A stretch of 52,692 nucleotides of DNA, taken from Bacteroidales bacterium UBA1722 (lineage in GTDB: Bacteria > Bacteroidota > Bacteroidia > Bacteroidales > UBA932). The stretch is from positions 1 to 52,692 of the forward strand of contig DCIQ01000194.1 of NCBI GenBank assembly GCA_002317435.1, in the 5' to 3' direction. Positions 1 to 52,692 of the stretch are shown one piece after another; the first letter of the stretch is position 1, and the number at the start of each line of letters is the position of its first letter. Made by a program: the position numbers and the translations under genes. Under the pieces are notes generated by a model. It made no database searches. It had not been told where the DNA came from and was given only the letters and a program-made list of their open reading frames with translations.

Positions 1-765
1 CCGTCGCGCTATGAACTCCTGGCACGTCTTTTCGAAAGCGGATGGGACGAAGCCTTTGACAAGTTTGACGACATTCCCAATGCGAAGACCGATGTCAACA
101 ATCACGGCGCCTTCAGTTCGGATATGATCGGAGCGAATTATGAATATCCTGAAGCCGGTTATCAGCGCAGGGAAGAGATTATCGCCATGCACAGGTCATA
201 TCAGGCGGGCCTGTATTATTTTATGGCCACAGACCCCCGTGTGCCCGAGGATATCAGGACTCGTATGAACGAATGGGGATATGCGAAGGATGAATTCGCC
301 GACAACGGCTGCTGGCCATACAATATCTATGTCAGGGAAGCCCGGAGAATGATAGGTCAGAAAGTAATGACTGAAAATGAGGTGAACGGCTCCGCCCCGG
401 TGGAGGAAAGTGTGGGTATGGGTTCTTATACCCTCGACTCACACAATGTCCAGCGATATGTTACCGAAGAAGGATATGTCCAGAATGAGGGCGATGTGGG
501 AATCGGTGTCGCTCCCTATCGCATAGAGATGAAGAGCCTTCTCCCCAAATCAGACCAGTGCCGCAATCTGGTCGTTCCGACGGCTCTCTCCTGCAGTCAT
601 ATTGCCTTCGGCTCGATCCGGATGGAGCCTGTATTCATGATACTCGGCCAAAGCGCCGCCGTCATGGCCGTTTGCGCCATAAATCAGAGAACGGATGTCT
701 GTGATGTCCCGTACAGCGATGTCAAGCCTCTCCTTCTCCGGTACGGGCAGGTGCTGGAATACTGA
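1..765 (+). CDS. FAD-dependent oxidoreductase family protein, C-terminal part (5' end outside the window)
   Basis: Frame 1 is open from nt 1 (PSRYELLARLFESGWDEAF...) into the 124..765 ORF. The sequence (GANYEYPEAGYQRREEI, YNIYVREARRMIG, ALSCSHIAFGSIRMEPV) resembles the Bacteroidetes FAD_oxidored-type proteins often found near PULs. Recognition is by eye only. Confidence 0.6.
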   Translation, partial: PSRYELLARLFESGWDEAFDKFDDIPNAKTDVNNHGAFSSDMIGANYEYPEAGYQRREEIIAMHRSYQAGLYYFMATDPRVPEDIRTRMNEWGYAKDEFADNGCWPYNIYVREARRMIGQKVMTENEVNGSAPVEESVGMGSYTLDSHNVQRYVTEEGYVQNEGDVGIGVAPYRIEMKSLLPKSDQCRNLVVPTALSCSHIAFGSIRMEPVFMILGQSAAVMAVCAINQRTDVCDVPYSDVKPLLLRYGQVLEY

Positions 766-922
766 TATGCATAAGTTCCATATATGCCTCCGGCAATGTG
801 TGACTGAGTAAGCTTCCGATACCTCAAGTGAATATTTTTTAATGATGGCTTAGGTGTTTTTTTCTGCGTCTTGGGGAGAATTGAGTATCTTAGCGCCCAA
901 TATACCAATCATTATACATATC

Positions 923-1507
923 ATGAATTTCCTCGAGTCAAAAATTCTCTCAGACGGTGTTCTGAAGGAAGGGAACATCCTTAAAGTGAACGGATTTCTG
1001 AATCATCTCATCGATGTCGACATCGCAGACCAGATGGCGGCGGATTTCATCAGGCGCTTCAAGGGAGAACATATCACCAAAATCCTCACTATCGAAGCAA
1101 GCGGTATCTCCATAGCCATGGTGACTGCATTCAAGCTTCATGTTCCGATGCTTTTCGCCAAGAAGACTCAGAGTCTCAATGTCGACGGTGAAGTATATGC
1201 GGCGGATGCCTATTCGTTTACCCACAAGACCAATAACCATATATTCGTTTCCAGCAAGTATCTCAGTCCCGATGACAAGGTTCTCATAATAGATGATTTT
1301 CTGGCCAACGGTCAGGCTCTCAAGGCTCTGATAAACATAGTGGAACAGGCCGGAGCCAAGGTGGTGGGATGCGGGATAGCCATCGAGAAAGGTTTCCAGG
1401 AAGGTGGGGCTCTGGTCAGGGGTCTCGGATATCGTGTGGAGTCCATCGCCATCATAGATGAGATGGATTATGCTACCCAGACCATAAAGTTCCGTGAGCA
1501 GAATTGA
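923..1507 (+). CDS. xpt: xanthine phosphoribosyltransferase
   Basis: The ATG at 923 gives MNFLESKILSDGVLKEGNILKVNGFLNH... and the PRPP-binding motif VLIIDDFLANGQA, a typical Xpt of ~194 aa. The 854 start in the ORF track is a GTG extension. Confidence 0.9.
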   Translation: MNFLESKILSDGVLKEGNILKVNGFLNHLIDVDIADQMAADFIRRFKGEHITKILTIEASGISIAMVTAFKLHVPMLFAKKTQSLNVDGEVYAADAYSFTHKTNNHIFVSSKYLSPDDKVLIIDDFLANGQALKALINIVEQAGAKVVGCGIAIEKGFQEGGALVRGLGYRVESIAIIDEMDYATQTIKFREQN

Positions 1508-1547
1508 ATTGTCAACCAAAACATTAACCATAAAAAATTATCTATTC

Positions 1548-2855
1548 ATGAATTCAACAGACAATCTTTACCAACTTGACGGCAGAGTCAATTTGGCGAA
1601 GGCCGTTCCTTTCGGTCTGCAGCACGTTCTCGCGATGTTCGTATCGAACGTGACGCCTATCATCATTCTTCTCGGAGTCATAGGTGCTGACAAGGGGCTT
1701 ACCGCGAGTCTCGTCCAGAACGCCATGATCATCGCCGGTATCGGTACTCTCGTGCAGTTGTATCCTGTATGGAAAGTGGGCTCACGCCTCCCCATCGTTA
1801 TGGGTGTAAGTTTCACATTCCTCTCATTGGCCATCGTAATCGCGACCACGCAGGGAATGGGTGTCCTGATGGGTGCTGTTATCGTCGGCGGTATCATCGA
1901 AGGTCTTCTCGGTCTCTTCGCCAAATATTGGATCAAGGTAATCACCCCTATCGTGGCGGCCACGGTGGTGACCGGTATCGGTTTCTCCCTGCTTCCCATC
2001 GGTGCCAACTCTTTCGCCGGAGGTCAGGGCGCCGCGGATTTCGGTGCCGCGCACAACTGGATAGTGGGTTCGGTGACTCTTCTCACCTGCCTCGGCTTCC
2101 AGGTGTTTGCCAAAGGCTATATGAAATCCCTCTCAGTGCTCTTCGGATTGATAGTCGGGTATATTCTGGCGGCATGCATGGGTATGGTCAGCATCTCGTT
2201 CGACGGGGTGGGAGTTGTCGCTCTTCCCAAACTTCTTCCCTTCAAACCCGAATTCGAACTCGGAGCCATCCTCTCTATCGTATGTATCTTCCTCGTTTCC
2301 GCTACGGAGACCATCGGTGATACCACAGCCATGACCAATTCCGCATTGAACAGGGATATCAAACCCAAGGAACTTCAGGGCTCCATCGCCTGCGACGGTT
2401 TCGTAAGCTCGCTTGGCGGTGTATTCGGTCTTACCCCTATCACCTCTTTCAGCCAGAATGTGGGTCTGCTCGCCATGAGCCATGTGGTGAACCGTTTCAC
2501 CATCGCCACCGGTGCCGCCATCATGCTTCTCGCCGGTCTTTTCCCCGCGTTCGGAGTTATCCTGACCAGCATCCCCCAGGCTGTCCTCGGCGGGTGTACC
2601 ATTATGATGTTCGGCTCGATTATGTTCGCCGGTTTCGGTATGATCGCCAAGTGCGGTTTCTCCAGCCGTAATATGGTTATCGTCTCTCTTGCCCTCAGCG
2701 TAGGACTGGGCTTCACACAGGCTTCTGCCATGTTCGGTATCTTCCCCGACATCGTCAAGACCGTGTTCGCCGAGAATTGCGTGGCCGTAATATTCCTCCT
2801 CGCACTTGTTCTCAATCTGATTCTTCCGAAGGAAAAAGAGCAAGCTCTCGTGTAG
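1548..2855 (+). CDS. pbuX: NCS2 family nucleobase (xanthine/uracil) permease
   Basis: Polytopic membrane protein with NCS2 hallmarks (GLQHVLAMF, ATETIGD, FSQNVGL). It sits directly downstream of xpt, as in xpt-pbuX operons. The ATG at 1548 (MNSTDNLYQLDG) is preferred over the overlapping 1494 start. Confidence 0.85.
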   Translation: MNSTDNLYQLDGRVNLAKAVPFGLQHVLAMFVSNVTPIIILLGVIGADKGLTASLVQNAMIIAGIGTLVQLYPVWKVGSRLPIVMGVSFTFLSLAIVIATTQGMGVLMGAVIVGGIIEGLLGLFAKYWIKVITPIVAATVVTGIGFSLLPIGANSFAGGQGAADFGAAHNWIVGSVTLLTCLGFQVFAKGYMKSLSVLFGLIVGYILAACMGMVSISFDGVGVVALPKLLPFKPEFELGAILSIVCIFLVSATETIGDTTAMTNSALNRDIKPKELQGSIACDGFVSSLGGVFGLTPITSFSQNVGLLAMSHVVNRFTIATGAAIMLLAGLFPAFGVILTSIPQAVLGGCTIMMFGSIMFAGFGMIAKCGFSSRNMVIVSLALSVGLGFTQASAMFGIFPDIVKTVFAENCVAVIFLLALVLNLILPKEKEQALV

Positions 2856-2876
2856 TCCCCCGGTGGATGAATAATG

Positions 2877-2913
2877 ATGCACTGCCGTTCATAAAGATGA
2901 ACAGCAGTGCTTT
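2877..2913 (+). terminator. Intrinsic terminator after the permease gene; overlaps the 3' end of the convergent HTCS gene
   Basis: Hairpin gcactgc-c-gttcat-aaag-atgaac-a-gcagtgc followed by TTTTT. Confidence 0.5.
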
Positions 2914-5900
2914 TTGTATTCCTTCGGAGTCTTGGAAGTGTGATGCTTGAACAAGGTACTGAAGCGGCTCAGGGAATTGAAACCGACTTTATCGGCTATT
3001 TCGCTCATAGTCAGCTGGCTGTTCTCTATAAGGTGAATGGCCTTGGTAATACGTGTCTGGTTTATGTATTCCGTGACTGTCATTCCGGTAACGGACTTGA
3101 CTCTGCCGAAGAATACAGTCCTGCCGAGATTCATCTTTTTCATAAGGAAGGGGATGTTCAACTGCGAGTTGGAGATATTCTCAAGAATCATCCTGTCCAG
3201 TTCGAGAAGAAACTGCTCGTCGGAAAGTGTAATGCCGTTTTCCTTTCTTGAGATCAATCCTGCATTTTTACGGTACTGGCTGCTGATTCTTTCCTTCTTC
3301 TTCAGACTGTTTCCTATCATTGAGATAAGAAGGTCCAAATCGAATGGTTTGGCGATGAAGTTGTCAGCCCCATCCCTATATCCGACCGATAAACTTTCCG
3401 GATCATCGTCGGATGTCATGAGTATTATCGTAGAATTGCATACCGAAGGTGTTTCCCTTATCTTTCGGCATAGTTCATGTCCGTTCATTCCGGGCATCAT
3501 GACATCGCAGAGGATTATGTCCGGCTTCTTGTCAAGTGCCACTGACATCCCTTTTTCGCCGTCGAATGATGTATATATGTTCCTGAAGCAGTACATGAGT
3601 TCATTTTTCAGATAATGGTTGAAATCCTGATTGTCATCTATTATGAGCAGAGTGTATCCGGTGCAGTAACTTGCCAGTGACTCCATATCCGAATCAGATA
3701 TTCTGGAGGCATCGTTACCGGCTCCGATGTTTTTCTCCGATGTTTTCTCGATCAGAGGTATGGAGAAGGAGAATGTGGCTCCGTCACCCGGATTTGAAAG
3801 TGCCGTGAGGGTGCCCCCGTGGAGACGAATCAATTCGTAGGAATATGCCAGTCCGATACCGTTTCCTTTTGCGGAAGTATCCGCCTGATAGAACATATTG
3901 AACAGTTTTTCCGTATCTGCCTCAGTCAGTCCGAGCCCTTCATCAATCACACTTACCGTAAGGGAACTGGTGTCGTGAGAGACCGTTACTTTGACACAGG
4001 TCCCGGACGGACTGAATTTTAGTGCATTGGATAGCAGATTGGAAATCACTATCCTGAGTTTTTTGTCATCATATTCGAGGGAATGGATGTTCTGGTCCGG
4101 AATAAATCTCAGTTCCACACCGTTTTCCGAAAATTCCCGGATAAATGGATGTATGATTTCATTCATCCATTTGTTGAAAGGATGAACGGAGAGATTCAGT
4201 TCCAAATCCCCCTTATCCAGTTTGTTCAGATCCAGTACCATATTGACGACATCCCGCAGGTGACACGTCTGTTGGAAAATGTCCGTCAGACTTTCCTGAG
4301 ATATCTTCTCCGTGGGATTTTTTTTCATCAGGCTTTTCAGGGGCGTATATATGAGACTGAGCGGAGTCTTGAGTTCATGGCACATTATCAACAGGTTCTG
4401 CAGTTTTTTCCGCTGACGGTCCTGTTCGTCCCGGACCATCTGTTCTTTTCGGAGATTCTCAAGGTGCCTGTTCCTTCGCACGTGGAATGCCACTGCCGAG
4501 CAGATGAACGCAAGCATATATAGAACAACGGCCGGTGTGCTTCTGTACCATGGTTTCAGAACCTTGATGTCTGCCAGAATTTGCTCTTTCGAAGGAATTC
4601 CGTTTTTCATCATGCATACTGCGGATATGGTGTACGTTCCGTCTTTCAAGGCAGGAATGTTCAACTCACTGCTCCCTGTCAATGTCATATATTCGGAATG
4701 ACTGTCTTTTATCGTGTAGCGGAATGCTTTCCGGCGGAAAAGATCGCTGTCATCAGTACATACGGACAGTGTTATGGACTTGTAGTCCGACGGTATGCGG
4801 ACCGGCGTATCATTCAGAGGATATGCAGTGCCGTCGATGGTGAAACTGCGGACATGAATGTGCGGATCTTCTTTTGTGAAACGGATGTTCTGGAGATCAA
4901 TTCTGATCAGCCCCTCGGTTCCTCCGAAATAGAGATATGGCGACTGATGTATTTTACTGAAGATGTCGGTAATCTCATTCGGTCTGTACCCGTCTGACGA
5001 TCCCCATTCTGTGATGATTTCCTTATCATAGGTGAAAAGAGAGTTGTCCGCCGCTATCCACACACGTCCCTGCCGGTCTGCCTTAAGTGAAGTGATCCGG
5101 CTGAACAGAGACGTCTTGAATCGTTCAGGCTTTTGCAATACCGGGTCCAATATGGTGAGGCCCTGATTTGAACCGATAAAGAGCCTTCCGTCAGGTGTGC
5201 TTGTGACACTTTTGATTATTTCACTTTCACCCAGAATACATAATGTCTGAACTTCGTGTGTGTTCAGATTCATTTTCCAGATTATGTTCTTTCCGCTTCC
5301 CATTATGATGTAGGCCCATCGTCCGTCAGTATGTGCAAGTGTCAGGTCACCCTGCGGGGCGGATTCTATTTTTCTGAAAGACCTGTTCCTGCTGTCGTAT
5401 ATGGTCAGACCCTCTCCCAGAATATATATTTCGTCATCTGTCACCCTGTGCGCAGTAATCAGATTCCAGGACATTCTCGCACTCCTGTCACTTTCTTCAT
5501 CGGAGATGATGAATCTCGAGAGTGTGCCCCGTTCTTTGGAAAACAGGAAAAATCCCCTGTTGAATGCAGATAGCAGGAGATTTTCATCGTCCATATCCGT
5601 TATGGAGATGATGCTCATTCCGAGTGTTTCCTCGAAATGCCTGAAACTGCCATCTTTAGGGGAATACATATTGAGACCGTTTCCATCGGTGCCTATCCAC
5701 AATGTGCCGTCCTGTTCTTCGAAAAGGCTGGCTACACTCTTTTCACTCAGTCCGGAACTGATAGTCCTGTATTCGGCAGGAACTTCCATGAAAGTATGGA
5801 TAAAGGAAGGTTTCAGGTTCAGCAGACCGTTTCTCACTGTTCCCACCCAGATGTTTCCCGAATAGTCTTTCTGAATCAGAGTCAATGAATTCGTAGGAAT

Positions 5901-6800
5901 CTGCCAGGTCCCCGCCCCTTTTTTATATGGACGTACGAATCTGCCTTCGACCGGATCCATCACATTGATGCCACCTCCGTCCGTAGAACAGTACAGTAAA
6001 TCTCCGTCTTTCATAAACCCGTTCACTATGTCGTGGGTCAGTTTTGAATTGACACTGTTCCAGTGTCCTGAAATGGAACCGTCGGGGGAGAGCCTGTAGA
6101 TGCCGTCCTTATAAGACGATATGAAGAGGGTGCCGTCATCCGTTCTGTGAAGGCCATAAATGTCGGGAACGGGCTCCCACTTTCCGGAGCCATATTCACC
6201 TGTAATGACGTTGAATCGCAGGAGAAGATTATCCGAAGTGGCCAGAATGATATTGTCGTCGGTCTCCGATACCATATATCTCACGGAAGTACGTTCGCGG
6301 ACGAATGATGAAGGCAGCGTGGCTCTGGAGAAAGAACCGTCATCCATATCGTACAGGTAGATGCATTCGGTACTTCCGAATAACAGATGGGAACCGATAT
6401 GCAGTGAACACCATATCACATCATCTGTCAGAGAAGTGCAGGTGTGGCAGTCTCTGTCCATTATGGAAAGTCCGCTGTAGGTGCCTACCAATATGTTGCC
6501 CCTGCTGTCCTCCTGCAGCGTGGATAAATTGTTTGACGGTATCGTGGAGGGATCATCGTTTTTATGATAGAATGTCTCGATATGTGTCTGGTCATATAGA
6601 TTCAGTCCGCATCTGGTTCCTATCCACAGTAATCCCCTGCTGTCCCTCAGTATGCATTTGACCGTATTCTGGGAGAGTCCTTCATCCAGTCCGAGCTTTC
6701 CGTAGCAGGAAAGGTCTCCCTCGGCGGATACTGAAAAGGGGAGAAAAAGGCAGAATGCCATAATGGTCAGTATCCTTTTGACTTGCAGCATTGTATTCAT
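2889..6800 (-). CDS. Hybrid two-component system sensor kinase/response regulator with AraC-type HTH (HTCS, PUL regulator)
   Basis: Signal/TM segment followed by a long periplasmic beta-propeller/Y_Y_Y-like region and a TM segment. Then HisKA (MCHELKTPLSLI), HATPase (NLLSNALKF, DEGLGL, GIGLAY), REC (LLIIDDN...DVMMPGMNG) and C-terminal HTH_AraC (GFNSLSRFSTLFK). The ATG at 6800 (MNTMLQVKRIL) is preferred because the 6833 start is TTG and lies inside the putative -7 box. Confidence 0.9.
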   Translation of the reverse strand: MNTMLQVKRILTIMAFCLFLPFSVSAEGDLSCYGKLGLDEGLSQNTVKCILRDSRGLLWIGTRCGLNLYDQTHIETFYHKNDDPSTIPSNNLSTLQEDSRGNILVGTYSGLSIMDRDCHTCTSLTDDVIWCSLHIGSHLLFGSTECIYLYDMDDGSFSRATLPSSFVRERTSVRYMVSETDDNIILATSDNLLLRFNVITGEYGSGKWEPVPDIYGLHRTDDGTLFISSYKDGIYRLSPDGSISGHWNSVNSKLTHDIVNGFMKDGDLLYCSTDGGGINVMDPVEGRFVRPYKKGAGTWQIPTNSLTLIQKDYSGNIWVGTVRNGLLNLKPSFIHTFMEVPAEYRTISSGLSEKSVASLFEEQDGTLWIGTDGNGLNMYSPKDGSFRHFEETLGMSIISITDMDDENLLLSAFNRGFFLFSKERGTLSRFIISDEESDRSARMSWNLITAHRVTDDEIYILGEGLTIYDSRNRSFRKIESAPQGDLTLAHTDGRWAYIIMGSGKNIIWKMNLNTHEVQTLCILGESEIIKSVTSTPDGRLFIGSNQGLTILDPVLQKPERFKTSLFSRITSLKADRQGRVWIAADNSLFTYDKEIITEWGSSDGYRPNEITDIFSKIHQSPYLYFGGTEGLIRIDLQNIRFTKEDPHIHVRSFTIDGTAYPLNDTPVRIPSDYKSITLSVCTDDSDLFRRKAFRYTIKDSHSEYMTLTGSSELNIPALKDGTYTISAVCMMKNGIPSKEQILADIKVLKPWYRSTPAVVLYMLAFICSAVAFHVRRNRHLENLRKEQMVRDEQDRQRKKLQNLLIMCHELKTPLSLIYTPLKSLMKKNPTEKISQESLTDIFQQTCHLRDVVNMVLDLNKLDKGDLELNLSVHPFNKWMNEIIHPFIREFSENGVELRFIPDQNIHSLEYDDKKLRIVISNLLSNALKFSPSGTCVKVTVSHDTSSLTVSVIDEGLGLTEADTEKLFNMFYQADTSAKGNGIGLAYSYELIRLHGGTLTALSNPGDGATFSFSIPLIEKTSEKNIGAGNDASRISDSDMESLASYCTGYTLLIIDDNQDFNHYLKNELMYCFRNIYTSFDGEKGMSVALDKKPDIILCDVMMPGMNGHELCRKIRETPSVCNSTIILMTSDDDPESLSVGYRDGADNFIAKPFDLDLLISMIGNSLKKKERISSQYRKNAGLISRKENGITLSDEQFLLELDRMILENISNSQLNIPFLMKKMNLGRTVFFGRVKSVTGMTVTEYINQTRITKAIHLIENSQLTMSEIADKVGFNSLSRFSTLFKHHTSKTPKEYKKHCCSSL

Positions 6801-6830
6801 TTTTCCGAAGTTTCGTAAGCGGTTACATCC

Positions 6831-6838
6831 CAAAGGTA
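6831..6838 (-). promoter_or_regulatory. Bacteroides-type -7 box (TAccTTTG) for the HTCS gene
   Basis: The minus strand reads TACCTTTG about 30 nt upstream of the ATG at 6800, matching the Bacteroides sigma-A consensus TAnnTTTG. Confidence 0.4.
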
Positions 6839-6925
6839 GGAATTAATGGCTTTCAGAAAAAGCATAAGTGTACGATAGATGAAACATTGTGTACAAAACG
6901 GAAAGTATGGAATGCCACGCGTTCT

Positions 6926-6933
6926 TAACTTTG
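6926..6933 (+). promoter_or_regulatory. Bacteroides-type -7 box (TAacTTTG) for the divergent DUF6057-like/susCD operon
   Basis: TAACTTTG on the plus strand. The first in-frame ATG downstream is at 6984. Confidence 0.4.
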
Positions 6934-6983
6934 CCAACAAGAGCAATTGCTTGGGATATCATGTTATTGATGCGAATGGGATT

Positions 6984-8540
6984 ATGAAATCGGATGGTCA
7001 CAGGTTTTTGGACGGCATCATCTTCACGGCTGTCACCGGTTCTCTGTTTCTGGTGCTGCAGGGTGCCTTCAAATTCCTCTTGTTGGATATGGAGGGTCGC
7101 CGGCTTTTCGTATGGGATATTGATATGTGGCTCGGAAAAATATCTGTTCCCGGAGGTTTTTCCGTTTGCTTGAGCGGTTTTATAGTTCAGTTCTTTCATT
7201 TTCCTGTGGTGGGGACCGTACTGGCTTCCCTCGTTTTGTCTCTGATTTTCTTCCTTCTGTTCAGGTGTGCCGGAAAGGTGTGCGGAGACGGCGTACCGGT
7301 AGGGAGATGGCTTTTCCCGTTATGTCTGATGCCTGCAGCCATACTGTCACTTGAGATGGTGACGGCTTCCTGTTCATTTCAGGCGATTGTCGATATGCTG
7401 CTTATCTGTTTCTGCCTGAAGTTCTGTATGGATGGGGAGGGCAGGATTTCAGTGGCCGTGCGAATCGCCTTGTCCGCCGTTTTTCTGCTTCTGGCAGTGG
7501 TTCCGGATGCCCCCGGCAAATATGGAACTGCTGACATGAGGCTTATATATGCCGCATGGGGTTCCATCCCGTTGGTGATGTTGGTGTTTTTCTGCGCGGG
7601 GAGGATGACCGAAGGAAAGCGTATCCGTGTATTGCATGGAACTCTCATAGTGCTCCTGTCCATTTCCGTATGGTGCTTTCCTGTGATGAAACTTGCAGGA
7701 AAATGGCGCCGGCCCAGACAGGAACAGCTCGCCAGAGTCTCTTATTATGCCAGAAATGACCAGTGGCCATATATACTGACGGTGTGCCGGCAGATGGACA
7801 TGAACAACTATATGTTGCTCAATTATGCGAATCTGGCATTGAGCCATCAGGGTGTTCTGGCATCCCGCTTCACGGATTTCCGCCAGGATTCTCCGAAGGC
7901 TCTCTGCATAGGGTCGGATATGACCCCGGGGGGTATGGAGGTTCAGTCGATGATTTATTATCAGATGGGCAACATAGCGGCTGCGCAGGATCTGGCATTC
8001 GAAGCGAACCAGTATGAGAAAAGCGCTTTCCTGATGCAGATGCTCGTGAAGTCGAATTTGATTTTCGGGGCGTATGATGTGGCATCGAAATATATAGGGA
8101 TTCTGGAAAGGACCATTTGTTACCGAAGCTGGGCTGTTGAAGCCAGGCAGTGTATGATGCATCTGCGGAATGGCGGTGAAACGGCATATTCTCCGCTGGA
8201 GCAGGAAATTCTCCGGAAACGTGCCGGTCTCCCCGTGACAGGCGATTTCGTGGTGAGGGATAATCTGATTCTGGACTTGACGCGGATTCTCGAGTCGGAT
8301 CCCGGTAATACGGCCGCCCGGGATTATGCCATCGTGTGGCTGATTCTCTCCCGTGACGCCACATCCCTGAAGCGGTTTGTGGATGAGTTCTACGGGACGC
8401 AGGTCCTTCCCGGACTCTCCAGAGATATGGAGATGGGGCTGCTTGCGGCCACTGACGGGGACCTTGATTATTGCCGGAGGCACGGAGTGACCGAAGATGT
8501 CATCAATATATTCTTGAAACGGAGCGGATATGGAAAATAA
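6984..8540 (+). CDS. Polytopic membrane protein, DUF6057-like (function unknown)
   Basis: N-terminal half has ~8 hydrophobic segments and the C-terminal half looks TPR-like/soluble. It resembles the Bacteroidales DUF6057 family from memory. The start at 6984 was chosen because it lies downstream of the -7 box; the ORF is open from 6879. Confidence 0.55.
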   Translation: MKSDGHRFLDGIIFTAVTGSLFLVLQGAFKFLLLDMEGRRLFVWDIDMWLGKISVPGGFSVCLSGFIVQFFHFPVVGTVLASLVLSLIFFLLFRCAGKVCGDGVPVGRWLFPLCLMPAAILSLEMVTASCSFQAIVDMLLICFCLKFCMDGEGRISVAVRIALSAVFLLLAVVPDAPGKYGTADMRLIYAAWGSIPLVMLVFFCAGRMTEGKRIRVLHGTLIVLLSISVWCFPVMKLAGKWRRPRQEQLARVSYYARNDQWPYILTVCRQMDMNNYMLLNYANLALSHQGVLASRFTDFRQDSPKALCIGSDMTPGGMEVQSMIYYQMGNIAAAQDLAFEANQYEKSAFLMQMLVKSNLIFGAYDVASKYIGILERTICYRSWAVEARQCMMHLRNGGETAYSPLEQEILRKRAGLPVTGDFVVRDNLILDLTRILESDPGNTAARDYAIVWLILSRDATSLKRFVDEFYGTQVLPGLSRDMEMGLLAATDGDLDYCRRHGVTEDVINIFLKRSGYGK

Positions 8541-10011
8541 TGTTTTAAGGTGGAGTCTGCCCTTTTTTCTGTCGCTGGTCCTTCTCTCCTGCGCGGGGGG
8601 CGATGACGTGGTCTCTACCGTGGGGAGGATGCCGGCTGTATTCCCGGATTATATCGGGGTCACCATACCTTCCAATATGGCCCCTATGAATTTCGTGATG
8701 GAGGAACCCGGAACATTTCGTCTCGTGATATCCGACGGTTCGGGTTCGATTCGGGTGCGGAGCGGTCACGGTGGGCTGTTCGACATCCCCCGCAGGAGCT
8801 GGCGCAGGATGGTCGCTCATGCTGCCGGCGGACATCTTTCTTTTACCGTTTTCCGTCGGGATGCAGACGGGTGGTCCGCTTATGAGCCTTTCAATATGAC
8901 CGTGGCACCCGAGCCGGCGGACGAATACATCGCCTTCAGATTTATTCCTCCGGGGTATGTCGCCTGGAAGGAGATGGGCCTTTATCAGAGATGCATAGAG
9001 AATTTCAGGACCTCCGAGATAATATCGAACCGGCGCACAGGGGAAAACTGTATGAACTGTCACTCTTTCTGTATGCAGAATCCGGACAGGATGTTGTTCC
9101 ACGTCAGGGCGGCACATGCCGGAACGGTCTTTTTATATGATGGAAAAGCGGAAAAGGTGAATACGGTGACTCCCGAGACCATCTCCGCTCTGGTGTATCC
9201 TTCCTGGCATCCCGGGGGGCGGTACGTGGCTTTCTCCAACAATGATACGCGTCAGGCTTTTTTTCTGAATCATCCGGGCAGGATAGAAGTATATGACAAC
9301 AGATCCGACGTGGTGGTGTATGACCTGTATCGGAATACGATCATATCGTGTCCGGAATTGAAGTCCGGAGATGCTTTCGAGACGTTCCCCACTTTTTCGC
9401 CCCGGGGGGACAGACTCTTTTTCTGCAGTGCATCCGCCGTGGAGCCGGTGCAGAATCATTTTGACGAGGTCAGATACAGTCTGTGCAGCATCGGTTTCGA
9501 TGCTTCGGACGGCAGTTTCGGCAGTGTGGTGGATACGTTGGTCGATGCGGTCGGAATGGGCGGCAGCGTCTCTTTCCCGAGAGTTTCTCCCGACGGCAGG
9601 TTCCTGGTCTTTACCTTTCATGCCTACGGCAATTTTTCCATCTGGCACCATGAGGCCGATCTGTATTGCCTGGATCTCGCGGACGGGAGTGTCCGGCCTT
9701 TCTCCAATGCCAACAGCGATGATACGGAAAGTTATCATTCCTGGAGCAGCAACAGCCGCTGGATGGTGTTCAGCAGCAGACGGGATGACGGGCTATATAC
9801 ACGTCCTTATCTGGTGTATGTGGATGCGGACGGACGGGATGCCAAGCCGTTTCTTCTTCCGCAGAGAAATCCCCGCAGGTATTATGACGCTCTTGAATTT
9901 TCATTCAATATTCCTGAATTCATAACTGACAGGGTGTCCCTTACGGGACGGAGGATGGCTGAGGCGGTGAAGCGGGATACGGTTTCGGGAGTTCGTTTTG
10001 AAATCAAATAA
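8530..10011 (+). CDS. Lipoprotein with a single CxxCH motif and TolB/PD40-like beta-propeller repeats
   Basis: Lipobox LLSC. CMNCH heme-binding-type motif. Repeated PD40-like segments (WHPGGRYVAFS, FSPRGDRLFF, VSPDGRFLVF, WSSNSRWMVFSS). Overlaps the upstream gene by 11 nt. Confidence 0.6.
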   Translation: MENNVLRWSLPFFLSLVLLSCAGGDDVVSTVGRMPAVFPDYIGVTIPSNMAPMNFVMEEPGTFRLVISDGSGSIRVRSGHGGLFDIPRRSWRRMVAHAAGGHLSFTVFRRDADGWSAYEPFNMTVAPEPADEYIAFRFIPPGYVAWKEMGLYQRCIENFRTSEIISNRRTGENCMNCHSFCMQNPDRMLFHVRAAHAGTVFLYDGKAEKVNTVTPETISALVYPSWHPGGRYVAFSNNDTRQAFFLNHPGRIEVYDNRSDVVVYDLYRNTIISCPELKSGDAFETFPTFSPRGDRLFFCSASAVEPVQNHFDEVRYSLCSIGFDASDGSFGSVVDTLVDAVGMGGSVSFPRVSPDGRFLVFTFHAYGNFSIWHHEADLYCLDLADGSVRPFSNANSDDTESYHSWSSNSRWMVFSSRRDDGLYTRPYLVYVDADGRDAKPFLLPQRNPRRYYDALEFSFNIPEFITDRVSLTGRRMAEAVKRDTVSGVRFEIK

Positions 10012-10055
10012 CTATTTATAGTTCAATACATTATTTCCAACTAATCACTATATTT

Positions 10056-13000
10056 ATGAAAAAAGCAATTTTATTCGTTTTTTGTATGATGCTTGCCTGT
10101 GCGGCATCTGCTCAGAAAACCACTGTCACCGGGAGAGTGACAGACACGGCGGGAGAACCCTTGGCGGGTGCTTCCGTCCTGCTCAATGACGGAAGCGGCA
10201 CCATTACGGATGTCGATGGACGGTTCTCTGTTTCAGCCGGTTCTGGCGCCACCCTGACGGTCAGTTTCATCAGTTATACTACTGCCGTAGTGCCTGTCCA
10301 GGCCGGAAAGAGTGATTATCTGATCGTTCTGGAGGATGACAACCAGCTTCTCGAGGAGACGGTAGTCGTCGGGTATGGTACCCAGAAAAAGGCCAATCTG
10401 TCCGGCTCCGTGGCTCAGGTGGATGGAAAAGTGCTGGAAAACAGGCCTATTCCCAATATTTCGCAGGGACTTCAGGGGCTTGTTCCGGGTATCACCGTCA
10501 CAGCGGCTGACGGCGCTCCGGGTCAGGACGGCGGTACCATTCATATCAGAGGTGTCGGGACACTGAATACGTCCACTCCCTATATTCTGGTGGATGGTGT
10601 GGAGTCCGACAACATCAACTCGGTGGATCCCGAGGATGTGGCCAGCATATCTATTCTGAAGGATGCATCTTCGGCTGCCATTTATGGTTCGAAAGCATCG
10701 AACGGTGTTATCCTCATCACCACCAAACGCGGTGCGGATGGTGCCCCGAAGGTATCATACTCCGGTTCTGTAGGTGTTCAGAATGCCACCATGCTGGTGG
10801 ACAGGATGAATTCCGCAGATGCCGCCACCTATTATAACTACGCTCTCCAGAGAAGCGGGAAGAGTGCACGCTTCTCCGACAGCGATATCCAGAAGTTCAG
10901 GGACGGCAGCGATCCCTACAACTATCCGAACACCGACTGGTATGCCCTCGGGTACAAGACAGGTCTCCAGACCCGTCATAATGTGAGTGTGACAGGCGGA
11001 AGCAAGAATGCGAGATATATGGGGTCGGCAGGTTACCTGTATCAGGACGGTATCCTGAAGAATTCGGGACGCCAGCAGTTCAATGCACGTACGAATCTGG
11101 ACCTCGACATCAACAAGCGTCTCACCACACACCTGAATCTTTCATTCATCAAGAATGACTATAACGATGCCAGCTCGGCCTATGCAGGAGGCAGCAGCGA
11201 CCAGATCATGCGTCAGCTGAACCGTATGGCACCGTGGATCGTGAACAAGTATGAGGACGGTTCGTATGGTACCATCTCTGACGGTAACCCCATAGCATGG
11301 CTGGATTCCGGGATGCAGGTCAAACGCGAGAACACCAACTTCACGGGACTTGTAGGATTCGACTATAAATTCATTAAAGAACTGGTTCTGAAGGTGGATG
11401 CTTCCTATGTGGACCAGTACCAGAATTATAACTATTTCCAGAAATATATCGAATACAATTCCACGAAGGTGTCTGACCCGAATCAGCTGACCAGGGCCAA
11501 CACGCGGCAGAAACGGTATAATCTCAATGCCCATCTGGATTATGACCAGACTTTCGGAAAGCATAATCTGAAGGTGATGGCAGGATGGCATGCTGAGAAA
11601 TATGACTATGCTTACGATTATACATACCGCAAGTCATTCCCTAACAACGAACTTACGGATATGGATGCCGGAGATGCCTCCACTCAGAAAAACAGCGGCT
11701 ATACCCGCGAACTTTCGATGGTATCGGCATTCGGACGCCTGAATTATGATTATGACGGACGTTATCTTTTCGAGGCCAATTTCCGTGCTGATGCGTCATC
11801 ACGTTTTTCAGAGAAGAACAGATGGGGATTCTTCCCTTCATTCTCCGCTGCCTGGCGCATTACACAGGAGAAATGGATGAGCGGCGCCCGCGATGTTCTC
11901 AGCAATCTGAAAATCCGTGCTTCCTGGGGACAGCTCGGTAATCAGGATGCTCTCAGTGACTATTATCCCTGGATGAACACATACGACCTCTCCGGCGGTT
12001 ATATCTTCGACGGCTCCATCAATTCGGGGTATTATCAGAGTTCCTTCCATCTGTCGTCAATAAGCTGGGAGCGTTCCACGACCTGGGGCATAGGTGTGGA
12101 CTTCGGGTTCGGTTTCGGACTCTCCGGTTCGGTCGATTTCTATGACAGAACCACCAGCGGTATCATTATGGATGTGGCCACTCCCGCGGAATTCGCCCTC
12201 AATGCATACAAGGACAATATCGGATCCATGAGGAACAGGGGAGTCGAAGTCTCCCTCGCCTTCAACAGACAGTTCGGCAAGGACTGGAATCTGAATATCT
12301 CCGGCAGTTTCGCATATAACAAGAACCGGATTCTCGACCTCGGGGAAGGTACGGAATATATAGCCTCCGGCAATACCCGTAACGCGGTAGGACATCAGTA
12401 CGAGTGTTACTATATGTACAAGTGGTCCGGAAAATTCTTCAATTCCCAGGAAGAAGCGGATGCATTCACCGCCCAATACGGAAATCCTTTCGGCAAGAAA
12501 TTCATGGCGGGGGACCTGATTTATTCGGACGAGAACGGTGACGGCAAACTGACGTCCGCAGACCGTGTCTATACCGAGACGTCATCAATGCCCTCCATTA
12601 CATACGGCCTGAACATCGGAGCATCCTGGAAGGGTATCGACCTGTCGATGATATGGCAGGGAGTGGCCGACGTGCAGCACATTTTCAACAGGGAAGTCCT
12701 CGGTGAATTCATCGGCGACTCCGGACATCCAGCCACCATCTGGAAAGACTCCTGGACCGAGACCAATCAGAACCCTACGATGCCCAGAGTGTTCGAAACC
12801 GGAACAAGTTCCAGCGATATGATGAAAGTTATGTCCACCTTCTGGCTTTGGGATACTTCATACCTCCGTCTGAAGAATCTCCAGCTGGGTTATTCCTTCA
12901 AATTCAAGAAAGACATGGTTCAGCGTCTGCGTATTTACTATTCCGGAGAAAATCTTCTGACTTTCCATAATCTCCCCTTCAAGACAGACCCTGAGACGAC

Positions 13001-13067
13001 CAGCGAACGCGGCTCTTCCTATCCTCTGCTCCGCACCCACTCAATTGGTATGAGCATCACTTTCTGA
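10056..13067 (+). CDS. susC: SusC/RagA family TonB-dependent outer-membrane transporter
   Basis: Signal peptide, carboxypeptidase-regulatory-like N-domain (VTGRVTDTAGEPLAGASV), TonB box/plug (VVVGYGTQKK, NPLILVDG-like YILVDGV), ~1000 aa, and a C-terminal aromatic residue (SITF). Confidence 0.95.
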   Translation: MKKAILFVFCMMLACAASAQKTTVTGRVTDTAGEPLAGASVLLNDGSGTITDVDGRFSVSAGSGATLTVSFISYTTAVVPVQAGKSDYLIVLEDDNQLLEETVVVGYGTQKKANLSGSVAQVDGKVLENRPIPNISQGLQGLVPGITVTAADGAPGQDGGTIHIRGVGTLNTSTPYILVDGVESDNINSVDPEDVASISILKDASSAAIYGSKASNGVILITTKRGADGAPKVSYSGSVGVQNATMLVDRMNSADAATYYNYALQRSGKSARFSDSDIQKFRDGSDPYNYPNTDWYALGYKTGLQTRHNVSVTGGSKNARYMGSAGYLYQDGILKNSGRQQFNARTNLDLDINKRLTTHLNLSFIKNDYNDASSAYAGGSSDQIMRQLNRMAPWIVNKYEDGSYGTISDGNPIAWLDSGMQVKRENTNFTGLVGFDYKFIKELVLKVDASYVDQYQNYNYFQKYIEYNSTKVSDPNQLTRANTRQKRYNLNAHLDYDQTFGKHNLKVMAGWHAEKYDYAYDYTYRKSFPNNELTDMDAGDASTQKNSGYTRELSMVSAFGRLNYDYDGRYLFEANFRADASSRFSEKNRWGFFPSFSAAWRITQEKWMSGARDVLSNLKIRASWGQLGNQDALSDYYPWMNTYDLSGGYIFDGSINSGYYQSSFHLSSISWERSTTWGIGVDFGFGFGLSGSVDFYDRTTSGIIMDVATPAEFALNAYKDNIGSMRNRGVEVSLAFNRQFGKDWNLNISGSFAYNKNRILDLGEGTEYIASGNTRNAVGHQYECYYMYKWSGKFFNSQEEADAFTAQYGNPFGKKFMAGDLIYSDENGDGKLTSADRVYTETSSMPSITYGLNIGASWKGIDLSMIWQGVADVQHIFNREVLGEFIGDSGHPATIWKDSWTETNQNPTMPRVFETGTSSSDMMKVMSTFWLWDTSYLRLKNLQLGYSFKFKKDMVQRLRIYYSGENLLTFHNLPFKTDPETTSERGSSYPLLRTHSIGMSITF

Positions 13068-13087
13068 CATCATGATGATTTAATAAT

Positions 13088-14725
13088 ATGACGAATATGA
13101 AAACAATCAAATATTACATACTGGCTCTTCCGGTTATATCAATCCTGTCATCGTGCAGTGATTTTCTGACTACGGTGCCCCACGACCAGCTCTCTCCCGC
13201 CACCACCTGGCAGTCCGAAACGGATGCCAACAAGTTCGTGATCGGGTGTTACGACGACTGGGTGGAGCGTTACGCTTATTTCTACTGGGACTGCTGTTCC
13301 GATTTCGGGTACAGCAACTTCTCCTGGGACGGATTCCGTGTCATAGGAAACGGTTCTTTGAGCCCCAGCGATTATGGCTATTCACTCTATAATTTCACGA
13401 CCGTCCGCAGGTGCAACACCTATCTTGAAAATGTCGGTACCGTTGATTTCAGCAGTGACGCCGTGAAGAATGACCTCGAAGCGCAGGTGAGGGCCATCAG
13501 GGCTTTCAGATATTTTATGATGTGCTCTCTGTACGGCGGTGTTCCGCTCGTCGAGAACTATCAGTCCGCAGCGGAGGCCCAGGTGCCCAGAGATTCCGAA
13601 GAGACTGTGCGCAAGTTCGTCTATGATGAACTGGATGCCATCGCTCCGATGATAAATGAAGCACCCGCCGAACGCGGCCGTATCGCCAGAGGTGCCGTAT
13701 ATGCCATGAAAATGCGTGCCTCCCTGTTCTGGGGAGATTATGCGCAGGCCAAGGAGGCCGCCCAGAAAATCATCGCCCTGAACCAGTATTCCCTCGAACC
13801 CGACTATGCCGAACTTTTCAAGAGTTCCGGCAAAGATTCGCCGGAGATTATCCTCGCATACCAGATGATAAATGATGACTATACCTACAGCTGCTGGGAG
13901 AACGGACAGATGTATCCGAATGCGGACGGCGGATGGTCTTCGATGGTGCCCACGATGAATCTTATCGACAACTATGAGATGGCCAACGGCCTGACCAAAG
14001 ATGAATCGGGTTCCGGTTATGATGCGGAACATCCTTTCCACGGACGTGATCCACGTATGGCGATGACTGTGCTCTATCCCGGCTGTGACTGGCAGGGCAG
14101 GGTATTCAACACCCTTGACGAAACTCTTCCCGGCGGCGCTACCAACTGGGATTATCCCTGGGTGGCTGACAATGCATCGAAAACAGCCCTTTCGTGGCGC
14201 AAATATCTGGATCCCATGTATGCCGACATCTGGGCGAACGACTGCTGCCCTATCGTGTTCCGTTATGCTGAAGTGCTGCTGACCTTGGCGGAAGCCTTGA
14301 ATGAACTCGGCAGTGCTCCCACCAACGATGTGTATGGTTACATCGACCAGGTGAGGATGCGTGCCGGCATGCCGGCAGTTGATCGGACCAAATATAACAC
14401 CAAGGAGAAAGTACGTGAACTGATTATCAGAGAACGCGGCTCCGAATTCGCCGGAGAAGGCCTCCGCAGAGGTGACATCCTCCGCTGCAAGGACGCTTCA
14501 GGAAAGATGCTGGCGATGACAGTGATGAATGATAATCTGAAATGCATCACCGGTACGGTGAATTACAGCGAATCGGATCCCACCTTGAGGGCGACTGTCG
14601 TTCCCGGCGTCACCGAGCCCATCGAGGATCGTGTGTTCGCCGAATATAACAGATATTTCCCTATTCCTCAGGGCAATATCGATGACAATCCGAAACTGGA
14701 ACAGAATCCCGGTTATGCGAATTAG
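13088..14725 (+). CDS. susD: SusD/RagB family nutrient-binding outer-membrane lipoprotein
   Basis: Lipobox ILSSC, ~545 aa, immediately after susC. Typical SusD segments (IRAFRYFMM, FRYAEVLLTLAEA, ERGSEFAGEGLRRGDI, YFPIPQ). Confidence 0.9.
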   Translation: MTNMKTIKYYILALPVISILSSCSDFLTTVPHDQLSPATTWQSETDANKFVIGCYDDWVERYAYFYWDCCSDFGYSNFSWDGFRVIGNGSLSPSDYGYSLYNFTTVRRCNTYLENVGTVDFSSDAVKNDLEAQVRAIRAFRYFMMCSLYGGVPLVENYQSAAEAQVPRDSEETVRKFVYDELDAIAPMINEAPAERGRIARGAVYAMKMRASLFWGDYAQAKEAAQKIIALNQYSLEPDYAELFKSSGKDSPEIILAYQMINDDYTYSCWENGQMYPNADGGWSSMVPTMNLIDNYEMANGLTKDESGSGYDAEHPFHGRDPRMAMTVLYPGCDWQGRVFNTLDETLPGGATNWDYPWVADNASKTALSWRKYLDPMYADIWANDCCPIVFRYAEVLLTLAEALNELGSAPTNDVYGYIDQVRMRAGMPAVDRTKYNTKEKVRELIIRERGSEFAGEGLRRGDILRCKDASGKMLAMTVMNDNLKCITGTVNYSESDPTLRATVVPGVTEPIEDRVFAEYNRYFPIPQGNIDDNPKLEQNPGYAN

Positions 14726-14805
14726 CGTCTGATCATCCGTTCCGGTCATATCATTACGGCCGTATCCTTCTGCGGGAGCAGATGGGTGCGGCCTTTTCTT
14801 CGTGA

Positions 14806-18435
<3,630 letters not shown>

Positions 18436-18444
18436 TGGGTGTCA

Positions 18445-18578
18445 CCATACCGTCTTTTCGTTTCTGGCATGCTTGTTGATGATGGTATGTCAGCATAGAT
18501 AATATGATGGTTAGTGGTGAATAAAAGATTTTGGTTGATAGAGAAGAGTGACTGATGTCCGTCAGTCACTCTTTTTTT
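18445..18578 (+). repeat. Left copy of a ~135-nt direct repeat flanking the NRPS island
   Basis: Hand alignment of 18445.. against 34182.. gives 84 of the first 95 nt identical (~88%). Both copies start ccataccgtcttttcgtttctggca and both end in a hairpin plus T-run. Confidence 0.8.
18546..18578 (+). terminator. Intrinsic terminator after the GH2 gene
   Basis: Perfect 10-bp stem gagtgactga/tcagtcactc, 6-nt loop, then TTTTTTT. Confidence 0.75.
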
Positions 18579-18699
18579 GTCCGTACCCTTCGTGCCGCCT
18601 GTTCGCATCTTATACCGGTGTTGCCGGATAATGCATAAATAATTATCTTCGCGTATTGGAAGCATTGATAAATATTATCTTTTTTTGTTACTGGTGATT

Positions 18700-19002
18700 A
18701 TGACTGACATTATTGAAAATACTCCCGAGAGAATCGTTATCGTCCTCCGGGGTGAACTGGATACACTTGCCGCCAAGTCTTTTGCGGCGGAAATGGAGCC
18801 TGTGATGGCTGATGCAGGGAAGCGGATAATTCTGGATTTTACCGGGTTGGAGTATATCTCGAGTGCCGGCATGCGTACCATCCTCCTGCTGCAGAAAACC
18901 GCCGGTGCCAAGGGTGGGAAGGTGAGTATCAAAGGCATGAGCGAGGATATCCGTCAGATATTCCGCATGACAGGGTTTGACCAAATAATAGAAATATTAT
19001 GA
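18700..19002 (+). CDS. STAS-domain protein (SpoIIAA/RsbV-like anti-sigma-factor antagonist)
   Basis: 100 aa with the typical STAS layout (IVIVLRGELD, ILDFTGLEYISSAGMRTILLL, FRMTGF). The conserved phosphorylatable Ser position is retained (S54 in ISSAG). The stop overlaps the NRPS start (ATGA). Confidence 0.85.
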   Translation: MTDIIENTPERIVIVLRGELDTLAAKSFAAEMEPVMADAGKRIILDFTGLEYISSAGMRTILLLQKTAGAKGGKVSIKGMSEDIRQIFRMTGFDQIIEIL

Positions 19003-22000
19003 TTTATCCGCTTTCACAGACACAGATGGGCATTTACGTATCGAGCATAAATGCCGGTTCGGAAGGAAAATACAATAACAATTTTCTGTATGGAATCGAC
19101 GATGATGTCGATACGGGCAGGCTTGCGGCTGCCATAGACAGGGTCGTGGCGGCTCATCCGGCACTGTTCGCGCGTCTGACCGTGGATGATGACGGAGATA
19201 TGGCGTTCGAGGAGCACAACGATGAAACGTTCCATACGCTGGAGATGAATGTCGGCAGTCTCGACGAGGTGCGTGACCGCATAGGGGCGGACTTCGATCT
19301 GATGAATGACCGGCTGTTCCGTGTCGAAATTTATCATACCGGGCAGGGCACGTTCCTCTACATAGACATACACCACATCATATCTGACGGCATGACTTTC
19401 GCCCATCTCATAGAAGAGATCGGAGAAGTGTATGACGGCGGGGAACCGATGAAGGAGAAAAAGACCATTTTCGACCTTAACCTTGAGGAACAGGCAGTCC
19501 GTAAAAGTGAAGCGTACATGGAGGCGAAGCAGTGGTACGAAGAGCATTTCGCCGCCGCATCCGGAGTGGATTCGCTCCCCCGGAGTGACATGCAGGTGAA
19601 CGGGCCGTCAGCCGTCGGGACATCGGGTATCGGCATATTGGAACGCACTCTGAATATCGACCGTGACGCTCTGGGCAAATTGTGCGGTGAGGCCGGTGTC
19701 CGTGAAAGCGTATTCTACACTGCGGCATTCGCATTCCTGCTGAGCAAGTTCGCGGGGAACGGCGAAGTTCTGTTCTCCACCATCTATCACGGACGTCCGA
19801 ACAGGGAAGACAGGGATGCGTACGGCATGATGGTGAAGACTATGCCCGTTTATCTGGATATGGAGTCCCGGCCTGCCGTGGCGGACCTGCTGCGCTGTAT
19901 GTCGCAGCAGATCAGGGAGAGCCGCAGGCACACCTGCTATTCCTTCGCGGAAATATGCTCGGACCTGGATCTGAAGTCGGACATCCTCTTCTCCTATCAG
20001 GACACCCTCAACACCTTCCCGCTGAAACTTGACGGCAAATTGCAGCAGGATATGCATATCCCGATGCCGCGTCCGGGAATGGTCTTCAATGTAATGCTCC
20101 TGCAGACTGCCGACGGGCCGGTCATCGAGTTCAAGTACCGGAAGGACATGTTCTCCCGGGCCCTCATTCAGGATATGACCCTGAGTTATGAGAAGATACT
20201 CTCGGAATTTCTTCTCCACGAGAAACTCTGTGAAATCTCCATCGTCAGCCCGGAGCAGCAGAAGATTCTCGACACTTTCCACAATACTGCAGCCGCGGAC
20301 GTCCCCTACAAGCGATTCTACGAACCCATAGAGCATTTCGCGGAGGTCGCTCCCGATGCCGCCGCCATCGTCGCCTGTGACAGGACATTATCATACGGGG
20401 AACTGAACGGGGAAGCAAACCGGGTCGCCCATTCCCTGATGTCCCGCGGAGTAAAGCACGGTGACCGTGTCATTCTCCTCCTTCCCCGCACCAGCCGGGT
20501 CATCTGCTGCATGTTCGGTGTAAGCAAGGCGGGTGCCGCGTACATTCCTTGTGATCCCGCTTATCCGGCCGAGCGCATCAACCTCATCCTGGAGGACAGC
20601 GGGGCGAAGTATATCATAACCACGGATGATCATCTGGCAGAGCATGGCGACAAGGCCATCCTCGTCGATGATTTGTTTGACGGCGGTCTTCCGACAGTCA
20701 ACCCGCGGCTCCCGTCCATAACCCCCGATGATTTGGTGTATCTGATTTACACCTCGGGCTCGACCGGCCGGCCGAAGGGCGTGATGCTGCGCCACGAGGC
20801 GATATGCAACTACCTTTATGATCATCCTGCGAACCGCCATATCCATGCGCTCATGACTGAAGGGGTGAAGTCATACCTGTGTCTCACCACCCTCTCCTTC
20901 GACATGTCTCTGAAGGAGTTCGGCGTGGCTCTTCACAACGGCCTCACCTGTGTGCTTGCGAATGAGGAGGAGACCGAGAACCCCCTGCTCCTCGCCGATC
21001 TGATCAGGCGTACGGGAGTGGAGGCGCTCAATGCCACGCCTTCACGTCTGATGGGTTATATGGAGATACCCGAATTCGAGGGGGCCGTGAATAACTGCAA
21101 GGTCATCATGAGCGGCGGAGAAAAGTACTCAGCCACACTTTTGGACAAGTTGCACGGCATCCCCGGACTCCGCATCTTCAACACCTACGGCCCTACGGAA
21201 ATCACGGTCAGCAGCAATGCCGCCGAACTCACCGACACATCGTTCATCACCATCGGACGCCCGCTGCTCAACTACCACGAATGGGTGGTGGATGCCTGCG
21301 GCAATGAACTCCCCATAGGCGTGACCGGGGAACTCTACATCGGTGGCATCGGTGTTGCCGAAGGCTATAATAACCTTCCCGAGAAGACGGCGGACGCATT
21401 TGTCGAATACAGGGGAATGCGTACATACAAGTCCGGGGACTATGCCCGCTGGACACGTGACGGCCATATAGAGGTACTCGGCCGCCGGGACGGACAAATC
21501 AAACTTCACGGTCTTCGCATCGAAATAGGAGAGATCGAGTCCTGTATCAATAAATATCCGGGCATCAGGCAGTGTGTGGTCAAGGTCTGCCATATCAACA
21601 ATGACGATTTTCTCGCGGCGTACTTTACGGCCGGCGAACAGATTGATACCGATAAGCTGAAAGCTGAAATCAGCAATACGCTGACTCACTATATGGTGCC
21701 AAGTGCATTCATGCAGCTGGAATCTTTCCCTCTGACCCCGAACGGGAAAACGGATGTGAAGAACCTGCCGGTGCCCGAAATGATGCCGGCGGTGAATGTG
21801 GAGAAGTCATCAACGGGGCCGGTGGCGCTGAACGATCTGGAAAAGCAGCTGTATGACATCGTTGCGGGTGCATTGAAACTCCCTCTCATCGGGGATTCGG
21901 AAGACGCGGTTCCGGCTTTCGGCGTCACTGACGCACTCTCGTCCGCGGGTCTGAGTTCGCTTTCGGCCATTAAGGTCGCAACGCTGATTTACAAACGTTT

Positions 22001-25000
22001 CGGCATACAGTTGAAATCACGGGAGCTGATGGACGGCGCGACTCTGTTCAGTATCGAGAACCTGATTCTGAAGCGTCTTCTCTCCGCTTCGGACAGTGAA
22101 AACCACGATGCGGAAGAAACCGCTCCTCATCCCGAAAAGAAGAGGTCGGAAACGGAGTTGCCGCTTTCCTTCACCCAGCAGGGTGTCTATACCGAGTGTC
22201 AGGCCAACCCAGATGCGGTGCAATACAATATTCCCGAGTGCATAAAAGTGCCGGACGGTATTACTCCCGAACAGCTGGAGACAGCCGTAAGAAAGGTGGT
22301 GGCCGCGCACCCTTATCTCTTCTGTCACTTTGTCGAAGGTGACAACGGCGATATCGTACAGAAACCGTCGGACAGCACCAGCTTCCGGATACCGCACATC
22401 CAGTGTTCCGCTGAAGGGTTTGAACAGGAGAAGAAAAACTTCGTCCGTCCGTTCCATCTGGCGGAAGGGCCGCTTTTCCGTTTCGAAACGGTGACGGTCG
22501 GCGGCACGCTCCATTTGTTGACGGACATGCATCACCTCATAAGCGACGGCGCTTCGGTGGATCTGTTCATGCATCAACTCTGCCGGGCACTTGACGGCGG
22601 GGAGATAGAGGAGGAAAAATATTCATACTATGACTTCGTCGCCGACCAGCATATCAGTCGGGAGACGGAGGATTTCTTCGCAGACCGCATGGCCAGAGTG
22701 GAGAATTCTTCGCAGCTTATTCCGGATGTATTCGAACAGAATCTGCCGCACACCGAAGGGACGGTTTCCGCACCTTCCGACTTCGCCCCCGTGCAGGCTT
22801 GGGCATCAGAAAATGGCGTGACTCCCGCTGCCGTCTATCTGTCGGCGGCATACTTGTGTGTCTCACGATATCTTTGCGAAGACAACGTAAACCTCTGCAC
22901 CATTTCCAATGGCCGCAGCAACCTCCAGGTGGCGGACACGATGGGTATGTTTGTGAACACTCTCGTGCTTCAGTCATACGTCGACCATCAGGTCTCCTGT
23001 CTTGATTTCGTCAGAACATGTGCCCGGGACTTCGCGCTGACCATCGAAAATGAGAATTATCCGTTCGCGAAGATAGCGGCGAAGTATGGATACCAGCCCA
23101 ATATCGCATTCGCCTATCAGGTCGGCGTGCTCGGCGATTACAGGACGAAGGCGGGAGAACTGGAAATCCGGAGTCTCAGCCTCGAAGTTGCGAAGATCGG
23201 GGTGAACATAACGGTCCGTGGCGAGGATGCGACCGGCTATCGCATAAAGGTAGATTATGATGAAGCTCTGTATTCCCGATACATGATGCAGCAGCTGGCT
23301 GTCAGTATGGAAAATGCCGTTCGGGGAATAATCAGTCGGGAGAAGCTTGGTGATGTCAGCATCACTGATGAGGAACAGTGGAGTGTTCTGGATAAATTCA
23401 ATGCACCGCTCGACTTCGGTTATGACCGGGATGATACGGTCGTCACGAAGTTCAAACGTGTCGCCCGGCAGTATCCGGACCAAAAGGCTTTGGTCTATAT
23501 GGACAAGTCTTACACTTACGGTGAATTGGATAAGTTTACGGATCGTCTTGCGGTAAAGATTCGTGAGCGGATGCTTCCGTATATTCAGGAGGTTGAACGT
23601 CTGCAGGTGGAGCAGGACGGAACAAAACTCACCGATGTGGTGGTCTCCATCCTCATTCACCGTAACGAATGGATGCTCTTGGCTTCACTTGCGGTTTTGA
23701 AGGCAGGATGCGGATATCAGCCGCTGGATCCGAGTTATCCTCAGGACCGTCTGAATTTCATGGCAAAGGATGCCGGCGCCCGTCTTCTCATCGTGGATGA
23801 GGACTTGCGGGATCTTCTCAACGAGTATGACGGGGACGTGCTCCTGACCGGGGACATCGCTGACCTTATAGCCGACACCCCGGAAGGAAGCGTCGATTTC
23901 AGCCGCAAGAACGGTCTTGTCACGCTGCTCTACACTTCCGGTTCCACGGGTGTGCCTAAAGGGTGTATGCTTGAGCACAGAAACCTCGTCGCCTTCGGTC
24001 ATGCCACGCGTACGACCCTGGACATCTCGACCGACAGCCGCATCGCCGCATACGCATCGTTCGGCTTCGATGTGAATATGATGGACATGTACTGCTCCAT
24101 CATGAATGGAGGTACCATGTACATCATCCCGGAAGATATGCGCATGAATCTCGATGTCCTGCATGACTACATTGAAGACGAAGGTATCACTCAGATATTC
24201 ATGACCACGCAGGTGGGCGTGCAGTATCTGGAAAACTATCCCGAGTCCAAGTCTCTCCGCCGCCTTGCGATGGGGGGCGAAAAACTGCGGGCCGTGGATC
24301 CAGGCAAGCTTTCATATAAGATATATAATGGTTATGGACCCAGTGAGATGACCTGCGGTGTCAGCATGTTCACCATCGAAAACTGGGAGCCGAACATTCC
24401 CATCGGACGCCCTATGCCCACACTGCAGGGATATGTCGTCGACAAGACGGGGCACCGTCTCCCGGTGGGCGCCGCCGGTGAACTGTGGATAACAGGTCCT
24501 CAGGTGGCCCGCGGATACTTGAACCGTGCGGACAAGACAGCCGAGGCTTTCTCCGGGAATCCGTTCATCGACCACGCCAGGACTGCGGTCGATTCGGAGC
24601 GTCAGCTCTGCTCGCGCATCTATCACAGCGGCGACATCGTGCGCTACCGCGAAAACGGAGACATAGAGTTCGTCGGACGCAAGGACGGTCAGGTGAAGGT
24701 TCGCGGTTTCCGTATCGAGCTGAAGGAGGTCGAAACTGTCATCCGTGAATTTCAGGGTGTGAAGGACGTTACCGTTCAGGCATACGACTATGAGGACGGC
24801 GGCAAGTATATCGCGGCATTCGTAGTCAGTGACACTGCGGTCGATACCGATGCGCTGAACGCTTTCATCAAGAGTCAGAAGCCTCCCTATATGGTGCCTG
24901 CCGTCACCATGCAGATCGAGAAGATCCCTCTGAACGTAAACCAGAAGGTGGACAAGAAGGCACTTCCCAAACCGGAAGCCAAAAAGGCCGAATATGTCGC

Positions 25001-26492
25001 CCCGAAGGGGAAGACGGAGGAAGACTTCTGTCAGATATTCTCAGAGGTGACGGGTGTCGAAAAAGTGAGTGCCGAGGATGATTTCTTCGAGATCGGCGGC
25101 AGTTCCATTCTGGCTCTGAAGGTCGTTCTTGCCGCAGGAAAGAAGGGATACGGTATCGTGTATAATAACGTGTTCTCCTACACGACTCCAAAGGCGATGG
25201 CGCAGTTCGTGACAGGAAAAAGCGACGATGAAGACTCCGAATCCCCGACATGTCCCGAAACTCCCGGGACCGTCAGAGAAGTGGATGAAGACGGCTATGA
25301 CTATAAGGATGTTAATGCTTTGCTGCGCGGAAATACTATGGAGGCCTTCATGAACGGAGGAAGACAGCCTCTCGGTGATGTCCTTCTGACAGGCGGGACA
25401 GGCTTCCTCGGTGTACATGTACTGCATGATCTCATTGAAAATTATGACAACAGGATTTATTGTCTGGTCCGCGGCGGTAAGGATAAGAGTGCGCAGGCAC
25501 GTCTTGAAGAGTATCTGACCTTCTATTTCGGCAAGTCATACGCCGAATTGACAGGCGGTCGCATTGTGGTCATCGAGGGTGATGCGACAGACCCGGCGAC
25601 CTTTGACAAGGTCATGGAAACGATGGGCGACCATTCCGGAGACTGCACCTGTATAAACTGCGCCGCCTGTGTGAAGCACTTCGCCAAGGGTAACGAGATC
25701 GAGCAGATAAACGTCGGCTCGGTACGCAACATAGTGGATTGGTGTATCCGGACCGGTAACAGACTTGTTCATGTCTCTACGGAGAGCGTGTTCGGCAAGA
25801 ATGATTTCTCGACGTTACCACGCGACTTCCGATATGACGAGCACATACTCTACGGAGGTCAGCAGTTCAGGTACAACCAGTACACGATGTCCAAGTTCGA
25901 GGCTGAAGTGCTCATCTATGAGGCGATTCTTCAGCATGGACTGAATGCCAAGGTTATGCGTGTCGGAAATCTTGCACCGAGATTTGAGGATGGAGGTTTC
26001 CAGATAAATGCCGAAAGCAACAATATGATGAACCTGTTCAAGGCATATATTGCACTGGGCAAGATTCCGTTCAGCGCTATGGATGCCAAACTCGAGTTCT
26101 CGCCGATAAATTATGTCGCACATGCGATATTGCTGCTTGCCGAAACTCCCCGGGAGTGTGTCTGCTTTATGCCGAGCAACCACCACGTCTCACTTCAGGG
26201 CGATATCGTGACGGATATCGCCGGGACACTTCGAAAACCTCTGGAACTGGTGGAGGCCGATGTCTTCGCGAAGGCGGTGCAGGAAGCTCTCGCCTCACCG
26301 GAACTGGTTGACAGCATGCGCCCGTTTATGGCTTATCAGAGCGGCGAATCGAACAGCAGGATGAGAAGTGCAGGTCCCGGAGATTTCTCGAATGCCTTCA
26401 CCATTCAGGTCCTTTACCGTCTCGGCTTCCGTTGGCCGGTGACAGGTACCGGATATGTCGCCCGATTTACAAAGAATCTCTATGGCCTTTGA
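18999..26492 (+). CDS. Non-ribosomal peptide synthetase, two modules plus terminal reductase (C-A-T-C-A-T-R)
   Basis: C1 has HHIISDG (nt ~19371). A1 has YTSGSTGRPKG, NTYGPTE, GELYIGG, YKSGD, GRRDGQIKLHGLRIE, PNGKTD. T1 has AGLSSLSAIK. C2 has MHHLISDG (nt ~22530). A2 has YTSGSTGVPKG, NGYGPSE, GELWITG, YHSGD, GRKDGQVKVRGFRIE. T2 has FFEIGGSSILALK. R has LLTGGTGFLG (nt ~25383) and YTMSK. Confidence 0.95.
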   Translation: MIYPLSQTQMGIYVSSINAGSEGKYNNNFLYGIDDDVDTGRLAAAIDRVVAAHPALFARLTVDDDGDMAFEEHNDETFHTLEMNVGSLDEVRDRIGADFDLMNDRLFRVEIYHTGQGTFLYIDIHHIISDGMTFAHLIEEIGEVYDGGEPMKEKKTIFDLNLEEQAVRKSEAYMEAKQWYEEHFAAASGVDSLPRSDMQVNGPSAVGTSGIGILERTLNIDRDALGKLCGEAGVRESVFYTAAFAFLLSKFAGNGEVLFSTIYHGRPNREDRDAYGMMVKTMPVYLDMESRPAVADLLRCMSQQIRESRRHTCYSFAEICSDLDLKSDILFSYQDTLNTFPLKLDGKLQQDMHIPMPRPGMVFNVMLLQTADGPVIEFKYRKDMFSRALIQDMTLSYEKILSEFLLHEKLCEISIVSPEQQKILDTFHNTAAADVPYKRFYEPIEHFAEVAPDAAAIVACDRTLSYGELNGEANRVAHSLMSRGVKHGDRVILLLPRTSRVICCMFGVSKAGAAYIPCDPAYPAERINLILEDSGAKYIITTDDHLAEHGDKAILVDDLFDGGLPTVNPRLPSITPDDLVYLIYTSGSTGRPKGVMLRHEAICNYLYDHPANRHIHALMTEGVKSYLCLTTLSFDMSLKEFGVALHNGLTCVLANEEETENPLLLADLIRRTGVEALNATPSRLMGYMEIPEFEGAVNNCKVIMSGGEKYSATLLDKLHGIPGLRIFNTYGPTEITVSSNAAELTDTSFITIGRPLLNYHEWVVDACGNELPIGVTGELYIGGIGVAEGYNNLPEKTADAFVEYRGMRTYKSGDYARWTRDGHIEVLGRRDGQIKLHGLRIEIGEIESCINKYPGIRQCVVKVCHINNDDFLAAYFTAGEQIDTDKLKAEISNTLTHYMVPSAFMQLESFPLTPNGKTDVKNLPVPEMMPAVNVEKSSTGPVALNDLEKQLYDIVAGALKLPLIGDSEDAVPAFGVTDALSSAGLSSLSAIKVATLIYKRFGIQLKSRELMDGATLFSIENLILKRLLSASDSENHDAEETAPHPEKKRSETELPLSFTQQGVYTECQANPDAVQYNIPECIKVPDGITPEQLETAVRKVVAAHPYLFCHFVEGDNGDIVQKPSDSTSFRIPHIQCSAEGFEQEKKNFVRPFHLAEGPLFRFETVTVGGTLHLLTDMHHLISDGASVDLFMHQLCRALDGGEIEEEKYSYYDFVADQHISRETEDFFADRMARVENSSQLIPDVFEQNLPHTEGTVSAPSDFAPVQAWASENGVTPAAVYLSAAYLCVSRYLCEDNVNLCTISNGRSNLQVADTMGMFVNTLVLQSYVDHQVSCLDFVRTCARDFALTIENENYPFAKIAAKYGYQPNIAFAYQVGVLGDYRTKAGELEIRSLSLEVAKIGVNITVRGEDATGYRIKVDYDEALYSRYMMQQLAVSMENAVRGIISREKLGDVSITDEEQWSVLDKFNAPLDFGYDRDDTVVTKFKRVARQYPDQKALVYMDKSYTYGELDKFTDRLAVKIRERMLPYIQEVERLQVEQDGTKLTDVVVSILIHRNEWMLLASLAVLKAGCGYQPLDPSYPQDRLNFMAKDAGARLLIVDEDLRDLLNEYDGDVLLTGDIADLIADTPEGSVDFSRKNGLVTLLYTSGSTGVPKGCMLEHRNLVAFGHATRTTLDISTDSRIAAYASFGFDVNMMDMYCSIMNGGTMYIIPEDMRMNLDVLHDYIEDEGITQIFMTTQVGVQYLENYPESKSLRRLAMGGEKLRAVDPGKLSYKIYNGYGPSEMTCGVSMFTIENWEPNIPIGRPMPTLQGYVVDKTGHRLPVGAAGELWITGPQVARGYLNRADKTAEAFSGNPFIDHARTAVDSERQLCSRIYHSGDIVRYRENGDIEFVGRKDGQVKVRGFRIELKEVETVIREFQGVKDVTVQAYDYEDGGKYIAAFVVSDTAVDTDALNAFIKSQKPPYMVPAVTMQIEKIPLNVNQKVDKKALPKPEAKKAEYVAPKGKTEEDFCQIFSEVTGVEKVSAEDDFFEIGGSSILALKVVLAAGKKGYGIVYNNVFSYTTPKAMAQFVTGKSDDEDSESPTCPETPGTVREVDEDGYDYKDVNALLRGNTMEAFMNGGRQPLGDVLLTGGTGFLGVHVLHDLIENYDNRIYCLVRGGKDKSAQARLEEYLTFYFGKSYAELTGGRIVVIEGDATDPATFDKVMETMGDHSGDCTCINCAACVKHFAKGNEIEQINVGSVRNIVDWCIRTGNRLVHVSTESVFGKNDFSTLPRDFRYDEHILYGGQQFRYNQYTMSKFEAEVLIYEAILQHGLNAKVMRVGNLAPRFEDGGFQINAESNNMMNLFKAYIALGKIPFSAMDAKLEFSPINYVAHAILLLAETPRECVCFMPSNHHVSLQGDIVTDIAGTLRKPLELVEADVFAKAVQEALASPELVDSMRPFMAYQSGESNSRMRSAGPGDFSNAFTIQVLYRLGFRWPVTGTGYVARFTKNLYGL

Positions 26493-29376
26493 TTTTTCAA
26501 ACAAAATCGTCGGGGTTCTGGTCGAACGGACGCACGACATAGTGGATGCCGCTGAAGCGATAATCCGCGGTGGCGGCGTTTTCATGCCGATCGACAAAAG
26601 CTATCCTCAGGACCGTGTGGACTACATGATGCAGGATGCCGGGGCCGCTCTGCTTCTGACGACTGACATTCCGAAAGGAAACGGGTGTCTGGACTGGGGA
26701 GGCAAGGATATGGATGATGCGGCGATGATATTATATACTTCCGGAACTTCGGGACGGCCCAAGGGGGTGGTGCATACGCGGCGTTCCATCGAGGCGATGA
26801 TCGCTGCCACCCTGCAAGTCGCTCCCGTCAGGCCGGAGAGCCATGTCGCCATCGTCGCCGGTTTCACATTCATCGCATCTCAATTCCTGATTTTTACGGC
26901 ATTGAAACAAGGAGCCGCGATACATGTCGTCGATGATGCGACGAGACAGGATTTTGATTTGTTGTACGATTACATCAGGGAGCACAGCATAGACATAGTG
27001 TTCCTGCCTCCCGCCATAGCGACCGTCATGGCGGAGGAGTATGATATGCGGGGGATAACGATTCTGTCCGCGGGTGACAAGTTGCGCAACTTCAAATCCA
27101 AATATCCCTGTGTGATTTGCAATATGTACGGCAGCACGGAGGGTGTCATCGTCACTGCGGGGAAGATAACTGGAGACGAACCGAACATCTCCATCGGCAA
27201 ACCGTTGGATGGAATCGACGTGCGCATCGTTGACGAACAGTTGAACGATGTCCCCGAAGGTGAAGTCGGTGAACTGATATACAGCGGAGCCGTTCAGGCC
27301 AAAGAATACCTGAATCTTCCCGAACAGACCGCAGGCAAGTGGTTCACGGGTGAAGACGGCCGGCGCTGGTTCAGGATGGGCGACCGGGTGAACCGCCGGG
27401 ACGACGGTAATCTGTATTATGTGGGCCGTACCGACAATATGGTAAAGATACGCGGATTCCGCGTGGAGACGGGCGAGGTCGAACGACAGATTTCACGTGT
27501 GGTGCCATCCGTCGAGGTGGCCGTCGTAATGCGCACGGTGCATGGTATTGACCATCTGGTGTGTTTCTATGAGAACGACAGTGAGATTCAGACTGATGTG
27601 GTGAAGGAAGAAATCGCGAAATCGCTTGCCGAGTACATGATCCCCGATATATGGGTGCGTCTGGATCGCCTGCCCCGTAACGCCAACGGAAAGGTCGTGC
27701 GTAGGGAACTGCCTGTTCCGGCCTCGGGGGCGGACAAGCTCAGCATCGTATTCAACGAGGTCGAGATGCGTGTCGTGGAGGCTGCCAAACTTATTGTCGG
27801 AGACACCATATCGCTCGATGACAATTTCTTCGAATGCGGGGGAACATCCCTTGGCGCCATCAAACTGGCGACCCTGCTCAAGACCATGGGCATCCATATA
27901 ACCGGTTCGCAGATAATGCAGCTCAGGACACTGCGTTTGGTAGCCAAGGAGGCGAAGGCTGATTATGAACGCCTTTGGACCTCTGAACAGTACCGTGAAA
28001 TATGCGACAGTTTCGCGGCGAGAGGCGAAAAAATCCGGAAGGTCCTGCCTCTTTCTACGGAACAGGAAGACATACTCATCCGCTATCTGATGCATCCTGA
28101 TGCCACCGCTTACCGGAATGTATTTCTGCTCAAGCTGGACAGCCGTGTCGATAAGGATATTCTGCGCAGTGTCATAAATGAAGTCTCCGACAGGTATGAA
28201 GTTCTCCGTTCTGCGATCGTCATTCACCACAAGGCGCCCTTTCAGCAGATAATCACAGACAGGTGTGTGCCCCTGGATATTTATGATGATATCGCTGACA
28301 CGGACATAAGTTATGTGAAGAGCCTTTACAGGCGATATATGCACACTCCTTATGATCCGGAAATATCGTCCCTGATGCGTTTCGGTTACGTTCCTCTCTC
28401 CGACGGCACTTCGTTTCTGCTGCTCCTTGTAAATAATGTCAGCGTGTCGATGAGCATAGCCCGCCGCACGATTCATGATGTTATGGACCGACTTTCCGGA
28501 CACTTCCCGGATGACCTGTCGATAACCGGGTGGCGTGATCTGGCGGCACTTGCATTGAGCAGTGAAAGTCAGAATGTGACGGGGGGTGCTGACGTCGAAA
28601 TAAAAAAGCCTGTTGACAACGGATTGATAAGGGTCTATTCTCCGTTGAAGGAGGGTAAACCCCCGGTGACGTTTGTCCATACCGGAAATACCGGGAGTGA
28701 TGCGTACTATCGTCTTGCCGACAGGATAGGAGAGAATTGTGCGTTTTCTGTCATTGAACCATATAATCTGTTCCATCAGGATGACATACGGCATGGTATC
28801 GGGAATATCGCACGGAAATATGTGGAAATCCTCCGTGATTATCAGCCGGAGGGTCCTTACATACTTGGGGGATGGTGCTATGGAGGTGTTGTCGCACACG
28901 AGATGGCCTGCCAGCTCCAAGCGATGGGGGAGGAGGTCCGCCATCTGATAATGTTTGACTCCCACGCGCTGACGGACGACAATCTGACATCTATGGCGAG
29001 GGATATGCAGGGAACCGTCGACCGTGAATATTTCGAGACTTGCCCGCTCTTCGAAGATCTTCGCGGACAGGGACTTCTGGAGGCGATGATCAATAACTGC
29101 GCACAGGTCTGCCATGACCTCCTGCATCACACTCCTTCCATGTTCCATGGAGCCACGACATATTTCAAACCCCTCCGTACACCTGTGGCAGCTACGGGCA
29201 ACGCTCTTGAATATTGGAAGAGGATGATGGAATTCGATGCCGGAAATTACGAGAATTTCTGTGATCGGAATCAGTTGCGTATTATCAATACCCCTCATGA
29301 GCACGATCTTATGATGGACGATGAATCGCTGGCCGTCACGGTACCGGCCATCAACGGAATACTTGGTCATCATTAA
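26482..29376 (+). CDS. Non-ribosomal peptide synthetase, A-T-(degenerate C fragment)-TE
   Basis: The A domain starts near core A2 (no LTYxEL region). It has ILYTSGTSGRPKG, NMYGSTE, FRMGD, GRTDNMVKIRGFRVE, NANGKV. T has FFECGGTSLGAIK. A ~190-aa C-domain N-lobe follows, with VNNVSVS in place of HHxxxDG. The alpha/beta-hydrolase TE has GGWCYGG. The ATG at 26482 overlaps the upstream stop (ATGGCCTTTGA); an alternative ATG lies at 26455. Confidence 0.9.
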   Translation: MAFDFSNKIVGVLVERTHDIVDAAEAIIRGGGVFMPIDKSYPQDRVDYMMQDAGAALLLTTDIPKGNGCLDWGGKDMDDAAMILYTSGTSGRPKGVVHTRRSIEAMIAATLQVAPVRPESHVAIVAGFTFIASQFLIFTALKQGAAIHVVDDATRQDFDLLYDYIREHSIDIVFLPPAIATVMAEEYDMRGITILSAGDKLRNFKSKYPCVICNMYGSTEGVIVTAGKITGDEPNISIGKPLDGIDVRIVDEQLNDVPEGEVGELIYSGAVQAKEYLNLPEQTAGKWFTGEDGRRWFRMGDRVNRRDDGNLYYVGRTDNMVKIRGFRVETGEVERQISRVVPSVEVAVVMRTVHGIDHLVCFYENDSEIQTDVVKEEIAKSLAEYMIPDIWVRLDRLPRNANGKVVRRELPVPASGADKLSIVFNEVEMRVVEAAKLIVGDTISLDDNFFECGGTSLGAIKLATLLKTMGIHITGSQIMQLRTLRLVAKEAKADYERLWTSEQYREICDSFAARGEKIRKVLPLSTEQEDILIRYLMHPDATAYRNVFLLKLDSRVDKDILRSVINEVSDRYEVLRSAIVIHHKAPFQQIITDRCVPLDIYDDIADTDISYVKSLYRRYMHTPYDPEISSLMRFGYVPLSDGTSFLLLLVNNVSVSMSIARRTIHDVMDRLSGHFPDDLSITGWRDLAALALSSESQNVTGGADVEIKKPVDNGLIRVYSPLKEGKPPVTFVHTGNTGSDAYYRLADRIGENCAFSVIEPYNLFHQDDIRHGIGNIARKYVEILRDYQPEGPYILGGWCYGGVVAHEMACQLQAMGEEVRHLIMFDSHALTDDNLTSMARDMQGTVDREYFETCPLFEDLRGQGLLEAMINNCAQVCHDLLHHTPSMFHGATTYFKPLRTPVAATGNALEYWKRMMEFDAGNYENFCDRNQLRIINTPHEHDLMMDDESLAVTVPAINGILGHH

Positions 29377-31114
29377 TGGAAATCAGAAGGTGAAACGGAA
29401 AGTTTTTTTGATCAACAAGGCATTCAACAAATACCTGTGGGCTTCCATTCTGGGAGTGGCAGCCTCGCAGATCGCGAATATCGTCGATGCGTCGCTGGTG
29501 GGAAACATCATCGGGGCCGACGGGCTGGCGGCTGTCGTAATCAGCAAGCCGGTTCTTCAGGCCATTTTCGCCATCTCCTGTTTTTATGCCGTGAGCTGCA
29601 GCATGATCGCCGGTATGGCTTTGGGTAATGGCGAAAAGGCCGCCGCCGACTCACAGTTCTCATTCTCCATGGCGGCAAGTCTGGTATTGGGAATAGTGAT
29701 TTCCGCCGGGGGGCTGATTTTCATCGAACCCCTGATGGACCTGTTCTGCAGATCACAGGAGCTTCGTCCCATGGCCAAATCATTTATGACGGTGACCATA
29801 CTGTCGGCCCTTCCCCAGCTGTTCATGTACACACTGCACCGGTTTGTCACTACGGACGGCTCACCGAAACTGATTTCCAAGGCTGTAATCGTGGGAAACC
29901 TGGTCAACGTCGTTCTGGATGTCGTCTTTATGAAATATCTGAACATGGGCATAGCCGGCGCCGCATGGGCTACGTTCATCATGTATATAGTGTGTTGTGT
30001 CATGGTGATTCCGCATTTCCGTAAGAAGGATACGCTTCGTCTGGCATTCGGACGATGTCGGAAACTTATCTCCGTCAGACAGATACTGACCTTGGGAACA
30101 CCGATTTTCCTCTCTACCGTGCTCCTTTCCGTGCAGTACACGTGCTACAATGGCATCGCCGTCACATATCTGGGCAAATCCGGGCTCATCGCCCTGGCGG
30201 TTTGTCTGCAGCTGTTCAGTTTCTCCATGATTATCCTCACCGGAACTTTGCAAGCCATTCAGCCTGTAGGCGCCATACTCAAAGGTATCAATGACTCGAA
30301 GGGGATAATCATGCTTTTGGGAAAAGCTTATAAGTTTCTGGCGGTCTGTCTGGCGGTCTATTCACTGCTGATTGTTATCTTCCCTGTGGAGATATCCGGT
30401 TTCCTGGGGGTGAAAGATGGAAGTGCGCTCCCGACCGTCATGGCGGCTTTGCCTGCTTTCTCTCTGAATATCGTGATGCAGGCGCTGCTCTACAACCTGA
30501 TGCCTGTCTATCAGTTCTACAATCATCACCGCATGGCACTGTTTCTGTCCGTAGGTCAGACATTGCTGCCGATTGCCGGTTTCTGGGCACTGGCGCATTT
30601 TCAGACGTTCAACCCGTGGTATGGTTTTTTTCTCGGTCAGTCAGTGACAGCCATTGTCCTTTTGGTGTCATCACTGTTCATCAGCAGGAAGGAAAATTCG
30701 ATTCCTGTGTTCCTGGTTCCCCGCGGAAATGGATTCCCGTCGCTGGAGATGTCGTTCGGCTACTCCGAAGAAGCGATGCATAAGGCATTTGACGAGATGA
30801 GCGGGTGGCTTGGGCAGCAGAATCTTTCGAAGAGCATAATCTTCAAGGTCCGTATTCTGGCAGAGGAACTGATGTCCAATATAATCCGTCACAGCGGACA
30901 GAAAGACAAGAATGCGTTCGCCGACGTGCGTCTGTTTATGCAGGAGGATGCAGTCATATTCGCCCTCACGGATGACGGCAAACCGTTCAATCCCATTGAA
31001 AACAAGGACAAGGGGTATGGCCTGATGATAGCCAACGGAGTCGCAAGTGACATTTCATACAAATATCAATTCGGCCAAAATATGACCAATGTAATCATAA
31101 ATACAGAAGCGTGA
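29321..31114 (+). CDS. MATE family efflux transporter fused to a C-terminal RsbW/SpoIIAB-like GHKL (HATPase_c_2-type) domain
   Basis: ~440 aa with 12 hydrophobic segments and MATE-like repeats (IVDASLVGNIIGADGLAAV). The C-terminal ~130 aa carries N-box AEELMSNIIRH, LTDDGKPFNP and KGYGLMIANG. The start is uncertain: the ATG at 29321 overlaps the upstream gene by 56 nt, while the in-frame GTG at 29390 (VKRKVFLINK) lies 14 nt after the upstream stop and may be the true start. Confidence 0.8.
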   Translation: MNRWPSRYRPSTEYLVIINGNQKVKRKVFLINKAFNKYLWASILGVAASQIANIVDASLVGNIIGADGLAAVVISKPVLQAIFAISCFYAVSCSMIAGMALGNGEKAAADSQFSFSMAASLVLGIVISAGGLIFIEPLMDLFCRSQELRPMAKSFMTVTILSALPQLFMYTLHRFVTTDGSPKLISKAVIVGNLVNVVLDVVFMKYLNMGIAGAAWATFIMYIVCCVMVIPHFRKKDTLRLAFGRCRKLISVRQILTLGTPIFLSTVLLSVQYTCYNGIAVTYLGKSGLIALAVCLQLFSFSMIILTGTLQAIQPVGAILKGINDSKGIIMLLGKAYKFLAVCLAVYSLLIVIFPVEISGFLGVKDGSALPTVMAALPAFSLNIVMQALLYNLMPVYQFYNHHRMALFLSVGQTLLPIAGFWALAHFQTFNPWYGFFLGQSVTAIVLLVSSLFISRKENSIPVFLVPRGNGFPSLEMSFGYSEEAMHKAFDEMSGWLGQQNLSKSIIFKVRILAEELMSNIIRHSGQKDKNAFADVRLFMQEDAVIFALTDDGKPFNPIENKDKGYGLMIANGVASDISYKYQFGQNMTNVIINTEA

Positions 31115-32901
31115 GACGAATAGCAATAACACTCATCCTCTCCGTCATCGTGTTTGCGGCCACAATTCTGGTCTCAATCATGTACATATCCAGAAAGAGC
31201 CTCGAAACAGCGGATTATTTCAACAATCTCGCTCTGGACAATTTTCAGGATGAACTGAATGATGAAATTTTCCTGACCAGGCAGTCCGCTTTCAGTTTCC
31301 TTACCGGAATTCCTTCCGTATATGTAGGGAAGGACAGTGCCAGCATCATCATCGATGAAAAGGAACTGTCCGAGTTCAAGGATGCGATCCATGACGTTCT
31401 GATACAGTTCATGAGAGTCAATAAGTATTATCGGAATACGATGTTCATCATCGACAGGGATATATGCCGCAAATACTTCCCATGTGAAGATACTGCTTAC
31501 ATCGGGCATTGTACGAAGGGATTTGTCCCTGCCGTCCTGCAGGGTGACAATGCATTGTATGACCTGTCCGACCAGTATGACTTTATGGGTTCCGCCCGAT
31601 ATCAACAGTTGAAAAGAGAAAGAAAAATTCTTTGGACCGCACCTCAACCTGTCTCTCCGGAGGAAATGAGATTGTTGATACTCCAAGTGCCGATGACTTT
31701 GAGCAACGGACAGTTCGCAGGTGCATTCACCGTGTCGCTGGATATCGGGACGGTAAATGAAAAATTGAAGAATTACCTGCCGTTCGGTGAGGAGTATTCC
31801 GCCATATTCCTTGTTGACGAAAACGACAATATATTTTCCTCCTGTCCGGAATGGATTATGGAGCCGGACAGCCAGGAAGAAATTCGTAATTCCACCGATC
31901 TGCTGCAGAGACACGACGAGGGCGCCGAGCATAATATCATTAAAATCGGTGAGGATGAATACTATGTATATCAGCGTGATGACCTTTCATTGCCCTGGAG
32001 AGTCTTCACGGCCAATAACTCGAAAGCCATTTATCACGACGCGAAGCATGTGGTCAACGCCATGATTCTCTCCTCAGTCACGGGAATGCTTATGATGCTT
32101 GTCTGCTGCGTCGTCATTTTTCGTCAGACACGAAAGAATCTGCGCAAGAAAGCGGCCATAGAGGAGGAGCTGCGTATGGCTGCGATGGTGCAGACCTCGA
32201 TGCTGAAGCCGTCCACCTGTACCTTCTCACATAATTCCTCACCGATCATCCTGAATGCCTTTGTGCAGCCGGCCAAAAAGGCGGGAGGAGATCTATATGA
32301 TTATATCGAGAAAGATGGAAAACTTATCTTCTGTATCGGTGACGTCTCCGGAAAGGGGATGCCGGCGGCACTGTTCATGACCCAGGTGGTTTCACTCTTC
32401 CGCAATGCGGTGCGCCGTACTTCGGAACCGTCTGAAATAGTATGTCAGATAAATGACGTGCTTTCAGACAATTCCGAGATGACTTTCTGTACCTTCTTTG
32501 CAGGTGTGCTGTGCGGGGATGAAATAACGTTCTGCAATGCAGGCCACAATCCCCCCGTGTTCATTTCTTCCCGCTCCTCATATCTGAAAGTGCGTCCCAA
32601 TATCGCGATCGGGCTGATGGAAGGCTATCCATACCGGTCGGAGACCATTTCCTTCCGTCCGGGGGACAAATTGGTGCTCTATACCGATGGAGTCACTGAA
32701 GCAAAGGACAGAAACCATAGACTGTATGGTGAGGAGAGACTTCTCAAGGTGCTTGAATCCATTTCGCGAAGTTCGGGTGCCGAAACCGGTTCATGGATCA
32801 ACACGGCCATCAGAAAATCCATGGAACAGTTCACACGACACGCCGAGCAGAGTGACGACATCACGATAATGAGTATCGAAAATTCACATATTATGTCCTG
32901 A
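31111..32901 (+). CDS. Transmembrane PP2C/SpoIIE-family serine phosphatase with ~300-aa extracytoplasmic sensor domain (RsbU-like)
   Basis: TM1 is IAITLILSVIVFAATILVSIMYI, followed by a ~300-aa loop and TM2 VVNAMILSSVTGMLMMLVCCVVIF. The SpoIIE domain has GGDLYDY, GDVSGKGMPAALFM, LYTDGVTEA, SDDITIM. The GTG start overlaps the MATE stop (GTGA). Confidence 0.85.
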   Translation: MRRIAITLILSVIVFAATILVSIMYISRKSLETADYFNNLALDNFQDELNDEIFLTRQSAFSFLTGIPSVYVGKDSASIIIDEKELSEFKDAIHDVLIQFMRVNKYYRNTMFIIDRDICRKYFPCEDTAYIGHCTKGFVPAVLQGDNALYDLSDQYDFMGSARYQQLKRERKILWTAPQPVSPEEMRLLILQVPMTLSNGQFAGAFTVSLDIGTVNEKLKNYLPFGEEYSAIFLVDENDNIFSSCPEWIMEPDSQEEIRNSTDLLQRHDEGAEHNIIKIGEDEYYVYQRDDLSLPWRVFTANNSKAIYHDAKHVVNAMILSSVTGMLMMLVCCVVIFRQTRKNLRKKAAIEEELRMAAMVQTSMLKPSTCTFSHNSSPIILNAFVQPAKKAGGDLYDYIEKDGKLIFCIGDVSGKGMPAALFMTQVVSLFRNAVRRTSEPSEIVCQINDVLSDNSEMTFCTFFAGVLCGDEITFCNAGHNPPVFISSRSSYLKVRPNIAIGLMEGYPYRSETISFRPGDKLVLYTDGVTEAKDRNHRLYGEERLLKVLESISRSSGAETGSWINTAIRKSMEQFTRHAEQSDDITIMSIENSHIMS

Positions 32902-32960
32902 TCATCTCCCGTTTTTATCGGGCGGCAATATTTTTCAATCATTACTAATTTCTATTTTTC

Positions 32961-34112
32961 ATGAAAACTTTTTTGCATGTACTTCTTCTTGGTTCAGCTG
33001 TGTTTTCGGTATCATGTCGGCAAGGCATTTCAGACAAGATACTGATTGAAGGAACCGTTATTAATATCGACCAGTATGGAGGACTGGAGCCGTCTTTCAC
33101 ACCGGATGCCCTGGAAAAGGCCGGAGTGGCTTATGGAGATTTGCTGACGCTTTCCATAGGAGATGATATAGTGGTGTCCGCACCTTATGTTGATGCCTAT
33201 ACGGAGGCAGGCAGCATGTCGCCTTGTCTCTGCAATTATAACCGGGCCGGCAAGATGGTGACAGCGGCCATGTCAAACGGTAGTTTTGCCAACCACGTAG
33301 GAGGTAAGGTTGGTGACAGTATTGTCGTAAGAATGCAGAAGAAGGAAGGATACCTCCGGGAATACGAACTTCTGCAAGGAACCTACACATACGATCGTTC
33401 TGAATATTCCGATGATGAAGTTTTTGCCAATTTCCGTGAGTTGAAAGGCACTGGCCTTAAACCGGGCGTATTGTTCAGGAGCACCAGCCCGATCAATTTC
33501 AAGAACAATAAAATCAGGTATACATATTCATCCGAACTATGTCGCGTCAATGGCATTAAAACTATCATCGATATAGCCGATTCGGATGCCAAGGTCGCGG
33601 AGTATCTGTCCGCGGCTGAGAGCGAAGGAAGCTATATGCTGGAAATTCAGAGCAAGGGAAATATAGTAGGTCTCGGCTCAAATGCAGACTACATCGATAC
33701 CACATTCATGCGCAAGGCAGCCCGTGCGTTCCGTGAAATGATTTCCAAACCCGGGCCGTATCTGATTCACTGCAACGAAGGAAAGGACCGTACAGGTTTC
33801 TACTGCCTGCTTCTCGAAGCTTTGTGCGGCGCGAGTGTCGAAGAGATAGAATTGGATTATATGTTGACATTCGAAAACCTCTATCATCAGAAAAAAGGCA
33901 CAGAACAATACGAACTCACCTGGAAAAAGAACGGATTCAGGATGCTCTATCAGCTGGCTAATCCACAAGTTTGGGATCATGTGATTTTGATTGACTGGGA
34001 CAAAGTCTCGATTGACGGTGCGGATTTGGCCGAGGCGGCGGAGAATTACATCCTGATGATCGGTCTCTCGTCTGCGGAGATCGACGCACTGAAAAATATA
34101 ATTTCCGAATAA
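32961..34112 (+). CDS. Lipoprotein with CX5R tyrosine-phosphatase-family domain (Y_phosphatase3-like) and an N-terminal beta-barrel-like domain
   Basis: Lipobox VFSVSC. Active-site motif HCNEGKDRTG (CX5R). The N-terminal ~110 aa (GTVINIDQYGG...GDSIVVRM) resembles the C-terminal domain of SAM hydroxide adenosyltransferase/DUF62 proteins; that assignment is tentative. Confidence 0.7.
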   Translation: MKTFLHVLLLGSAVFSVSCRQGISDKILIEGTVINIDQYGGLEPSFTPDALEKAGVAYGDLLTLSIGDDIVVSAPYVDAYTEAGSMSPCLCNYNRAGKMVTAAMSNGSFANHVGGKVGDSIVVRMQKKEGYLREYELLQGTYTYDRSEYSDDEVFANFRELKGTGLKPGVLFRSTSPINFKNNKIRYTYSSELCRVNGIKTIIDIADSDAKVAEYLSAAESEGSYMLEIQSKGNIVGLGSNADYIDTTFMRKAARAFREMISKPGPYLIHCNEGKDRTGFYCLLLEALCGASVEEIELDYMLTFENLYHQKKGTEQYELTWKKNGFRMLYQLANPQVWDHVILIDWDKVSIDGADLAEAAENYILMIGLSSAEIDALKNIISE

Positions 34113-34181
34113 TGCAGGCTGGCCGCAGACGTCGGCAGATCTGGATGCTGTCTAAATGTCTGAAATAATCCGATGCCTGTT

Positions 34182-34317
34182 CCATACCGTCTTTTCGTTT
34201 CTGGCACACTTGTTGACAATGGTATGTCAGCATAGATGATGTGATGGTTGATGGTGAATAAATGGTTTTGGTTAATGGAAAAAAGGTGACTGATAAAACT
34301 TATCGGTCACCTTTTTT
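34182..34317 (+). repeat. Right copy of the ~135-nt direct repeat flanking the NRPS island
   Basis: See the left copy at 18445..18578. Same orientation and same internal 6-bp complement (catacc/ggtatg). Different terminator hairpin sequence at the 3' end. Confidence 0.8.
34284..34317 (+). terminator. Intrinsic terminator closing the island
   Basis: Stem aggtgactgat/atcggtcacct (one G-T wobble), 7-nt loop, then TTTTTT. Confidence 0.7.
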
Positions 34318-34438
34318 CTGTATATGTATTATTTCCAGACGATTTTTGTCCTCCTGTCTCATAAATGTAATCAGTGCATATTTGGCCAAATGCAATGTCG
34401 ATCGGTGCCTTTTGGCTGATTATCTTAATTTTTATCCT

Positions 34439-34446
34439 TATATTTG
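34439..34446 (+). promoter_or_regulatory. Bacteroides-type -7 box (TAtaTTTG) for the AAA ATPase gene
   Basis: TATATTTG lies 21 nt before the ATG at 34467. Confidence 0.4.
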
Positions 34447-34466
34447 CCCATCTGACAAGGACAAAC

Positions 34467-35873
34467 ATGAAAGAGTCAATTATCGGTAGAGCTGCAGAGA
34501 AAGCAGAACTTCAGAAAATTTTCGAATCCGGGAAAGCTGAGTTCGTGGCGATATATGGAAGAAGGCGTGTAGGAAAAACATTCCTTATCAAGGAATTTTT
34601 TGAAGATTGTCTCGTGTTCTCCGTAGCAGGACTTGCCAAAGGGAACACGAGATTACAGATAAAGAATTTTTACAAGACAGTTCAGAGATATGATTCGTCA
34701 TTAAAGGAGTCACCAAAGGACTGGATAGATGCATTTGATATCCTGATCAGATATATTGAATCCCTTGGAGGGGGGCGAAAAGTAATACTTCTTGATGAAC
34801 TTCCTTGGATGGACACTCCAAAATCCGGGTTCATTCCCGCCTTGGAGCATTTTTGGAATGGATGGGCATCATCTCGAAAGGACGTTGTCCTCGTGGTCTG
34901 CGGATCAGCGACGTCATGGATGATGGACAAGCTGATAGATGACCATGGCGGTCTCCATAACAGGTTGACAAAACGAATATTCCTCAGGCCGTTCACTCTG
35001 TCCGAGTGCGAAAGTATGCTGAACAGTATGGGTGTGAATCTTTCAAGGTATGAAATTTCCATCTGCTATATGATTCTTGGCGGCATCCCTTACTATCTCA
35101 GCCTCATTGATTCGGGGAAGAGTCTTACACAAAATATTGATAGCCTGTTGTTCTCCGATGATGGAGATTTGCACAATGAATTTGAGAATCTCTATTCTGC
35201 GCTTTTCAAGAATTCGGACGATTACATCAAGGTCGTTACAGCACTCAGCGAAGTAAGGGGCGGGCTGTCAAGATCGGAAGTCGTTGAAAAAACAGGCATC
35301 CCAACAGGAGGGACTCTCACAAAGATTCTGAAGAACCTCAGTTCGTGCGGTTTCGTCCGAAGGCATAAGGACATCGGAGACGGGAAAGAGGATATTTTCC
35401 AACTTGTTGATTTCTATTCGCTTTTCTATTTTAAATTCCTCCGTGACAGGCATTCATACGAAGATGGCTATTGGATGTCGATACAGGGAACCTCCAAGTT
35501 CTACACTTGGGCCGGGCTTTCATTCGAAATACTTGCATTGCAGCACGTACATCAGATCAAGCAGTCACTGGGCATCAGTGGCGTAATGACAAGCGAATAC
35601 TCCTGGAGGAGCCCCAATGCACAGATTGACCTTGTCATTGACCGTAAGGATAGAACTGTAAACCTTTGCGAAATGAAGTTTTCAGAGGATGACTATCATA
35701 TAGACGAAGAGGAAGATGCGAAGCTCAGACGCAGGGTCTCGTCTTTCAAAGAGAACCTTGGAAAAGAGAGCAAATCCATTCGATTGACTTTTGTGACCAC
35801 ATATGGACTTGCAGGCAGCAGATATAACAGCAGAGTCAACGATATAATTATCCTTAACGATCTGTTCAAGTAA
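34467..35873 (+). CDS. AAA-type ATP-binding protein (Arch_ATPase/DUF234-like)
   Basis: MKESIIGRAAEKAELQKIFESGKAEFVAIYGRRRVGKTFLIKEF (Walker A GRRRVGKT), Walker B VILLDELPWM, and a C-terminal DUF234-like region. Visibly lower GC than its neighbours. Confidence 0.75.
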   Translation: MKESIIGRAAEKAELQKIFESGKAEFVAIYGRRRVGKTFLIKEFFEDCLVFSVAGLAKGNTRLQIKNFYKTVQRYDSSLKESPKDWIDAFDILIRYIESLGGGRKVILLDELPWMDTPKSGFIPALEHFWNGWASSRKDVVLVVCGSATSWMMDKLIDDHGGLHNRLTKRIFLRPFTLSECESMLNSMGVNLSRYEISICYMILGGIPYYLSLIDSGKSLTQNIDSLLFSDDGDLHNEFENLYSALFKNSDDYIKVVTALSEVRGGLSRSEVVEKTGIPTGGTLTKILKNLSSCGFVRRHKDIGDGKEDIFQLVDFYSLFYFKFLRDRHSYEDGYWMSIQGTSKFYTWAGLSFEILALQHVHQIKQSLGISGVMTSEYSWRSPNAQIDLVIDRKDRTVNLCEMKFSEDDYHIDEEEDAKLRRRVSSFKENLGKESKSIRLTFVTTYGLAGSRYNSRVNDIIILNDLFK

Positions 35874-35905
35874 GATACTGTATTCAGTGTCCCGTATGAC
35901 GGACA

Positions 35906-36550
35906 TTATTCTGCCGGTATGATGATGGTTTCGGGGGTGCCGGGGCCGCCGTTGACTCCGCGGTAGCCTACATATCTGCCGGTCTCGTCCAGATAGTAGC
36001 GGCAGCTCCAGAAGAGGGATTTCAGACCGCCCGGGGTTATTTTGATGTCACGGACAGGAAGGGTGCGGAACCTGGTCTCACCCGAGTATTCTGCCTGCAT
36101 CTGTTCGAAGTCGAGATTGTCGGGCCGGAAACATTCGTACTTATATGAGGTGCGGTTTTTCATTATCGCTCCTACGCTGTAGCTTATGTTCTGAATCCAC
36201 GGATATCCCTTGCTATTTACGGTATCGTGATAATTCTTTCCGTGGAAACGTCCCTCTATCACATATATCCCGTTTTTCAAAGTGATGGTTATGTCTGTCT
36301 TGTCTGACGGGTCGGAGATATGTGTGCTGCGGGTTACGTAGTCTTCTCCTGACACTATCTCCGCCACCTGTGTCCCCTTGGTGACGGTTATTTTTCTGGA
36401 ATCACCCGAAACGGTCTCATCCCAGAGATATACCGTGGTGTCCTTACCGGTAATGGAGAGGTATGTCCTCCTGACCGTGTTCTGGGCGTGTGACGGCGGA
36501 ACGGTGACAGGAATCAGAAGAATCATAAGCAGGAGTGTGCGGAATCTCAT
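35906..36550 (-). CDS. Secreted hypothetical protein
   Basis: The ATG at 36550 gives signal peptide MRFRTLLLMILLIPVTVPPSHAQ. ~214 aa with no recognisable motif. Confidence 0.55.
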   Translation of the reverse strand: MRFRTLLLMILLIPVTVPPSHAQNTVRRTYLSITGKDTTVYLWDETVSGDSRKITVTKGTQVAEIVSGEDYVTRSTHISDPSDKTDITITLKNGIYVIEGRFHGKNYHDTVNSKGYPWIQNISYSVGAIMKNRTSYKYECFRPDNLDFEQMQAEYSGETRFRTLPVRDIKITPGGLKSLFWSCRYYLDETGRYVGYRGVNGGPGTPETIIIPAE

Positions 36551-36628
36551 AGTGTGGTTACGGGTTACGTATGCGGTCCCAAAGATGAGAAAAATAGTAT
36601 GCATAAAAAAATTACAGAATAGAATAGT

Positions 36629-36636
36629 TACATTTG
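36629..36636 (+). promoter_or_regulatory. Bacteroides-type -7 box (TAcaTTTG) for glnA
   Basis: TACATTTG lies 21 nt before the ATG at 36657. Confidence 0.45.
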
Positions 36637-36656
36637 CGCCTCAAAAGGAGAGAAAT

Positions 36657-38837
36657 ATGAGTACCGACAGATTCGATTTGGTGAAACAGAGTTTCGAGAA
36701 AAAGGCCATTCCTGCGGATGTCCCCGATGCCAAGACTTCCGATTATTTCGGAGAACTTGTGTTCGACCGTGCCAAGATGCACCGCTATCTCGATGCCGGG
36801 ACTCTGAAGGCCCTTCTGGACTGTATCGACAACGGCAGACCCCTCGACGGGAAAACCGCCGACGGAGTGGCCCGGGGGATGAAGGAATGGGCCATCTCCC
36901 ACCACGTCACCCACATATCCCACTGGTTCCAGCCCCTGACGGAAGGCACCGCCGAGAAACACGATTCCCTGATAGACTATGACGGAAAGGGAGGCGTTAT
37001 CGAAACCTTCGACGGGAAGTCGCTCGTGCAGCAGGAACCTGATGCATCCTCCTTCCCCAACGGAGGTATCCGTGCCACCTTCGAGGCCCGCGGATATACG
37101 GCCTGGGACCCCACTTCTCCGGTCTATATCATGGACGATACGCTATGTATCCCTTCCCTGTTCATCTCCTATACGGGTGAAGCCCTTGACTACAAGACTC
37201 CCCTGAAAAAATCCATAAAGGCCGTCACGGAAGCGGCTCTCCCCATATGCAGGATGTTCGACCCCGCAGTGAAGAAGGTCTATTCATATCTGGGATGGGA
37301 ACAGGAGTATTTCCTGGTGGATGAATCTCTTTATGCCGCCCGTCCGGACCTGATGATAACCGGCAGAACCCTTATGGGGCATGCCTCCTCCAAGAACCAG
37401 CAGCTGAGCGACCACTATTTCGGAGCCATCCCCTCGCGGGTGGCCGCCTTCATGAGAGATCTGGAGATAGCGGGCCACAGACTCGGAATCCCTTTGAAGA
37501 CCCGTCACAACGAGGCCGCTCCGAACCAGTTCGAACTGGCCCCCATCTACGGTGAGGCCAATCTGGCCAATGACCAGAACCAGATAGTGATGAACCTGAT
37601 GCACACTATCGCCAGAAAGCACGGTTTCGTGGTCCTTCTCCACGAGAAACCTTTCGACGGAGTGAACGGCTCGGGCAAGCATAACAACTGGTCTCTGGGA
37701 ACTGATACCGGGACACAGCTTCTCGCCCCGGGGAAGGACCCCAAGAGCAATCTCCAGTTCATCACCTTCTTCGTGAATGTCCTCTTCGCAGTGCAGAAGC
37801 ACAACGCACTGCTGAAGGCATCCATCGCCAGTGCCACGAATGCCCATCGTCTGGGCGGGAACGAAGCTCCCCCGGCCATAGTGTCCGCATTCCTCGGGCA
37901 GACGATGACCGATGTCCTGCGGAAACTTCTGGAGGTGCCTTCGGACACCCCCATCGAGATAGTCGGGAAAAAGAAGAAAACGCTGGATCTGGTGGAGATT
38001 CCGCAGATATTCGTGGACAATACCGACAGAAACCGCACTTCCCCCTTCGCCTTTACCGGTAACCGCTTTGAATTCAGGGCAGTGGGGTCCTCTGCGAACT
38101 GCGGTGGAGCGATGGCGACCCTGAATGCCGCCGTGGCGGAGCAGCTGACGGAATTCAAAAAGCGGGTGGACGCCGATATTGCCGGAGGCAAAACCGTCAA
38201 TGTCGCAGTTATGGATGCCCTCAAGCCCCTCATAGGCTCCGTGCTGGAGGTGGTGTGCTTCGACGGGAACGGATATTCCCGGGAGTGGCTCGAAGAGGCG
38301 CGCCGCAGGGGGCTGGACGTGGAGACCTCCGTCCCCGAGATGTTCAAGGCTTTCACCAGCCCCGCATCGGTGAAAATGTTCACCTCGACCGGGGTCTATA
38401 CGGAGAAGGAACTCATCGCCAGGAACGAGGTGAAATGGGAGACGTATTGCAAGAAAGTGCAGATCGAATCCCGCGTGATGGGGCGTGTGGCATCGAACCA
38501 CATAATCCCCGCCGCCCTCGAATACAAGACCAGACTGCTGAAGGAGGTGGCACTTAACAAGGAGGTGTTCGGCGACTTGGAAGGATGCACCACAGAGGTG
38601 GACCTCATCCGCAAGATATCCGGATATGTCGAAGAGATAAGGCTGATGGTGAAGGATATGACACAGGCCCGCGCCGAAGCGAACGTCATCACTGACGATT
38701 ACCTCAGGGCGGTGGCCTATCACGGAGTGGCGGATTATGTCCTCCGTCTGCGCAGACCCATCGATGAATTGGAGGAGATAGTGGACAACAAGACCTGGCC
38801 TCTGCCGAAATACCGCGAGCTGCTGTTCATCAGCTAG
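36657..38837 (+). CDS. glnA: Glutamine synthetase type III
   Basis: 726 aa, the size and sequence typical of the Bacteroides GSIII class (ISHWFQPLT, QEYFLVD, HNEAAPNQFELAPI, HEKPFDGVNGSGKHNNWS, NRTSPFAFTGNRFEFRAVGS). Start at MSTDRFDL; the longer 36378 ORF overlaps the divergent gene. Confidence 0.9.
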   Translation: MSTDRFDLVKQSFEKKAIPADVPDAKTSDYFGELVFDRAKMHRYLDAGTLKALLDCIDNGRPLDGKTADGVARGMKEWAISHHVTHISHWFQPLTEGTAEKHDSLIDYDGKGGVIETFDGKSLVQQEPDASSFPNGGIRATFEARGYTAWDPTSPVYIMDDTLCIPSLFISYTGEALDYKTPLKKSIKAVTEAALPICRMFDPAVKKVYSYLGWEQEYFLVDESLYAARPDLMITGRTLMGHASSKNQQLSDHYFGAIPSRVAAFMRDLEIAGHRLGIPLKTRHNEAAPNQFELAPIYGEANLANDQNQIVMNLMHTIARKHGFVVLLHEKPFDGVNGSGKHNNWSLGTDTGTQLLAPGKDPKSNLQFITFFVNVLFAVQKHNALLKASIASATNAHRLGGNEAPPAIVSAFLGQTMTDVLRKLLEVPSDTPIEIVGKKKKTLDLVEIPQIFVDNTDRNRTSPFAFTGNRFEFRAVGSSANCGGAMATLNAAVAEQLTEFKKRVDADIAGGKTVNVAVMDALKPLIGSVLEVVCFDGNGYSREWLEEARRRGLDVETSVPEMFKAFTSPASVKMFTSTGVYTEKELIARNEVKWETYCKKVQIESRVMGRVASNHIIPAALEYKTRLLKEVALNKEVFGDLEGCTTEVDLIRKISGYVEEIRLMVKDMTQARAEANVITDDYLRAVAYHGVADYVLRLRRPIDELEEIVDNKTWPLPKYRELLFIS

Positions 38838-38844
38838 CGCACTT

Positions 38845-39168
38845 CTACCTCACCACCGCGTAGAATTCCAGATCCGCGTCGGAATCGTTGATAAGGGTAT
38901 GTTCATGCCCTTCCGGGCAATAGTGGCAGCATCCGGCGCCGACGGGTTCCTTTACGCCGTCGCAGAGTGCGTATCCCCGGCCCGAGGTGAAGAACATCAC
39001 TTCCGCGTTCCCCTCGTGGGTGTGGAGACCGATGCTTGCGCCCGGAGCCAGGGAACCCTTCATTATGCGGGTCTGTCCGTCGAAGAACATATTGGCCCTG
39101 TATTCCTTTTCACCCCCCTTGAAGTTCGGGAGGACCGATAACGGTATCTGTTCGAAATCTATCTTCAT
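38845..39168 (-). CDS. Cupin domain protein
   Basis: 107 aa. Cupin motifs GASIGLHTHEGNAEVMF and CPEGHEHTLIN. Confidence 0.75.
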   Translation of the reverse strand: MKIDFEQIPLSVLPNFKGGEKEYRANMFFDGQTRIMKGSLAPGASIGLHTHEGNAEVMFFTSGRGYALCDGVKEPVGAGCCHYCPEGHEHTLINDSDADLEFYAVVR

Positions 39169-39192
39169 AATGCTGTTGTGTATATTTCTTTA

Positions 39193-40302
39193 TTATGCTC
39201 CTATTATCCATTTCCCGCCGGGTATCAGCGAAATCAGCTTTGAGGTGACGGCGCTGCAGATGAACGTGCAGACGGCGATGGCCGGGATGGCTATGGCGAC
39301 CGGTACTGCAGGTGATGCGGAACTTCCCTGGATGAACACTCCGGCGAATGCGCAGAGATAGAACATATGCATGAGATACATTCCGAACGACAGCCTGGAG
39401 ATGCCGGTGACTATTTTAGGAGGACGCTCCTGCCTTATGCAGGAAAACATCAGAAATGCACCGAAGGTGGCGGCGAGGACATTGGGGGTGCAGAACTCCC
39501 ACGACCATTCCAGCAGGGGAGTGGATATCAGTTCTCCCGGGACTCCTTTCCACCAGAAGGACCATCCTGTGAATGCAGCCCCGGTGAGGAACGCGACAAG
39601 TCCCACCGTCATCCTCTTCTTTACCGACCAGTCGATATGAACCCTTATGTAATGCGCCAGCACCAGATATCCCAGATATCCGGAGCAGTACCAGAGCATA
39701 GAGAACCTGTTCCAGAAGCATTCTCCCCAGATCTCGCCTGACAGAAAAGTGTGTATCCAGGGGATGAAGGTGGAGAGCACGAAGCACCACAGGAATATAC
39801 GTTCCTCCCTGGCCGTCGCTTTCTCCAGCCACGGTGAAACCACCGGCATAATCAGGTAGAGGCTGATGAGCGGGTACATGAACCACAGGTGCCCGGCCAT
39901 CGACGGGAAGTTCAGAGGGAGGTGTTTCAGGTCTGTCAGGGACTGCTCCGGGGTCATCCCTCCCCACAGCAGGGGCAGAAAGCAGTAGAGCAGCATGAAG
40001 CAGATCATCGGGGGGAGAATTCTCCGGGCTCTTTTCACGTAGAAGTCCACCATGCCTGTGCCGGGTTTGAGAGGTACCAGCAGGAAGGCCGAGACCACCA
40101 TGAACAGCGGTACGCAGGTGCGTGCGACGAAACCGTCATAAAATGCCACCCAGAAGCGGTTGGCGTCGTTCGCCAGCATCGAGACGTTTCCGGCCAGTCC
40201 CGAAGCGTCCGCCCCGTAAAAATTCTCGCTCGCGTGGACGAGCATCACCAGGAAGCAGGCCGCCACCCTGATGTAATCCACGAATACTACTCTGTTCTGC
40301 AT
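39193..40302 (-). CDS. Acyltransferase family 3 integral membrane protein (O-acyltransferase)
   Basis: MQNRVVFVDYIRVAACFLVMLVHASE is the typical Acyl_transf_3 N-terminus. ~10 TM segments. Confidence 0.8.
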   Translation of the reverse strand: MQNRVVFVDYIRVAACFLVMLVHASENFYGADASGLAGNVSMLANDANRFWVAFYDGFVARTCVPLFMVVSAFLLVPLKPGTGMVDFYVKRARRILPPMICFMLLYCFLPLLWGGMTPEQSLTDLKHLPLNFPSMAGHLWFMYPLISLYLIMPVVSPWLEKATAREERIFLWCFVLSTFIPWIHTFLSGEIWGECFWNRFSMLWYCSGYLGYLVLAHYIRVHIDWSVKKRMTVGLVAFLTGAAFTGWSFWWKGVPGELISTPLLEWSWEFCTPNVLAATFGAFLMFSCIRQERPPKIVTGISRLSFGMYLMHMFYLCAFAGVFIQGSSASPAVPVAIAIPAIAVCTFICSAVTSKLISLIPGGKWIIGA

Positions 40303-40326
40303 ATTTGTCTATGGGTAAGGATTCCG

Positions 40327-40334
40327 CAAAGGTA
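40327..40334 (-). promoter_or_regulatory. Bacteroides-type -7 box (TAccTTTG) for the acyltransferase-cupin operon
   Basis: The minus strand reads TACCTTTG 25 nt upstream of the ATG at 40302. Confidence 0.4.
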
Positions 40335-40508
40335 AGATATTCCGTCGGGAATCCGACGGATTGGAGGGAGGGAATGCATTATTGCCGCAAGACCGTGTCA
40401 TCGTAAAAGAAAACTTGCTGTTTTTTTACTTTTTCGCCCTTTGTTCTTCCTTCAACGGAAGGTGTGGTAGTTAGTATAATACTGTTTATGTGATGGTTAT
40501 TCTTAATG

Positions 40509-40760
40509 TTATGTCCACAGTTCAAAAGCACCGTCAATGGCCTGATCCAGTGTCACTGCCTCTATGCTGTTCATCACGCATCCCTGTCTGTCATACGCTT
40601 CCAGATAGACATATTTCTTTTGGAAATGGAACGAACGGTCAGCCTGAAGAAGCTCCTTCTCCGTATCATAGTAGCAGGTGTCATCACCAGTCTCACCGAC
40701 ATACTCCACTGATATCCTGAAAGCGTTGGTCTTTTGTTTTAGATATTGCAGTCTGTTCAT
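40509..40760 (-). CDS. Small hypothetical protein co-transcribed with trxA
   Basis: 83-aa ORF starting 3 nt after the trxA stop. No recognisable motif. Coding status inferred from position only. Confidence 0.45.
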   Translation of the reverse strand: MNRLQYLKQKTNAFRISVEYVGETGDDTCYYDTEKELLQADRSFHFQKKYVYLEAYDRQGCVMNSIEAVTLDQAIDGAFELWT

Positions 40761-40763
40761 GGC

Positions 40764-41075
40764 TTATCGTGTAAATTGTCCTATTGCTGATAATAAACTG
40801 GTCAGCGGCATTGCTCCGCTCTGCCGCCAGAGCTGTTCTCCTTTCCTGAAGAGCATCAATGTGGGTACGGACTGGACAGCATACCTCTGTGCCGTTTCGG
40901 TGTTCCTGTCGATATCCACCTTGATAATCCTGATACCGTCTCCCATTTTCTCCTTGAGCTGTTCCAGTATGGGGTGCATCATCTTACAGGGGCCGCACCA
41001 TGTGGCGAAGAAGTCCACCAGAGTTAGTCCTTCGCCGGAAATAATATCATTAAATGATTCCATCTTTCCTTTCAA
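40764..41075 (-). CDS. trxA: Thioredoxin
   Basis: 103 aa with FWATWCGPCKMM active site. Confidence 0.95.
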   Translation of the reverse strand: MKGKMESFNDIISGEGLTLVDFFATWCGPCKMMHPILEQLKEKMGDGIRIIKVDIDRNTETAQRYAVQSVPTLMLFRKGEQLWRQSGAMPLTSLLSAIGQFTR

Positions 41076-41084
41076 TAGTCAAGG

Positions 41085-41092
41085 CAAATATA
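41085..41092 (-). promoter_or_regulatory. Bacteroides-type -7 box (TAtaTTTG) for trxA
   Basis: The minus strand reads TATATTTG ~10-17 nt upstream of the trxA ATG (41075). Confidence 0.35.
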
Positions 41093-41164
41093 CCATTCTG
41101 ATTGATATGTTATCCGTATTATTGTTCCGAATTGCGTAACTTCGCGATAAAAGAAACAGCTGAT

Positions 41165-41563
41165 ATGTCAAAGAGCGAATACATCAAAAAGAACCAGGAA
41201 TGGTTGCAGAACAAATCCCTTGAAGAGGGAGTTGAACATCTTTCTAAAGACATCCACTACAAGGTGTTATCAACAGGAGATCCGTCAGGAAGAACGCCTC
41301 AGTTGAGTGACATCATCTTTGTCCACTATACCGGAAGAACCATTGACGGCAAGGTCTTCGACACCAGCCGTTCCGGAATGCCTCTTGTAATCCGTCTCAG
41401 GGAACTGATCGAAGGATGGCAGATAGCTCTCACCCGTATGCACGTCGGCGACAGATGGGAACTGTATATCCCGGCGGATATGGGATACGGGAAGTCATCT
41501 CTTCCCGGAATACCGGGCGGTTCCACCCTGATATTCGATGTCGAACTGCTAAAGATTCAGTGA
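41165..41563 (+). CDS. FKBP-type peptidyl-prolyl cis-trans isomerase
   Basis: VHYTGRTIDGKVFDTS...GWQIALTRMHVGDRWELYIPADMGYG...PGGSTLIFDVELL is a canonical FKBP_C domain. ATG at 41165 (MSKSEYIKKNQEW). Confidence 0.9.
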   Translation: MSKSEYIKKNQEWLQNKSLEEGVEHLSKDIHYKVLSTGDPSGRTPQLSDIIFVHYTGRTIDGKVFDTSRSGMPLVIRLRELIEGWQIALTRMHVGDRWELYIPADMGYGKSSLPGIPGGSTLIFDVELLKIQ

Positions 41564-41569
41564 CAGACA

Positions 41570-42346
41570 ATGCAGGTCATTCTCGCCAGTGCCAAGATCA
41601 TGCGGGAGAAGAGTCCCGTGCATGGAGTGATGCCATCCGAGCCGTGCTTTATCTCTCAGGCAGCACAACTGGCTTCCGATATGTCCCGATTTTCCGTGAA
41701 GGAGCTGTCGGAACTGCTGAATTGCAGCCTGGCCATTGCGGAGCAGAATAAAGGAAGGTATGCCGTTTTCGGAACCGATGAGGCCGAGATAATGCCTGCT
41801 GTTTTCGCCTATAACGGTCAGGCATACAAGCATCTGAAAGCTGACACTCTCTCCATCGAAGACCTTGAATGGGCTAACATTCATCTATGGATATCAACTT
41901 GTCTGTATGGTCTTCTCAGACCGCTGGACGGTATCAATACATACAGAATGGAGGGAGGCTATCCACTGCCGTCCACTCAGGGAAAGAAAGTGTCCGAGTA
42001 TTGGAAACCGTATCTGACCAATACCCTCATTTCATCCGTCCAGGATGATGATGGTGTTCTCATTTATCTCGATACCGAGGAATTCCGGAATCTTTTCGAC
42101 TGGAAAACGGTATGTGATAAAGTGACGGTGATAGAACCTGAATTCCATACGCTGAGCGGGAAGACGCTCAAGACACCGTCCGTCTGGGCCAAGACCTGCC
42201 GCGGGGCGATGACGCGGTTCATCATTCAGAACAGGATTACGAACGAGGAAGAATTGGAATCCTTCTCGTATTGCGGGTTTGAATATGACAAGTTCTTGAG
42301 CAGAAAGGGACATCCGGTTTTCATAAGGAAAGAAACAGTCAAATGA
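41570..42346 (+). CDS. yaaA: Peroxide stress protein YaaA (UPF0246/DUF328)
   Basis: 258 aa: MQVILASAKIM..., AYNGQAYKHL, LYGLLRPLDGINTYRMEG, KTCRGAMTRF. Confidence 0.85.
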   Translation: MQVILASAKIMREKSPVHGVMPSEPCFISQAAQLASDMSRFSVKELSELLNCSLAIAEQNKGRYAVFGTDEAEIMPAVFAYNGQAYKHLKADTLSIEDLEWANIHLWISTCLYGLLRPLDGINTYRMEGGYPLPSTQGKKVSEYWKPYLTNTLISSVQDDDGVLIYLDTEEFRNLFDWKTVCDKVTVIEPEFHTLSGKTLKTPSVWAKTCRGAMTRFIIQNRITNEEELESFSYCGFEYDKFLSRKGHPVFIRKETVK

Positions 42347-42349
42347 GTT

Positions 42350-42790
42350 ATGCTTGAATCCACGATAGGTCGTTTTGAAGATTTCGCTTTCTCAATGGAT
42401 AGCGGTCAGATACTTCTGCTTGTTCCTGATGGCTGTTCTATGCTCTCGGATCATGAGTATTGAGATACCCGAGACCGCTATTCAGACCTTGGCTATGAAC
42501 TGCTATATCTTCCCAGACTGATGCAGAGCATTCCGGAAGATCTTCTGACGTACTACGCTCCTGAATGTGACAGAAGGTCCATATTCTCCTGTGAACTCAT
42601 CCAGAACCGAATTCTTGGTGAGCTTGGAATCTCATTGATATCCCCGATGGCTATACGGCTCATTGATGACCAGCTGCGAGTCATCAGCACAGAGGAAGGT
42701 GATGAAGACACTGATGAATTCATCTGTGAACTGCTGGAGTATCTTGAAAGCTATTATGGTGTGCCGCTAAGGCTCCCCGGCAGGGGTTAG
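42350..42790 (+). pseudogene. Hypothetical gene interrupted by an in-frame TGA (or two small ORFs of 37 and 89 codons)
   Basis: The ATG at 42350 and the 42521..42790 ORF are in the same frame. The only stop between them is a TGA at 42461..42463. Confidence 0.4.
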
Positions 42791-42970
42791 TTCAATATCC
42801 TGTGACATTGGAAATGATGTTGATTCCACACAAAGATAAACCTTGCACCCAACTTCCTACAAATAAATACCCACGGTTTTGACTGCCCGAACACTGTCCA
42901 ATGTACAAGCCATACCGTTCTATGCCTATCTGAGGAAGGACTGTGCATATTGAGGTGCAGCTGGAACATG

Positions 42971-43023
42971 CGATTTTTGGGCTAAGCGGTACAACAAACT
43001 ATGACCGCTTAGCCCAAAAATCG
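42971..43023. repeat. Perfect 20-bp inverted repeat (palindromic hairpin) with a 13-nt spacer
   Basis: cgatttttgggctaagcggt (42971-42990) and accgcttagcccaaaaatcg (43004-43023) are exact reverse complements. Confidence 0.9.
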
Positions 43024-43282
43024 GGACACTGAAAATTCTGGGACTGGTTTATCCGGAAGGTCCAAAAACGGATGACTATGAGAGTAACCCAAAACCAATC
43101 CATCCTGATCGGTCACATATGCCCCATAATGAATGTCCTCATGGATGACCCCCTTTTTTGTGGAGGGTAATCCATGATGATGCCCTCCGGAACACCGTGA
43201 AAGCTGTACATACGTGTACTGCTTTTCGTTTACCATTATGGATGTTTTTCAAGTGTCGTCCGGAAAGTGACATTGACAGGCA

Positions 43283-43478
43283 AGGCTTGTATGCGCGACA
43301 GGCCTCAGAGATGCTTCTGGAAGGGGGGGGCGCATACAAGAAATCATTCGGGCTTCCACAAGATACAAGCCCCGCGGACCGAAGGTCCGCAATCCCCCTT
43401 TGGGGGTGCAGGGGGGTAAAACGACTGCCGGCTGCATAGCAGTCGGCTACAGCGGCCCGCCGGTAAGGGCGGGTTTTT
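43283..43478 (+). ncRNA. Candidate structured RNA of unknown class ending in an intrinsic terminator
   Basis: Consecutive hairpins: cttgtatgcg/cgcatacaag (10 bp), gggctt/aagccc, gcggacc-gaa-ggtccgc, ccccc-ttt-ggggg, gccggctgc-ata-gcagtcggc. The last is cccgcc-ggtaag-ggcggg followed by TTTTT (43456..43478). No credible ORF covers the region. I could not match it to any RNA family. Confidence 0.25.
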
Positions 43479-43759
43479 CGAAGAAAAACGGAAGCCCGGA
43501 AGGCATCAGATAGGGGTATGGTGAGAAAGAAATGGGTCCGGAAGGTGGCCCCCCCACAGGAGGCACTGTCATAGAGCATCACAGAGGAACTTGGCGGGAA
43601 GGAGAGAACTTTTTCCGGACAGGATAGAAAAGTTAAATGAAATGACCCTGTTACTTCTCTTGTTGGTGACTTCCATAGATAACTATTATCCGGCAAATCC
43701 AACACTATGGCTTGATGACTACGGTGTTACCTTTTATAGTGAATTCAAAATAGGTCTTA

Positions 43760-44158
43760 TCAAGTATGGAGCAGCGCATCTGCGATGGCATGAATTCCTT
43801 CGCGTATGCGGGATTCCATCATAGGTCTCGGATGCCTGTGACCTGATGCGTAATGTGTCAACTGCTGCTGATTGATTCCTGTTATTTTTGATATGGCCGC
43901 TTTTGAGACGAATGATTCAGAGTAGTGCAGTAAGGCTCTGATGGTAAAGTGCCATTGATATTCCCACTCCCCATAGAATTCTTCCGGAACGGTTTCTCCA
44001 TCTTTCATCATCCCTTCTATATGGAAATGGAGTCCCTCATCGATGTTTTTTCTGAGTTCATCGAAAGTCCTACCTGTGGAAATACAAGCGATATTGTCAT
44101 TCAACGGACAGGCAGCATAATTGTCTGTATAGTCAACTTTGATATCTATTTTCCCCAT
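43760..44158 (-). CDS. hicB: HicB-family antitoxin
   Basis: 132 aa. N-terminal HicB fold-like region (YAACPLNDNIACISTGRTFDELRKNIDEGLHFHIEGM) and a C-terminal HTH-like segment (ISKITGINQQQLTHYASG). Lies 10 nt downstream of hicA. Confidence 0.75.
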   Translation of the reverse strand: MGKIDIKVDYTDNYAACPLNDNIACISTGRTFDELRKNIDEGLHFHIEGMMKDGETVPEEFYGEWEYQWHFTIRALLHYSESFVSKAAISKITGINQQQLTHYASGHRHPRPMMESRIREGIHAIADALLHT

Positions 44159-44168
44159 AATTATGATT

Positions 44169-44363
44169 TTATTTCCATCCGGCCTGTTTCCATATACTAT
44201 TGAGAATTTCTTGATCCAAAGTGGCGGATGGCTTATCGTTTACCGTAACTCTTCCTGTTTTGGTCGGGTGCTTGTACTGCCTGTGACTGCCTCTTTGCGC
44301 CACCAGTATCCAACCATCATCCTTCAACATCGAAAGAATCTCTCTCACTTTATACCTCTTCAT
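44169..44363 (-). CDS. hicA: HicA-family mRNA interferase toxin
   Basis: 64 aa: KVREILSMLKDDGWILVAQRGSHRQYKHPTKTGRVTV is the typical HicA dsRBD-like motif, including the catalytic His. Confidence 0.85.
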   Translation of the reverse strand: MKRYKVREILSMLKDDGWILVAQRGSHRQYKHPTKTGRVTVNDKPSATLDQEILNSIWKQAGWK

Positions 44364-44367
44364 TTTA

Positions 44368-44375
44368 CAAAGGTA
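44368..44375 (-). promoter_or_regulatory. Possible -7 box (TAccTTTG) only 4 nt upstream of the hicA ATG
   Basis: The minus strand reads TACCTTTGtaaaATG. The spacing implies a leaderless or near-leaderless transcript if the box is functional. Confidence 0.3.
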
Positions 44376-44523
44376 TAAAAAAATATATCATTTGTGTTTT
44401 TTTGTGAATATTTGACTATGTGGAAGCTGGTACCTCACTTTCTCCATCCAATTATCCTTCCCAACTTATTTTTTTCTTGAGCATATAAATGCTAACTTAG
44501 CGGAAAACTAAAAAAATCATATT

Positions 44524-45954
44524 ATGAACGATATCAGAACAAGAACCGAAAGCGACCTGATAGGTGCGCGCGAAGTGCCTCAGGAGGCTCTTTACGGAGT
44601 GCAGACACTTAGAGGCATAGAGAATTTCCGCATCAGCAAGTTCCATCTGAACGAGTATCCGCTTTTCATCAACGGACTGGCGCTTACCAAGATGGGCGCC
44701 GCGATGGCCAACTTCGAACTGGGTCTGCTGACCGGGGAACAGGCGGATGCGATAATGACGGCATGCCGGGAAATTCTCGACGGGAAGCATCACGATCAGT
44801 TCCCCGTGGACATGATACAGGGCGGTGCCGGCACCACCACGAACATGAATGCGAACGAAGTCATCGCGAACCGTGCCCTCGAACTGATGGGACACGCCAG
44901 GGGAGAATATCAGTTCTGCTCTCCGAATGACCACGTGAACCGCAGCCAGTCCACCAATGATGCCTATCCCACGGCCATCCATCTCGGGCTTTATGCCACA
45001 CACCTCGAACTGCTCAAGCATTTCAAGGCCCTGATAGCCGCGTTCCGCGCGAAGTCCGCAGAATTCGCCGATGTGGTGAAGATGGGCCGCACCCAGCTGG
45101 AGGATGCAGTGCCTATGACACTCGGCCAGACATTCGGCGGATTCGCCTCCATCCTCGAAGATGAGATCAAGAATCTCGACTTCGCCGCACGGGATTTCCT
45201 GACCATAAATATGGGTGCCACGGCCATCGGAACAGGCATCGCGGCGGAACCGGGGTATGCTGAGAAATGCACGGCGGCCATAGGTAAGATTACCGGATGG
45301 GACATCAAACTCTCCGGAGACCTCGTGGGTGCTACCTCCGATACGTCCTGCATGGTGGGATGGTCCGGAGCGCTTCGCCGCATCTGTGTGAAGGTTAACA
45401 AGATATGTAATGATCTCCGTCTGCTGGCATCCGGTCCGCGCTGCGGCCTTGGCGAGTTCAATCTCCCCGCCATGCAGCCCGGCTCCTCCATCATGCCCGG
45501 CAAGGTGAATCCCGTCATCCCGGAGGTGATGAACCAGATATGCTATAAGGTGATGGGTAACGATCTCTGTGTCGCCATGAGCGGTGAGGCCGCCCAGATG
45601 GAGCTGAATGCGATGGAGCCTGTGATGGCCCAGTGCTGCTTCGAATCGGCTGACCTTCTGATGAACGGTTTCGACACTCTCCGCACTCTCTGCGTGGAAG
45701 GTATCACCGCCAACAGGGAGAAATGTATGGCCAACGTGAAGAACAGCATCGGCATAGTGACCGCCCTGAATCCCGTCATAGGATACAAGAGTTCTACCAA
45801 AATCGCCAAGGAGGCCCTCTCCACGGGACGCGGAGTGTATGATCTGGTTCTGGAACACGATATTCTCTCGAAGGAAGACCTCGATACGATTCTTCTCCCG
45901 GAGAACATGATAAAGCCGGTGAAGCTGGATATCAAACCGAAGCGTCAGTTGTAA
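44524..45954 (+). CDS. aspA: Aspartate ammonia-lyase
   Basis: 476 aa of the fumarase/aspartase family: TESDLIGAREVPQEALYGVQTLRGIENF, the signature GSSIMPGKVNPVIPE, and an aspartase-type N-terminus. Confidence 0.9.
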   Translation: MNDIRTRTESDLIGAREVPQEALYGVQTLRGIENFRISKFHLNEYPLFINGLALTKMGAAMANFELGLLTGEQADAIMTACREILDGKHHDQFPVDMIQGGAGTTTNMNANEVIANRALELMGHARGEYQFCSPNDHVNRSQSTNDAYPTAIHLGLYATHLELLKHFKALIAAFRAKSAEFADVVKMGRTQLEDAVPMTLGQTFGGFASILEDEIKNLDFAARDFLTINMGATAIGTGIAAEPGYAEKCTAAIGKITGWDIKLSGDLVGATSDTSCMVGWSGALRRICVKVNKICNDLRLLASGPRCGLGEFNLPAMQPGSSIMPGKVNPVIPEVMNQICYKVMGNDLCVAMSGEAAQMELNAMEPVMAQCCFESADLLMNGFDTLRTLCVEGITANREKCMANVKNSIGIVTALNPVIGYKSSTKIAKEALSTGRGVYDLVLEHDILSKEDLDTILLPENMIKPVKLDIKPKRQL

Positions 45955-45958
45955 TTGA

Positions 45959-45990
45959 AGAAGCGGGGAGAGATTCCCGCTTCTTTTTTT
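45959..45990 (+). terminator. Intrinsic terminator after aspA
   Basis: gaagcggg-gagagatt-cccgcttc followed by TTTTTTT. Confidence 0.75.
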
Positions 45991-46084
45991 GTTTAACTTC
46001 TTTTTATTGTATTCCTTTGCGGCCGTTTCAGTAACCGGTGCTCCGGTCCGTTCATGTCCCCCGGTTACGTAATGATATACTAAA

Positions 46085-46900
46085 ATGTCAGTAGAATCAA
46101 CAGTTAAAATCATGACCACCCACCGCATTCAGGAGATGAAGCGTCGGGGTGAGAAAATCGCTATGATTACAGCTTACGACTATACTTCGGCGAAGATAGT
46201 CGATGAAGCGGGGATAGATATGATATTGGTGGGCGACTCCGCCTCCAATGTGATGGCGGGATATGAGACCACCCTGCCCATCACCCTGGACCAGATGATT
46301 TATCACGCCCAGTGCGTGACACGTGCCGTGACCACCCCTCTGGTGGTGGTGGACATGCCTTTCGGGACATATCAGGGGAACAGCAAGCTGGCTCTCCAGA
46401 ATGCCATCAGGATCATGAAGGAGTCGGAATGTGATGCGGTGAAGCTGGAGGGAGGCTCCGAGGTACTGGAGTCCATAGAGCGAATCCTCTCCGCCGGGAT
46501 ACCGGTCATGGGGCATCTGGGACTCACTCCCCAGTCCATACACAAGTTCGGTACGTACGGCGTGCGTGCGAAAGAGGAAGCCGAAGCCGAAAAGCTGGTA
46601 AATGATTCCAAACTTCTCCAGGAAGCGGGATGTTTCTCGCTGGTGTTGGAAAAGATACCCGCCGACCTCGGCAAGAAAGTGGCGGAGATGCTGGATATTC
46701 CCGTAATAGGTATCGGAGCGGGACGCCATGTGGACGGCCAGGTGCTGGTGATGCACGACATGCTCGGTCTGAACCAGGCCTTCGCACCCCGTTTCCTGCG
46801 CCGCTACGCGAACCTTCACGATGAATACCTGAAGGCTTTCAGACAGTATCTGGAAGACGTCAGGTCCCGGGATTTCCCTTCCGAACAGGAACAATATTGA
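46085..46900 (+). CDS. panB: 3-methyl-2-oxobutanoate hydroxymethyltransferase
   Basis: [51 protein letters not shown] and VKLEGG are canonical PanB segments. An alternative ATG lies at 46112. Confidence 0.9.
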
Positions 46901-46901
46901 T

Positions 46902-47621
46902 ATGGTTATGGAGAGCGTTTACAGAATCCTTTCACAGGAAGAATTCGACGATGTCTCCGGGCGGATTCTCTACGAAGACAATCACATCCTGATTCTGAAC
47001 AAGAAATCGGGAGAGATAGTCCAGGGGGACAAGACCGGCGACGAACCGCTGTGTGATACCCTGAAGGCTTTCATCGCCATGCGGGACTCGAAGCCCGGCC
47101 GCGTCTTCATGGGGGTGCCGCACCGTCTGGACCGCCCCGTCACCGGGATAGCGATGTTCGCCAAGACTTCCAAGGCTCTGGAACGCCTGAATGAGATGTT
47201 CCGTTCCGCAGAGGGCATCGGCAAGACCTATTGGGCCCTCACCGAGAAATCGCCCGATCCTGCCGAAGGAGAACTGAAACACTATCTGCTCCGTAACGAG
47301 AAGCAGAACAAATCCTATGCGTATGACCGGATGCACGATGGTGCCAAAGAGGCCCGCCTGCGCTACAGGCTGCTCGGCGCCACCCAGCGTTATTTTCTGG
47401 TGGAGGTGGAACTCCTTACCGGCCGGCACCATCAGATCCGCTGCCAGCTCTCCCATATAGGATGCCCCATCAAGGGTGACCTGAAATACGGAGCCCGCCG
47501 CTCGAACCCCGACGGCGGCATCTCCCTCCATGCCCGCAGCATCCGCTTCGACCACCCGGTCCGCCACGAAGAGATCTTCGTGGAAGCCCCCACCCCTATG
47601 GAAGGGATGATTTCCAAGTAG
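46902..47621 (+). CDS. RluA-family pseudouridine synthase
   Basis: ILNKKSGEIV, the catalytic HRLDRPVTG, and LTGRHHQIRCQL. Confidence 0.85.
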   Translation: MVMESVYRILSQEEFDDVSGRILYEDNHILILNKKSGEIVQGDKTGDEPLCDTLKAFIAMRDSKPGRVFMGVPHRLDRPVTGIAMFAKTSKALERLNEMFRSAEGIGKTYWALTEKSPDPAEGELKHYLLRNEKQNKSYAYDRMHDGAKEARLRYRLLGATQRYFLVEVELLTGRHHQIRCQLSHIGCPIKGDLKYGARRSNPDGGISLHARSIRFDHPVRHEEIFVEAPTPMEGMISK

Positions 47622-47649
47622 TACATATTGCCTCCGGCAATAATACCCC

Positions 47650-48195
47650 TTACTGCATTTTCACCTCCCGCAGGCGGGTGGAGGAAATGTCGTTCCGGGG
47701 GGCGTCGGCGAGGTAGGTGAGGCCTGCTGTCCAGGGGAGGGCGTCCAGTTCCCCGGTGCGGGCTTCGGCCTCCGGGTAGCCCGGTCTGGGATAGACCAGC
47801 AATTCGGTATCGGAGAGGATGTCCCTCCAGCGGTGCCATTTCTCCAGAATCAGGATGTTGTCCCCGCCTACGGCCAATATGAAACGTGTGTCTGGCTCCC
47901 GGGAGCGGAGCGCCGCGAGGGTGTCCAGGGTGTACCGGGGCTCGGGGAGGGTGAACTCTATGTCCGATACGGTGATTTTCGCCGATATTGCCGAAGGCAA
48001 TGACGATATCGCGGAACGTATATGGGAAAGCCTGTCCGGGGCGGTGGCGGAGTCCGTCGTCTTGAGCGGGTTCCGGGGGGAGAGGATGAGGCGCACTTCG
48101 TCTGTTCCGGGGCGGAGGGCCAGATATTCCGCTATGGCTGTGTGGCCATAGTGGAGCGGATCGAAGGAGCCCGGGAACAGGATTACGGTCTTCAT
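47650..48195 (-). CDS. nadD: Nicotinate-nucleotide adenylyltransferase
   Basis: ILFPGSFDPLHYGHTAIAEY (the (H/T)xGH motif) and ISSTRLR. The ATG at 48195 (MKTVILF) lies 4 nt after the gmk stop; a longer ATG at 48219 would overlap gmk. Confidence 0.85.
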   Translation of the reverse strand: MKTVILFPGSFDPLHYGHTAIAEYLALRPGTDEVRLILSPRNPLKTTDSATAPDRLSHIRSAISSLPSAISAKITVSDIEFTLPEPRYTLDTLAALRSREPDTRFILAVGGDNILILEKWHRWRDILSDTELLVYPRPGYPEAEARTGELDALPWTAGLTYLADAPRNDISSTRLREVKMQ

Positions 48196-48199
48196 CCGG

Positions 48200-48787
48200 T
48201 TATTCGCACAGAATTTCATCCACTATGCTCTCGGCTTCGGCGAATGCCTTCTGCAGGTCGTCGTTCACCAGAGTGCGGTCGAAATATCGCTCGTAGGTGA
48301 GTTCCTCTTCCGCCTTGGCCAGACGGCGTTCTATGGCTTCGGGGGAGTCGGTGCCGCGGCCTTCCAGCCTGCGGCGGAGCTCCTCTACGGACGGGGCCTT
48401 CACGAAGAGGGCGAGGGCACGGTCGCCGAAGATGCGTTTGATGTTCACGCCGCCTTTTACGTCGATGTCGAACAGAACTATGTGGCCTTTCGAGGTTATG
48501 CGCTCCACTTCGGATTTGAGGGTACCGTAGAATGAACCGGGATAGACTTCCTGATATTCCACGAAAGCGTCTTCCTCTATCAGTTCGCGGAATCGTTCCG
48601 CAGTCAGGAACCAGTAGTCCACTCCGTTCTTTTCGTCTCCGCGGGGTGCTCTGGAAGCGGCGGAGATGGAGAATTCGAGTCTGGGGTATTTCTCCAGAAG
48701 ATGGTGTACTATCGTGCTTTTGCCCGAACCTGACGGGGCGGAGAAAACTATTACCTGTCTTTTCATCGTGTCGTTCATGTTGTGCAT
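48200..48787 (-). CDS. gmk: Guanylate kinase
   Basis: VFSAPSGSGKSTIV P-loop, SATSRAPRGDE-like SAASRAPRGDE, and DYWFL. The start is ambiguous: ATGs at 48787, 48778 and 48766; the 48802 start in the ORF track is TTG. Confidence 0.9.
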   Translation of the reverse strand: MHNMNDTMKRQVIVFSAPSGSGKSTIVHHLLEKYPRLEFSISAASRAPRGDEKNGVDYWFLTAERFRELIEEDAFVEYQEVYPGSFYGTLKSEVERITSKGHIVLFDIDVKGGVNIKRIFGDRALALFVKAPSVEELRRRLEGRGTDSPEAIERRLAKAEEELTYERYFDRTLVNDDLQKAFAEAESIVDEILCE

Positions 48788-48851
48788 CCCGGAAAACTTC
48801 AATACTTTCGAAGGAATCCCAAGTAATGATGCTATTGTCCGCGAAAATAAC

Positions 48852-48859
48852 TAAATTTG
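48852..48859 (+). promoter_or_regulatory. Bacteroides-type -7 box (TAaaTTTG) for fba
   Basis: TAAATTTG lies 50 nt upstream of the ATG at 48909. Confidence 0.4.
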
Positions 48860-48908
48860 CGCGGATTTTTTCCATAACATTGATAATTCAAACCAATTAA
48901 CTATAGTT

Positions 48909-49871
48909 ATGACATCTTATAAAGACCTCGGCCTCGTAAACTCAAGAGAGATTTTCGCTAAGGCTGTGAAAGGCGGATATGCCATCCCCGCATTCAATTT
49001 CAACAACATGGAACAGATGCAGGCCATCATCCAGGCTTGTGTCGAGACCAAATCTCCGGTTATCCTCCAGGTTTCAAGCGGTGCCCGCAAATACGCCAAC
49101 CAGACTCTTCTCCGTTACATGGCCCAGGGTGCCGTGGAGTATGCAAAGGAACTCGGCTACAATATTCCCATCGTCCTCCATCTCGACCACGGTGACAGCT
49201 TCGAACTCTGCAAGAGCTGTATCGAATACGGTTTCTCTTCAGTCATGATCGACGGTTCACATCTCCCTTATGACGAGAACGTGGCTCTGACCAAGAAGGT
49301 CGTTGAATATGCACATCAGTATGATGTCACCGTAGAAGGAGAACTCGGAGTCCTCGCCGGTGTCGAAGATGACGTCAAGGCCGAGTCCCATACATATACA
49401 CGTCCCGAAGAAGTCGAAGACTTCGTGAAGAAGACAGGCGTTGATTCCCTCGCCATCTCCATCGGAACATCCCACGGTGCTTACAAATTCAAACCGGGTC
49501 AGAAACCTGAGATCCGCCTCGATATCCTCCATGAAATAGAGAAGAGAATCCCCGGATTCCCTATCGTTCTCCACGGTTCGTCATCCGTTCCTCAGGACAT
49601 CGTAGCTGAAATCAACCATTACGGCGGCGCTCTGAAGGATTCCATCGGTATCCCCGAGGACCAGCTGCGCGAAGCCAGCAAGTCAGCTGTCTGCAAGATC
49701 AACATCGACAGCGACGGCCGTCTCGCCATGACAGCGGCTGTCCGCAAGGTGTTCATCGAGAAACCCGAAGAATTCGATCCCCGCAAATATCTGGGTCCCG
49801 CCCGTGACAAACTGAAAGAACTCTACAAACATAAAGTGGTAAACGTTCTCGGCAGCGACAACAAAGCGTAA
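48909..49871 (+). CDS. fba: Class II fructose-bisphosphate aldolase
   Basis: YAIPAFNFNNMEQ, HLDHGDSFE, SVMIDGS, VEGELG, SIGTSHGAYKF, LVLHGSSSVP are class II FBA motifs. Confidence 0.95.
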   Translation: MTSYKDLGLVNSREIFAKAVKGGYAIPAFNFNNMEQMQAIIQACVETKSPVILQVSSGARKYANQTLLRYMAQGAVEYAKELGYNIPIVLHLDHGDSFELCKSCIEYGFSSVMIDGSHLPYDENVALTKKVVEYAHQYDVTVEGELGVLAGVEDDVKAESHTYTRPEEVEDFVKKTGVDSLAISIGTSHGAYKFKPGQKPEIRLDILHEIEKRIPGFPIVLHGSSSVPQDIVAEINHYGGALKDSIGIPEDQLREASKSAVCKINIDSDGRLAMTAAVRKVFIEKPEEFDPRKYLGPARDKLKELYKHKVVNVLGSDNKA

Positions 49872-49948
49872 TTGTCGCAGTCCATTCCATAAGGCAGGAG
49901 GTTTCACGGATGTGTGGGACCTCCTGTTGTTTTATGGAAAAAATGATA

Positions 49949-49956
49949 TATCTTTG
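49949..49956 (+). promoter_or_regulatory. Bacteroides-type -7 box (TAtcTTTG) for the lipoprotein gene
   Basis: TATCTTTG lies 28 nt before the ATG at 49984. Confidence 0.4.
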
Positions 49957-49983
49957 GTGGAAAATAACGAAACATTGATTATT

Positions 49984-50559
49984 ATGAAAAGGATTATTAC
50001 AGCTCTTGCGGTTTTCGCAGTATTGTTTTCTGCCGTATCCTGCGGCACCAAGGCCAAGGTGGCTCCCGGCAGGACGGAGATTCAGGAAGTGTTCTCAAGT
50101 AAGGAATATCGTTCGGACCGGGATTTTATCAGAGCTGTCGGCACTGCCATAAGTCCCAATGAGTCGATGGCTAAGAAACAGGCCCGTCTGGATGCCCGTG
50201 AACAGATCGCCCAAGGTGTCAATACCGTCATCAAGATGCTGACCCAGAACTATCAGAACCAGTATGGTCTGGGTACCGATACCGATTTCGCTTCCAAGTT
50301 CCAGAGCATGTCGAACGAAGTGGTGAACGCCACTTTGAACGGTGCCGTCGAGAAAGATTCCAAACTGTTTATGCTTAATGACGGGAGGTATCAGTCCTAC
50401 ATCTGTGTCGAATATCCCAAGGCAGCCATGGAAGAAGCCCTGAAGGGGGCTGCCCAGTCCATCTCGAAGGAAGCCAAGTATAATATCGATTTTCAGGAGT
50501 ATCAGTTCAAGAAGGCATTCGATGCCGCCATGGCTGAATACGCCGAGAGTCAGAAATAG
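49984..50559 (+). CDS. Putative lipoprotein (LPP20-like)
   Basis: MKRIITALAVFAVLFSAVSCG lipobox. ~190 aa. The FIRAVGTA...KKQARLDAREQIAQ segment recalls LPP20-family lipoproteins (weak match). Confidence 0.6.
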   Translation: MKRIITALAVFAVLFSAVSCGTKAKVAPGRTEIQEVFSSKEYRSDRDFIRAVGTAISPNESMAKKQARLDAREQIAQGVNTVIKMLTQNYQNQYGLGTDTDFASKFQSMSNEVVNATLNGAVEKDSKLFMLNDGRYQSYICVEYPKAAMEEALKGAAQSISKEAKYNIDFQEYQFKKAFDAAMAEYAESQK

Positions 50560-50645
50560 AGATTTTGTGACAATTTGTCGCATCCGGGTATCTGGCTTGC
50601 ATTTTGTGTCTGTCTCTCCGTCTGTGACGAAGAGACAGATTATTT

Positions 50646-51287
50646 ATGAAGAATATGGAAGAGAAAGAAGATAAAACCATCAATGCGGAAACTCTTGAAA
50701 ATGAGGTGGTGACTCCTGAGAATGAGACTGTTGCGGCAGTAAAGGAAGAACCTGTAAGGAAACTCTCCAGAAAGGAGAGAAAGGATGAAAAGAAAAAATA
50801 CGAAGAAGAGATCGACAGGCTGAAAAGTCAGTTCGAAGAGGAGAAGTCCGCCCTGAATGTCAAGATAGCAGAGACTAATGACAAATACCTCAGGCTGGCG
50901 GCGGAATTCGACAATTACCGCAGAAGGACGGCCAAGGAACGTCTTGAATTGATAACTTCCGGAGGGGAAGATGTCCTGAAAGGGATACTGCCCACTCTGG
51001 ATGACTGTGAAAAAGCCCTTGAGATGCTTTCGAAACTCGAAGGATGTCAGGAAGCAGTGGAAGGCACCCGTCTCATCTATGATAAACTGACCGCATTTCT
51101 GAAGAGCAGGGGAGTGGCCCGCATCGAGGCTCTCGGCGCCGATTTCGATACGGACCTTCACGAGGCTGTGGCCCAGTTCCCCGTTCAGGAAGAAGAAAAG
51201 AAGAACAAGGTCATCGATGTCGTCAGACAGGGATATAAGTTAAAGGAGAAAGTAATCCGCTACGCTCAGGTAGTGGTGGGAATCTGA
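50646..51287 (+). CDS. grpE: Nucleotide exchange factor GrpE
   Basis: Charged N-terminus followed by [38 protein letters not shown], and the C-terminal [16 protein letters not shown]. Confidence 0.95.
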
Positions 51288-51309
51288 TTCATTTTCGGGA
51301 ATTGTCATC

Positions 51310-52479
51310 ATGGCTGAAAAAAGAGATTATTATGAGGTGCTTGGAGTCAACAAGAACTCCACTCCCGATGAGATAAAGAAGGCATACAGGAAACTTGCGC
51401 TTCAATATCATCCAGACCGCAATCCCGGGGACAAGACCGCCGAGGAGAAATTCAAGGAAGCGGCCGAGGCTTATGACGTGCTGAGCAATCCCGACAAGAA
51501 GGCCCGTTACGACCAGTTCGGTATGGCCGGAATGAGCGGTGCCGGACAGGGTGGCTTCGGCGGATTCGGAGGCTTCTCGATGGATGATATTTTCAGCCGT
51601 TTCGGAGATATCTTCTCCGGAGGCTTCGGGGGAGGCTCTCCTTTCGATTCGTTCTTCGGAGGCGGTTCGTCCGCCGGTCGCAGGACTCCCCACGGATCGA
51701 ATCTCCGCATCAGGGTGAAACTTACCCTGGAAGAGATGGTGAAGGGGACCACCAAGACCATAAAGCTGAACAAGGACGTGGTATGCCCGAAATGTAACGG
51801 GAAGGGTGCGGAGTCCCAGGCGGATATCCATACGTGTGATACCTGCCACGGAACAGGTCGCGTGACCAAGGTGGTGAATTCGTTTCTGGGGAGGATGCAA
51901 ACGGTGGACACCTGTCCCAAGTGCGGCGGCTCAGGGAAGATTATAAAGAAACCATGTGCCTGCTGTCACGGAACCGGACTTGCCAAGTCGTCGGAAGAGA
52001 TATCTTTCAAGATACCTGCCGGGATGATGGAAGGGATGGAACTCACCGTATCCGGGAAGGGAAATGCCGCCAGGGAAGGTGGGGTGCCGGGAGATCTTCT
52101 GGTATCCATCACTGAAGAACCTCATCCTGTACTTCAGAGGGAAGGAAATGATCTTATCTATACCCTGTTCATCTCGGTTCCGGATGCCATTCTGGGTACC
52201 ACGGCGGAAGTTCCGTCGGTGGACGGGCATCTCAGAATCAAGATAGAACCGGGGACGCAGTCCGGAAAAGTATTGCGCTTGCGCGGAAAAGGAATTCCCG
52301 AAGTTCAGGGATACGGGTGCGGGGATCTGCTCGTGTACGTTCAGGTATGGACGCCGAAGAAAGTGGACAGGGATGAAAGGGAATTTCTCGAAAAACTCCG
52401 TGGCTCGAAGAATTTCGAGCCGTCTCCCTCGAAGGAGGAGAGGAATTTCTTCGACAGGATGAAGAAAATCTTCAATTGA
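51310..52479 (+). CDS. dnaJ: Molecular chaperone DnaJ
   Basis: J domain (DYYEVLGV...[18 protein letters not shown]), G/F-rich linker, and four CxxCxGxG zinc-finger repeats ([32 protein letters not shown]). Confidence 0.97.
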
Positions 52480-52513
52480 AGATAAAAAAGTTTGGAGGTA
52501 GACCGAAAATATC

Positions 52514-52521
52514 TATCTTTG
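52514..52521 (+). promoter_or_regulatory. Bacteroides-type -7 box (TAtcTTTG) for rplS
   Basis: TATCTTTG lies ~60 nt upstream of the rplS ATG. Confidence 0.4.
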
Positions 52522-52582
52522 CAGTCCGAAAAAATAAGCAACCTCTCGCACTTGACGACGTTGCCACTATAACACAGAGAAA

Positions 52583-52692
52583 ATGGACTTAATCAAAGTT
52601 GCCGAACAGGCATTCGCACAGGAAGCTAAGAATTTCCCTGCATTCAAGGCTGGTGACACTATTACAGTCACCTATAAGATTAAAGAAGAGAA
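52583..52692 (+). CDS. rplS: 50S ribosomal protein L19, N-terminal part (runs off the window)
   Basis: MDLIKVAEQAFAQEAKNFPAFKAGDTITVTYKIKEE matches the conserved L19 N-terminus. It is not in the ORF track because it is truncated by the window end. Confidence 0.85.
   Translation, partial: MDLIKVAEQAFAQEAKNFPAFKAGDTITVTYKIKEE

Follow-up and report, generated by a model that had tools for sequence, protein, structure and literature searches.

Neisserial Correia elements and enterobacterial REP/BIME sequences are present in tens to hundreds of copies and often have terminal inverted repeats. In the Bacteroidota, 21 UTR-derived small RNA (sRNA) candidates are known from Bacteroides thetaiotaomicron, and the Bacteroidetes -7 promoter motif has been defined as TAnnTTTG (PMC7366714). 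Each of the 14 FopS copies has a sigma-ABfr promoter of its own, and the 5' seed is unstructured (RF04319; PMC11697453).

The locus described here lies in a 52,692-nt stretch of DNA from Bacteroidales bacterium UBA1722, referred to below as the window, and contains two copies of a ~135-nt sequence. With a probability that we put at roughly 0.6, the pair represents paralogous copies of a lineage-restricted ~135-nt 3'-UTR/terminator module, possibly the source of a 3'-derived sRNA, the right copy being ancestral and the left copy strain-specific. As in intrinsic terminators and the 3'-UTR-derived sRNAs of B. thetaiotaomicron, a stem-loop and U-run are positioned directly past a stop codon on the coding strand; in further likeness to those sRNAs, the copies lack a promoter motif of their own, and the structured body would share the terminator of the parental mRNA. 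The module differs from the B. thetaiotaomicron 3'-UTR-derived sRNAs in standing behind two unrelated genes and in its restriction to one uncultured lineage.

Position and copy number of the repeat

The two copies and the genes upstream of them are:

18445–18578, + strand: left copy, consisting of 5' domain, linker and terminator (covariance-model match of 140.8 bits at 18445–18577)
34182–34318 (end at 34317 or 34318), + strand: right copy (covariance-model match of 167.8 bits)
14869–18435, + strand: GH2 gene (RicinB lectin and GH2, Pfam), upstream of the left copy, with its own -7 box TATATTTG at 14843
32961–34112, + strand: Y_phosphatase3 lipoprotein gene (Pfam), upstream of the right copy

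The copies have the same orientation and begin with the same bases (CCATACCGTCTTTTCGTTTCTGGCA). A repeat search of the window aligned them without gaps at 87% identity over 104 nt, and BLASTN at 86.7% over 113 nt (E ~2e-33). The original prediction had counted 84 identities in the first 95 nt of these ~135-nt copies, a figure that was reproduced from the alignment, and had noted the CATACC/GGTATG complement, which is found in both. A 25-mer and a second 19-mer from the repeat each occur twice in the window when up to three mismatches are allowed, against 0.00 and 0.01 matches, respectively, expected from shuffled sequence. The left copy begins 10 nt 3' of the GH2 stop codon (TGA at 18433–18435), as had been stated, and the right copy 69 nt 3' of the phosphatase stop codon (34110–34112). 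The right copy was also correctly placed just before the ATPase gene, whose ATG at 34467 is 149 nt downstream. In the same-strain contigs L001 and L003 the left copy is identical.

The sequence could belong to a REP/MITE-like intergenic repeat, mobile or recombinogenic, that is dispersed through this genome; the left copy would then have been newly inserted from a third one. The copy number speaks against this reading, which we consider unlikely. No third copy was found in the 52.7-kb window by the covariance model with its filters off, and no further copy by the covariance model in ~209 kb of related loci; five related metagenomes each contain a single locus per population (likeness of at least 80%). 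Viral contigs gave no match, and neither did 185,579 species genomes, a set that is evidently without this organism, the window's own copies not being returned. The spurious ORF that runs across the left copy forms a singleton in a set of 1.84 billion representative proteins. In addition, the copies have no terminal inverted repeats. The genome-wide intergenic element that the original prediction had offered is therefore unsupported in the data that could be reached. The likeness to Correia and REP/BIME elements is that of a short non-coding module which supplies a gene-end terminator hairpin and appears as an indel between strains; in contrast with them, only two copies are seen here and their termini are not inverted. 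No Rfam family reached its threshold on the repeat.

Predicted fold and terminators

In the predicted fold, a stem-loop domain occupies the 5' part of each copy; a C-free linker connects it to a strong hairpin, which a T-run follows:

18445–18517, + strand: predicted 5' domain of the left copy, a long-range outer helix around a hairpin (MFE fold)
34182–34254, + strand: predicted 5' domain of the right copy (fold and consensus structure)
34255–34277, + strand: linker of the right copy, C-free and rich in G, U and A
18540–18578, + strand: intrinsic terminator of the left copy, with a 17-bp stem, a 4-nt loop and T7
34278–34318, + strand: intrinsic terminator of the right copy, with 19-nt arms, T6 and an A-run on the 5' side

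The fold z-scores are -5.1 for the left copy and -5.7 for the other. Both terminators show the characteristics of the intrinsic class, namely a G+C-containing stem-loop with a T-run, on the same strand as the gene, past its end and before the next promoter. Both hairpins are perfect or nearly so, the left stem of 17 bp including a perfect core of 12 nt. The sequences of the two stems are not the same, but the changes compensate each other (GA..TC against AG..CT) beside a common GTGAC/GTCAC core, in line with the earlier description of the terminal hairpins as different but equivalent. Owing to the A-run on its 5' side, the right terminator presents a hairpin and T-run on both strands, and the symmetry of this hairpin explains a minus-strand covariance-model match of 34.5 bits at the same place.

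Four sequences were available for structural comparison, two of them rebuilt from difference tables. The consensus structure is possible in all four; among these sequences, five pairs of the 5' domain are changed on one side yet still paired, none is changed on both sides, and one is broken in a single sequence. The single-stranded 5' seed (R1) that precedes the terminator in the FopS/GibS group is not predicted here, pairing being predicted for the first 73 nt in 4/4 sequences.

Promoter context

Two promoter-like motifs lie 3' of the copies:

34439–34446, + strand: -7 motif of the ATPase gene, a perfect match to the Bacteroidetes form (TATATTTG, TTTG upstream), 3' of the right copy
18676–18683, + strand: relaxed -7-like motif TATCTTTT, in a spacer conserved with the related contig L087, 3' of the left copy and 5' of the STAS gene

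No match to TAnnTTTG, the sigma-ABfr -7 motif, was found in or upstream of either copy. The sequences upstream of the two copies are unrelated, that of the left copy being GH2 coding sequence. Since a stop codon lies just upstream, the promoter of the next gene lies downstream and there is no promoter motif of its own, each copy is most probably co-transcribed with the gene before it (GH2 and Y_phosphatase3, respectively), forming its 3' UTR, and would end that transcript. In the proposed module, a structured 5' domain would be joined by a C-free, single-stranded linker to a strong Rho-independent terminator, and a stable 3'-UTR-derived sRNA could arise from it.

The absence of a promoter motif and the unrelated upstream regions speak against the proposal that the copies form a two-member family of independent trans-acting sRNA genes, which would have an unrecognised promoter of their own and, like Bacteroides GibS and FopS, act by base-pairing, here with the C-free linker. 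The two systems have in common paralogous copies in a PUL-bearing Bacteroidota genome, and a single-stranded stretch followed by a terminator hairpin. Paralogous PUL-linked sRNA families are known in Bacteroides (PMC11697453), and several features would suit such a gene: the strong terminator, the structured body, the single-stranded linker, rich in G and U and unvarying among the orthologues of the right copy, and a right copy that is better conserved than its surroundings (see below). In contrast with FopS, the element here has two copies, no promoter motif and a predicted structured 5' domain. Against the proposal, the Rfam FopS model (RF04319) scores 18.1 bits against a gathering threshold of 56, on the hairpin/terminator only, and among the translation-start regions of the window none pairs better than background with both linkers. 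Independent sRNA genes are, on balance, a rather doubtful explanation.

Conservation of the right copy

An orthologue of the right copy is present after the phosphatase gene in the related contig L086, with 113 of 117 positions identical (96.6%); third codon positions of the adjacent genes differ at 13–26% and the preceding spacer at 7%. Two further variants of the orthologue (A and B) were recovered from Logan runs. The linker and terminator are unchanged in both, so that all three orthologues of the right copy agree in this part. Its retention behind the phosphatase gene in related populations marks the right copy as ancestral. The distance between the left and right copies is about that between right-copy orthologues of different populations, in agreement with the earlier argument that ~12% divergence speaks against a very recent duplication.

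One further feature overlaps the start of the right copy:

34173–34235, + strand: possible 20-codon ORF encoding MPVPYRLFVSGTLVDNGMSA, followed by a stop codon; not favoured

This ORF would fit a live or remnant small protein gene, with the 5' part of the repeat encoding the ~20-aa peptide, followed by its own terminator. Neither the right copy nor its two orthologue variants show any disruption of the ATG...TAG frame, and the sole indel, in variant B, falls past its stop codon. However, the substitutions (~3 synonymous and 6 non-synonymous, omega ~0.7) are indistinguishable from neutral, the ATG is lost in the left copy, where only a GTG start (18439) is found, and the most conserved part of the repeat, the linker and terminator, is outside the ORF. 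A protein-coding role is, for these reasons, very improbable.

Absence of the left copy in relatives

The left copy is part of a segment that relatives of the window strain do not have. The features of this junction, and the conserved gene unit that follows it, are:

18436–18611, + strand: extra segment of ~175 nt (9 nt, the left copy and a 33-nt tail), absent at the GH2–STAS junction of relatives, from the L087 alignment
18447–18452, + strand: ATACCG, first microhomology member, within the repeat start at the edge of the extra segment
18612–18617, + strand: ATACCG, second microhomology member, the first bases past the extra segment
18693–32882, + strand: conserved NRPS unit (STAS; NRPS C-A-T-C-A-T-R; NRPS A-T-C-TE; MatE::HATPase_c_2; dCache/SpoIIE PP2C)

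Relatives with an empty site come from two independent data sets, one JGI contig and Logan contigs of four runs. They have the cluster but not the left copy, the GH2 stop codon being followed by a spacer of 97–105 nt and then STAS/NRPS. In the first data set (L087), the GH2 gene is 90.5% identical and its end reads TGA-GGA-ATACCGG..., with a 105-nt spacer before STAS. In the second, contig X5 bridges position 18435 to 18637 by GGAATACCGGTTTTGTCGGATAATGCATGG, the same 30 letters, while contigs X1–X3 bridge 18435 to 18693 with 97 nt between. The sequence of the empty site in the relatives is GGAATACCGG.

The linker and terminator of the left copy differ at 14 of 58 positions, as compared with 0 among the right-copy orthologues, and its 5' domain is at an equal distance from all of them. 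The 33-nt tail has no other match. The left copy appears to be secondary, known only from the lineage of the window strain, and we infer a gain rather than a loss; alternatively, the relatives may have lost the left copy through slippage between the two ATACCG motifs.

It is here that the dispersed-repeat reading finds its support: the left copy is an indel with respect to close relatives, with the 6-nt ATACCG at both edges, and its equidistant 5' domain, different 3' half and unique tail would fit another donor copy. Nevertheless, ATACCG belongs to the repeat itself in both copies, and the edges are therefore not a clean target-site duplication. The 14 differences in the linker and terminator, together with the unmatched tail, could also mean that the left copy derives from a third one, as yet unseen, at another site of this genome.

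For the 3'-UTR/terminator module, we propose that the left copy arose within the ~175-nt GH2–STAS segment by microhomology-mediated copying, as suggested by the ATACCG at the junction. The cluster would have adjoined GH2 before the left copy existed, and the arrival of the copy would have separated the NRPS cluster from the last PUL gene by a strong terminator. A more specific and clearly speculative proposal, which we hold to be improbable, is that the module is a previously undescribed, structured 3'-derived sRNA of an uncultured Alistipes-like Bacteroidales lineage, with the invariant C-free linker as its seed, and that the duplication both insulates the cluster and adds a GH2-driven copy of the sRNA. 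If this were true, the copy behind GH2 would shield the NRPS/partner-switching cluster from PUL read-through, and the second sRNA copy would come under glycan-induced transcription, tying polysaccharide use to the control of secondary metabolites.

Relation of the repeats to the gene cluster

According to the original prediction, the repeats bracket the NRPS genes as an island. The repeats do not mark the boundaries of the cluster or an insertion site, because the same cluster occupies this position in close relatives that have no left copy. The extent of the cluster leads to the same result. In BLASTN, the window and L004, a relative with a different genomic context, are 80.4% identical over 14.2 kb, only at 18693–32882; this common unit leaves out both repeat copies and the phosphatase gene. 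The left copy is 115 nt outside it, and the right copy 1.3 kb outside, past an extra gene. The Y_phosphatase3 gene is also outside the unit conserved in L004, L083 and L085, and no repeat copy was found beside the clusters in other contexts (L004, L083, L084, L085 and L005–L007).

Where an island is bounded by att sites, its accessory genes lie between direct repeats, and the copies described here likewise flank a functionally coherent set of genes in the same orientation. Integration by site-specific or homologous recombination, duplicating a ~135-nt target with one copy at each end, is nonetheless highly unlikely. Neither repeat coincides with an end of the conserved unit, relatives in which the cluster adjoins GH2 at the same junction are missing one of them, and no copy borders the clusters found in other contexts. 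One of the two is already lacking in the closest relatives, yet the copies have diverged by 13%; they are also far longer than typical att cores. No tRNA was found in the window, and the Pfam domains recorded for the interval from the GH2 gene through the ATPase gene include no integrase, transposase or recombinase, as the original prediction had noted for integrase and transposase. The composition of the cluster is that of its flanks: the GC content is 0.518, compared with 0.515 and 0.511, and the tetranucleotide correlation is 0.86–0.91 between cluster and flanks and 0.92 between the flanks themselves. The proposed search for an empty site in related strains recovered no island-free site; the relatives that have the cluster lack the left copy, contrary to a boundary. 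Of the interpretations first offered, att-like scars are not upheld, and a genome-wide element has no support in the data that could be reached; nothing that was observed conflicts with a small RNA or terminator element, the option on which the explanation proposed here is based.

A panB gene is located near the cluster in both the window and L005.

The two copies of the repeat

The contig carries two same-strand copies of one element:

18445-18578, + strand: left copy, after the GH2 gene; begins CCATACCGTCTTTTCGTTTCTGGCA
34182-34318, + strand: right copy, after the Y_phosphatase3 lipoprotein gene; begins CCATACCGTCTTTTCGTTTCTGGCA

The copies are 87% identical across 104 ungapped nt (86.7% across 113 nt by BLASTN, E ~2e-33). 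The conserved 25-nt and 19-nt blocks each occur exactly twice in the window at up to 3 mismatches, with shuffle expectations of 0.00 and 0.01, so the pair reported in the original prediction is real and far beyond chance. Their placement was also correct: the left copy lies 10 nt past the GH2 stop (TGA, 18433-18435), and the right copy lies just before the ATPase gene, 149 nt from its ATG.

No third copy was found in the 52.7-kb window by a covariance model run with filters off, and the left copy on its own is in no indexed sequencing run. Scans of the genome_contigs collection (an exact 21-mer and a 23-mer with two N) and of viral contigs (two patterns) gave 0 matches; since the collection scans miss the window's own copies, their silence concerns other organisms only, and not further copies in this genome. 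An 18-mer scan of metagenome_contigs gave 75 matches, all chance or coding. About 40 of these were rejected as one human-gut membrane-protein gene sharing a 21-mer; this 21-mer, TACCGTCTTTTCGTTTCTGGC, lies coincidentally within a conserved coding region of a common human-gut organism (about 40 contigs, L010-L081) and is unrelated to the element. Two lookalike loci, L017 and L034, scored 13-15 bits with the covariance model (E 0.5-1.3) and were dismissed as chance. A minus-strand ORF of 122 aa across the left copy (18297-18665), called as a gene in a public assembly (L001), is almost certainly spurious, because it has no Pfam match and matches only itself among 1.84 billion representative proteins.

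Predicted structure

The two copies fold on the + strand into the same architecture, with z-scores against shuffles of -5.1 (left) and -5.7 (right):

Outer helix, predicted, both copies: CCAUACCGUC with GAUGGUU..GUGG
Inner hairpin, predicted, both copies: inside the outer helix domain
Linker, both copies: about 25 nt, C-free
3' hairpin: long and perfect, followed by T7 (left) or T6 (right)

The terminator stems are unlike in sequence and completely paired in both copies; the pairs beside the shared GTGAC/GTCAC core are G-C and A-U in the left copy, and A-U and G-C in the right. That stems so unlike are still fully paired argues that both terminators are being maintained, and the "different but equivalent" hairpins with T-runs of the original prediction are borne out. 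The CATACC/GGTATG complement that it described is likewise present in both copies (18446-18451 with 18484-18489 in the left copy, and correspondingly in the right), and could pair into a helix incompatible with the predicted outer and inner ones.

A structural alignment was built from the left copy, the right copy and variants A and B, two right-copy orthologues from Logan runs that were rebuilt from contig difference tables. A single consensus structure accommodates 4/4 sequences; CATACC and GGTATG are invariant in all of them and compatible with either conformation. In the 5' domain, five pairs show a one-sided change that is still paired (G-U/A-U, C-G/U-G), one is broken in one sequence and none has changed on both sides, so that covariation in these sequences is suggestive of the 5' structure and no more. 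A coding origin, through a 20-codon ORF overlapping the 5' part of the repeat, is very doubtful: the substitutions are about 3 synonymous against 6 non-synonymous.

The right terminator (34278-34318) has an A-run before its stem and a T-run after it, so that either strand shows a hairpin followed by a T-run (the model matches the minus strand at 34.5 bits); there is no convergent gene to use it. In an Rfam search of the whole window at gathering thresholds no family passes for the repeat, and for both copies at E up to 10 there are generic hairpin matches only. With the model of FopS, a Bacteroides sRNA, the repeat scores 18 bits against the 56 needed, through the hairpin part only.

Absence of the left copy from relatives

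The window is a metagenome-assembled contig, with identical pieces in JGI 3300020112, JGI 3300001598 and SRR5323914 (L001-L003). L087, a contig from the same JGI sample, has a GH2 gene of 90.5% DNA identity, with 19% difference at third codon positions. After this gene it reads TGA GGA ATACCGGTTTTGTCGGATAATGCATGG..., with a 105-nt spacer and then STAS; the left copy is absent. Compared with L087 the window has about 175 additional nt (18436-18611), made up of 9 nt, then the left copy, then a tail of 33 nt, GTCCGTACCCTTCGTGCCGCCTGTTCGCATCTT, that matches nothing else. The motif ATACCG occurs twice, at 18447-18452 inside the repeat start and at 18612-18617, the point from which window and relative are homologous again. 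Independent support comes from a second data set, Logan contigs belonging to a 2024 study: a contig of sequencing run X5 joins 18435 to 18637 by the letters GGAATACCGGTTTTGTCGGATAATGCATGG, and contigs of runs X1-X3 join 18435 to 18693 with 97 nt between, at a depth of 19-35.

The right copy is kept in relatives. Contig L086 carries the PP2C gene, the phosphatase gene and a right copy identical at 113/117 positions; its third codon positions differ from the window's by 26% (PP2C) and 13% (phosphatase gene), and the 69-nt spacer preceding the copy is 7% different. Contigs aligned to the right copy fall into two orthologue variants. Variant A matches L086. In variant B, the 5' domain carries 9 substitutions and an inserted TGGT, with 0 changes across the 65-nt linker and terminator. 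No element accompanies the phosphatase homologues of 60-69% identity (two loci, L088 and L089), whose genomic contexts are different.

In the 5' domain the left copy differs at 7-8 of 73 positions from each right-copy orthologue, and those differ from variant B at 9/73. In the linker and terminator, the left copy differs at 14/58 positions and the right-copy orthologues at 0. Two readings of these alignments fit: the left copy may be old, with its 3' half free to drift, or it may have been copied from a third, unseen paralogue. The divergent 3' half and the unmatched 33-nt tail would also suit a dispersed repeat with unseen copies, which we consider quite unlikely; one locus only per metagenome resembles either copy at 80% or more. 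From two relatives and no outgroup, we infer that the left copy was gained rather than lost.

In L087 (1-1200), a xanthine/uracil permease gene with its terminator (93% identical to window 1839-2915) joins the GH2 promoter and gene directly. The 12-kb PUL core at window 2916-14790 (hybrid two-component regulator, DUF6057, PD40 protein, SusC, SusD) is missing there. Judged from these contigs, the large presence/absence polymorphism with respect to the nearest relative is the PUL core on the far side of GH2, and not the NRPS cluster.

Position and origin of the copies

The right copy begins 69 nt past the stop of the Y_phosphatase3 lipoprotein gene. The sequences upstream of the two copies are unrelated, that of the left being the GH2 coding end. 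The Bacteroidetes -7 motif, TAnnTTTG (PMC7366714), occurs neither inside either copy nor in the sequence preceding either. The motifs noted nearby are:

14843: the GH2 gene's own -7 motif
18676: relaxed -7 motif TATCTTTT, between the left copy and STAS
34439: perfect -7 motif TATATTTG, TTTG upstream, between the right copy and the ATPase ATG

With a stop codon before and the next gene's promoter motif after each copy, the copies occupy the slot of a 3' UTR plus terminator. That they are independent sRNA genes is unlikely, neither having a promoter motif. There is a modest chance that the 3'-end module is also a small RNA; when the whole body and the linker were compared by RNAduplex with the window's translation-start regions (34), no pairing above background was common to both copies.

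The evidence fits a module of 3' UTR and terminator, unannotated and lineage-restricted, that has been duplicated locally. The right copy would belong to the phosphatase gene as its resident 3' UTR and terminator, under some constraint, and the left would be a later copy set into the GH2-STAS spacer in one lineage, probably by an illegitimate, microhomology-guided event at ATACCG. The relatives' spacer has no hairpin-plus-T-run, so the left copy would separate the NRPS cluster from the last PUL gene by a strong predicted terminator. A 3'-end module that brings its own terminator can apparently be inserted in a spacer where relatives have none, altering operon insulation between PUL and biosynthetic genes; should the module turn out to be a stable RNA, it would be one more candidate sRNA from a gut or rumen lineage that has been little studied.

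The ATPase gene region, described earlier as low in GC, has the lowest GC in the window (0.43). In runs X5 and X6, separate contigs match just 42 nt round the ATPase gene promoter (window 34411-34452), a sign that promoter sequence may be common to paralogous ATPase_2/AAA_14 genes.

The NRPS cluster and its supposed boundaries

The original prediction took the repeats to bracket a 15.6-kb NRPS island, perhaps as att-like scars of its integration. This reading is contradicted on four counts and is most improbable. L087 and the Logan contigs lack the left copy and yet keep the cluster at the same GH2 junction. DNA homology with contig L004 is confined to 18693-32882, starting 7 nt ahead of the STAS ATG and stopping where PP2C ends, leaving both copies and the phosphatase gene outside the shared unit. 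Cluster and flanks are alike in composition: GC is 0.518 in the cluster against 0.515 and 0.511 in the flanks, and tetranucleotide correlation is 0.86-0.91 between cluster and flanks and 0.92 between the flanks. There is no tRNA in the window, and no recombinase domain among the genes from GH2 to the ATPase, in which range the reported lack of an integrase holds.

Homologues of the second NRPS, at 83% to 63% amino acid identity, occur in this gene cluster in a number of further contigs, where the neighbours are unlike and the repeat has no copy:

L004: GH95 upstream, M56/TonB gene downstream
L083: DUF4372 (IS4-type) ORF downstream
L084: HTH gene beside the cluster
L085: PFK beside the cluster
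L005-7: other gene order, then fasciclin, addB-like, uvrD-like and panB genes

The panB gene lies at window 46085-46900, 13 kb from the cluster, and at 21703-22521 in L005, 8.7 kb away, where the NRPS is only 63% identical; its proximity in both suggests that the chromosomal neighbourhood is old and shared. Compositionally native and long resident, the NRPS cluster sits amid surroundings under remodelling, and the tempting but wrong view of it as a recent integrant delimited by att-like repeats is removed.

The cluster (18700-32901) contains a full partner-switching set: a STAS antagonist, a PP2C phosphatase of dCache/SpoIIE type, and a MatE efflux protein to which an HATPase_c_2 anti-sigma-type kinase is fused. 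The two NRPSs have the domain orders C-A-T-C-A-T-reductase and A-T-C-TE. At 39-45% identity, the second NRPS has homologues that carry the labels of Lachnospiraceae, Eubacteriales and Bacteroidaceae MAGs.

L004 (16850-16934) and L085 (7019-7103) share a non-coding segment of 85 nt, at 89% identity, about 230 nt downstream of PP2C and followed by different genes in each; absent from the window and with no Rfam match, it may be the real right-hand limit of the cluster unit in these two contigs. In L083 the DUF4372 ORF (14272-14415) starts 226 nt past PP2C. DUF4372 is an N-terminal domain characteristic of IS4-type transposases, and this ORF is the sole mobile-element gene observed beside any version of the cluster.

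Follow-up and report, generated by a model that had tools for sequence, protein, structure and literature searches.

A putative partner-switching module without a sigma factor in a Bacteroidales NRPS gene cluster, featuring a MATE exporter fused to an RsbW-type GHKL domain

In an uncultured Bacteroidales bacterium from the gut, a biosynthetic gene cluster encodes, next to two NRPSs, a STAS protein, a MATE exporter that ends in an RsbW/SpoIIAB-type GHKL domain (MATE::GHKL) and a phosphatase that joins a dCache-like sensor to a PP2C domain. The evidence partly supports the view that these three proteins form a partner-switching module that lacks a sigma factor and serves this cluster specifically, with the exporter as a plausible output of the switch. 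The arrangement suggests that phosphorylation of a protein, and not transcription, controls the release of the metabolite. Many related genomes share the association of MATE::GHKL with NRPS genes, which seems not to have been studied so far.

Organization of the Gene Cluster

ORF calling on the window (the whole 52.7-kb stretch of DNA that was analysed) gave five tightly packed genes on the + strand within 18700-32901 (Table 1), in agreement with an earlier sequence-only reading, which had described five same-strand genes with overlapping or nearly touching junctions. NRPS1 overlaps the STAS gene by 4 nt, NRPS2 overlaps NRPS1 by 38 nt, the MATE::GHKL start lies 13 nt past the NRPS2 stop, and the phosphatase gene (31111-32901) begins with a GTG and overlaps the stop of MATE::GHKL. 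Every motif quoted in the earlier reading was found in ORFs of the window, and its three domain assignments (STAS, GHKL and PP2C) hold both by HMM and by predicted fold. In the Pfam search, the assignments of the five genes pass the curated cut-offs, with the dCache_1 match of the phosphatase sensor below them.

The operon is bounded on its 5' side by a terminator-like hairpin downstream of a GH2 gene (end at 18435), and the promoter should be found within 18579-18699. At the opposite end, a candidate sixth gene of the Y_phosphatase3 family, also on the + strand, begins 60 nt past the PP2C gene and ahead of the first strong terminator; the related loci examined yielded no homologue of it, and its membership in the operon is doubtful. 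The strong hairpin at 34275 is the likely 3' end of the transcription unit.

Table 1. Features of the operon and its borders, in window coordinates
Feature	Coordinates	Strand	Basis
Terminator-like hairpin, 11-bp stem, 6-nt loop, T6; 3' of GH2 gene	18545..18578	+	Read from sequence
STAS, single-domain, 100 aa, anti-sigma-antagonist type	18700..19002	+	Pfam STAS 1.5e-17, STAS_2 6.4e-15
NRPS1, 2497 aa, C-A-T-C-A-T-R	18999..26492	+	Pfam
NRPS2, 973 aa, A-T-(partial C)-TE	26455..29376	+	Pfam
MATE transporter domain, 12 TM, residues 1-435 from GTG 29390	29390..30694	+	MatE 5.8e-21
Short conserved linker, TM12 to GHKL domain	30695..30739	+	Alignment and AF2 secondary structure
Cytoplasmic RsbW/SpoIIAB-type GHKL domain, residues 451-574	30740..31114	+	HATPase_c_2 2.2e-10
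Phosphatase N-terminal sensor part	31111..32214	+	dCache_1 1.3e-6, below Pfam cut-off
Cytoplasmic PP2C (SpoIIE-family) domain	32215..32901	+	SpoIIE 4.6e-45
Candidate sixth gene, Y_phosphatase3 family, 383 aa	32961..34112	+	Pfam 7.7e-17
Strong intrinsic-terminator-like hairpin, 20 pairs then T run	34275..34321	+	Sequence inspection

NRPS Genes and Predicted Product

By Pfam, NRPS1 contains two Condensation, two AMP-binding and two PP-binding domains and NAD_binding_4, and NRPS2 contains AMP-binding, PP-binding, partial Condensation and Thioesterase domains, an architecture that recurs in relatives on L002 and L166. The top NCBIfam match of NRPS1 is the AusA aureusimine NRPS. Similar to AusA (aureusimine/phevalin) and other reductase-terminated NRPSs, NRPS1 has an A-T-C-A-T-R core with a terminal reductase; it differs from AusA in its additional N-terminal C domain and in the presence of a second protein in the cluster, NRPS2, and its score lies far under the equivalog cut-off (976 against 2500 bits). 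The extra C domain suggests an acyl or amino-acyl starter, and the terminal reductase predicts product release as a peptide aldehyde; the product is small and probably an acylated di- or tripeptide. Terminal reductase domains are known to release peptide aldehydes, which are able to cyclise into pyrazinones or pyrazines (PMC7586950).

STAS Protein, MATE::GHKL Fusion and Phosphatase

The STAS protein also exceeds the cut-off of NCBIfam TIGR00377 (66.9 against 53.45 bits). In an alignment of 12 orthologues, S55, G57 and R59 are invariant, whereas position 54 varies between Ser and Ala. The putative equivalent of the phospho-acceptor is therefore Ser55, within I-S-S55-A-G-M-R; the earlier claim that a phosphorylatable Ser is retained stands, and its placement at Ser54 does not.

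The long ORF of MATE::GHKL spans 29321-31114, and its translation is predicted to start at GTG 29390, a position placed by alignment to 120 homologues, which span 94-96% of the long ORF. MatE and HATPase_c_2 matches (the latter at aa 484-589 of the long ORF), together with the folds obtained from AF2 and Foldseek, bear out a 12-TM MATE exporter with an RsbW/SpoIIAB-like GHKL C-terminus. In the AF2 model (pLDDT 84), the MATE part (residues 1-450) matches PfMATE, VcmN and DinF (TM-score ~0.85), and the best non-MATE match of the GHKL domain is RsbW from an RsbV/RsbW complex (6m37_C; E 7e-5, TMt 0.82); phmmer gave weak matches of this domain to VraS, RsbW and SpoIIAB. The residues of the N (E493, N497), G1 (D528-x-G530) and G2 (G544-L545) boxes are invariant in 64 family members (identity 47-93%), as are Asp33 in TM1 of the MATE domain and L442 and P444 in the linker. 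The G1-to-G2 span of 16 residues leaves a very short ATP lid, and the presumed kinase activity of the GHKL domain is therefore not assured.

The phosphatase is laid out as TM1 (~aa 2-26), a periplasmic dCache-like region (~aa 66-303), and TM2 with a helical linker (~aa 309-364), followed by the PP2C domain. Its homologues carry the precomputed annotation PF02743 in many cases, and Foldseek on the AF2 model (pLDDT 85) aligned the sensor with the dCache domain of Tlp3 (TMt 0.71-0.73). The two-TM architecture proposed earlier, with an extracytoplasmic domain of ~300 aa and a SpoIIE/PP2C domain, is thus borne out, and the model refines the extracytoplasmic part to a predicted dCache fold. The PP2C domain is structurally matched by RssB, the RsbU domain of Rv1364c (3ke6), SiaA, SpoIIE and RsbX, and an alignment of 51 homologues shows no variation at its metal-binding residues D394, D411, D526 and D583.

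Conservation and Gene Neighbourhoods

MATE::GHKL proteins constitute a genuine family that is old and widespread. Both MatE and HATPase_c_2 are found in more than 330 homologues, and when sequences are clustered at 50% identity, ~72 of the 150 best clusters are fusions of ~570 aa. The family is present in 39 species-level Bacteroidales MAGs, where an NRPS adjoins the fusion in 31 of the 39 loci; within the visible flanks, STAS is adjacent in 11 and PP2C in 8. Three loci are housekeeping contexts with no NRPS. The conserved unit is the NRPS plus MATE::GHKL, with STAS and PP2C as variable accessories.

These accessories abut MATE::GHKL or NRPS genes, together or singly, in at least six gene orders. 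In the distant lineage L108, whose MATE is 23% identical, the order is NRPS - MATE::GHKL - PP2C - STAS - PP2C::GHKL - PPTase, the G2 box is missing from the MATE-fused domain, and an intact GHKL domain is found on the PP2C. The co-occurrence of STAS and regulator genes with NRPS genes in relatives, on which the earlier reading staked its claim, is borne out across rearranged loci and in L108; the triad itself is not the conserved unit. Second GHKL domains in some clusters are free, PP2C-fused (as in the sister clusters on L035 and L108) or in tandem on the MATE. A close relative (STAS 74% and PP2C 50% identical) is arranged STAS-NRPS1-NRPS2-PP2C with no MATE::GHKL within 30 kb; therefore, STAS and PP2C can accompany the synthetase without the exporter. 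STAS-PP2C pairs occur at a housekeeping locus too, with no stand-alone RsbW within 10 kb of the off-cluster pairs, and more distant environmental STAS genes are accompanied by a stand-alone RsbW.

Comparison of the fusion proteins indicates that the GHKL domain is under selection of its own. Its identity to the window domain is bimodal (type A, at least 47%; type B, 28-38%), whereas that of the MATE domain is continuous from 53 to 94%. Five type-A loci carry a group-1 STAS and none a group-2 STAS; among loci without type A, one has group 1 and seven have group 2. Compared with its L016 counterpart, the window GHKL domain retains 79% identity, against only 37% for NRPS1, a difference indicative of strong purifying selection on the former.

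Search for a Sigma Factor

The earlier claim that neither the operon nor the window contains a sigma factor gene agrees with the Pfam search, in which none of 33 window ORFs (every non-nested ORF of at least 150 aa, plus STAS) matched a Sigma70 family. Likewise, Sigma70 is absent from the families matched by at least two of the 89 sigma-sized ORFs flanking the 39 related loci, and no sigma factor is present in the annotated clusters of L001, L002 and L164-L169. The usual targets of RsbW are sigma factors of the sigma-B and sigma-F types, which Bacteroidota are not known to possess.

Proposed Mechanism and Alternative Explanations

We tentatively propose, at somewhat less than an even chance for the full phospho-cycle, that a dedicated MATE exporter replaces the sigma factor in this module. 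A periplasmic ligand would act on the dCache domain and alter PP2C activity, through which STAS Ser55 would lose its phosphate. Unphosphorylated STAS would then dock on the GHKL domain, tethered to TM12 by the short linker, and alter exporter activity by either relieving or imposing autoinhibition; the GHKL domain would spend ATP to re-phosphorylate STAS and thus reset the switch. The sequence-only reading had likewise suggested that the exporter (or the synthetase), rather than transcription, may be the output. The sigma-less composition of the module favors this, but at least one alternative to export gating fits just as well, in which the transporter is a sensor or anchor and STAS the output. 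There, the MATE would report substrate load or transport cycling to its fused GHKL kinase, or hold the kinase near the PP2C, the phosphorylation state of STAS would integrate product flux and the periplasmic dCache signal, and unphosphorylated STAS would act elsewhere, e.g., on the synthetase or an unlinked regulator (compare SypA, HmpV and RbaV). Such a scheme, which as a whole seems to us somewhat unlikely, has precedents in the established transporter-coupled flux-sensing kinases, e.g., BceAB-BceS and CbrA, and the invariant ATP-binding motifs fit a working kinase over a mere docking site. It is also consistent with the STAS and PP2C genes that remain with NRPS genes in the relative without a nearby fusion, and with STAS-PP2C pairs existing alone. 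Additionally, unphosphorylated STAS is the output of known non-canonical systems (PMC8256260), and the Anabaena STAS target is a glycosyltransferase (PMC13555669). However, besides the NRPS genes and the GHKL domain, no STAS target candidate recurs; all family members retain a MATE-borne GHKL domain, including those that have no STAS gene next to it; and the MATE-fused domain of L108 resembles a binding target rather than a kinase.

A conventional output, cluster transcription, would follow if the GHKL domain were a membrane-tethered anti-sigma factor that sequesters a sigma factor encoded elsewhere until STAS frees it, the fusion serving solely to localise it. HATPase_c_2 proteins that are paired with a TIGR00377-type antagonist canonically act in this way (PMC8256260). 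The GHKL fold is nearest to RsbW, and the sigma factor searches cover only the window and related loci. Nevertheless, the outcome of those searches and the apparent lack of sigma-B and sigma-F types in the phylum make this explanation improbable, and localisation alone hardly explains why a 12-TM exporter fusion is kept across ~72 clusters. An even smaller likelihood attaches to the view that the GHKL domain is structural and non-signalling, with STAS and PP2C an independent pair lying nearby by chance. Although the short ATP lid, the housekeeping STAS-PP2C pairing and the many loci without STAS and PP2C in their visible flanks (most of those inspected) would accord with it, the adjacency survives the rearranged gene orders and the divergence of L108, the N, G1 and G2 box residues do not vary, off-cluster STAS-PP2C pairs have no kinase gene of their own, and the GHKL domain is strongly conserved next to a divergent NRPS1.

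Comparison With Known Systems

The RsbV-RsbW-RsbU and SpoIIAA-SpoIIAB-SpoIIE modules of B. subtilis comprise the same three families in tightly clustered genes. Similar to these modules, the window encodes a STAS antagonist whose conserved loop contains a phosphorylatable Ser and a SpoIIE-family PP2C, and its GHKL domain has the beta-alpha-alpha-beta-beta-lid-alpha-beta-beta topology of RsbW. In contrast to them, the window module has no sigma factor, is embedded in an NRPS gene cluster, and has a membrane-bound phosphatase with a periplasmic dCache sensor; its GHKL domain is the C-terminus of a 12-TM MATE instead of a free soluble protein, with an ATP lid ~10-20 residues shorter.

Sigma-less partner switching is in itself not new. 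It is known from SypA/SypE of Vibrio fischeri, BtrU/V/W of Bordetella (type III secretion), RbaV/W of Rhodobacter, HmpU/V/W of Nostoc and the Anabaena HenR module, in each of which a kinase and a PP2C cycle a STAS-type protein whose target is non-transcriptional or unknown (PMC8256260; PMC13555669). In Pseudomonas SiaABCD, another sigma-less switch, the SiaA PP2C is among the top structural matches of the window phosphatase domain. None of these named switches has a transporter-fused kinase-like domain or lies inside a secondary-metabolite cluster, and the literature searched yielded no paper on such a domain in such a cluster and no description of a MATE::RsbW-type fusion.

MATE genes inside biosynthetic clusters have counterparts in ClbM (colibactin), MbnM, GntT and WgkD. 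ClbM (4z3n) is a Foldseek match of the window MATE, and the other three give weak NCBIfam matches, but all four consist of a MATE domain alone (~450 aa) and lack signalling domains. The fusion of partner-switch domains to one another is preceded by Rv1364c of M. tuberculosis (RsbU-RsbW-STAS), and the coupling of transporters to kinases by CbrA (an SLC5-histidine kinase fusion) and BceAB-BceS, whose kinases are of the histidine kinase class and have a DHp domain that the window protein lacks. Finally, SLC26/SulP transporters (STAS in cis) and MlaB within MlaFEDB provide a precedent for a STAS domain that binds and regulates a membrane transporter. In the window, by comparison, the transporter is a MATE antiporter rather than an SLC26 or ABC protein, the STAS protein is separate and putatively phosphorylatable, and it is the transporter that bears the presumed STAS-binding GHKL domain.

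Organization of the operon

Five + strand genes with overlapping or nearly touching ends lie at 18700-32901, an arrangement described by a sequence-only reading of this DNA and borne out by the ORF calls; the peptide motifs cited in that reading were all found in the translated ORFs, and its STAS, GHKL, PP2C, MATE and NRPS domain assignments all scored above the curated Pfam cut-offs in profile searches. Since homologues of MATE::GHKL (n = 120), a MATE exporter carrying a C-terminal GHKL domain, start approximately 24 codons downstream of the longest-ORF start, translation of this gene most likely begins at the GTG listed in the table, 13 nt past the NRPS2 stop. A Y_phosphatase3-family gene downstream of the PP2C gene was rejected as a component of the system, as a homologue occurs in no related locus. 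A Sigma-70 promoter scan returned 24 sites against 17.8 expected and is therefore uninformative; Bacteroidota promoters in any case deviate from that consensus. The operon is neighbored by housekeeping genes and a polysaccharide-utilization locus, which also includes DUF6057 and a PD40/DPPIV-like protein.

Coordinates of the operon, its surroundings and features of related loci (window positions unless a locus is named)
Feature	Position	Strand	Remarks
Polysaccharide-utilization locus	2889-18435		upstream of NRPS cluster
Hybrid two-component regulator, AraC output	2889-6833	-	polysaccharide-utilization locus
SusC/SusD	10056-14725		polysaccharide-utilization locus
GH2 beta-galactosidase	14809-18435		polysaccharide-utilization locus; N-terminal ricin-type lectin domain
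Hairpin and T run	18545-18578		11-bp stem; 3' of GH2 gene
STAS gene	18700-19002	+	ORF; single-domain, 100 aa
NRPS1 gene	18999-26492	+	ORF; overlaps STAS by 4 nt
NRPS2 gene	26455-29376	+	ORF
MATE::GHKL gene	longest ORF from 29321; likeliest start GTG 29390	+	start from homologues
PP2C gene	31111-32901	+	GTG start overlapping MATE stop
Y_phosphatase3-family gene	32961-34112	+	60 nt 3' of PP2C gene, ahead of terminator
First strong downstream terminator	34275-34321		3' of Y_phosphatase3 gene
ATPase_2/AAA protein	34374-35873		after Y_phosphatase3 gene; weak MarR-like match
Outer-membrane beta-barrel (OMP_b-brl_3, ~650 aa)	L016:10300-12261; L034:12212-14164; L001:8007-9980		beside MATE::GHKL
Beta-lactamase-fold (360 aa) and 420-aa proteins	L021:7632-9988		type-B clusters, between NRPS genes and MATE::GHKL
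Extra-GHKL proteins, free or tandem	L034:11720-12199; P0242, P0350, P0357, P0386		L034: free, 159 aa, after MATE::GHKL
Off-cluster STAS-PP2C pairs	L165:9681-14492; L168:10001-14840; L169:9647-14486; L086:4424-5861
Distant metagenome contig	L108:92-9798		Phd/PIN toxin-antitoxin pair after PPTase
HATPase_c_2 - STAS - RelA_SpoT order	L170:9508-11418; L171:6736-8646		other Bacteroidales assemblies

In Pfam searches, with all domains above curated cut-offs, NRPS1 reads C-A-T-C-A-T followed by a NAD_binding_4 terminal reductase, and NRPS2 reads A-T-(partial C)-TE. The top NCBIfam match of NRPS1 is the aureusimine synthetase AusA (NF047350; 976 bits against an equivalog cut-off of 2500). NRPS1 shares A-T-C-A-T-R with AusA-type dipeptide-aldehyde NRPSs and starts with an additional C domain; judged by sequence, the predicted likeness is thus one of release mechanism only, below equivalog level. 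Within NRPS2, the Condensation match, between T and TE, is confined to profile positions 1-135 of 456, and the best AMP-binding stretch begins at profile position 160. Relatives on contigs L002 and L166 keep this architecture, so the partial domains do not reflect a local frameshift.

Components of the putative phospho-module

The STAS protein (Pfam STAS, 1.5e-17; STAS_2, 6.4e-15; both above curated cut-offs) is classed as an anti-sigma-factor antagonist by NCBIfam TIGR00377 (66.9 bits against a cut-off of 53.45). It is a single-domain antagonist with a conserved phosphorylatable residue in the loop preceding helix 3. The sequence-only reading had placed the phospho-acceptor at Ser54; however, this position is S or A in 12 orthologues, whereas S55, G57 and R59 are invariant, and S55-x-G57 lines up with S58-S-G60 of SpoIIAA. 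The equivalent of the SpoIIAA acceptor Ser58 is therefore Ser55, not Ser54.

The MATE::GHKL protein matches MatE (5.8e-21) and, at its C-terminus, HATPase_c_2 (2.2e-10; 41.1 bits against a cut-off of 27.4), both above curated Pfam cut-offs. Its AlphaFold2 model, built on a 64-sequence alignment (pLDDT 84, pTM 0.79), was matched by Foldseek to PfMATE, VcmN and DinF over approximately 450 residues (TM-score 0.82-0.87), which together with Pfam identifies the 12-TM MatE fold of the MATE transporters (MOP superfamily). A Wzx/MurJ-type flippase identity, implied by some NCBI names, was rejected because MATE structures are far better fold matches. The best non-MATE match is Bacillus subtilis RsbW in the RsbV/RsbW complex (6m37_C, E 7e-5, TM-score 0.82). 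This fold search placed the GHKL domain; a PDB sequence search with it returned only weak matches, to VraS, RsbW and SpoIIAB.

Across 64 MATE::GHKL proteins, 47-93% identical to that of the window, the GHKL N box (E493/N497), G1 (D528-x-G530) and G2 (G544-L545) are invariant, as are L442 and P444 of the linker and D33, an Asp in TM1; D177 is nearly so. D33 and D177 are spaced similarly to D41 and D184 of PfMATE and may correspond to the acidic coupling residues of the N-lobe, which are Asp residues of TM1 and TM5 in DinF/PfMATE-type transporters. The domain thus has the N, G1 and G2 boxes of the RsbW/SpoIIAB type, with an unusually short ATP lid: 16 residues separate G1 from G2, which is nearer to a VraS/DesK-type catalytic domain than to RsbW. 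From this conservation, ATP binding looks selected for, with kinase activity less assured. In every family member the GHKL domain is fused to MATE, instead of forming the free soluble kinase/anti-sigma protein of ~140-160 aa expected of a partner switch. The N- and C-termini of known MATE structures are both cytoplasmic, so that a common location in this compartment is expected for STAS, the catalytic domain of the PP2C protein and the GHKL domain.

The phosphatase has a SpoIIE catalytic domain (4.6e-45, above the curated Pfam cut-off) whose metal-binding residues D394, D411, D526 and D583, within the GGDxYD, GDVSGKG, YTDG and SDD motifs, are invariant in 51 homologues, as befits a SpoIIE-family input phosphatase. 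Foldseek matched this domain of the AlphaFold2 model (pLDDT 85) to RssB, the RsbU domain of Rv1364c, SiaA, SpoIIE and RsbX. The dCache_1 match of the window phosphatase lies below the Pfam cut-off (1.3e-6; 28.5 bits against 45); PF02743 is recorded on many homologues, and the periplasmic part of the model matches the dCache of Tlp3 (TM-score 0.71-0.73) and mmHK1S (overall range 0.65-0.73). The homologue records and the fold match together identify a double PDC/Cache sensor fold between two TM helices.

Distribution and linkage to NRPS genes

Among ~5.8 billion proteins searched, 334 were relatives of MATE::GHKL; nearly all of those among the matches listed combine MatE with HATPase_c_2 and come from Bacteroidales metagenome-assembled genomes (MAGs). 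The linker and GHKL domain, searched against 1.84 billion cluster representatives, gave 414 matches. Approximately 72 of the best 150, each standing for a cluster defined at 50% identity, are 555-630-aa proteins matched at the C-terminus, and those spot-checked carry MatE and HATPase_c_2. One 7219-aa representative (P0244) is a giant repeat protein in which 45 different segments align with the 37 C-terminal residues of the query, probably spuriously.

Among contigs from one genome per species, the full-length fusion was found in 39 loci (L004-L042), all in Bacteroidales MAGs and many of them from horse feces and other animal guts. An NRPS gene directly adjoins it in 31 of the 39; the other eight comprise five on truncated contigs and three (L007, L014, L041) in NRPS-free housekeeping contexts. 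The MATE::GHKL/NRPS arrangement is well supported as a conserved architecture. The sequence-only reading had staked its claim on STAS, MATE::GHKL and PP2C genes co-occurring with the NRPS. Adjacency in many gene orders bears this out. STAS is adjacent in only 11 of the 39 loci and dCache-PP2C in only eight; both are accessory to MATE::GHKL, with a clear linkage to it. Besides the order STAS-NRPS1-NRPS2-MATE::GHKL-PP2C of the window, we observed STAS-MATE::GHKL-NRPS (L004, L010, L039), STAS-NRPS-MATE::GHKL-(PPTase)-(outer-membrane beta-barrel)-PP2C (L016, L034), NRPS...MATE::GHKL-STAS-PP2C (L025, L026), PP2C-STAS-MATE::GHKL-NRPS (L029, L040) and MATE::GHKL-STAS-NRPS (L038). The recurrent beta-barrel protein could be the outer-membrane leg of an export route; the window cluster has no such gene.

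In a STAS-centered metagenome scan queried with the five closest STAS sequences, five STAS genes were at least 50% identical to that of the window; an NRPS gene lies immediately downstream of four (L084, L085, L087, L088) and a sensor PP2C gene downstream of the fifth (L086). On a distant contig (L108) whose MATE is 23% identical, the order is NRPS - MATE::HATPase_c_2 - HAMP-PP2C - STAS - HAMP-PP2C::HATPase_c_2 - PPTase. That STAS/PP2C adjacency outlasts rearrangement and divergence to this extent is strong evidence of a functional link. Additionally, window and L016 proteins are unequally similar (GHKL 79%, MATE 62%, STAS 56%, PP2C 50%, NRPS1 37% identity), from which the regulatory and export genes have apparently recombined with different synthetases.

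GHKL types and additional GHKL domains

By their identity to the window domain, the GHKL domains split into type A (at least 47%) and type B (28-38%), whereas MATE domain identity is continuous (53-94%), which points to GHKL replacement on a stable MATE backbone. Type A was seen only with group-1 STAS (five loci, against none with group 2) and was absent from one locus with group-1 and seven with group-2 STAS, an association that hints at co-evolution among loci that are not phylogenetically independent. Type-B clusters are laid out as NRPS - 818-aa NRPS - beta-lactamase fold - 420 aa - MATE::GHKL, and no STAS or PP2C gene was seen upstream within the visible 10-kb flank, which ends inside the NRPS. 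The L021 positions of the beta-lactamase-fold and 420-aa proteins recur in L013, L018, L022, L023, L025 and L027; the latter protein has no Pfam match and is weakly NRPS-condensation-like (22.7% over 282 aa).

Second GHKL domains occur as a free protein in L034, as PP2C::GHKL fusions in L035 and L108, and as MatE proteins of 750-790 aa with two tandem HATPase_c_2 domains. The free and tandem forms look like snapshots of GHKL gain or replacement on the exporter. In L034 the fused domain is type B and the free one type A. Free GHKL proteins (124-159 aa) are 43-55% identical to the fused domain of the window; the G1 box of that in L034 reads D-S-C, and a PDB sequence search with it gave no match. 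On L108, the G2 box is missing from the MATE-fused HATPase_c_2 domain and kept in the PP2C-fused copy, suggesting that the domain on the MATE can serve for docking, with the kinase role lying elsewhere.

Many assemblies carry off-cluster STAS - dCache-PP2C pairs (STAS 55% identical) at a conserved housekeeping locus, with 11 further similar places. This locus comprises Pep_deformylase, a TPR protein and LDcluster4; downstream of the pair are a 125-aa protein whose N-terminus resembles a signal peptide and one of 742-746 aa without Pfam match. The 10 kb around these pairs contain no GHKL gene. The kinase acting on them must therefore come from another locus, and an obvious candidate is the GHKL domain fused to MATE. 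In the HATPase_c_2 (154 aa) - STAS - RelA_SpoT (356 aa) order of L170 and L171, STAS is 47% identical to that of the window and found on at least 23 contigs. These genes may form a further partner switch without a sigma factor, with (p)ppGpp synthesis as its possible target.

Proposed mechanism and alternatives

We interpret STAS, MATE::GHKL and PP2C as a partner-switching-type phospho-module dedicated to the cluster, without a linked sigma factor. The reading that we tentatively favor is that the transporter stands in place of the sigma factor. A periplasmic ligand would act via the dCache-PP2C protein, which would remove the phosphate from Ser55 of STAS; STAS would then dock on the GHKL domain, held on TM12 by the short conserved linker, exporter activity would shift, and the GHKL domain would reset STAS using ATP. 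We infer that the GHKL domain is a kinase and binds STAS, and likewise infer the direction in which transport would change, the ligand and the product. In the main rival reading, the MATE could be a flux sensor or a membrane anchor for the kinase, with STAS as the output to another target, possibly the synthetase. We consider this somewhat less likely; it better fits a close relative on contig L166/L167 (STAS 74% and PP2C 50% identical), which reads STAS-NRPS1-NRPS2-PP2C and has no MATE::GHKL within ~30 kb.

A hidden sigma factor as the GHKL target seems improbable. As the sequence-only reading had stated, the operon and window encode none: Pfam searches of 33 window ORFs (every non-nested ORF of at least 150 aa plus STAS) gave no Sigma70-family match. 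Nor is this family among those matched by at least two of the 89 unannotated 140-330-aa ORFs flanking the 39 loci, and no sigma factor is listed in the annotated related clusters of L001, L002 and L164-L169. The co-encoded cognate sigma factor of canonical partner switching is therefore missing both from the window and as a recurrent gene of the family. The conserved, NRPS-tied fusion and the STAS/PP2C adjacency that outlasts rearrangement argue in the same direction; they also make it very improbable that the GHKL appendage is vestigial. With the transporter as target, this may be, although we consider it doubtful, the first partner switch with a transporter sequestered in cis: the periplasmic dCache-PP2C sensor would set whether STAS docks on the RsbW-like domain of the MATE, and docking would open or close the export of a non-ribosomal peptide aldehyde. 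If so, gut Bacteroidales would answer an outside cue in seconds by releasing a bioactive metabolite, with no need for fresh transcription, and MATE::GHKL, STAS and PP2C would be a portable regulatory cassette recombined with different synthetases.

Implications and comparison with known systems

Most accounts of how bacteria control secondary metabolism deal with transcription. A phospho-switch acting directly on an exporter would add a fast post-translational layer, and secondary transporters would join the known outputs of partner switching. The NRPS clusters concerned are wholly from uncultured Bacteroidales that live in the guts of herbivores and other animals. This large family would become open to biochemical study through the STAS phosphorylation state and the dCache ligand; its soluble parts (STAS, GHKL domain, PP2C domain) are small and well suited to in vitro work. 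The size of the family (~72 clusters at 50% identity among the best 150 of 414 matches; 39 species-level genomes) favors a general mechanism over a curiosity, and regulatory genes reshuffled against divergent synthetases suggest a 'regulated export' cassette usable in engineering.

In the literature searched on MatE plus HATPase_c_2 proteins, partner switching in biosynthetic clusters and Bacteroidales reductase-terminated NRPSs, this architecture did not come up, and we found neither a MATE with an RsbW-type domain attached nor an NRPS cluster that contains a partner-switch module. ClbM is an example of the cluster-encoded MATE exporters already known, and MlaB is a precedent for STAS control of a transporter. 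Sigma-less partner switches are established in SypA/SypE, BtrU/V/W (type III secretion), RbaV/W and HmpU/V/W (PMC8256260), and a module in Anabaena acts on a glycosyltransferase (PMC13555669). A further precedent for transporter control by STAS is that of the SLC26/SulP family (PMC8256260). In SLC26/SulP transporters, however, STAS is fused in cis, whereas the window encodes STAS as a protein of its own, 100 aa long, and the transporter carries a GHKL domain instead.

Follow-up and report, generated by a model that had tools for sequence, protein, structure and literature searches.

Organization of the operon

Analysis of a 52,692-nucleotide stretch of DNA (the window) revealed an operon of ∼15.6 kb (18700-34112), the genes of which overlap or are close-set, with gaps of no more than 59 nt and hairpins at both borders (Table 1). 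The hairpin that follows the GH2 gene likely insulates this NRPS operon from the upstream polysaccharide-utilization genes, and the downstream hairpin likely marks the operon end. The presence of SusC/SusD, a hybrid two-component regulator and GS-III in the window agrees with the Bacteroidales host proposed in the initial annotation, and the closest genome to the window was that of Prevotellaceae bacterium UBA1743.

Table 1. Features of the NRPS operon and its borders
Feature	Coordinates	Strand	Details
Likely terminator after GH2 gene	18545..18578	+	Hairpin AGAGTGACTGA / TCAGTCACTCT followed by T-run; read from sequence
STAS anti-sigma-antagonist-like protein	18700..19002	+	100 aa from ATG 18700; Pfam STAS 1.5e-17
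Dimodular NRPS C1-A1-T1-C2-A2-T2-R	18999..26492	+	2497 aa, ATG-started ORF
C1, N-terminal starter-position condensation domain	19002..20264	+	HHIISDG aa 125-131; Pfam Condensation 4-453/456, E 2.3e-43
A1 adenylation domain	20271..21803	+	Code DMKNMGTVSK; Asp235 and Lys517 present
T1 carrier domain	21849..22055	+	Pfam PP-binding; Ser987 in GLSS(L)
C2 elongation condensation domain	22149..23339	+	HHLISDG aa 1178
A2 adenylation domain	23439..25007	+	Code DVMFAGG(C)(G)K
T2 carrier domain	25026..25211	+	GGSS, Ser2036
R, terminal NAD(P)H-dependent thioester reductase	25380..26489	+	TGGTGFLG, S2260-T2261, Y2295, K2299
Companion NRPS-like A3-T3-C*-TE	26455..29376	+	973 aa, or 964 aa from start at 26482; overlaps NRPS gene end
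A3 adenylation domain	26500..27720	+	Code IAFFLAMIVK; Ile for Asp235, Ser for Pro of GPTE
T3 carrier domain	27796..27945	+	GGTS; Ser465 invariant
C* condensation remnant	27961..28578	+	Pfam Condensation positions 2-135/456; VNNVSVS in place of HHxxxDG
TE thioesterase	28627..29373	+	Pfam Thioesterase; Cys808-Asp835-His950; GGWCYGG
MATE exporter with C-terminal HATPase_c_2 (RsbW/SpoIIAB-type Ser kinase)	29390..31114	+	Domain matches
Sensor phosphatase, Cache and SpoIIE/PP2C	31111..32901	+	SpoIIE 4.6e-45
Y_phosphatase3-family protein, last gene before terminator	32961..34112	+	Domain match
Terminator-like hairpin	34275..34321	+	20-bp stem then T-rich tail

The stop codon of the STAS gene overlaps the NRPS start codon (ATGA). 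The encoded protein scored 66.9 bits against the NCBIfam model ant_ant_sig (cut-off 53.45), has a dN/dS of 0.06 and carries an ISSAG motif, the position of which we take to be the phosphorylated Ser site of SpoIIAA/RsbV. For the MATE gene, the reading frame is open from 29321, and the start near 29390 was assigned from relatives. The dCache_1 match in the sensor phosphatase (28.5 bits) lies below the Pfam cut-off of 45; the orthologue at related locus L003 is annotated likewise. A Y_phosphatase3 homologue is also found near the cluster at locus L005.

Such a STAS, RsbW-type kinase and PP2C set accompanies most of the related clusters. It resembles the RsbV-RsbW-RsbU and SpoIIAA-SpoIIAB-SpoIIE modules in combining a STAS protein bearing a phospho-acceptor-motif Ser, a HATPase_c_2 kinase and a PP2C phosphatase, but differs from them in that the kinase domain is fused to the MATE exporter. 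The fusion partner of this kinase domain in other genomes is either the A-T-C*-TE protein or the PP2C phosphatase. No sigma factor gene was found in the window. The STAS protein, the exporter-fused kinase and the Cache-PP2C protein would probably respond to an external ligand by post-translational gating of export or synthesis.

The absence of PPTase and MbtH-like genes from the window, as noted previously, was upheld. Pfam scans revealed no PPTase (ACPS) in any sizeable ORF, a tblastn search of the window with four cluster-linked ACPS proteins of relatives returned nothing and no MbtH match was obtained among scanned ORFs of at least 150 aa. Given the narrow gaps between its genes, an MbtH-sized gene cannot fit inside the operon. 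Carrier activation therefore depends on a gene located outside the window. Expression data were sought in public runs and none were found, only 5% of sampled 31-letter cluster words being present.

The dimodular synthetase

Pfam analysis of the NRPS revealed two Condensation, two AMP-binding (with AMP-binding_C) and two PP-binding domains, followed by a C-terminal NAD_binding_4/Epimerase domain, which bears out the C-A-T-C-A-T-R architecture assigned initially. The motifs on which that assignment relied are all present in the translation (HHIISDG at aa 125, SFDMS, GFDVN, TGGTGFLG at aa 2131 and YTMSK at aa 2295), as is the HHLISDG of C2. Across 58 dimodular relatives, C1, T1, C2, T2 and R all retain their catalytic residues. 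By comparison with an 83%-identical relative, dN/dS was 0.11 for the NRPS and 0.056-0.22 for single domains, those of the companion protein included, indicating purifying selection on each. Given E-values down to 1e-144 and these low ratios, the NRPS match is not a chance result, and the ORF was confirmed, as judged from its sequence, to encode a genuine and intact peptide synthetase of two modules that ends in a reductive release domain.

Homologues with 36-49% identity were present in Ruminococcaceae, Oscillospiraceae, Lachnospiraceae and Marvinbryantia MAGs. The searches also turned up many homologues from Prevotellaceae, Muribaculaceae and Bacteroidaceae, contrary to the earlier statement that gut Bacteroidales seldom carry NRPS clusters, and a rumen survey attributed 934 of 5,346 NRPS clusters to Bacteroidaceae (PMC8241843). 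Thus, NRPS clusters are common in Bacteroidales of the rumen and of herbivores.

Among the C domains of the family, C1 grouped with other N-terminal C domains in a clade apart from the elongation C domains. Together with its N-terminal position and conserved HHxxxDG motif, this placement supports the proposal of a starter C domain. Within the motif, the second His and the Asp are invariant in the 58 relatives, and 56 of these keep the first His and 54 the Gly. Among PDB entries, C1 matched best to TycC6 and a C domain of PvdL, both ordinary elongation domains; the match to surfactin synthetase entry 8F7F, presumably the SrfA-A starter C domain, was only 1e-7.

Code extraction, supplemented by manual reading, revealed that Asp at the Stachelhaus (GrsA-235) position is retained in A1 and A2, as the initial annotation had stated. 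The published codes nearest to that of A1 are those for homoserine, DLKNLGTDVK and DLKNVGSDVK (PMC12283262), although agreement extends to just 6 of 10 positions; a published match to the exact A1 code was sought and none was found. This polar code (DMKN.GTVSK) lies in module 1 here; of the 17 dimodular relatives with such an A domain, 11 have it in module 2. Small residues line the A2 pocket (DVMFAGGCGK, partly read manually). The T1 Ser987 is invariant (58/58 relatives).

The companion A3-T3-C*-TE protein

A Pfam Thioesterase domain is indeed present in the gene following the NRPS. The previous description of this TE as an unusual second release domain was not sustained, as NRPSs of this family are typically accompanied by an A-T-(C*)-TE gene. 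Both in the window and at 14 distinct related loci from Bacteroidales and Clostridia, a gene of this type directly follows an R-terminated NRPS; such genes were always found beside one and never alone.

Asp235 is absent from A3 in all 86 companion relatives. Ser, Met, Gln or Cys takes the place of Pro325 in GPTE. The A3 code is presumably distinct from the fungal aromatic keto-acid code. A hydrophobic residue at position 235 in combination with a non-Pro residue in GPTE corresponds to the description of keto-acid A domains (PMC11253843), and hydrophobic residues likewise replace Asp235 in A-T-TE quinone/furanone synthetases such as AtrA, TdiA and CorA and in cereulide StsA (PMC11253843, PMC10316625). 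Given that both Asp235 and the GPTE Pro are lacking, the substrate of A3 is expected not to be an amino acid; a 2-oxo or 2-hydroxy acid is plausible. In the clade that includes the window, A3 lacks its first ∼45-50 aa (motif A1) and a further ∼30 aa that would lie between motifs A2 and A3; activity of this trimmed domain is not assured, but selection argues for function.

The companion differs from the fungal A-T-TE enzymes in having a half C domain between T and TE. The motif position of C* is not conserved among the 86 relatives, and its sequence is that of a catalytically dead half-domain, for which a confident fold was predicted (pLDDT 82-94) and a dN/dS of 0.10 was obtained. By contrast, the Cys-Asp-His triad of the TE is invariant in 47 relatives and its GGWCYGG motif in 86, and its dN/dS of 0.056 represents the strongest constraint of all domains. 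In the PDB, the TE most closely matched AB3403 from Acinetobacter baumannii (4ZXH), which shares the Cys motif (GGWCFGG in AB3403); the likeness is confined to the TE domain, AB3403 being a complete C-A-T-TE protein that activates an amino acid. The trimmed A3 without Asp235, the dead half-domain, the Cys-dependent TE and the surrounding STAS, RsbW-like kinase and PP2C genes had all gone unremarked in the initial annotation.

The companion could conceivably load the synthetase, with A3-T3 supplying a non-amino acid N-cap to C1 in trans, the Cys-TE merely editing mis-primed T3 and the product being an N-(2-oxoacyl, hydroxyacyl or other acyl) dipeptide aldehyde. C1 needs a donor and has no upstream carrier domain, the two substitutions in A3 fit a cap without an amine, the companion gene is translationally coupled to the NRPS and four related loci (L011, L012, L019 and L029) have a cis A0-T0 loader with the same hallmarks before the first C domain. 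TomA/TomB and NpsA-ThdA/NpsB are precedents for loading in trans. Such a role is nevertheless unlikely. A3 is not an orthologue of the cis A0 domains, the companion sits always after R and never before C1, and the strong constraint on an invariant TE triad would be odd for editing alone. Moreover, three C1-bearing clusters (L008, L015 and L018) have no companion, and L029 holds a cis loading module and a companion together. Given that the companion occurs independently of C1, it is probably not simply an N-cap loader or a competing terminator.

The companion is a conserved partner that probably does not serve as a further terminator of the NRPS chain. We tentatively favor, with a little less than even confidence, a function beside or after reductive release, in which the companion would derivatize the aldehyde or alcohol or make a co-product.

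Predicted product and its alternatives

Dimodular R-terminated NRPSs of gut bacteria yield dipeptide aldehydes, some of them N-acylated (PMC8210680). The earlier citation of this family (Guo et al., Cell 2017), and the gist attributed to it, were substantiated through PMC8210680 and PMC12327764, and the proposed match holds for architecture, the likeness being one of description rather than of sequence identity to reference proteins. Like that family and ruminopeptin (Schneider & Balskus 2018), the window NRPS is dimodular and ends in a thioester reductase; these systems come from anaerobic gut hosts, and N-acyl products arise where an N-terminal C domain, which is optional, is present. The characterized members named in PMC10039858 and PMC12327764 derive from Ruminococcus and Blautia, whereas the host here is a Prevotellaceae-like member of the Bacteroidales. 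By analogy, the NRPS is an uncharacterized relative of the gut and rumen enzymes that make protease-inhibiting dipeptide aldehydes.

In the proposed pathway, C1 would N-acylate the first residue, C2 would join the dipeptide, R would release an N-capped dipeptide aldehyde by two-electron reduction and the MATE protein would export the product. The C1 donor is likely acyl-CoA or acyl-ACP, given that the same clade of N-terminal C domains spans clusters with and without the companion gene. A functional dimodular NRPS as the operon core, with a predicted N-capped dipeptide aldehyde product and a companion that is not a second terminator, is the best overall explanation of the sequence data and is considered probable.

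The predicted reductase was corroborated by a domain match of 121 bits over aa 2128-2386 (cut-off 20.1), with cofactor and catalytic motifs intact and the catalytic residues invariant in the 58 relatives. A peptide aldehyde is a reasonable prediction, and over-reduction to the alcohol is possible. R might instead catalyze a four-electron reduction that frees the N-acyl dipeptide as an amino alcohol, which the Cys-TE may then esterify with a T3-borne acid. NRPS R domains are able to give alcohols, aldehyde- and alcohol-making forms cannot be separated by sequence (PMC8024701) and an alcohol would give every cluster with a companion the same kind of nucleophile, irrespective of A-domain code. 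This outcome appears improbable, as TE chemistry of such a kind is without precedent in the family and the PDB matches to R point the other way. The closest solved R domain (1.9e-58) was that of the uncharacterized Mru_0351 from the rumen archaeon Methanobrevibacter ruminantium (PCP-R structure 6VTJ; PMC8024701); this comparison concerns the PCP-R part only. It was followed by the aldehyde-forming AusA R domain (4F6C, 1.7e-29), whereas the alcohol-forming MxaA and Mtb R domains matched less well (5.8e-17 and 1.1e-9).

AusA was also the best NCBIfam model for the whole NRPS (975.9 bits), and AusA/PznA of Staphylococcus aureus has the same A-T-C-A-T-R core and frees a dipeptide aldehyde reductively, as proposed here. 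Were C1 unused, the free dipeptide aldehyde could proceed through a dihydropyrazinone to a pyrazinone end product, in the form of which many family products have been isolated (PMC12327764, PMC8210680). A route of this kind is distinctly improbable here, given that C1 is under selection (dN/dS 0.22) with its motif largely kept, that the AusA score is far under the equivalog cut-off of 2500 and that AusA/PznA has no N-terminal C domain; it likewise lacks a companion A-T-TE and partner-switching genes.

Although the missing A3 segments, the remnant C* and the absence of a PPTase from the window might suggest a decaying, non-functional cluster, this is very hard to reconcile with dN/dS values of 0.06-0.22 in all genes and domains, with the intactness of every ORF and with conservation of the same trimmed 964-966-aa companion in five independent metagenomic sequences (76-87% identity).

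Integrity and domain functions of the synthetase

The synthetase gene is an ATG-started open reading frame (ORF) of 2497 codons. Pfam scanning detected two Condensation, two AMP-binding (with AMP-binding_C) and two PP-binding domains and a C-terminal NAD_binding_4/Epimerase domain; taken with the motifs, these give the (C-)A-T-C-A-T-R order ending in a thioester reductase. Every motif that the initial annotation cited for this protein was located in its translation. When 58 dimodular relatives were aligned, the His and Asp residues of both condensation (C) domains, both phosphopantetheine-bearing Ser residues and the TGxxGxxG and Ser/Thr-Tyr-Lys residues of the reductase (R) were invariant or nearly so. 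Comparison with L003, a metagenomic relative of 83% identity, yielded a dN/dS of 0.11 for the gene, with per-domain values of 0.056-0.22. Given the domain scans, the catalytic conservation in the 58 relatives and the dN/dS values, the ORF is, on sequence grounds, real, intact and under selection.

Features of the operon and its surroundings (nucleotide positions unless marked aa; synthetase domain limits from Pfam scans of excised segments)
Feature	Position	Strand	Remarks
Polysaccharide-utilisation locus	2889-18435		5' of operon, typical of its kind; hybrid two-component regulator (-, 1314 aa), DUF6057, PD40-repeat proteins, SusC/SusD, GH2 beta-galactosidase with N-terminal ricin-type lectin domain
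Antisense ORF opposite GH2 gene	15487-17328	-	613 aa; no Pfam family
Hairpin with T-run	18545-18578		5' bound of operon
STAS anti-sigma-antagonist homologue	18700-19002	+	Ser in phospho-acceptor motif
Synthetase	18999-26492	+	C1-A1-T1-C2-A2-T2-R
C1	aa 2-422
T1	aa 951-1019
C2	aa 1051-1447
T2	aa 2010-2071
R	aa 2128-2497 (25380-26489)
Companion	26455-29376	+	A3-T3-C*-TE
Antisense ORF opposite companion gene	27493-29373	-	626 aa; no Pfam family
MATE exporter fused to HATPase_c_2 kinase domain	29390-31114	+	RsbW/SpoIIAB-type kinase
Cache-SpoIIE/PP2C phosphatase	31111-32901	+
Y_phosphatase3 protein	32961-34112	+	last gene of operon; weak N-terminal SAM_HAT_C match
Hairpin	34275-34321		20-bp stem; 3' bound of operon
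ATPase_2/AAA domain	34374-35873		past operon terminator; weak MarR_2 match

The C-terminal reductase proposed in the initial annotation was borne out by the NAD_binding_4 domain model, the Rossmann motif and the Ser/Thr-Tyr-Lys residues, all located after a carrier domain. The TGGTGFLG motif, Ser2260/Thr2261, Tyr2295 and Lys2299 were retained in 58 of 58 relatives. R displays all of the features of SDR-type NRPS reductases (PF07993), and its PDB matches are NRPS R domains. The nearest solved relative is the PCP-R of Mru_0351 (6VTJ, E = 1.9e-58) from the rumen archaeon Methanobrevibacter ruminantium, which outscored the bacterial AusA R domain by far; an archaeal protein as top match may be a sign that organisms of the rumen have exchanged genes. 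R domains that produce aldehydes and those that produce alcohols are indistinguishable from sequence (PMC8024701).

C1, the first domain of the synthetase, has an intact HHxxxDG motif, of which the second His and the Asp were invariant across the 58 relatives, while 56 of them had the first His and 54 had the Gly. In a tree constructed within the NRPS family, the N-terminal C domains formed a clade separate from the elongation C domains. The top PDB matches of C1 were TycC6 and a C domain of PvdL, and C1 matched 8F7F, a surfactin synthetase entry that presumably represents the starter C domain of SrfA-A, at only 1.4e-7. The PvdL match was considered as a lipo-initiation domain and rejected: the Foldseek chain title, PvdL-E2-C3-A3-PCP3, indicates that the matched region is apparently C3, an elongation C domain, and the match therefore carries no evidence for the starter type of C1. 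In L030 (947-8395), a locus from a Lachnospiraceae metagenome-assembled genome (MAG), a stop codon separates the N-terminal C domain from the remainder of the NRPS, and the gene caller placed the protein start at the first A domain; this split may reflect an error in sequencing or assembly, or the starter C domain may be at an early stage of loss.

The specificity codes of the adenylation (A) domains were read by alignment to the GrsA-PheA sequence, which yields the published code DAWTIAAICK as a check on the numbering. Asp235 and Lys517 are kept in both A1 (DMKNMGTVSK) and A2 (DVMFAGG(C)(G)K), and small residues line the walls of the A2 pocket. The A1 code is common to the clade of the window's synthetase, and DMKN(M/L/W)GTVSK was found in module 1 only within this clade (six proteins; compared were the relatives P0017, P0020, P0021 and L024). 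Given that 11 of the 17 dimodular relatives bearing an A1-type code have it in module 2, the module order has apparently been swapped in this synthetase. A literature search returned no match to the exact A1 code. Lys239 is typical of Glu-activating A domains. The published codes nearest to that of A1 are those for homoserine (DLKNLGTDVK and DLKNVGSDVK; PMC12283262), and on these two grounds the A1 substrate may tentatively be predicted to be polar and homoserine- or Glu-like. A 556-bit match of A1 to LgrA is merely the sum of two ordinary A-domain matches (254 and 301) and has no special meaning.

Relatives and known systems

Among the best 120 protein-database matches, 58 were C-A-T-C-A-T-R proteins of 2400-2530 amino acids, and the few with a named source came from Muribaculaceae, Bacteroidaceae and Selenomonadaceae MAGs. 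The nearest species-representative genome is that of Prevotellaceae bacterium UBA1743 (72% identity). Other species-representative matches, of 33-49% identity, were to rumen, horse, goat and buffalo MAGs spanning Prevotellaceae, Bacteroidaceae, Ruminococcaceae, Oscillospiraceae, Lachnospiraceae and Marvinbryantia. The window itself carries Bacteroidales hallmark genes, and the genomes nearest to it are MAGs from rumen, horse and goat. The cluster appears to represent a sizeable Bacteroidales/Prevotellaceae branch, as yet uncharacterised and plentiful in the guts of herbivores.

In architecture, and apparently in host habitat, the synthetase fits the dipeptide-aldehyde NRPSs of gut bacteria (Guo et al. 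2017) and the ruminopeptin system, as these are described in PMC8210680 and PMC12327764, respectively. Homologues of 33-49% identity in Clostridia and Bacteroidales of the gut and rumen provide indirect evidence on its membership by sequence. Characterised gut peptide-aldehyde examples named in PMC12327764 and PMC10039858 are from Ruminococcus and Blautia. The synthetase is not an equivalog of AusA, the aureusimine synthetase: it scored 975.9 bits against the NCBIfam model NF047350, for which the cut-off is 2500, and the best stretch covered only aa 973-2430. By its architecture, it is assigned to a known class, of which it is a genuine and as yet uncharacterised member. The view that NRPS clusters are uncommon in gut Bacteroidales does not hold for the rumen, where a survey attributed 934 of 5,346 NRPS clusters to Bacteroidaceae (PMC8241843).

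The companion enzyme

The start of the companion gene overlaps the end of the synthetase gene, and its product has an A3-T3-C*-TE order. To our knowledge, no such enzyme has been described. Position 235 of A3 is Ile; among 86 relatives, Val or Ile was observed in 76 and Asp in none. In addition, the GPTE motif has Ser where Pro is expected. All of the amino acid-type A domains in the related loci retain both the Asp and the Pro. In keto-acid A domains a hydrophobic residue replaces the Asp and Met replaces the conserved Pro, and hydroxy-acid A domains also lack the Asp (reviewed in PMC11253843). By these hallmarks (a small or hydrophobic residue in place of Asp235, and another residue in place of the GPTE Pro), A3 is of the 2-oxo/2-hydroxy-acid kind and is thus expected to adenylate an acid that carries no alpha-amine. 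Compared with longer relatives, A3 of the window's clade lacks the first ~45-50 residues (core motif A1) and ~30 residues between core motifs A2 and A3; the other core motifs are intact and the dN/dS is 0.12.

The C* segment aligns to positions 2-135 only of the 456-position Condensation profile and has VNNVSVS at the HHxxxDG site, which is not conserved in the family. It is nevertheless predicted by AlphaFold2 with a pLDDT of 82-94 (86 for the whole model), has a dN/dS of 0.10 and is wholly absent from shorter companion relatives (818-827 amino acids). It is read as a structural remnant. The GGWCYGG motif and the Cys808-Asp835-His950 triad of the thioesterase (TE) are invariant, and this is the most constrained domain (dN/dS 0.056); the Cys motif is shared with AB3403, the top PDB match of the TE. 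When the complete companion model was searched with Foldseek, only generic NRPS multidomain structures were returned. Unlike the A-T-TE quinone and furanone synthetases, which stand alone as tri-domain enzymes dimerising aromatic 2-oxo acids, the companion has an additional C remnant and was operonic with an R-terminated NRPS in all sampled contexts. Its A3 code also differs from the fungal keto-acid code.

In three Prevotella/Prevotellaceae MAG loci (L011, L012 and L019), the NRPS starts with a cis loading A domain without Asp235. Its codes are VPHISGIGMK and IPQISGVGMK, and Ser again occupies the GPTE Pro position. These domains were considered as orthologues of A3 and found not to be orthologous despite the common hallmarks; they are most like amino acid-type A domains (41-43% identity to A2 of the window) and look as though they switched independently to starters other than amino acids.

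From the domain strings of all loci, the companion lies directly 3' of R in the window, L001, L003-L006, L016 and L025-L031. An R-terminated NRPS also adjoined in 8/8 contexts reached through other proteins, namely four MATE-kinase fusions and four distant companion homologues. Were the companion a trans-acting loader that supplies an N-cap to C1, the C1 type might be expected to follow its presence. Such a relationship was ruled out by the tree, however, in which the C1 clade includes the companion-less clusters L008, L015 and L018; moreover, L029 contains a cis A0-T0 loader as well as the companion. Trans-loading is consequently considered unlikely. Since the companion keeps strictly to its post-R position, has a Cys triad that never varies and occurs independently of C1, a role for the companion beside or after reductive release is favoured, albeit with a confidence that falls a little short of even.

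Partner-switching genes and genomic setting

The genes from that for the STAS protein to that for the Y_phosphatase3 protein are spaced by -4, -38, +13, -4 and +59 nucleotides. All three members of a partner-switching set (STAS protein with a phosphorylatable Ser, HATPase_c_2 kinase and PP2C phosphatase) are encoded in the operon; none of the ORFs scanned in the window belonged to a sigma-factor family, and a literature search for partner switching linked to NRPSs returned nothing. As stated in the initial annotation, no PPTase gene was found among the scanned ORFs of the window and no MbtH match among those of at least 150 amino acids, the gaps within the operon being too short to accommodate an MbtH gene. 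A PPTase gene is adjacent to the cluster in L026, L028, L030 and L031.

STAS, PP2C or kinase genes were present in most informative loci (the window, L001, L003-L006, L008, L009, L015, L016, L018, L019 and L024-L030) and none was seen in L011-L013 and L031. Across Bacteroidales and Clostridia alike, a partner-switching set devoid of a sigma factor occurs beside most related R-terminated NRPSs. Bacteroidales have the kinase domain joined to MATE, as observed in at least 120 protein clusters (4/4 sampled contexts adjoin an R-terminated NRPS), and several Clostridia have it joined to the PP2C phosphatase. In some Clostridia its fusion partner is the A-T-C*-TE companion itself (P0205 and P0210). 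P0205 (1206 amino acids) and L016 share a 15,945-bp contig, on which the ORF at 10935-14606 matches P0205. These kinase-companion fusions suggest pathway proteins, and not a sigma factor, as the anchor of the kinase.

The domain order, the intact and conserved catalytic inventory, the amino acid type of A1 and A2 and non-amino-acid type of A3, the Cys thioesterase and the operon organisation can be read directly from the sequence, and a scheme may be proposed alongside them. Here, C1 would N-acylate residue 1, C2 would couple residue 2, R would release an aldehyde and the MATE protein would export the product, while the STAS/kinase/PP2C module would gate export or synthesis according to a ligand that the Cache domain detects. 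A more specific proposal, which we regard as quite improbable as a whole, combines such a sigma factor-less gate with a companion that tailors the product after release, its Cys-TE coupling a 2-oxo or 2-hydroxy acid to the released aldehyde or alcohol. If tailoring of this kind took place, for example by aldol-lactonisation or esterification, the product would be a hybrid and not a simple dipeptide aldehyde. If the gating were correct, control would be post-translational, with the RsbW-like kinase on the MATE exporter here and on the companion enzyme in other genomes. Peptide aldehydes of gut commensals are potent protease inhibitors. A Cys-TE companion with a non-amino-acid A domain and an exporter-fused kinase may mean that products and control depart from the published dipeptide-aldehyde picture, and the interest of the cluster lies more in these two conserved companions than in the synthetase.

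A 29%-identical homologue of the Y_phosphatase3 protein is encoded near the NRPS cluster in L005 (11449-12597; Ruminococcaceae MAG). No RNA family was found in the window with Rfam, and public sequencing runs carried only 5% of its sampled 31-letter words. The long antisense ORFs across the cluster, of which the two tabulated are the largest, have no Pfam family and are taken to be shadow ORFs. The flanks of the operon are typical of Bacteroidales (hybrid two-component regulator, SusC/SusD, GH2 enzyme and GS-III). Different surroundings were observed in relatives: L003 has GH95/GH3 genes there, L001 an HTH gene and a HigB toxin. Such differing genomic contexts suggest that the NRPS cluster is mobile.

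Follow-up and report, generated by a model that had tools for sequence, protein, structure and literature searches.

A MATE exporter fused to an RsbW-type kinase domain in a Bacteroidales NRPS operon, and a possible partner switch acting on metabolite export

Introduction

Partner switching is the textbook mode of sigma factor control and has seldom been described with any other output. SiaABCD of P. aeruginosa, SypE/SypA of Vibrio and BtrUVW of Bordetella are partner switches that do not act on a sigma factor. In Chlamydia, RsbV and RsbW work with RsbU, a phosphatase in which a periplasmic sensor domain is joined through a transmembrane segment to a PP2C domain. MATE pumps matter for drug resistance and for metabolite export (ClbM, for example, exports precolibactin), yet protein-level regulation has mostly not been attributed to them. 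A precedent for a partner switch with a non-sigma output is provided by Anabaena HenR/All4160 (preprint), where a biosynthetic enzyme is directly controlled. The STAS domain takes its name from a connection between anion transporters and anti-sigma antagonists.

Here we describe a gene that joins a MATE exporter to an RsbW/SpoIIAB-type kinase domain. It lies in an NRPS operon in a window of 52,692 nucleotides (the whole stretch of DNA analysed, contig DCIQ01000194.1 of Bacteroidales bacterium UBA1722). The literature searched held no description of this architecture (matches to "MATE" plus "HATPase_c_2" were coincidental), no post-translational regulatory domain on any MATE protein and nothing relevant on partner switching in Bacteroidetes NRPS clusters. 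We judge the chances to be about even that the fusion is the membrane-embedded kinase of a three-part, sigma-less partner switch, completed by a STAS protein and a Cache-TM-PP2C phosphatase, that gates export of the NRPS product.

Results

The fusion is encoded by a single unbroken ORF on the forward strand (29321..31114, 597 aa), as an earlier note on this DNA had read it, and profile searches and fold comparison agree that MATE and GHKL domains are both part of it. The note had also called the start codon ambiguous. Initiation at ATG 29321 would add a 23-aa extension without counterpart in homologues, which are 560-580 aa long and have N-termini that align at the residue corresponding to GTG 29390. 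One of these (P0001, 574 aa, 93% identical) begins 'VKRKVFLIN...', matching this start. GTG 29390 is 13 nt past the stop codon of NRPS 2. Judged by homologue lengths and N-termini, ATG 29321 is probably not used, and GTG 29390 is preferred (Table 1).

Table 1. Positions of the operon boundaries, genes, domains and motifs in the window
Feature	Position	Strand	Basis or remark
Terminator-like hairpin and T-run, ending the GH2 gene; 5' operon boundary	18544..18577	+	Read from sequence; absent from hairpin scan
STAS protein (anti-sigma-antagonist type), 100 aa from ATG	18700..19002	+	Mechanical ORF starts at TTG 18685
NRPS 1, C-A-T-C-A-T-R	18999..26492	+	Pfam: 2x Condensation, 2x AMP-binding, 2x PP-binding, NAD_binding_4
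NRPS 2, A-T-(partial C)-TE	26455..29376	+	Pfam: AMP-binding, PP-binding, Condensation, Thioesterase
MATE-kinase fusion gene	29390..31114	+	574 aa from GTG 29390
MATE (MOP superfamily) TM domain, 12 TM helices	29390..30700	+	aa 1-437; Pfam, hydropathy, AF2, Foldseek
Short linker after TM12, '..IPVFLVPRGNG..' (L442, P444)	30701..30739	+	Conservation, pLDDT
RsbW/SpoIIAB-type GHKL serine-kinase domain (HATPase_c_2), ~125 aa	30740..31111	+	aa 451-574
N-box 'EELMSNIIRH' (E492, E493, N497, H501)	30863..30892	+	aa 492-501
G1 box 'DDGKPFNP'	30971..30994	+	aa 528-535
G2 box 'GYGL'	31013..31024	+	aa 542-545
Sensor phosphatase, Cache-TM-PP2C	31111..32901	+	GTG start overlaps MATE-kinase stop as GTGA
Strong terminator-like hairpin, 20 pairs, after Y_phosphatase3 gene	34275..34321	+	Outermost possible 3' operon end

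The MATE domain was identified on the 597-aa ORF by Pfam MatE (aa 42-202 and a second stretch, E 5.8e-21, 75.3 bits, cut-off 24.9). TIGR00797 and other MATE models matched across aa 8-424, with TIGR00797 alone covering aa 20-365 at 109 bits, under its subfamily cut-off of 147. Foldseek placed this part of the AF2 model with PfMATE (4mlb, 3vvo and 6hfb, TM 0.85) and also with VcmN, NorM, DinF and ClbM; TM scores against PfMATE, VcmN and Aq_128 were 0.83-0.87. In PfMATE, Asp41 and Asp184 are the N-lobe acidic residues for H+/Na+ coupling. Candidate counterparts in the fusion are D33 in TM1, which does not vary among 115 homologues, and D177 in TM5, which hardly does. The NRPS product is the presumed substrate, moved by cation-coupled efflux.

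The hydropathy profile of the domain has 12 segments, and K/R residues number 5 within 15 aa at the N-terminus and 8 in the TM6-TM7 loop. Given the K/R-rich N-terminus and central loop and the 12 TM helices, the C-terminal domain is predicted to be cytoplasmic, as had been proposed from the general topology of MATE proteins. The AF2 model (pLDDT 83.7, pTM 0.81) supports this placement: its topology agrees with the hydropathy profile, and its fold combines MATE helices with an RsbW/SpoIIAB-like domain.

Comparison with homologues confirms that the fusion is real and widespread. Both Pfam domains occur in 116 of the 120 closest homologues, and the kinase domain is in frame with MATE at 38 of 39 genome loci, all from Bacteroidales MAGs. 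Among the best 150 matches to the kinase domain, 65 of the 66 proteins of at least 500 aa are MATE fusions, with identities down to 21%, and at least 65 clusters at 50% identity retain the fusion. One 7,219-aa protein recovered in the representative search (P0122) is a repeat protein that matches only through a C-terminal 'Y.YQFGQ..T' and was set aside as spurious. The architecture had been described as unusual. It is undescribed in the literature, as noted above, but it is not rare, being common in gut metagenomes.

The earlier note had raised the concern that a frameshift or assembly error might have made one ORF out of two genes, one for MATE and one for the kinase. Some kinase homologues are indeed free-standing proteins of 124 aa, and in one truncated variant (L028) the MATE protein ends directly past the linker motif, before the kinase domain. 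However, the fusion is colinear across hundreds of homologues, including the 116 homologues, 38 loci and 65 divergent representatives counted above, and the same arrangement with its conserved linker recurs in assemblies made independently from many different samples and taxa. An artefact at the junction is excluded on these grounds, and we give it practically no credence.

The fusion gene is the fourth of five in the order STAS, NRPS 1, NRPS 2, MATE-kinase, Cache-TM-PP2C. The STAS protein was identified by Pfam (E 1.5e-17) and by NCBIfam ant_ant_sig, above cut-off, with a weak match to MlaB, and its ATG at 18700 agrees with the N-termini of homologues. The predicted phospho-acceptor is Ser55 in 'EYISSAGMR', which aligns with the DS*SG / DS*AG position of SpoIIAA and TM1442 and is invariant in 10 STAS orthologues. 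The terminal reductase of NRPS 1 is represented by NAD_binding_4 at aa 2130-2377. In NRPS 2, the Condensation match is restricted to aa 528-657 and the start codon is uncertain, the listed ATG overlapping NRPS 1 by 38 nt.

The sensor phosphatase has two hydrophobic segments, TM1 (aa 6-24) and TM2 (aa 319-337), with a predicted periplasmic dCache-like region between them and a cytoplasmic SpoIIE/PP2C domain at aa 402-589. Pfam SpoIIE is strongly matched (E 4.6e-45), dCache_1 only weakly and under cut-off (E 1.3e-6), and there is weak NCBIfam similarity to SiaA. The PP2C motifs GGDLYDY, GDVSGKG, NAGH, YTDG.TE and QSDDIT are conserved in 9 orthologues. The STAS stop codon overlaps the NRPS 1 start as ATGA, and this overlap and the one at the MATE/PP2C junction fit co-translation. 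The two proteins previously proposed as partners of the fused kinase carry a conserved predicted phospho-acceptor serine and intact catalytic motifs, respectively, and they are repeatedly linked to the fusion gene (see below).

The short linker has pLDDT values of 77-86. L442 and P444 are invariant in the 115 close homologues and are kept in 54/66 and 52/66 divergent members. Beyond it, Pfam HATPase_c_2 (PF13581) matches aa 484-589 of the 597-aa ORF above cut-off (E 2.2e-10, 41.1 bits, cut-off 27.4). Sequence matches of the C-terminal domain to the PDB are weak (VraS 7e-4, RsbW 0.026, SpoIIAB ~0.7), so a fold comparison was needed to place it. The modelled domain has the secondary structure b-a-a-b-b-a-b-b, and its first non-MOP Foldseek match is RsbW (6m37_C, TM 0.82, rmsd 2.7, 122 columns), followed by SpoIIAB (1th8_A, TM 0.79; 1til_E, TM 0.74). 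Profile and fold are therefore those of a GHKL domain, and the N-box and G1/G2 motifs of RsbW/SpoIIAB that had been picked out by eye are present and conserved.

E493 and N497 are invariant in the 115 close sequences and occur in 66/66 and 64/66 divergent fused members. D528, G530 and F533 of the G1 box are likewise invariant in the close set; the divergent members retain D528 in 64/66, G530 in 59/66 and P535 in 65/66. G544 of the G2 box is invariant in the close set and present in 61/66 divergent members. The counts for divergent members were taken from the alignment; strict N/G1/G2 patterns miss the distant ones.

Other features of the domain are less typical. Only 11 residues separate G1 from G2, giving a short ATP lid that is presumably about half the length of that in SpoIIAB, and HATPase_c_2 profile positions 6-123 are covered by only 106 residues, some 12 fewer than their length. 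G542, the first glycine of G2, is found in only 23/66 divergent members, and in distant ones G2 is reduced to xxGL. Given the short lid and the frequent loss of this glycine, kinase activity might be weak. Taken further, these features and the weak sequence likeness to solved kinases could point to a catalytically dead docking domain that keeps the fold and binds STAS or another partner without phosphorylating it. We consider this highly improbable, as each of the Mg/ATP-binding residues Asn497, Glu493, Asp528, Gly530 and Gly544 occurs in at least 59 and up to 66 of the 66 divergent members and the STAS serine is co-conserved with an intact PP2C. By this alignment, selection has acted on the nucleotide-binding residues even in members only 21% identical to the window protein. 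The joint conservation of PP2C catalytic motifs and an invariant STAS serine would be sensible only if phosphorylation occurs.

Genes of the NRPS 1 family adjoin the MATE-kinase gene in 34 of 39 related loci. STAS and/or PP2C genes lie beside the fusion in 12 of the 39 (flanks up to 10 kb); within the fetched DNA, STAS was found in 12/39 and PP2C in 8/39, in at least four gene orders. In many NRPS1-NRPS2-...-MATEkin loci neither was seen in the available flanks, and for loci of the type NRPS1-NRPS2-beta-lactamase-fold-420aa-MATEkin the 10-kb flanks stop inside NRPS1. A Parabacteroides-type locus (L043) had no STAS or PP2C within 8-10 kb.

In distant relatives, STAS and sensor-PP2C genes are linked to the fusion beside other biosynthetic genes or beside none. 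Three distant loci encode both proteins (L040, L045 and L046). L040 has the order GH3-STAS-MATEkin-5TMR_LYT/SpoIIE, and L045 has dCache-HAMP-SpoIIE | STAS-MATEkin with zero biosynthetic genes nearby. Two others have a STAS domain only (L044) or PP2C only (L052). In L044, directly beside the MATE-kinase gene, STAS forms part of a fusion with an ATP-grasp ligase and an APH-like kinase domain. Low GC was observed in L040, L045 and L046. Three close relatives (L047-L049) encode a free 124-aa kinase, 56% identical, between the NRPS and PP2C genes with no MATE gene between; thus, the switch can exist beside an NRPS unfused to a pump. L038 encodes a free paralogue of the kinase alongside the fused one.

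A membrane-tethered anti-sigma factor would suit what HATPase_c_2 proteins classically do, and also the fact that the closest structures are RsbW and SpoIIAB. The kinase domain would then hold a sigma factor or regulator encoded elsewhere until STAS frees it, placing the cluster under transcriptional control, and the MATE domain would be mainly an anchor. We regard this as improbable. Neither the 40 loci compared nor the distant loci share a conserved family of sigma factors or DNA-binding proteins, none occurs beside the window operon, and a transporter of 12 TM helices that retains conserved MATE residues is a costly anchor. Sigma-B or sigma-F-type sigma factors are not known from Bacteroidales. 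As a sigma gene is not linked, the C-terminal domain is, from gene context, called an RsbW-type kinase rather than an anti-sigma factor. In L045, where there is no sigma factor, the pump is the only candidate output of the module.

Discussion

In the partner switch that we propose, the kinase domain would bind unphosphorylated STAS and phosphorylate Ser55 using ATP, after which phosphorylated STAS would leave. The PP2C phosphatase with its periplasmic Cache domain would dephosphorylate STAS in response to an external ligand. The genes of this module bracket the NRPS assembly line. Binding of STAS to the kinase domain would be passed on along the short rigid linker to TM12 and change the activity of the attached pump. 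The likeliest effect would be that STAS frees the pump from inhibition by a docked kinase domain, and export of the NRPS product would then be gated by an external signal. The fusion thus points to protein phosphorylation as a switch for metabolite export, or for synthesis coupled to export.

The information may flow from signal to pump, which is the receiver role suggested in the earlier note, or from pump to a STAS target. In the second case, MATE conformation or substrate loading would tune the kinase and hence the phosphorylation state of STAS, whose unphosphorylated form would act on another target such as the NRPS or another biosynthetic enzyme; Cache-PP2C would be a second input, and synthesis would be matched to export capacity. 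The conserved rigid linker would couple conformation in either direction, the STAS gene is translationally coupled to NRPS 1 and not to the pump, and kinase and PP2C stay with the NRPS in L047-L049 even where no MATE is fused. The STAS fusion in L044 suggests action on a biosynthetic enzyme, and an Anabaena STAS-glycosyltransferase fusion is under the control of a PP2C and a kinase (preprint). However, the module in L045 has no biosynthetic gene nearby, the phosphatases already supply a dedicated sensory input through their Cache, HAMP or 5TMR_LYT domains, and no interaction surface is known on the NRPS. This is the main alternative to our preferred reading, but on balance we think it rather unlikely that the pump is the input.

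If the pump is instead the output, as we prefer, STAS, fused kinase and Cache-PP2C may define a new class of signal-gated secondary transporter, a bolder reading that we hold to be less likely than not. The three would directly open or close a MATE exporter, and an extracellular cue would thereby determine when NRPS-derived and other amide-linked metabolites are released. Partner switches would then have their first transporter output, and MATE pumps their first dedicated post-translational switch. Such a switch would be at work across many gut Bacteroidales and other gut anaerobes. A phospho-switch on a pump offers a testable model of efflux control, or of feedback from export to biosynthesis. 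The fusion marks a large family of uncharacterised NRPS clusters of herbivore and human gut Bacteroidales as signal-responsive, and the Cache-domain phosphatase offers a way to look for the inducing ligand and so to wake silent clusters.

The closest relatives of the components are the RsbW/RsbV/RsbU and SpoIIAB/SpoIIAA/SpoIIE modules, with which the window system shares the kinase fold (TM ~0.8 to 6m37 and 1th8), the STAS serine, a PP2C/SpoIIE phosphatase and co-encoding of the parts. It differs in that the kinase is the C-terminus of a 12-TM MATE protein, there is no linked sigma gene and the setting is an NRPS operon of Bacteroidales. SiaABCD, SypE/SypA, BtrUVW and HenR/All4160 are similar in that PP2C, kinase and STAS-type proteins control an enzyme or secretion and not a sigma factor. 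However, none of them is known to have a kinase fused to a transporter, and what they control is a diguanylate cyclase, a glycosyltransferase, or functions in biofilms or type III secretion. Chlamydia RsbU resembles the window phosphatase in using an extracytoplasmic ligand domain, TM and PP2C as input, whereas RsbW is soluble there.

ClbM, MbnM, GntT, SolL and WgkD are, like the MATE part of the fusion, encoded inside secondary-metabolite operons; the fusion resembles ClbM in structure (4z3n) and has sub-threshold NCBIfam matches to MbnM, GntT, SolL and WgkD. Exporters of the ClbM type differ in being ~430-460 aa long without an extra domain. In SulP/SLC26-STAS transporters and in MlaB-MlaFEDB, as proposed here, STAS makes contact with a membrane transporter and modulates it. 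The window arrangement is their mirror image: the transporter carries the kinase and STAS is free, the transporter is MATE and not SLC26 or ABC, and a phosphorylation cycle is implied. This reversal of the SLC26-STAS arrangement offers an evolutionary angle on the link between STAS domains and transport.

Domain structure and fold of the fusion protein

The interval 29321..31114 (+) holds a single uninterrupted 597-aa ORF with Pfam matches to MatE, in two stretches (E 5.8e-21), and, at aa 484-589, to HATPase_c_2 (E 2.2e-10; 41.1 bits, the gathering score being 27.4 bits), the RsbW/SpoIIAB branch of the GHKL ATPases. Twelve hydrophobic segments are evident in the hydropathy profile. Positive charge clusters in the N-terminal stretch MKRKVFLINK and within the TM6-TM7 loop, which has 8 K/R, and thus the segment beyond TM12 is cytoplasmic, as the earlier note had proposed for the kinase domain. 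The AlphaFold2 model, calculated from an alignment of 115 homologues (mean pLDDT 83.7, pTM 0.81), comprises 12 long helices and then, at aa 451-571, a domain with the pattern b-a-a-b-b-a-b-b. In Foldseek searches against the PDB, residues 1-440 match PfMATE, VcmN, NorM, DinF and ClbM (target-normalised TM up to 0.87). Beyond the MOP superfamily, the first matches are to Bacillus subtilis RsbW (6m37_C; TM 0.82, rmsd 2.7 A, 122 columns) and to SpoIIAB (1th8_A, TM 0.79). Sequence search of the PDB gave marginal hits (VraS, 7e-4; RsbW, 0.026). Profile and fold alike make the protein a true member of the MATE family as well as of the HATPase_c_2 family. As profile, topology and fold matches agree, the original description of one ORF joining a MATE membrane domain to an RsbW/SpoIIAB-type domain is correct. 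NCBIfam returned generic MATE matches alone, each under the family cut-off, and thus there is no curated family for this protein.

The earlier note had left the start codon undecided between ATG 29321 and GTG 29390. Homologue N-termini fall at the GTG, which lies 13 nt from the upstream TAA. The closest homologue (P0001; 93% identity, 574 aa) begins 'VKRKVFLINRAF' and others open with 'MQKRN..LINKAF'; the 23 residues encoded from the ATG have no counterpart in the homologues. On this basis the ATG was rejected, and residues are numbered here from the GTG.

The kinase motifs that had been read from the sequence are present and conserved. Invariant or nearly so in the 115 homologues are E492, E493, N497 and H501 of the N-box, D528, D529, G530, F533, N534 and P535 of G1, and G542, G544 and L545 of G2. 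Among 66 members with identities down to 21%, E493 is kept in 66, N497 and D528 in 64 each, G544 in 61 and G530 in 59. Conservation over this range points to selection on nucleotide binding, and it disfavors the reading of the domain as a dead docking module, which we consider very unlikely. Family-specific features include an invariant D512, a C-terminal 'Y.Y..GQN' motif (Y557 in 63/66, N564 in 65/66) and a short G1-G2 spacing of 11 residues, compared with ~23 in SpoIIAB; Pfam HATPase_c_2 positions 6-123 are covered by only 106 residues.

Occurrence of the fusion

Both Pfam domains were identified in 116 of the 120 best homologues from a collection of 5.8 billion proteins (93% to 46% identity; 547-613 aa, except for one 458-aa entry). 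One-genome-per-species contigs yielded 39 related loci, every one in Bacteroidales MAGs, with the kinase domain in frame with the MATE domain in 38. Carriers include Prevotellaceae/Bacteroidaceae, Prevotella, Alloprevotella, Cryptobacteroides, Alistipes equi, Colimorpha and Coprenecus, among others, and many of the MAGs derive from horse faeces. The junction is colinear in alignments across homologues and loci, with L442 and P444 of the linker invariant in the close set, which rules out the sequencing, assembly or frameshift artefact that the earlier note had wished to exclude.

A search with the kinase domain alone of 1.84 billion representatives clustered at 50% identity returned 422 matches. 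The best 150 of these include 66 proteins of 500 aa or more, of which 65 are MATE fusions, with full-length identities to the window protein of only 21-42%. L442 is kept in 54 and P444 in 52 of the 66 divergent members. One divergent cluster (574 aa) takes in a cultured isolate, Parabacteroides sp. APC149_11_2_Y6 (WP_459190277.1), in which the protein is annotated 'MATE family efflux transporter'; other public annotations are 'ATP-binding protein' and 'polysaccharide biosynthesis C-terminal domain-containing protein'. A giant repeat protein (P0122, 7219 aa) ranked third but was discarded as spurious, its 45 repeat-driven matches involving only the last ~37 residues ('Y.GQFGQTITVTV'). No account of a MatE-HATPase_c_2 protein came up in full-text literature searches. 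The fusion noticed initially is real, correctly read, and an undescribed yet widespread variant of partner switching.

Natural variants were also identified. Loci L047-L049 carry the kinase as a stand-alone protein of 124 aa (50-56% identical to the window domain), encoded between a reductase-terminated NRPS gene and a Cache/PP2C gene (PP2C 38% identical to that of the window). No MATE gene intervenes; the arrangement is a natural fission version of this cluster type. In Candidatus Physcousia equi (L038), the fused gene is directly followed by a free HATPase_c_2 paralogue (Pfam E 3e-14), a gene for a 650-aa protein without Pfam match, and PP2C. The MATE protein of L028, from an uncultured Prevotella MAG, ends with '...LLLIPKN' just past the conserved linker and lacks the kinase domain; STAS still heads the NRPS operon, and an unrelated gene follows MATE. 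The Parabacteroides-type locus L043 has the order NRPS-MATEkin-PPTase; neither STAS nor PP2C lies within 8-10 kb.

Genomic context

The fusion gene is the fourth of five in a tightly packed run on the + strand, in which STAS/NRPS1 and MATE/PP2C overlap (ATGA and GTGA). Ser55 of the STAS protein aligns with the phospho-serine of SpoIIAA, RsbV and TM1442 and is invariant in ten orthologues, and the PP2C retains GGDLYDY, GDVSGKG, NAGH, YTDG.TE and QSDDIT. Given this and the conserved kinase residues, the three components of the phosphorylation cycle look competent. No sigma factor was identified among genes near the operon. This disfavors a membrane-tethered anti-sigma role for the kinase domain, which is unlikely, and the label 'anti-sigma factor' should not be used because its defining feature finds no support here.

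Features of the window and of related loci
Feature	Location	Strand	Remarks
Polysaccharide-utilisation locus	2889-18435		Upstream of operon, typical of Bacteroidota; hybrid two-component regulator (HTCS, minus strand), DUF6057, PD40-repeat protein, SusC/SusD pair, GH2 beta-galactosidase (1208 aa, N-terminal ricin-type lectin domain)
Hairpin and T-run	18544-18577		Closes the GH2 gene preceding the operon
STAS protein	18700..19002	+	ATG 18700 fits homologues; mechanical ORF from TTG 18685
NRPS1	18999..26492	+	C-A-T-C-A-T-R
NRPS2	26455..29376	+	A-T-partial C-TE, an odd layout; C domain (aa 528-657) covers only first ~135 profile positions; listed start overlaps NRPS1 end by 38 nt (26455-26492)
Antisense ORF	27493-29373	-	626 aa, within NRPS2; most likely a side effect of the long sense gene's composition
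MATE-kinase	29390..31114	+	574 aa
Cache-TM-PP2C	31111..32901	+	596 aa; two TM helices around ~295-aa Cache-like domain, C-terminal SpoIIE/PP2C
Weak hairpin	32909-32925		Between PP2C and Y_phosphatase3 genes
Y_phosphatase3 (tyrosine-phosphatase family) protein	32961-34112	+	383 aa; N-terminal signal/lipoprotein-like sequence, weak SAM_HAT_C-like N-domain
Terminator-like site	34275-34321		Strongest downstream
ATPase_2/AAA protein	34374-35873	+	499 aa, 3' of strong terminator; MarR-like winged-helix segment; no relation to cluster in other loci
Beta-lactamase-fold gene	L017:7632-8714		With next, directly 5' of MATE-kinase
420-aa protein gene	L017:8726-9988		No Pfam match
MATE without kinase	L028:9959-11317		
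Free HATPase_c_2	L038:11807-12199		130 aa
CbiA, Oxidored_nitro, CfbE_C, CbiX genes	L040:16646-20684		GCA_964434005.1, 35% GC; beside distant MATE-kinase; reminiscent of coenzyme F430-type tetrapyrrole biosynthesis
STAS-APH	L044:890-2065		391 aa, near distant MATE-kinase
ATP-grasp-STAS-APH	L044:11786-14323		845 aa, D-Ala-D-Ala-ligase-like ATP-grasp
Free kinases	L047:3163-3537; L048:1458-1832; L049:52-426		

The Y_phosphatase3 protein just 3' of PP2C was not found among related loci and thus is probably outside the module.

Across the 39 loci, NRPS genes occur in 34, STAS in 12 and PP2C in 8, the last two being lower bounds as the 10-kb flanks often end within the 7.5-kb NRPS gene. HMM search placed an unannotated 420-aa protein in 17 loci, and a beta-lactamase-fold protein occurs in 12; in many of these NRPS clusters the two genes directly precede MATE-kinase, and both are absent from the window. 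Gene orders include STAS-NRPS-MATEkin-...-PP2C, PP2C-STAS-MATEkin-NRPS, NRPS-...-MATEkin-STAS-PP2C and MATEkin-STAS-NRPS. Retention of linkage despite shuffled order indicates functional coupling.

The linkage recurs in distant members (21-25% identity), where the companion genes differ. L040 encodes a GH3-type amide synthetase, STAS and MATEkin, then 5TMR_LYT-SpoIIE-HATPase_c_2; in L045, dCache-HAMP-SpoIIE-HATPase_c_2 is divergent from STAS-MATEkin, and biosynthetic genes are absent from the vicinity. L046 has MATEkin, followed at some distance by STAS, HATPase_c_2 and SpoIIE, and L052 has SpoIIE, HAD and MATEkin. L044 combines an NRPS-like gene, an acetyltransferase, a glycosyltransferase and MATEkin with a gene for an ATP-grasp-STAS-APH fusion, and adenylating enzymes adjoin MATEkin in L042 and L051. 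Thus, the core cassette is STAS, MATE-kinase and a membrane-sensor PP2C, usually recruited to clusters making amide-linked small molecules. The L044 STAS fusions suggest STAS-mediated control of a ligase.

Proposed function

Around the observed parts, their topology, conserved catalytic residues and linkage, we propose a mechanism to which we give roughly an even chance. The kinase domain would bind STAS and phosphorylate Ser55, and PP2C, sensing a periplasmic ligand via its Cache domain, would strip the phosphate. STAS occupancy of the kinase domain would be relayed via the short conserved linker to TM12 to switch the pump, so that an outside signal would gate export of the NRPS product. This is suggested because regulators are generally fused to what they regulate, because a conserved alternative output is lacking, and because L045 leaves the pump as the sole output possible. 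In the main rival the arrow is reversed, with pump state setting kinase activity and STAS then acting on biosynthesis. We regard this as possible but doubtful; it is favored by the free-kinase variants beside NRPS genes, the STAS-ATP-grasp fusion of L044, and a precedent from Anabaena (HenR/All4160, preprint), a non-sigma partner-switch output in which a STAS domain controls a glycosyltransferase. The MATE-kinase poses a clear and testable mechanistic question.

Comparison with known systems

The kinase domain is likened, by profile and fold, to the partner-switch kinases RsbW and SpoIIAB, and its predicted role follows theirs. Non-sigma outputs of partner switches include SiaABCD, SypE/SypA and BtrUVW. 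The sensor-PP2C of the window resembles chlamydial RsbU and SiaA-type phosphatases. The C-A-T-C-A-T-R layout of NRPS1 recalls the dipeptide-aldehyde/pyrazinone clusters of gut bacteria reportedly described by Guo et al. in Cell in 2017. Unlike the MATE-kinase, ClbM and other dedicated MATE exporters of NRPS/PKS clusters are without any kinase domain. In SLC26/SulP and MlaB, STAS domains regulate transporters; in the window this arrangement is mirrored, the transporter carrying the kinase and STAS being a separate protein.
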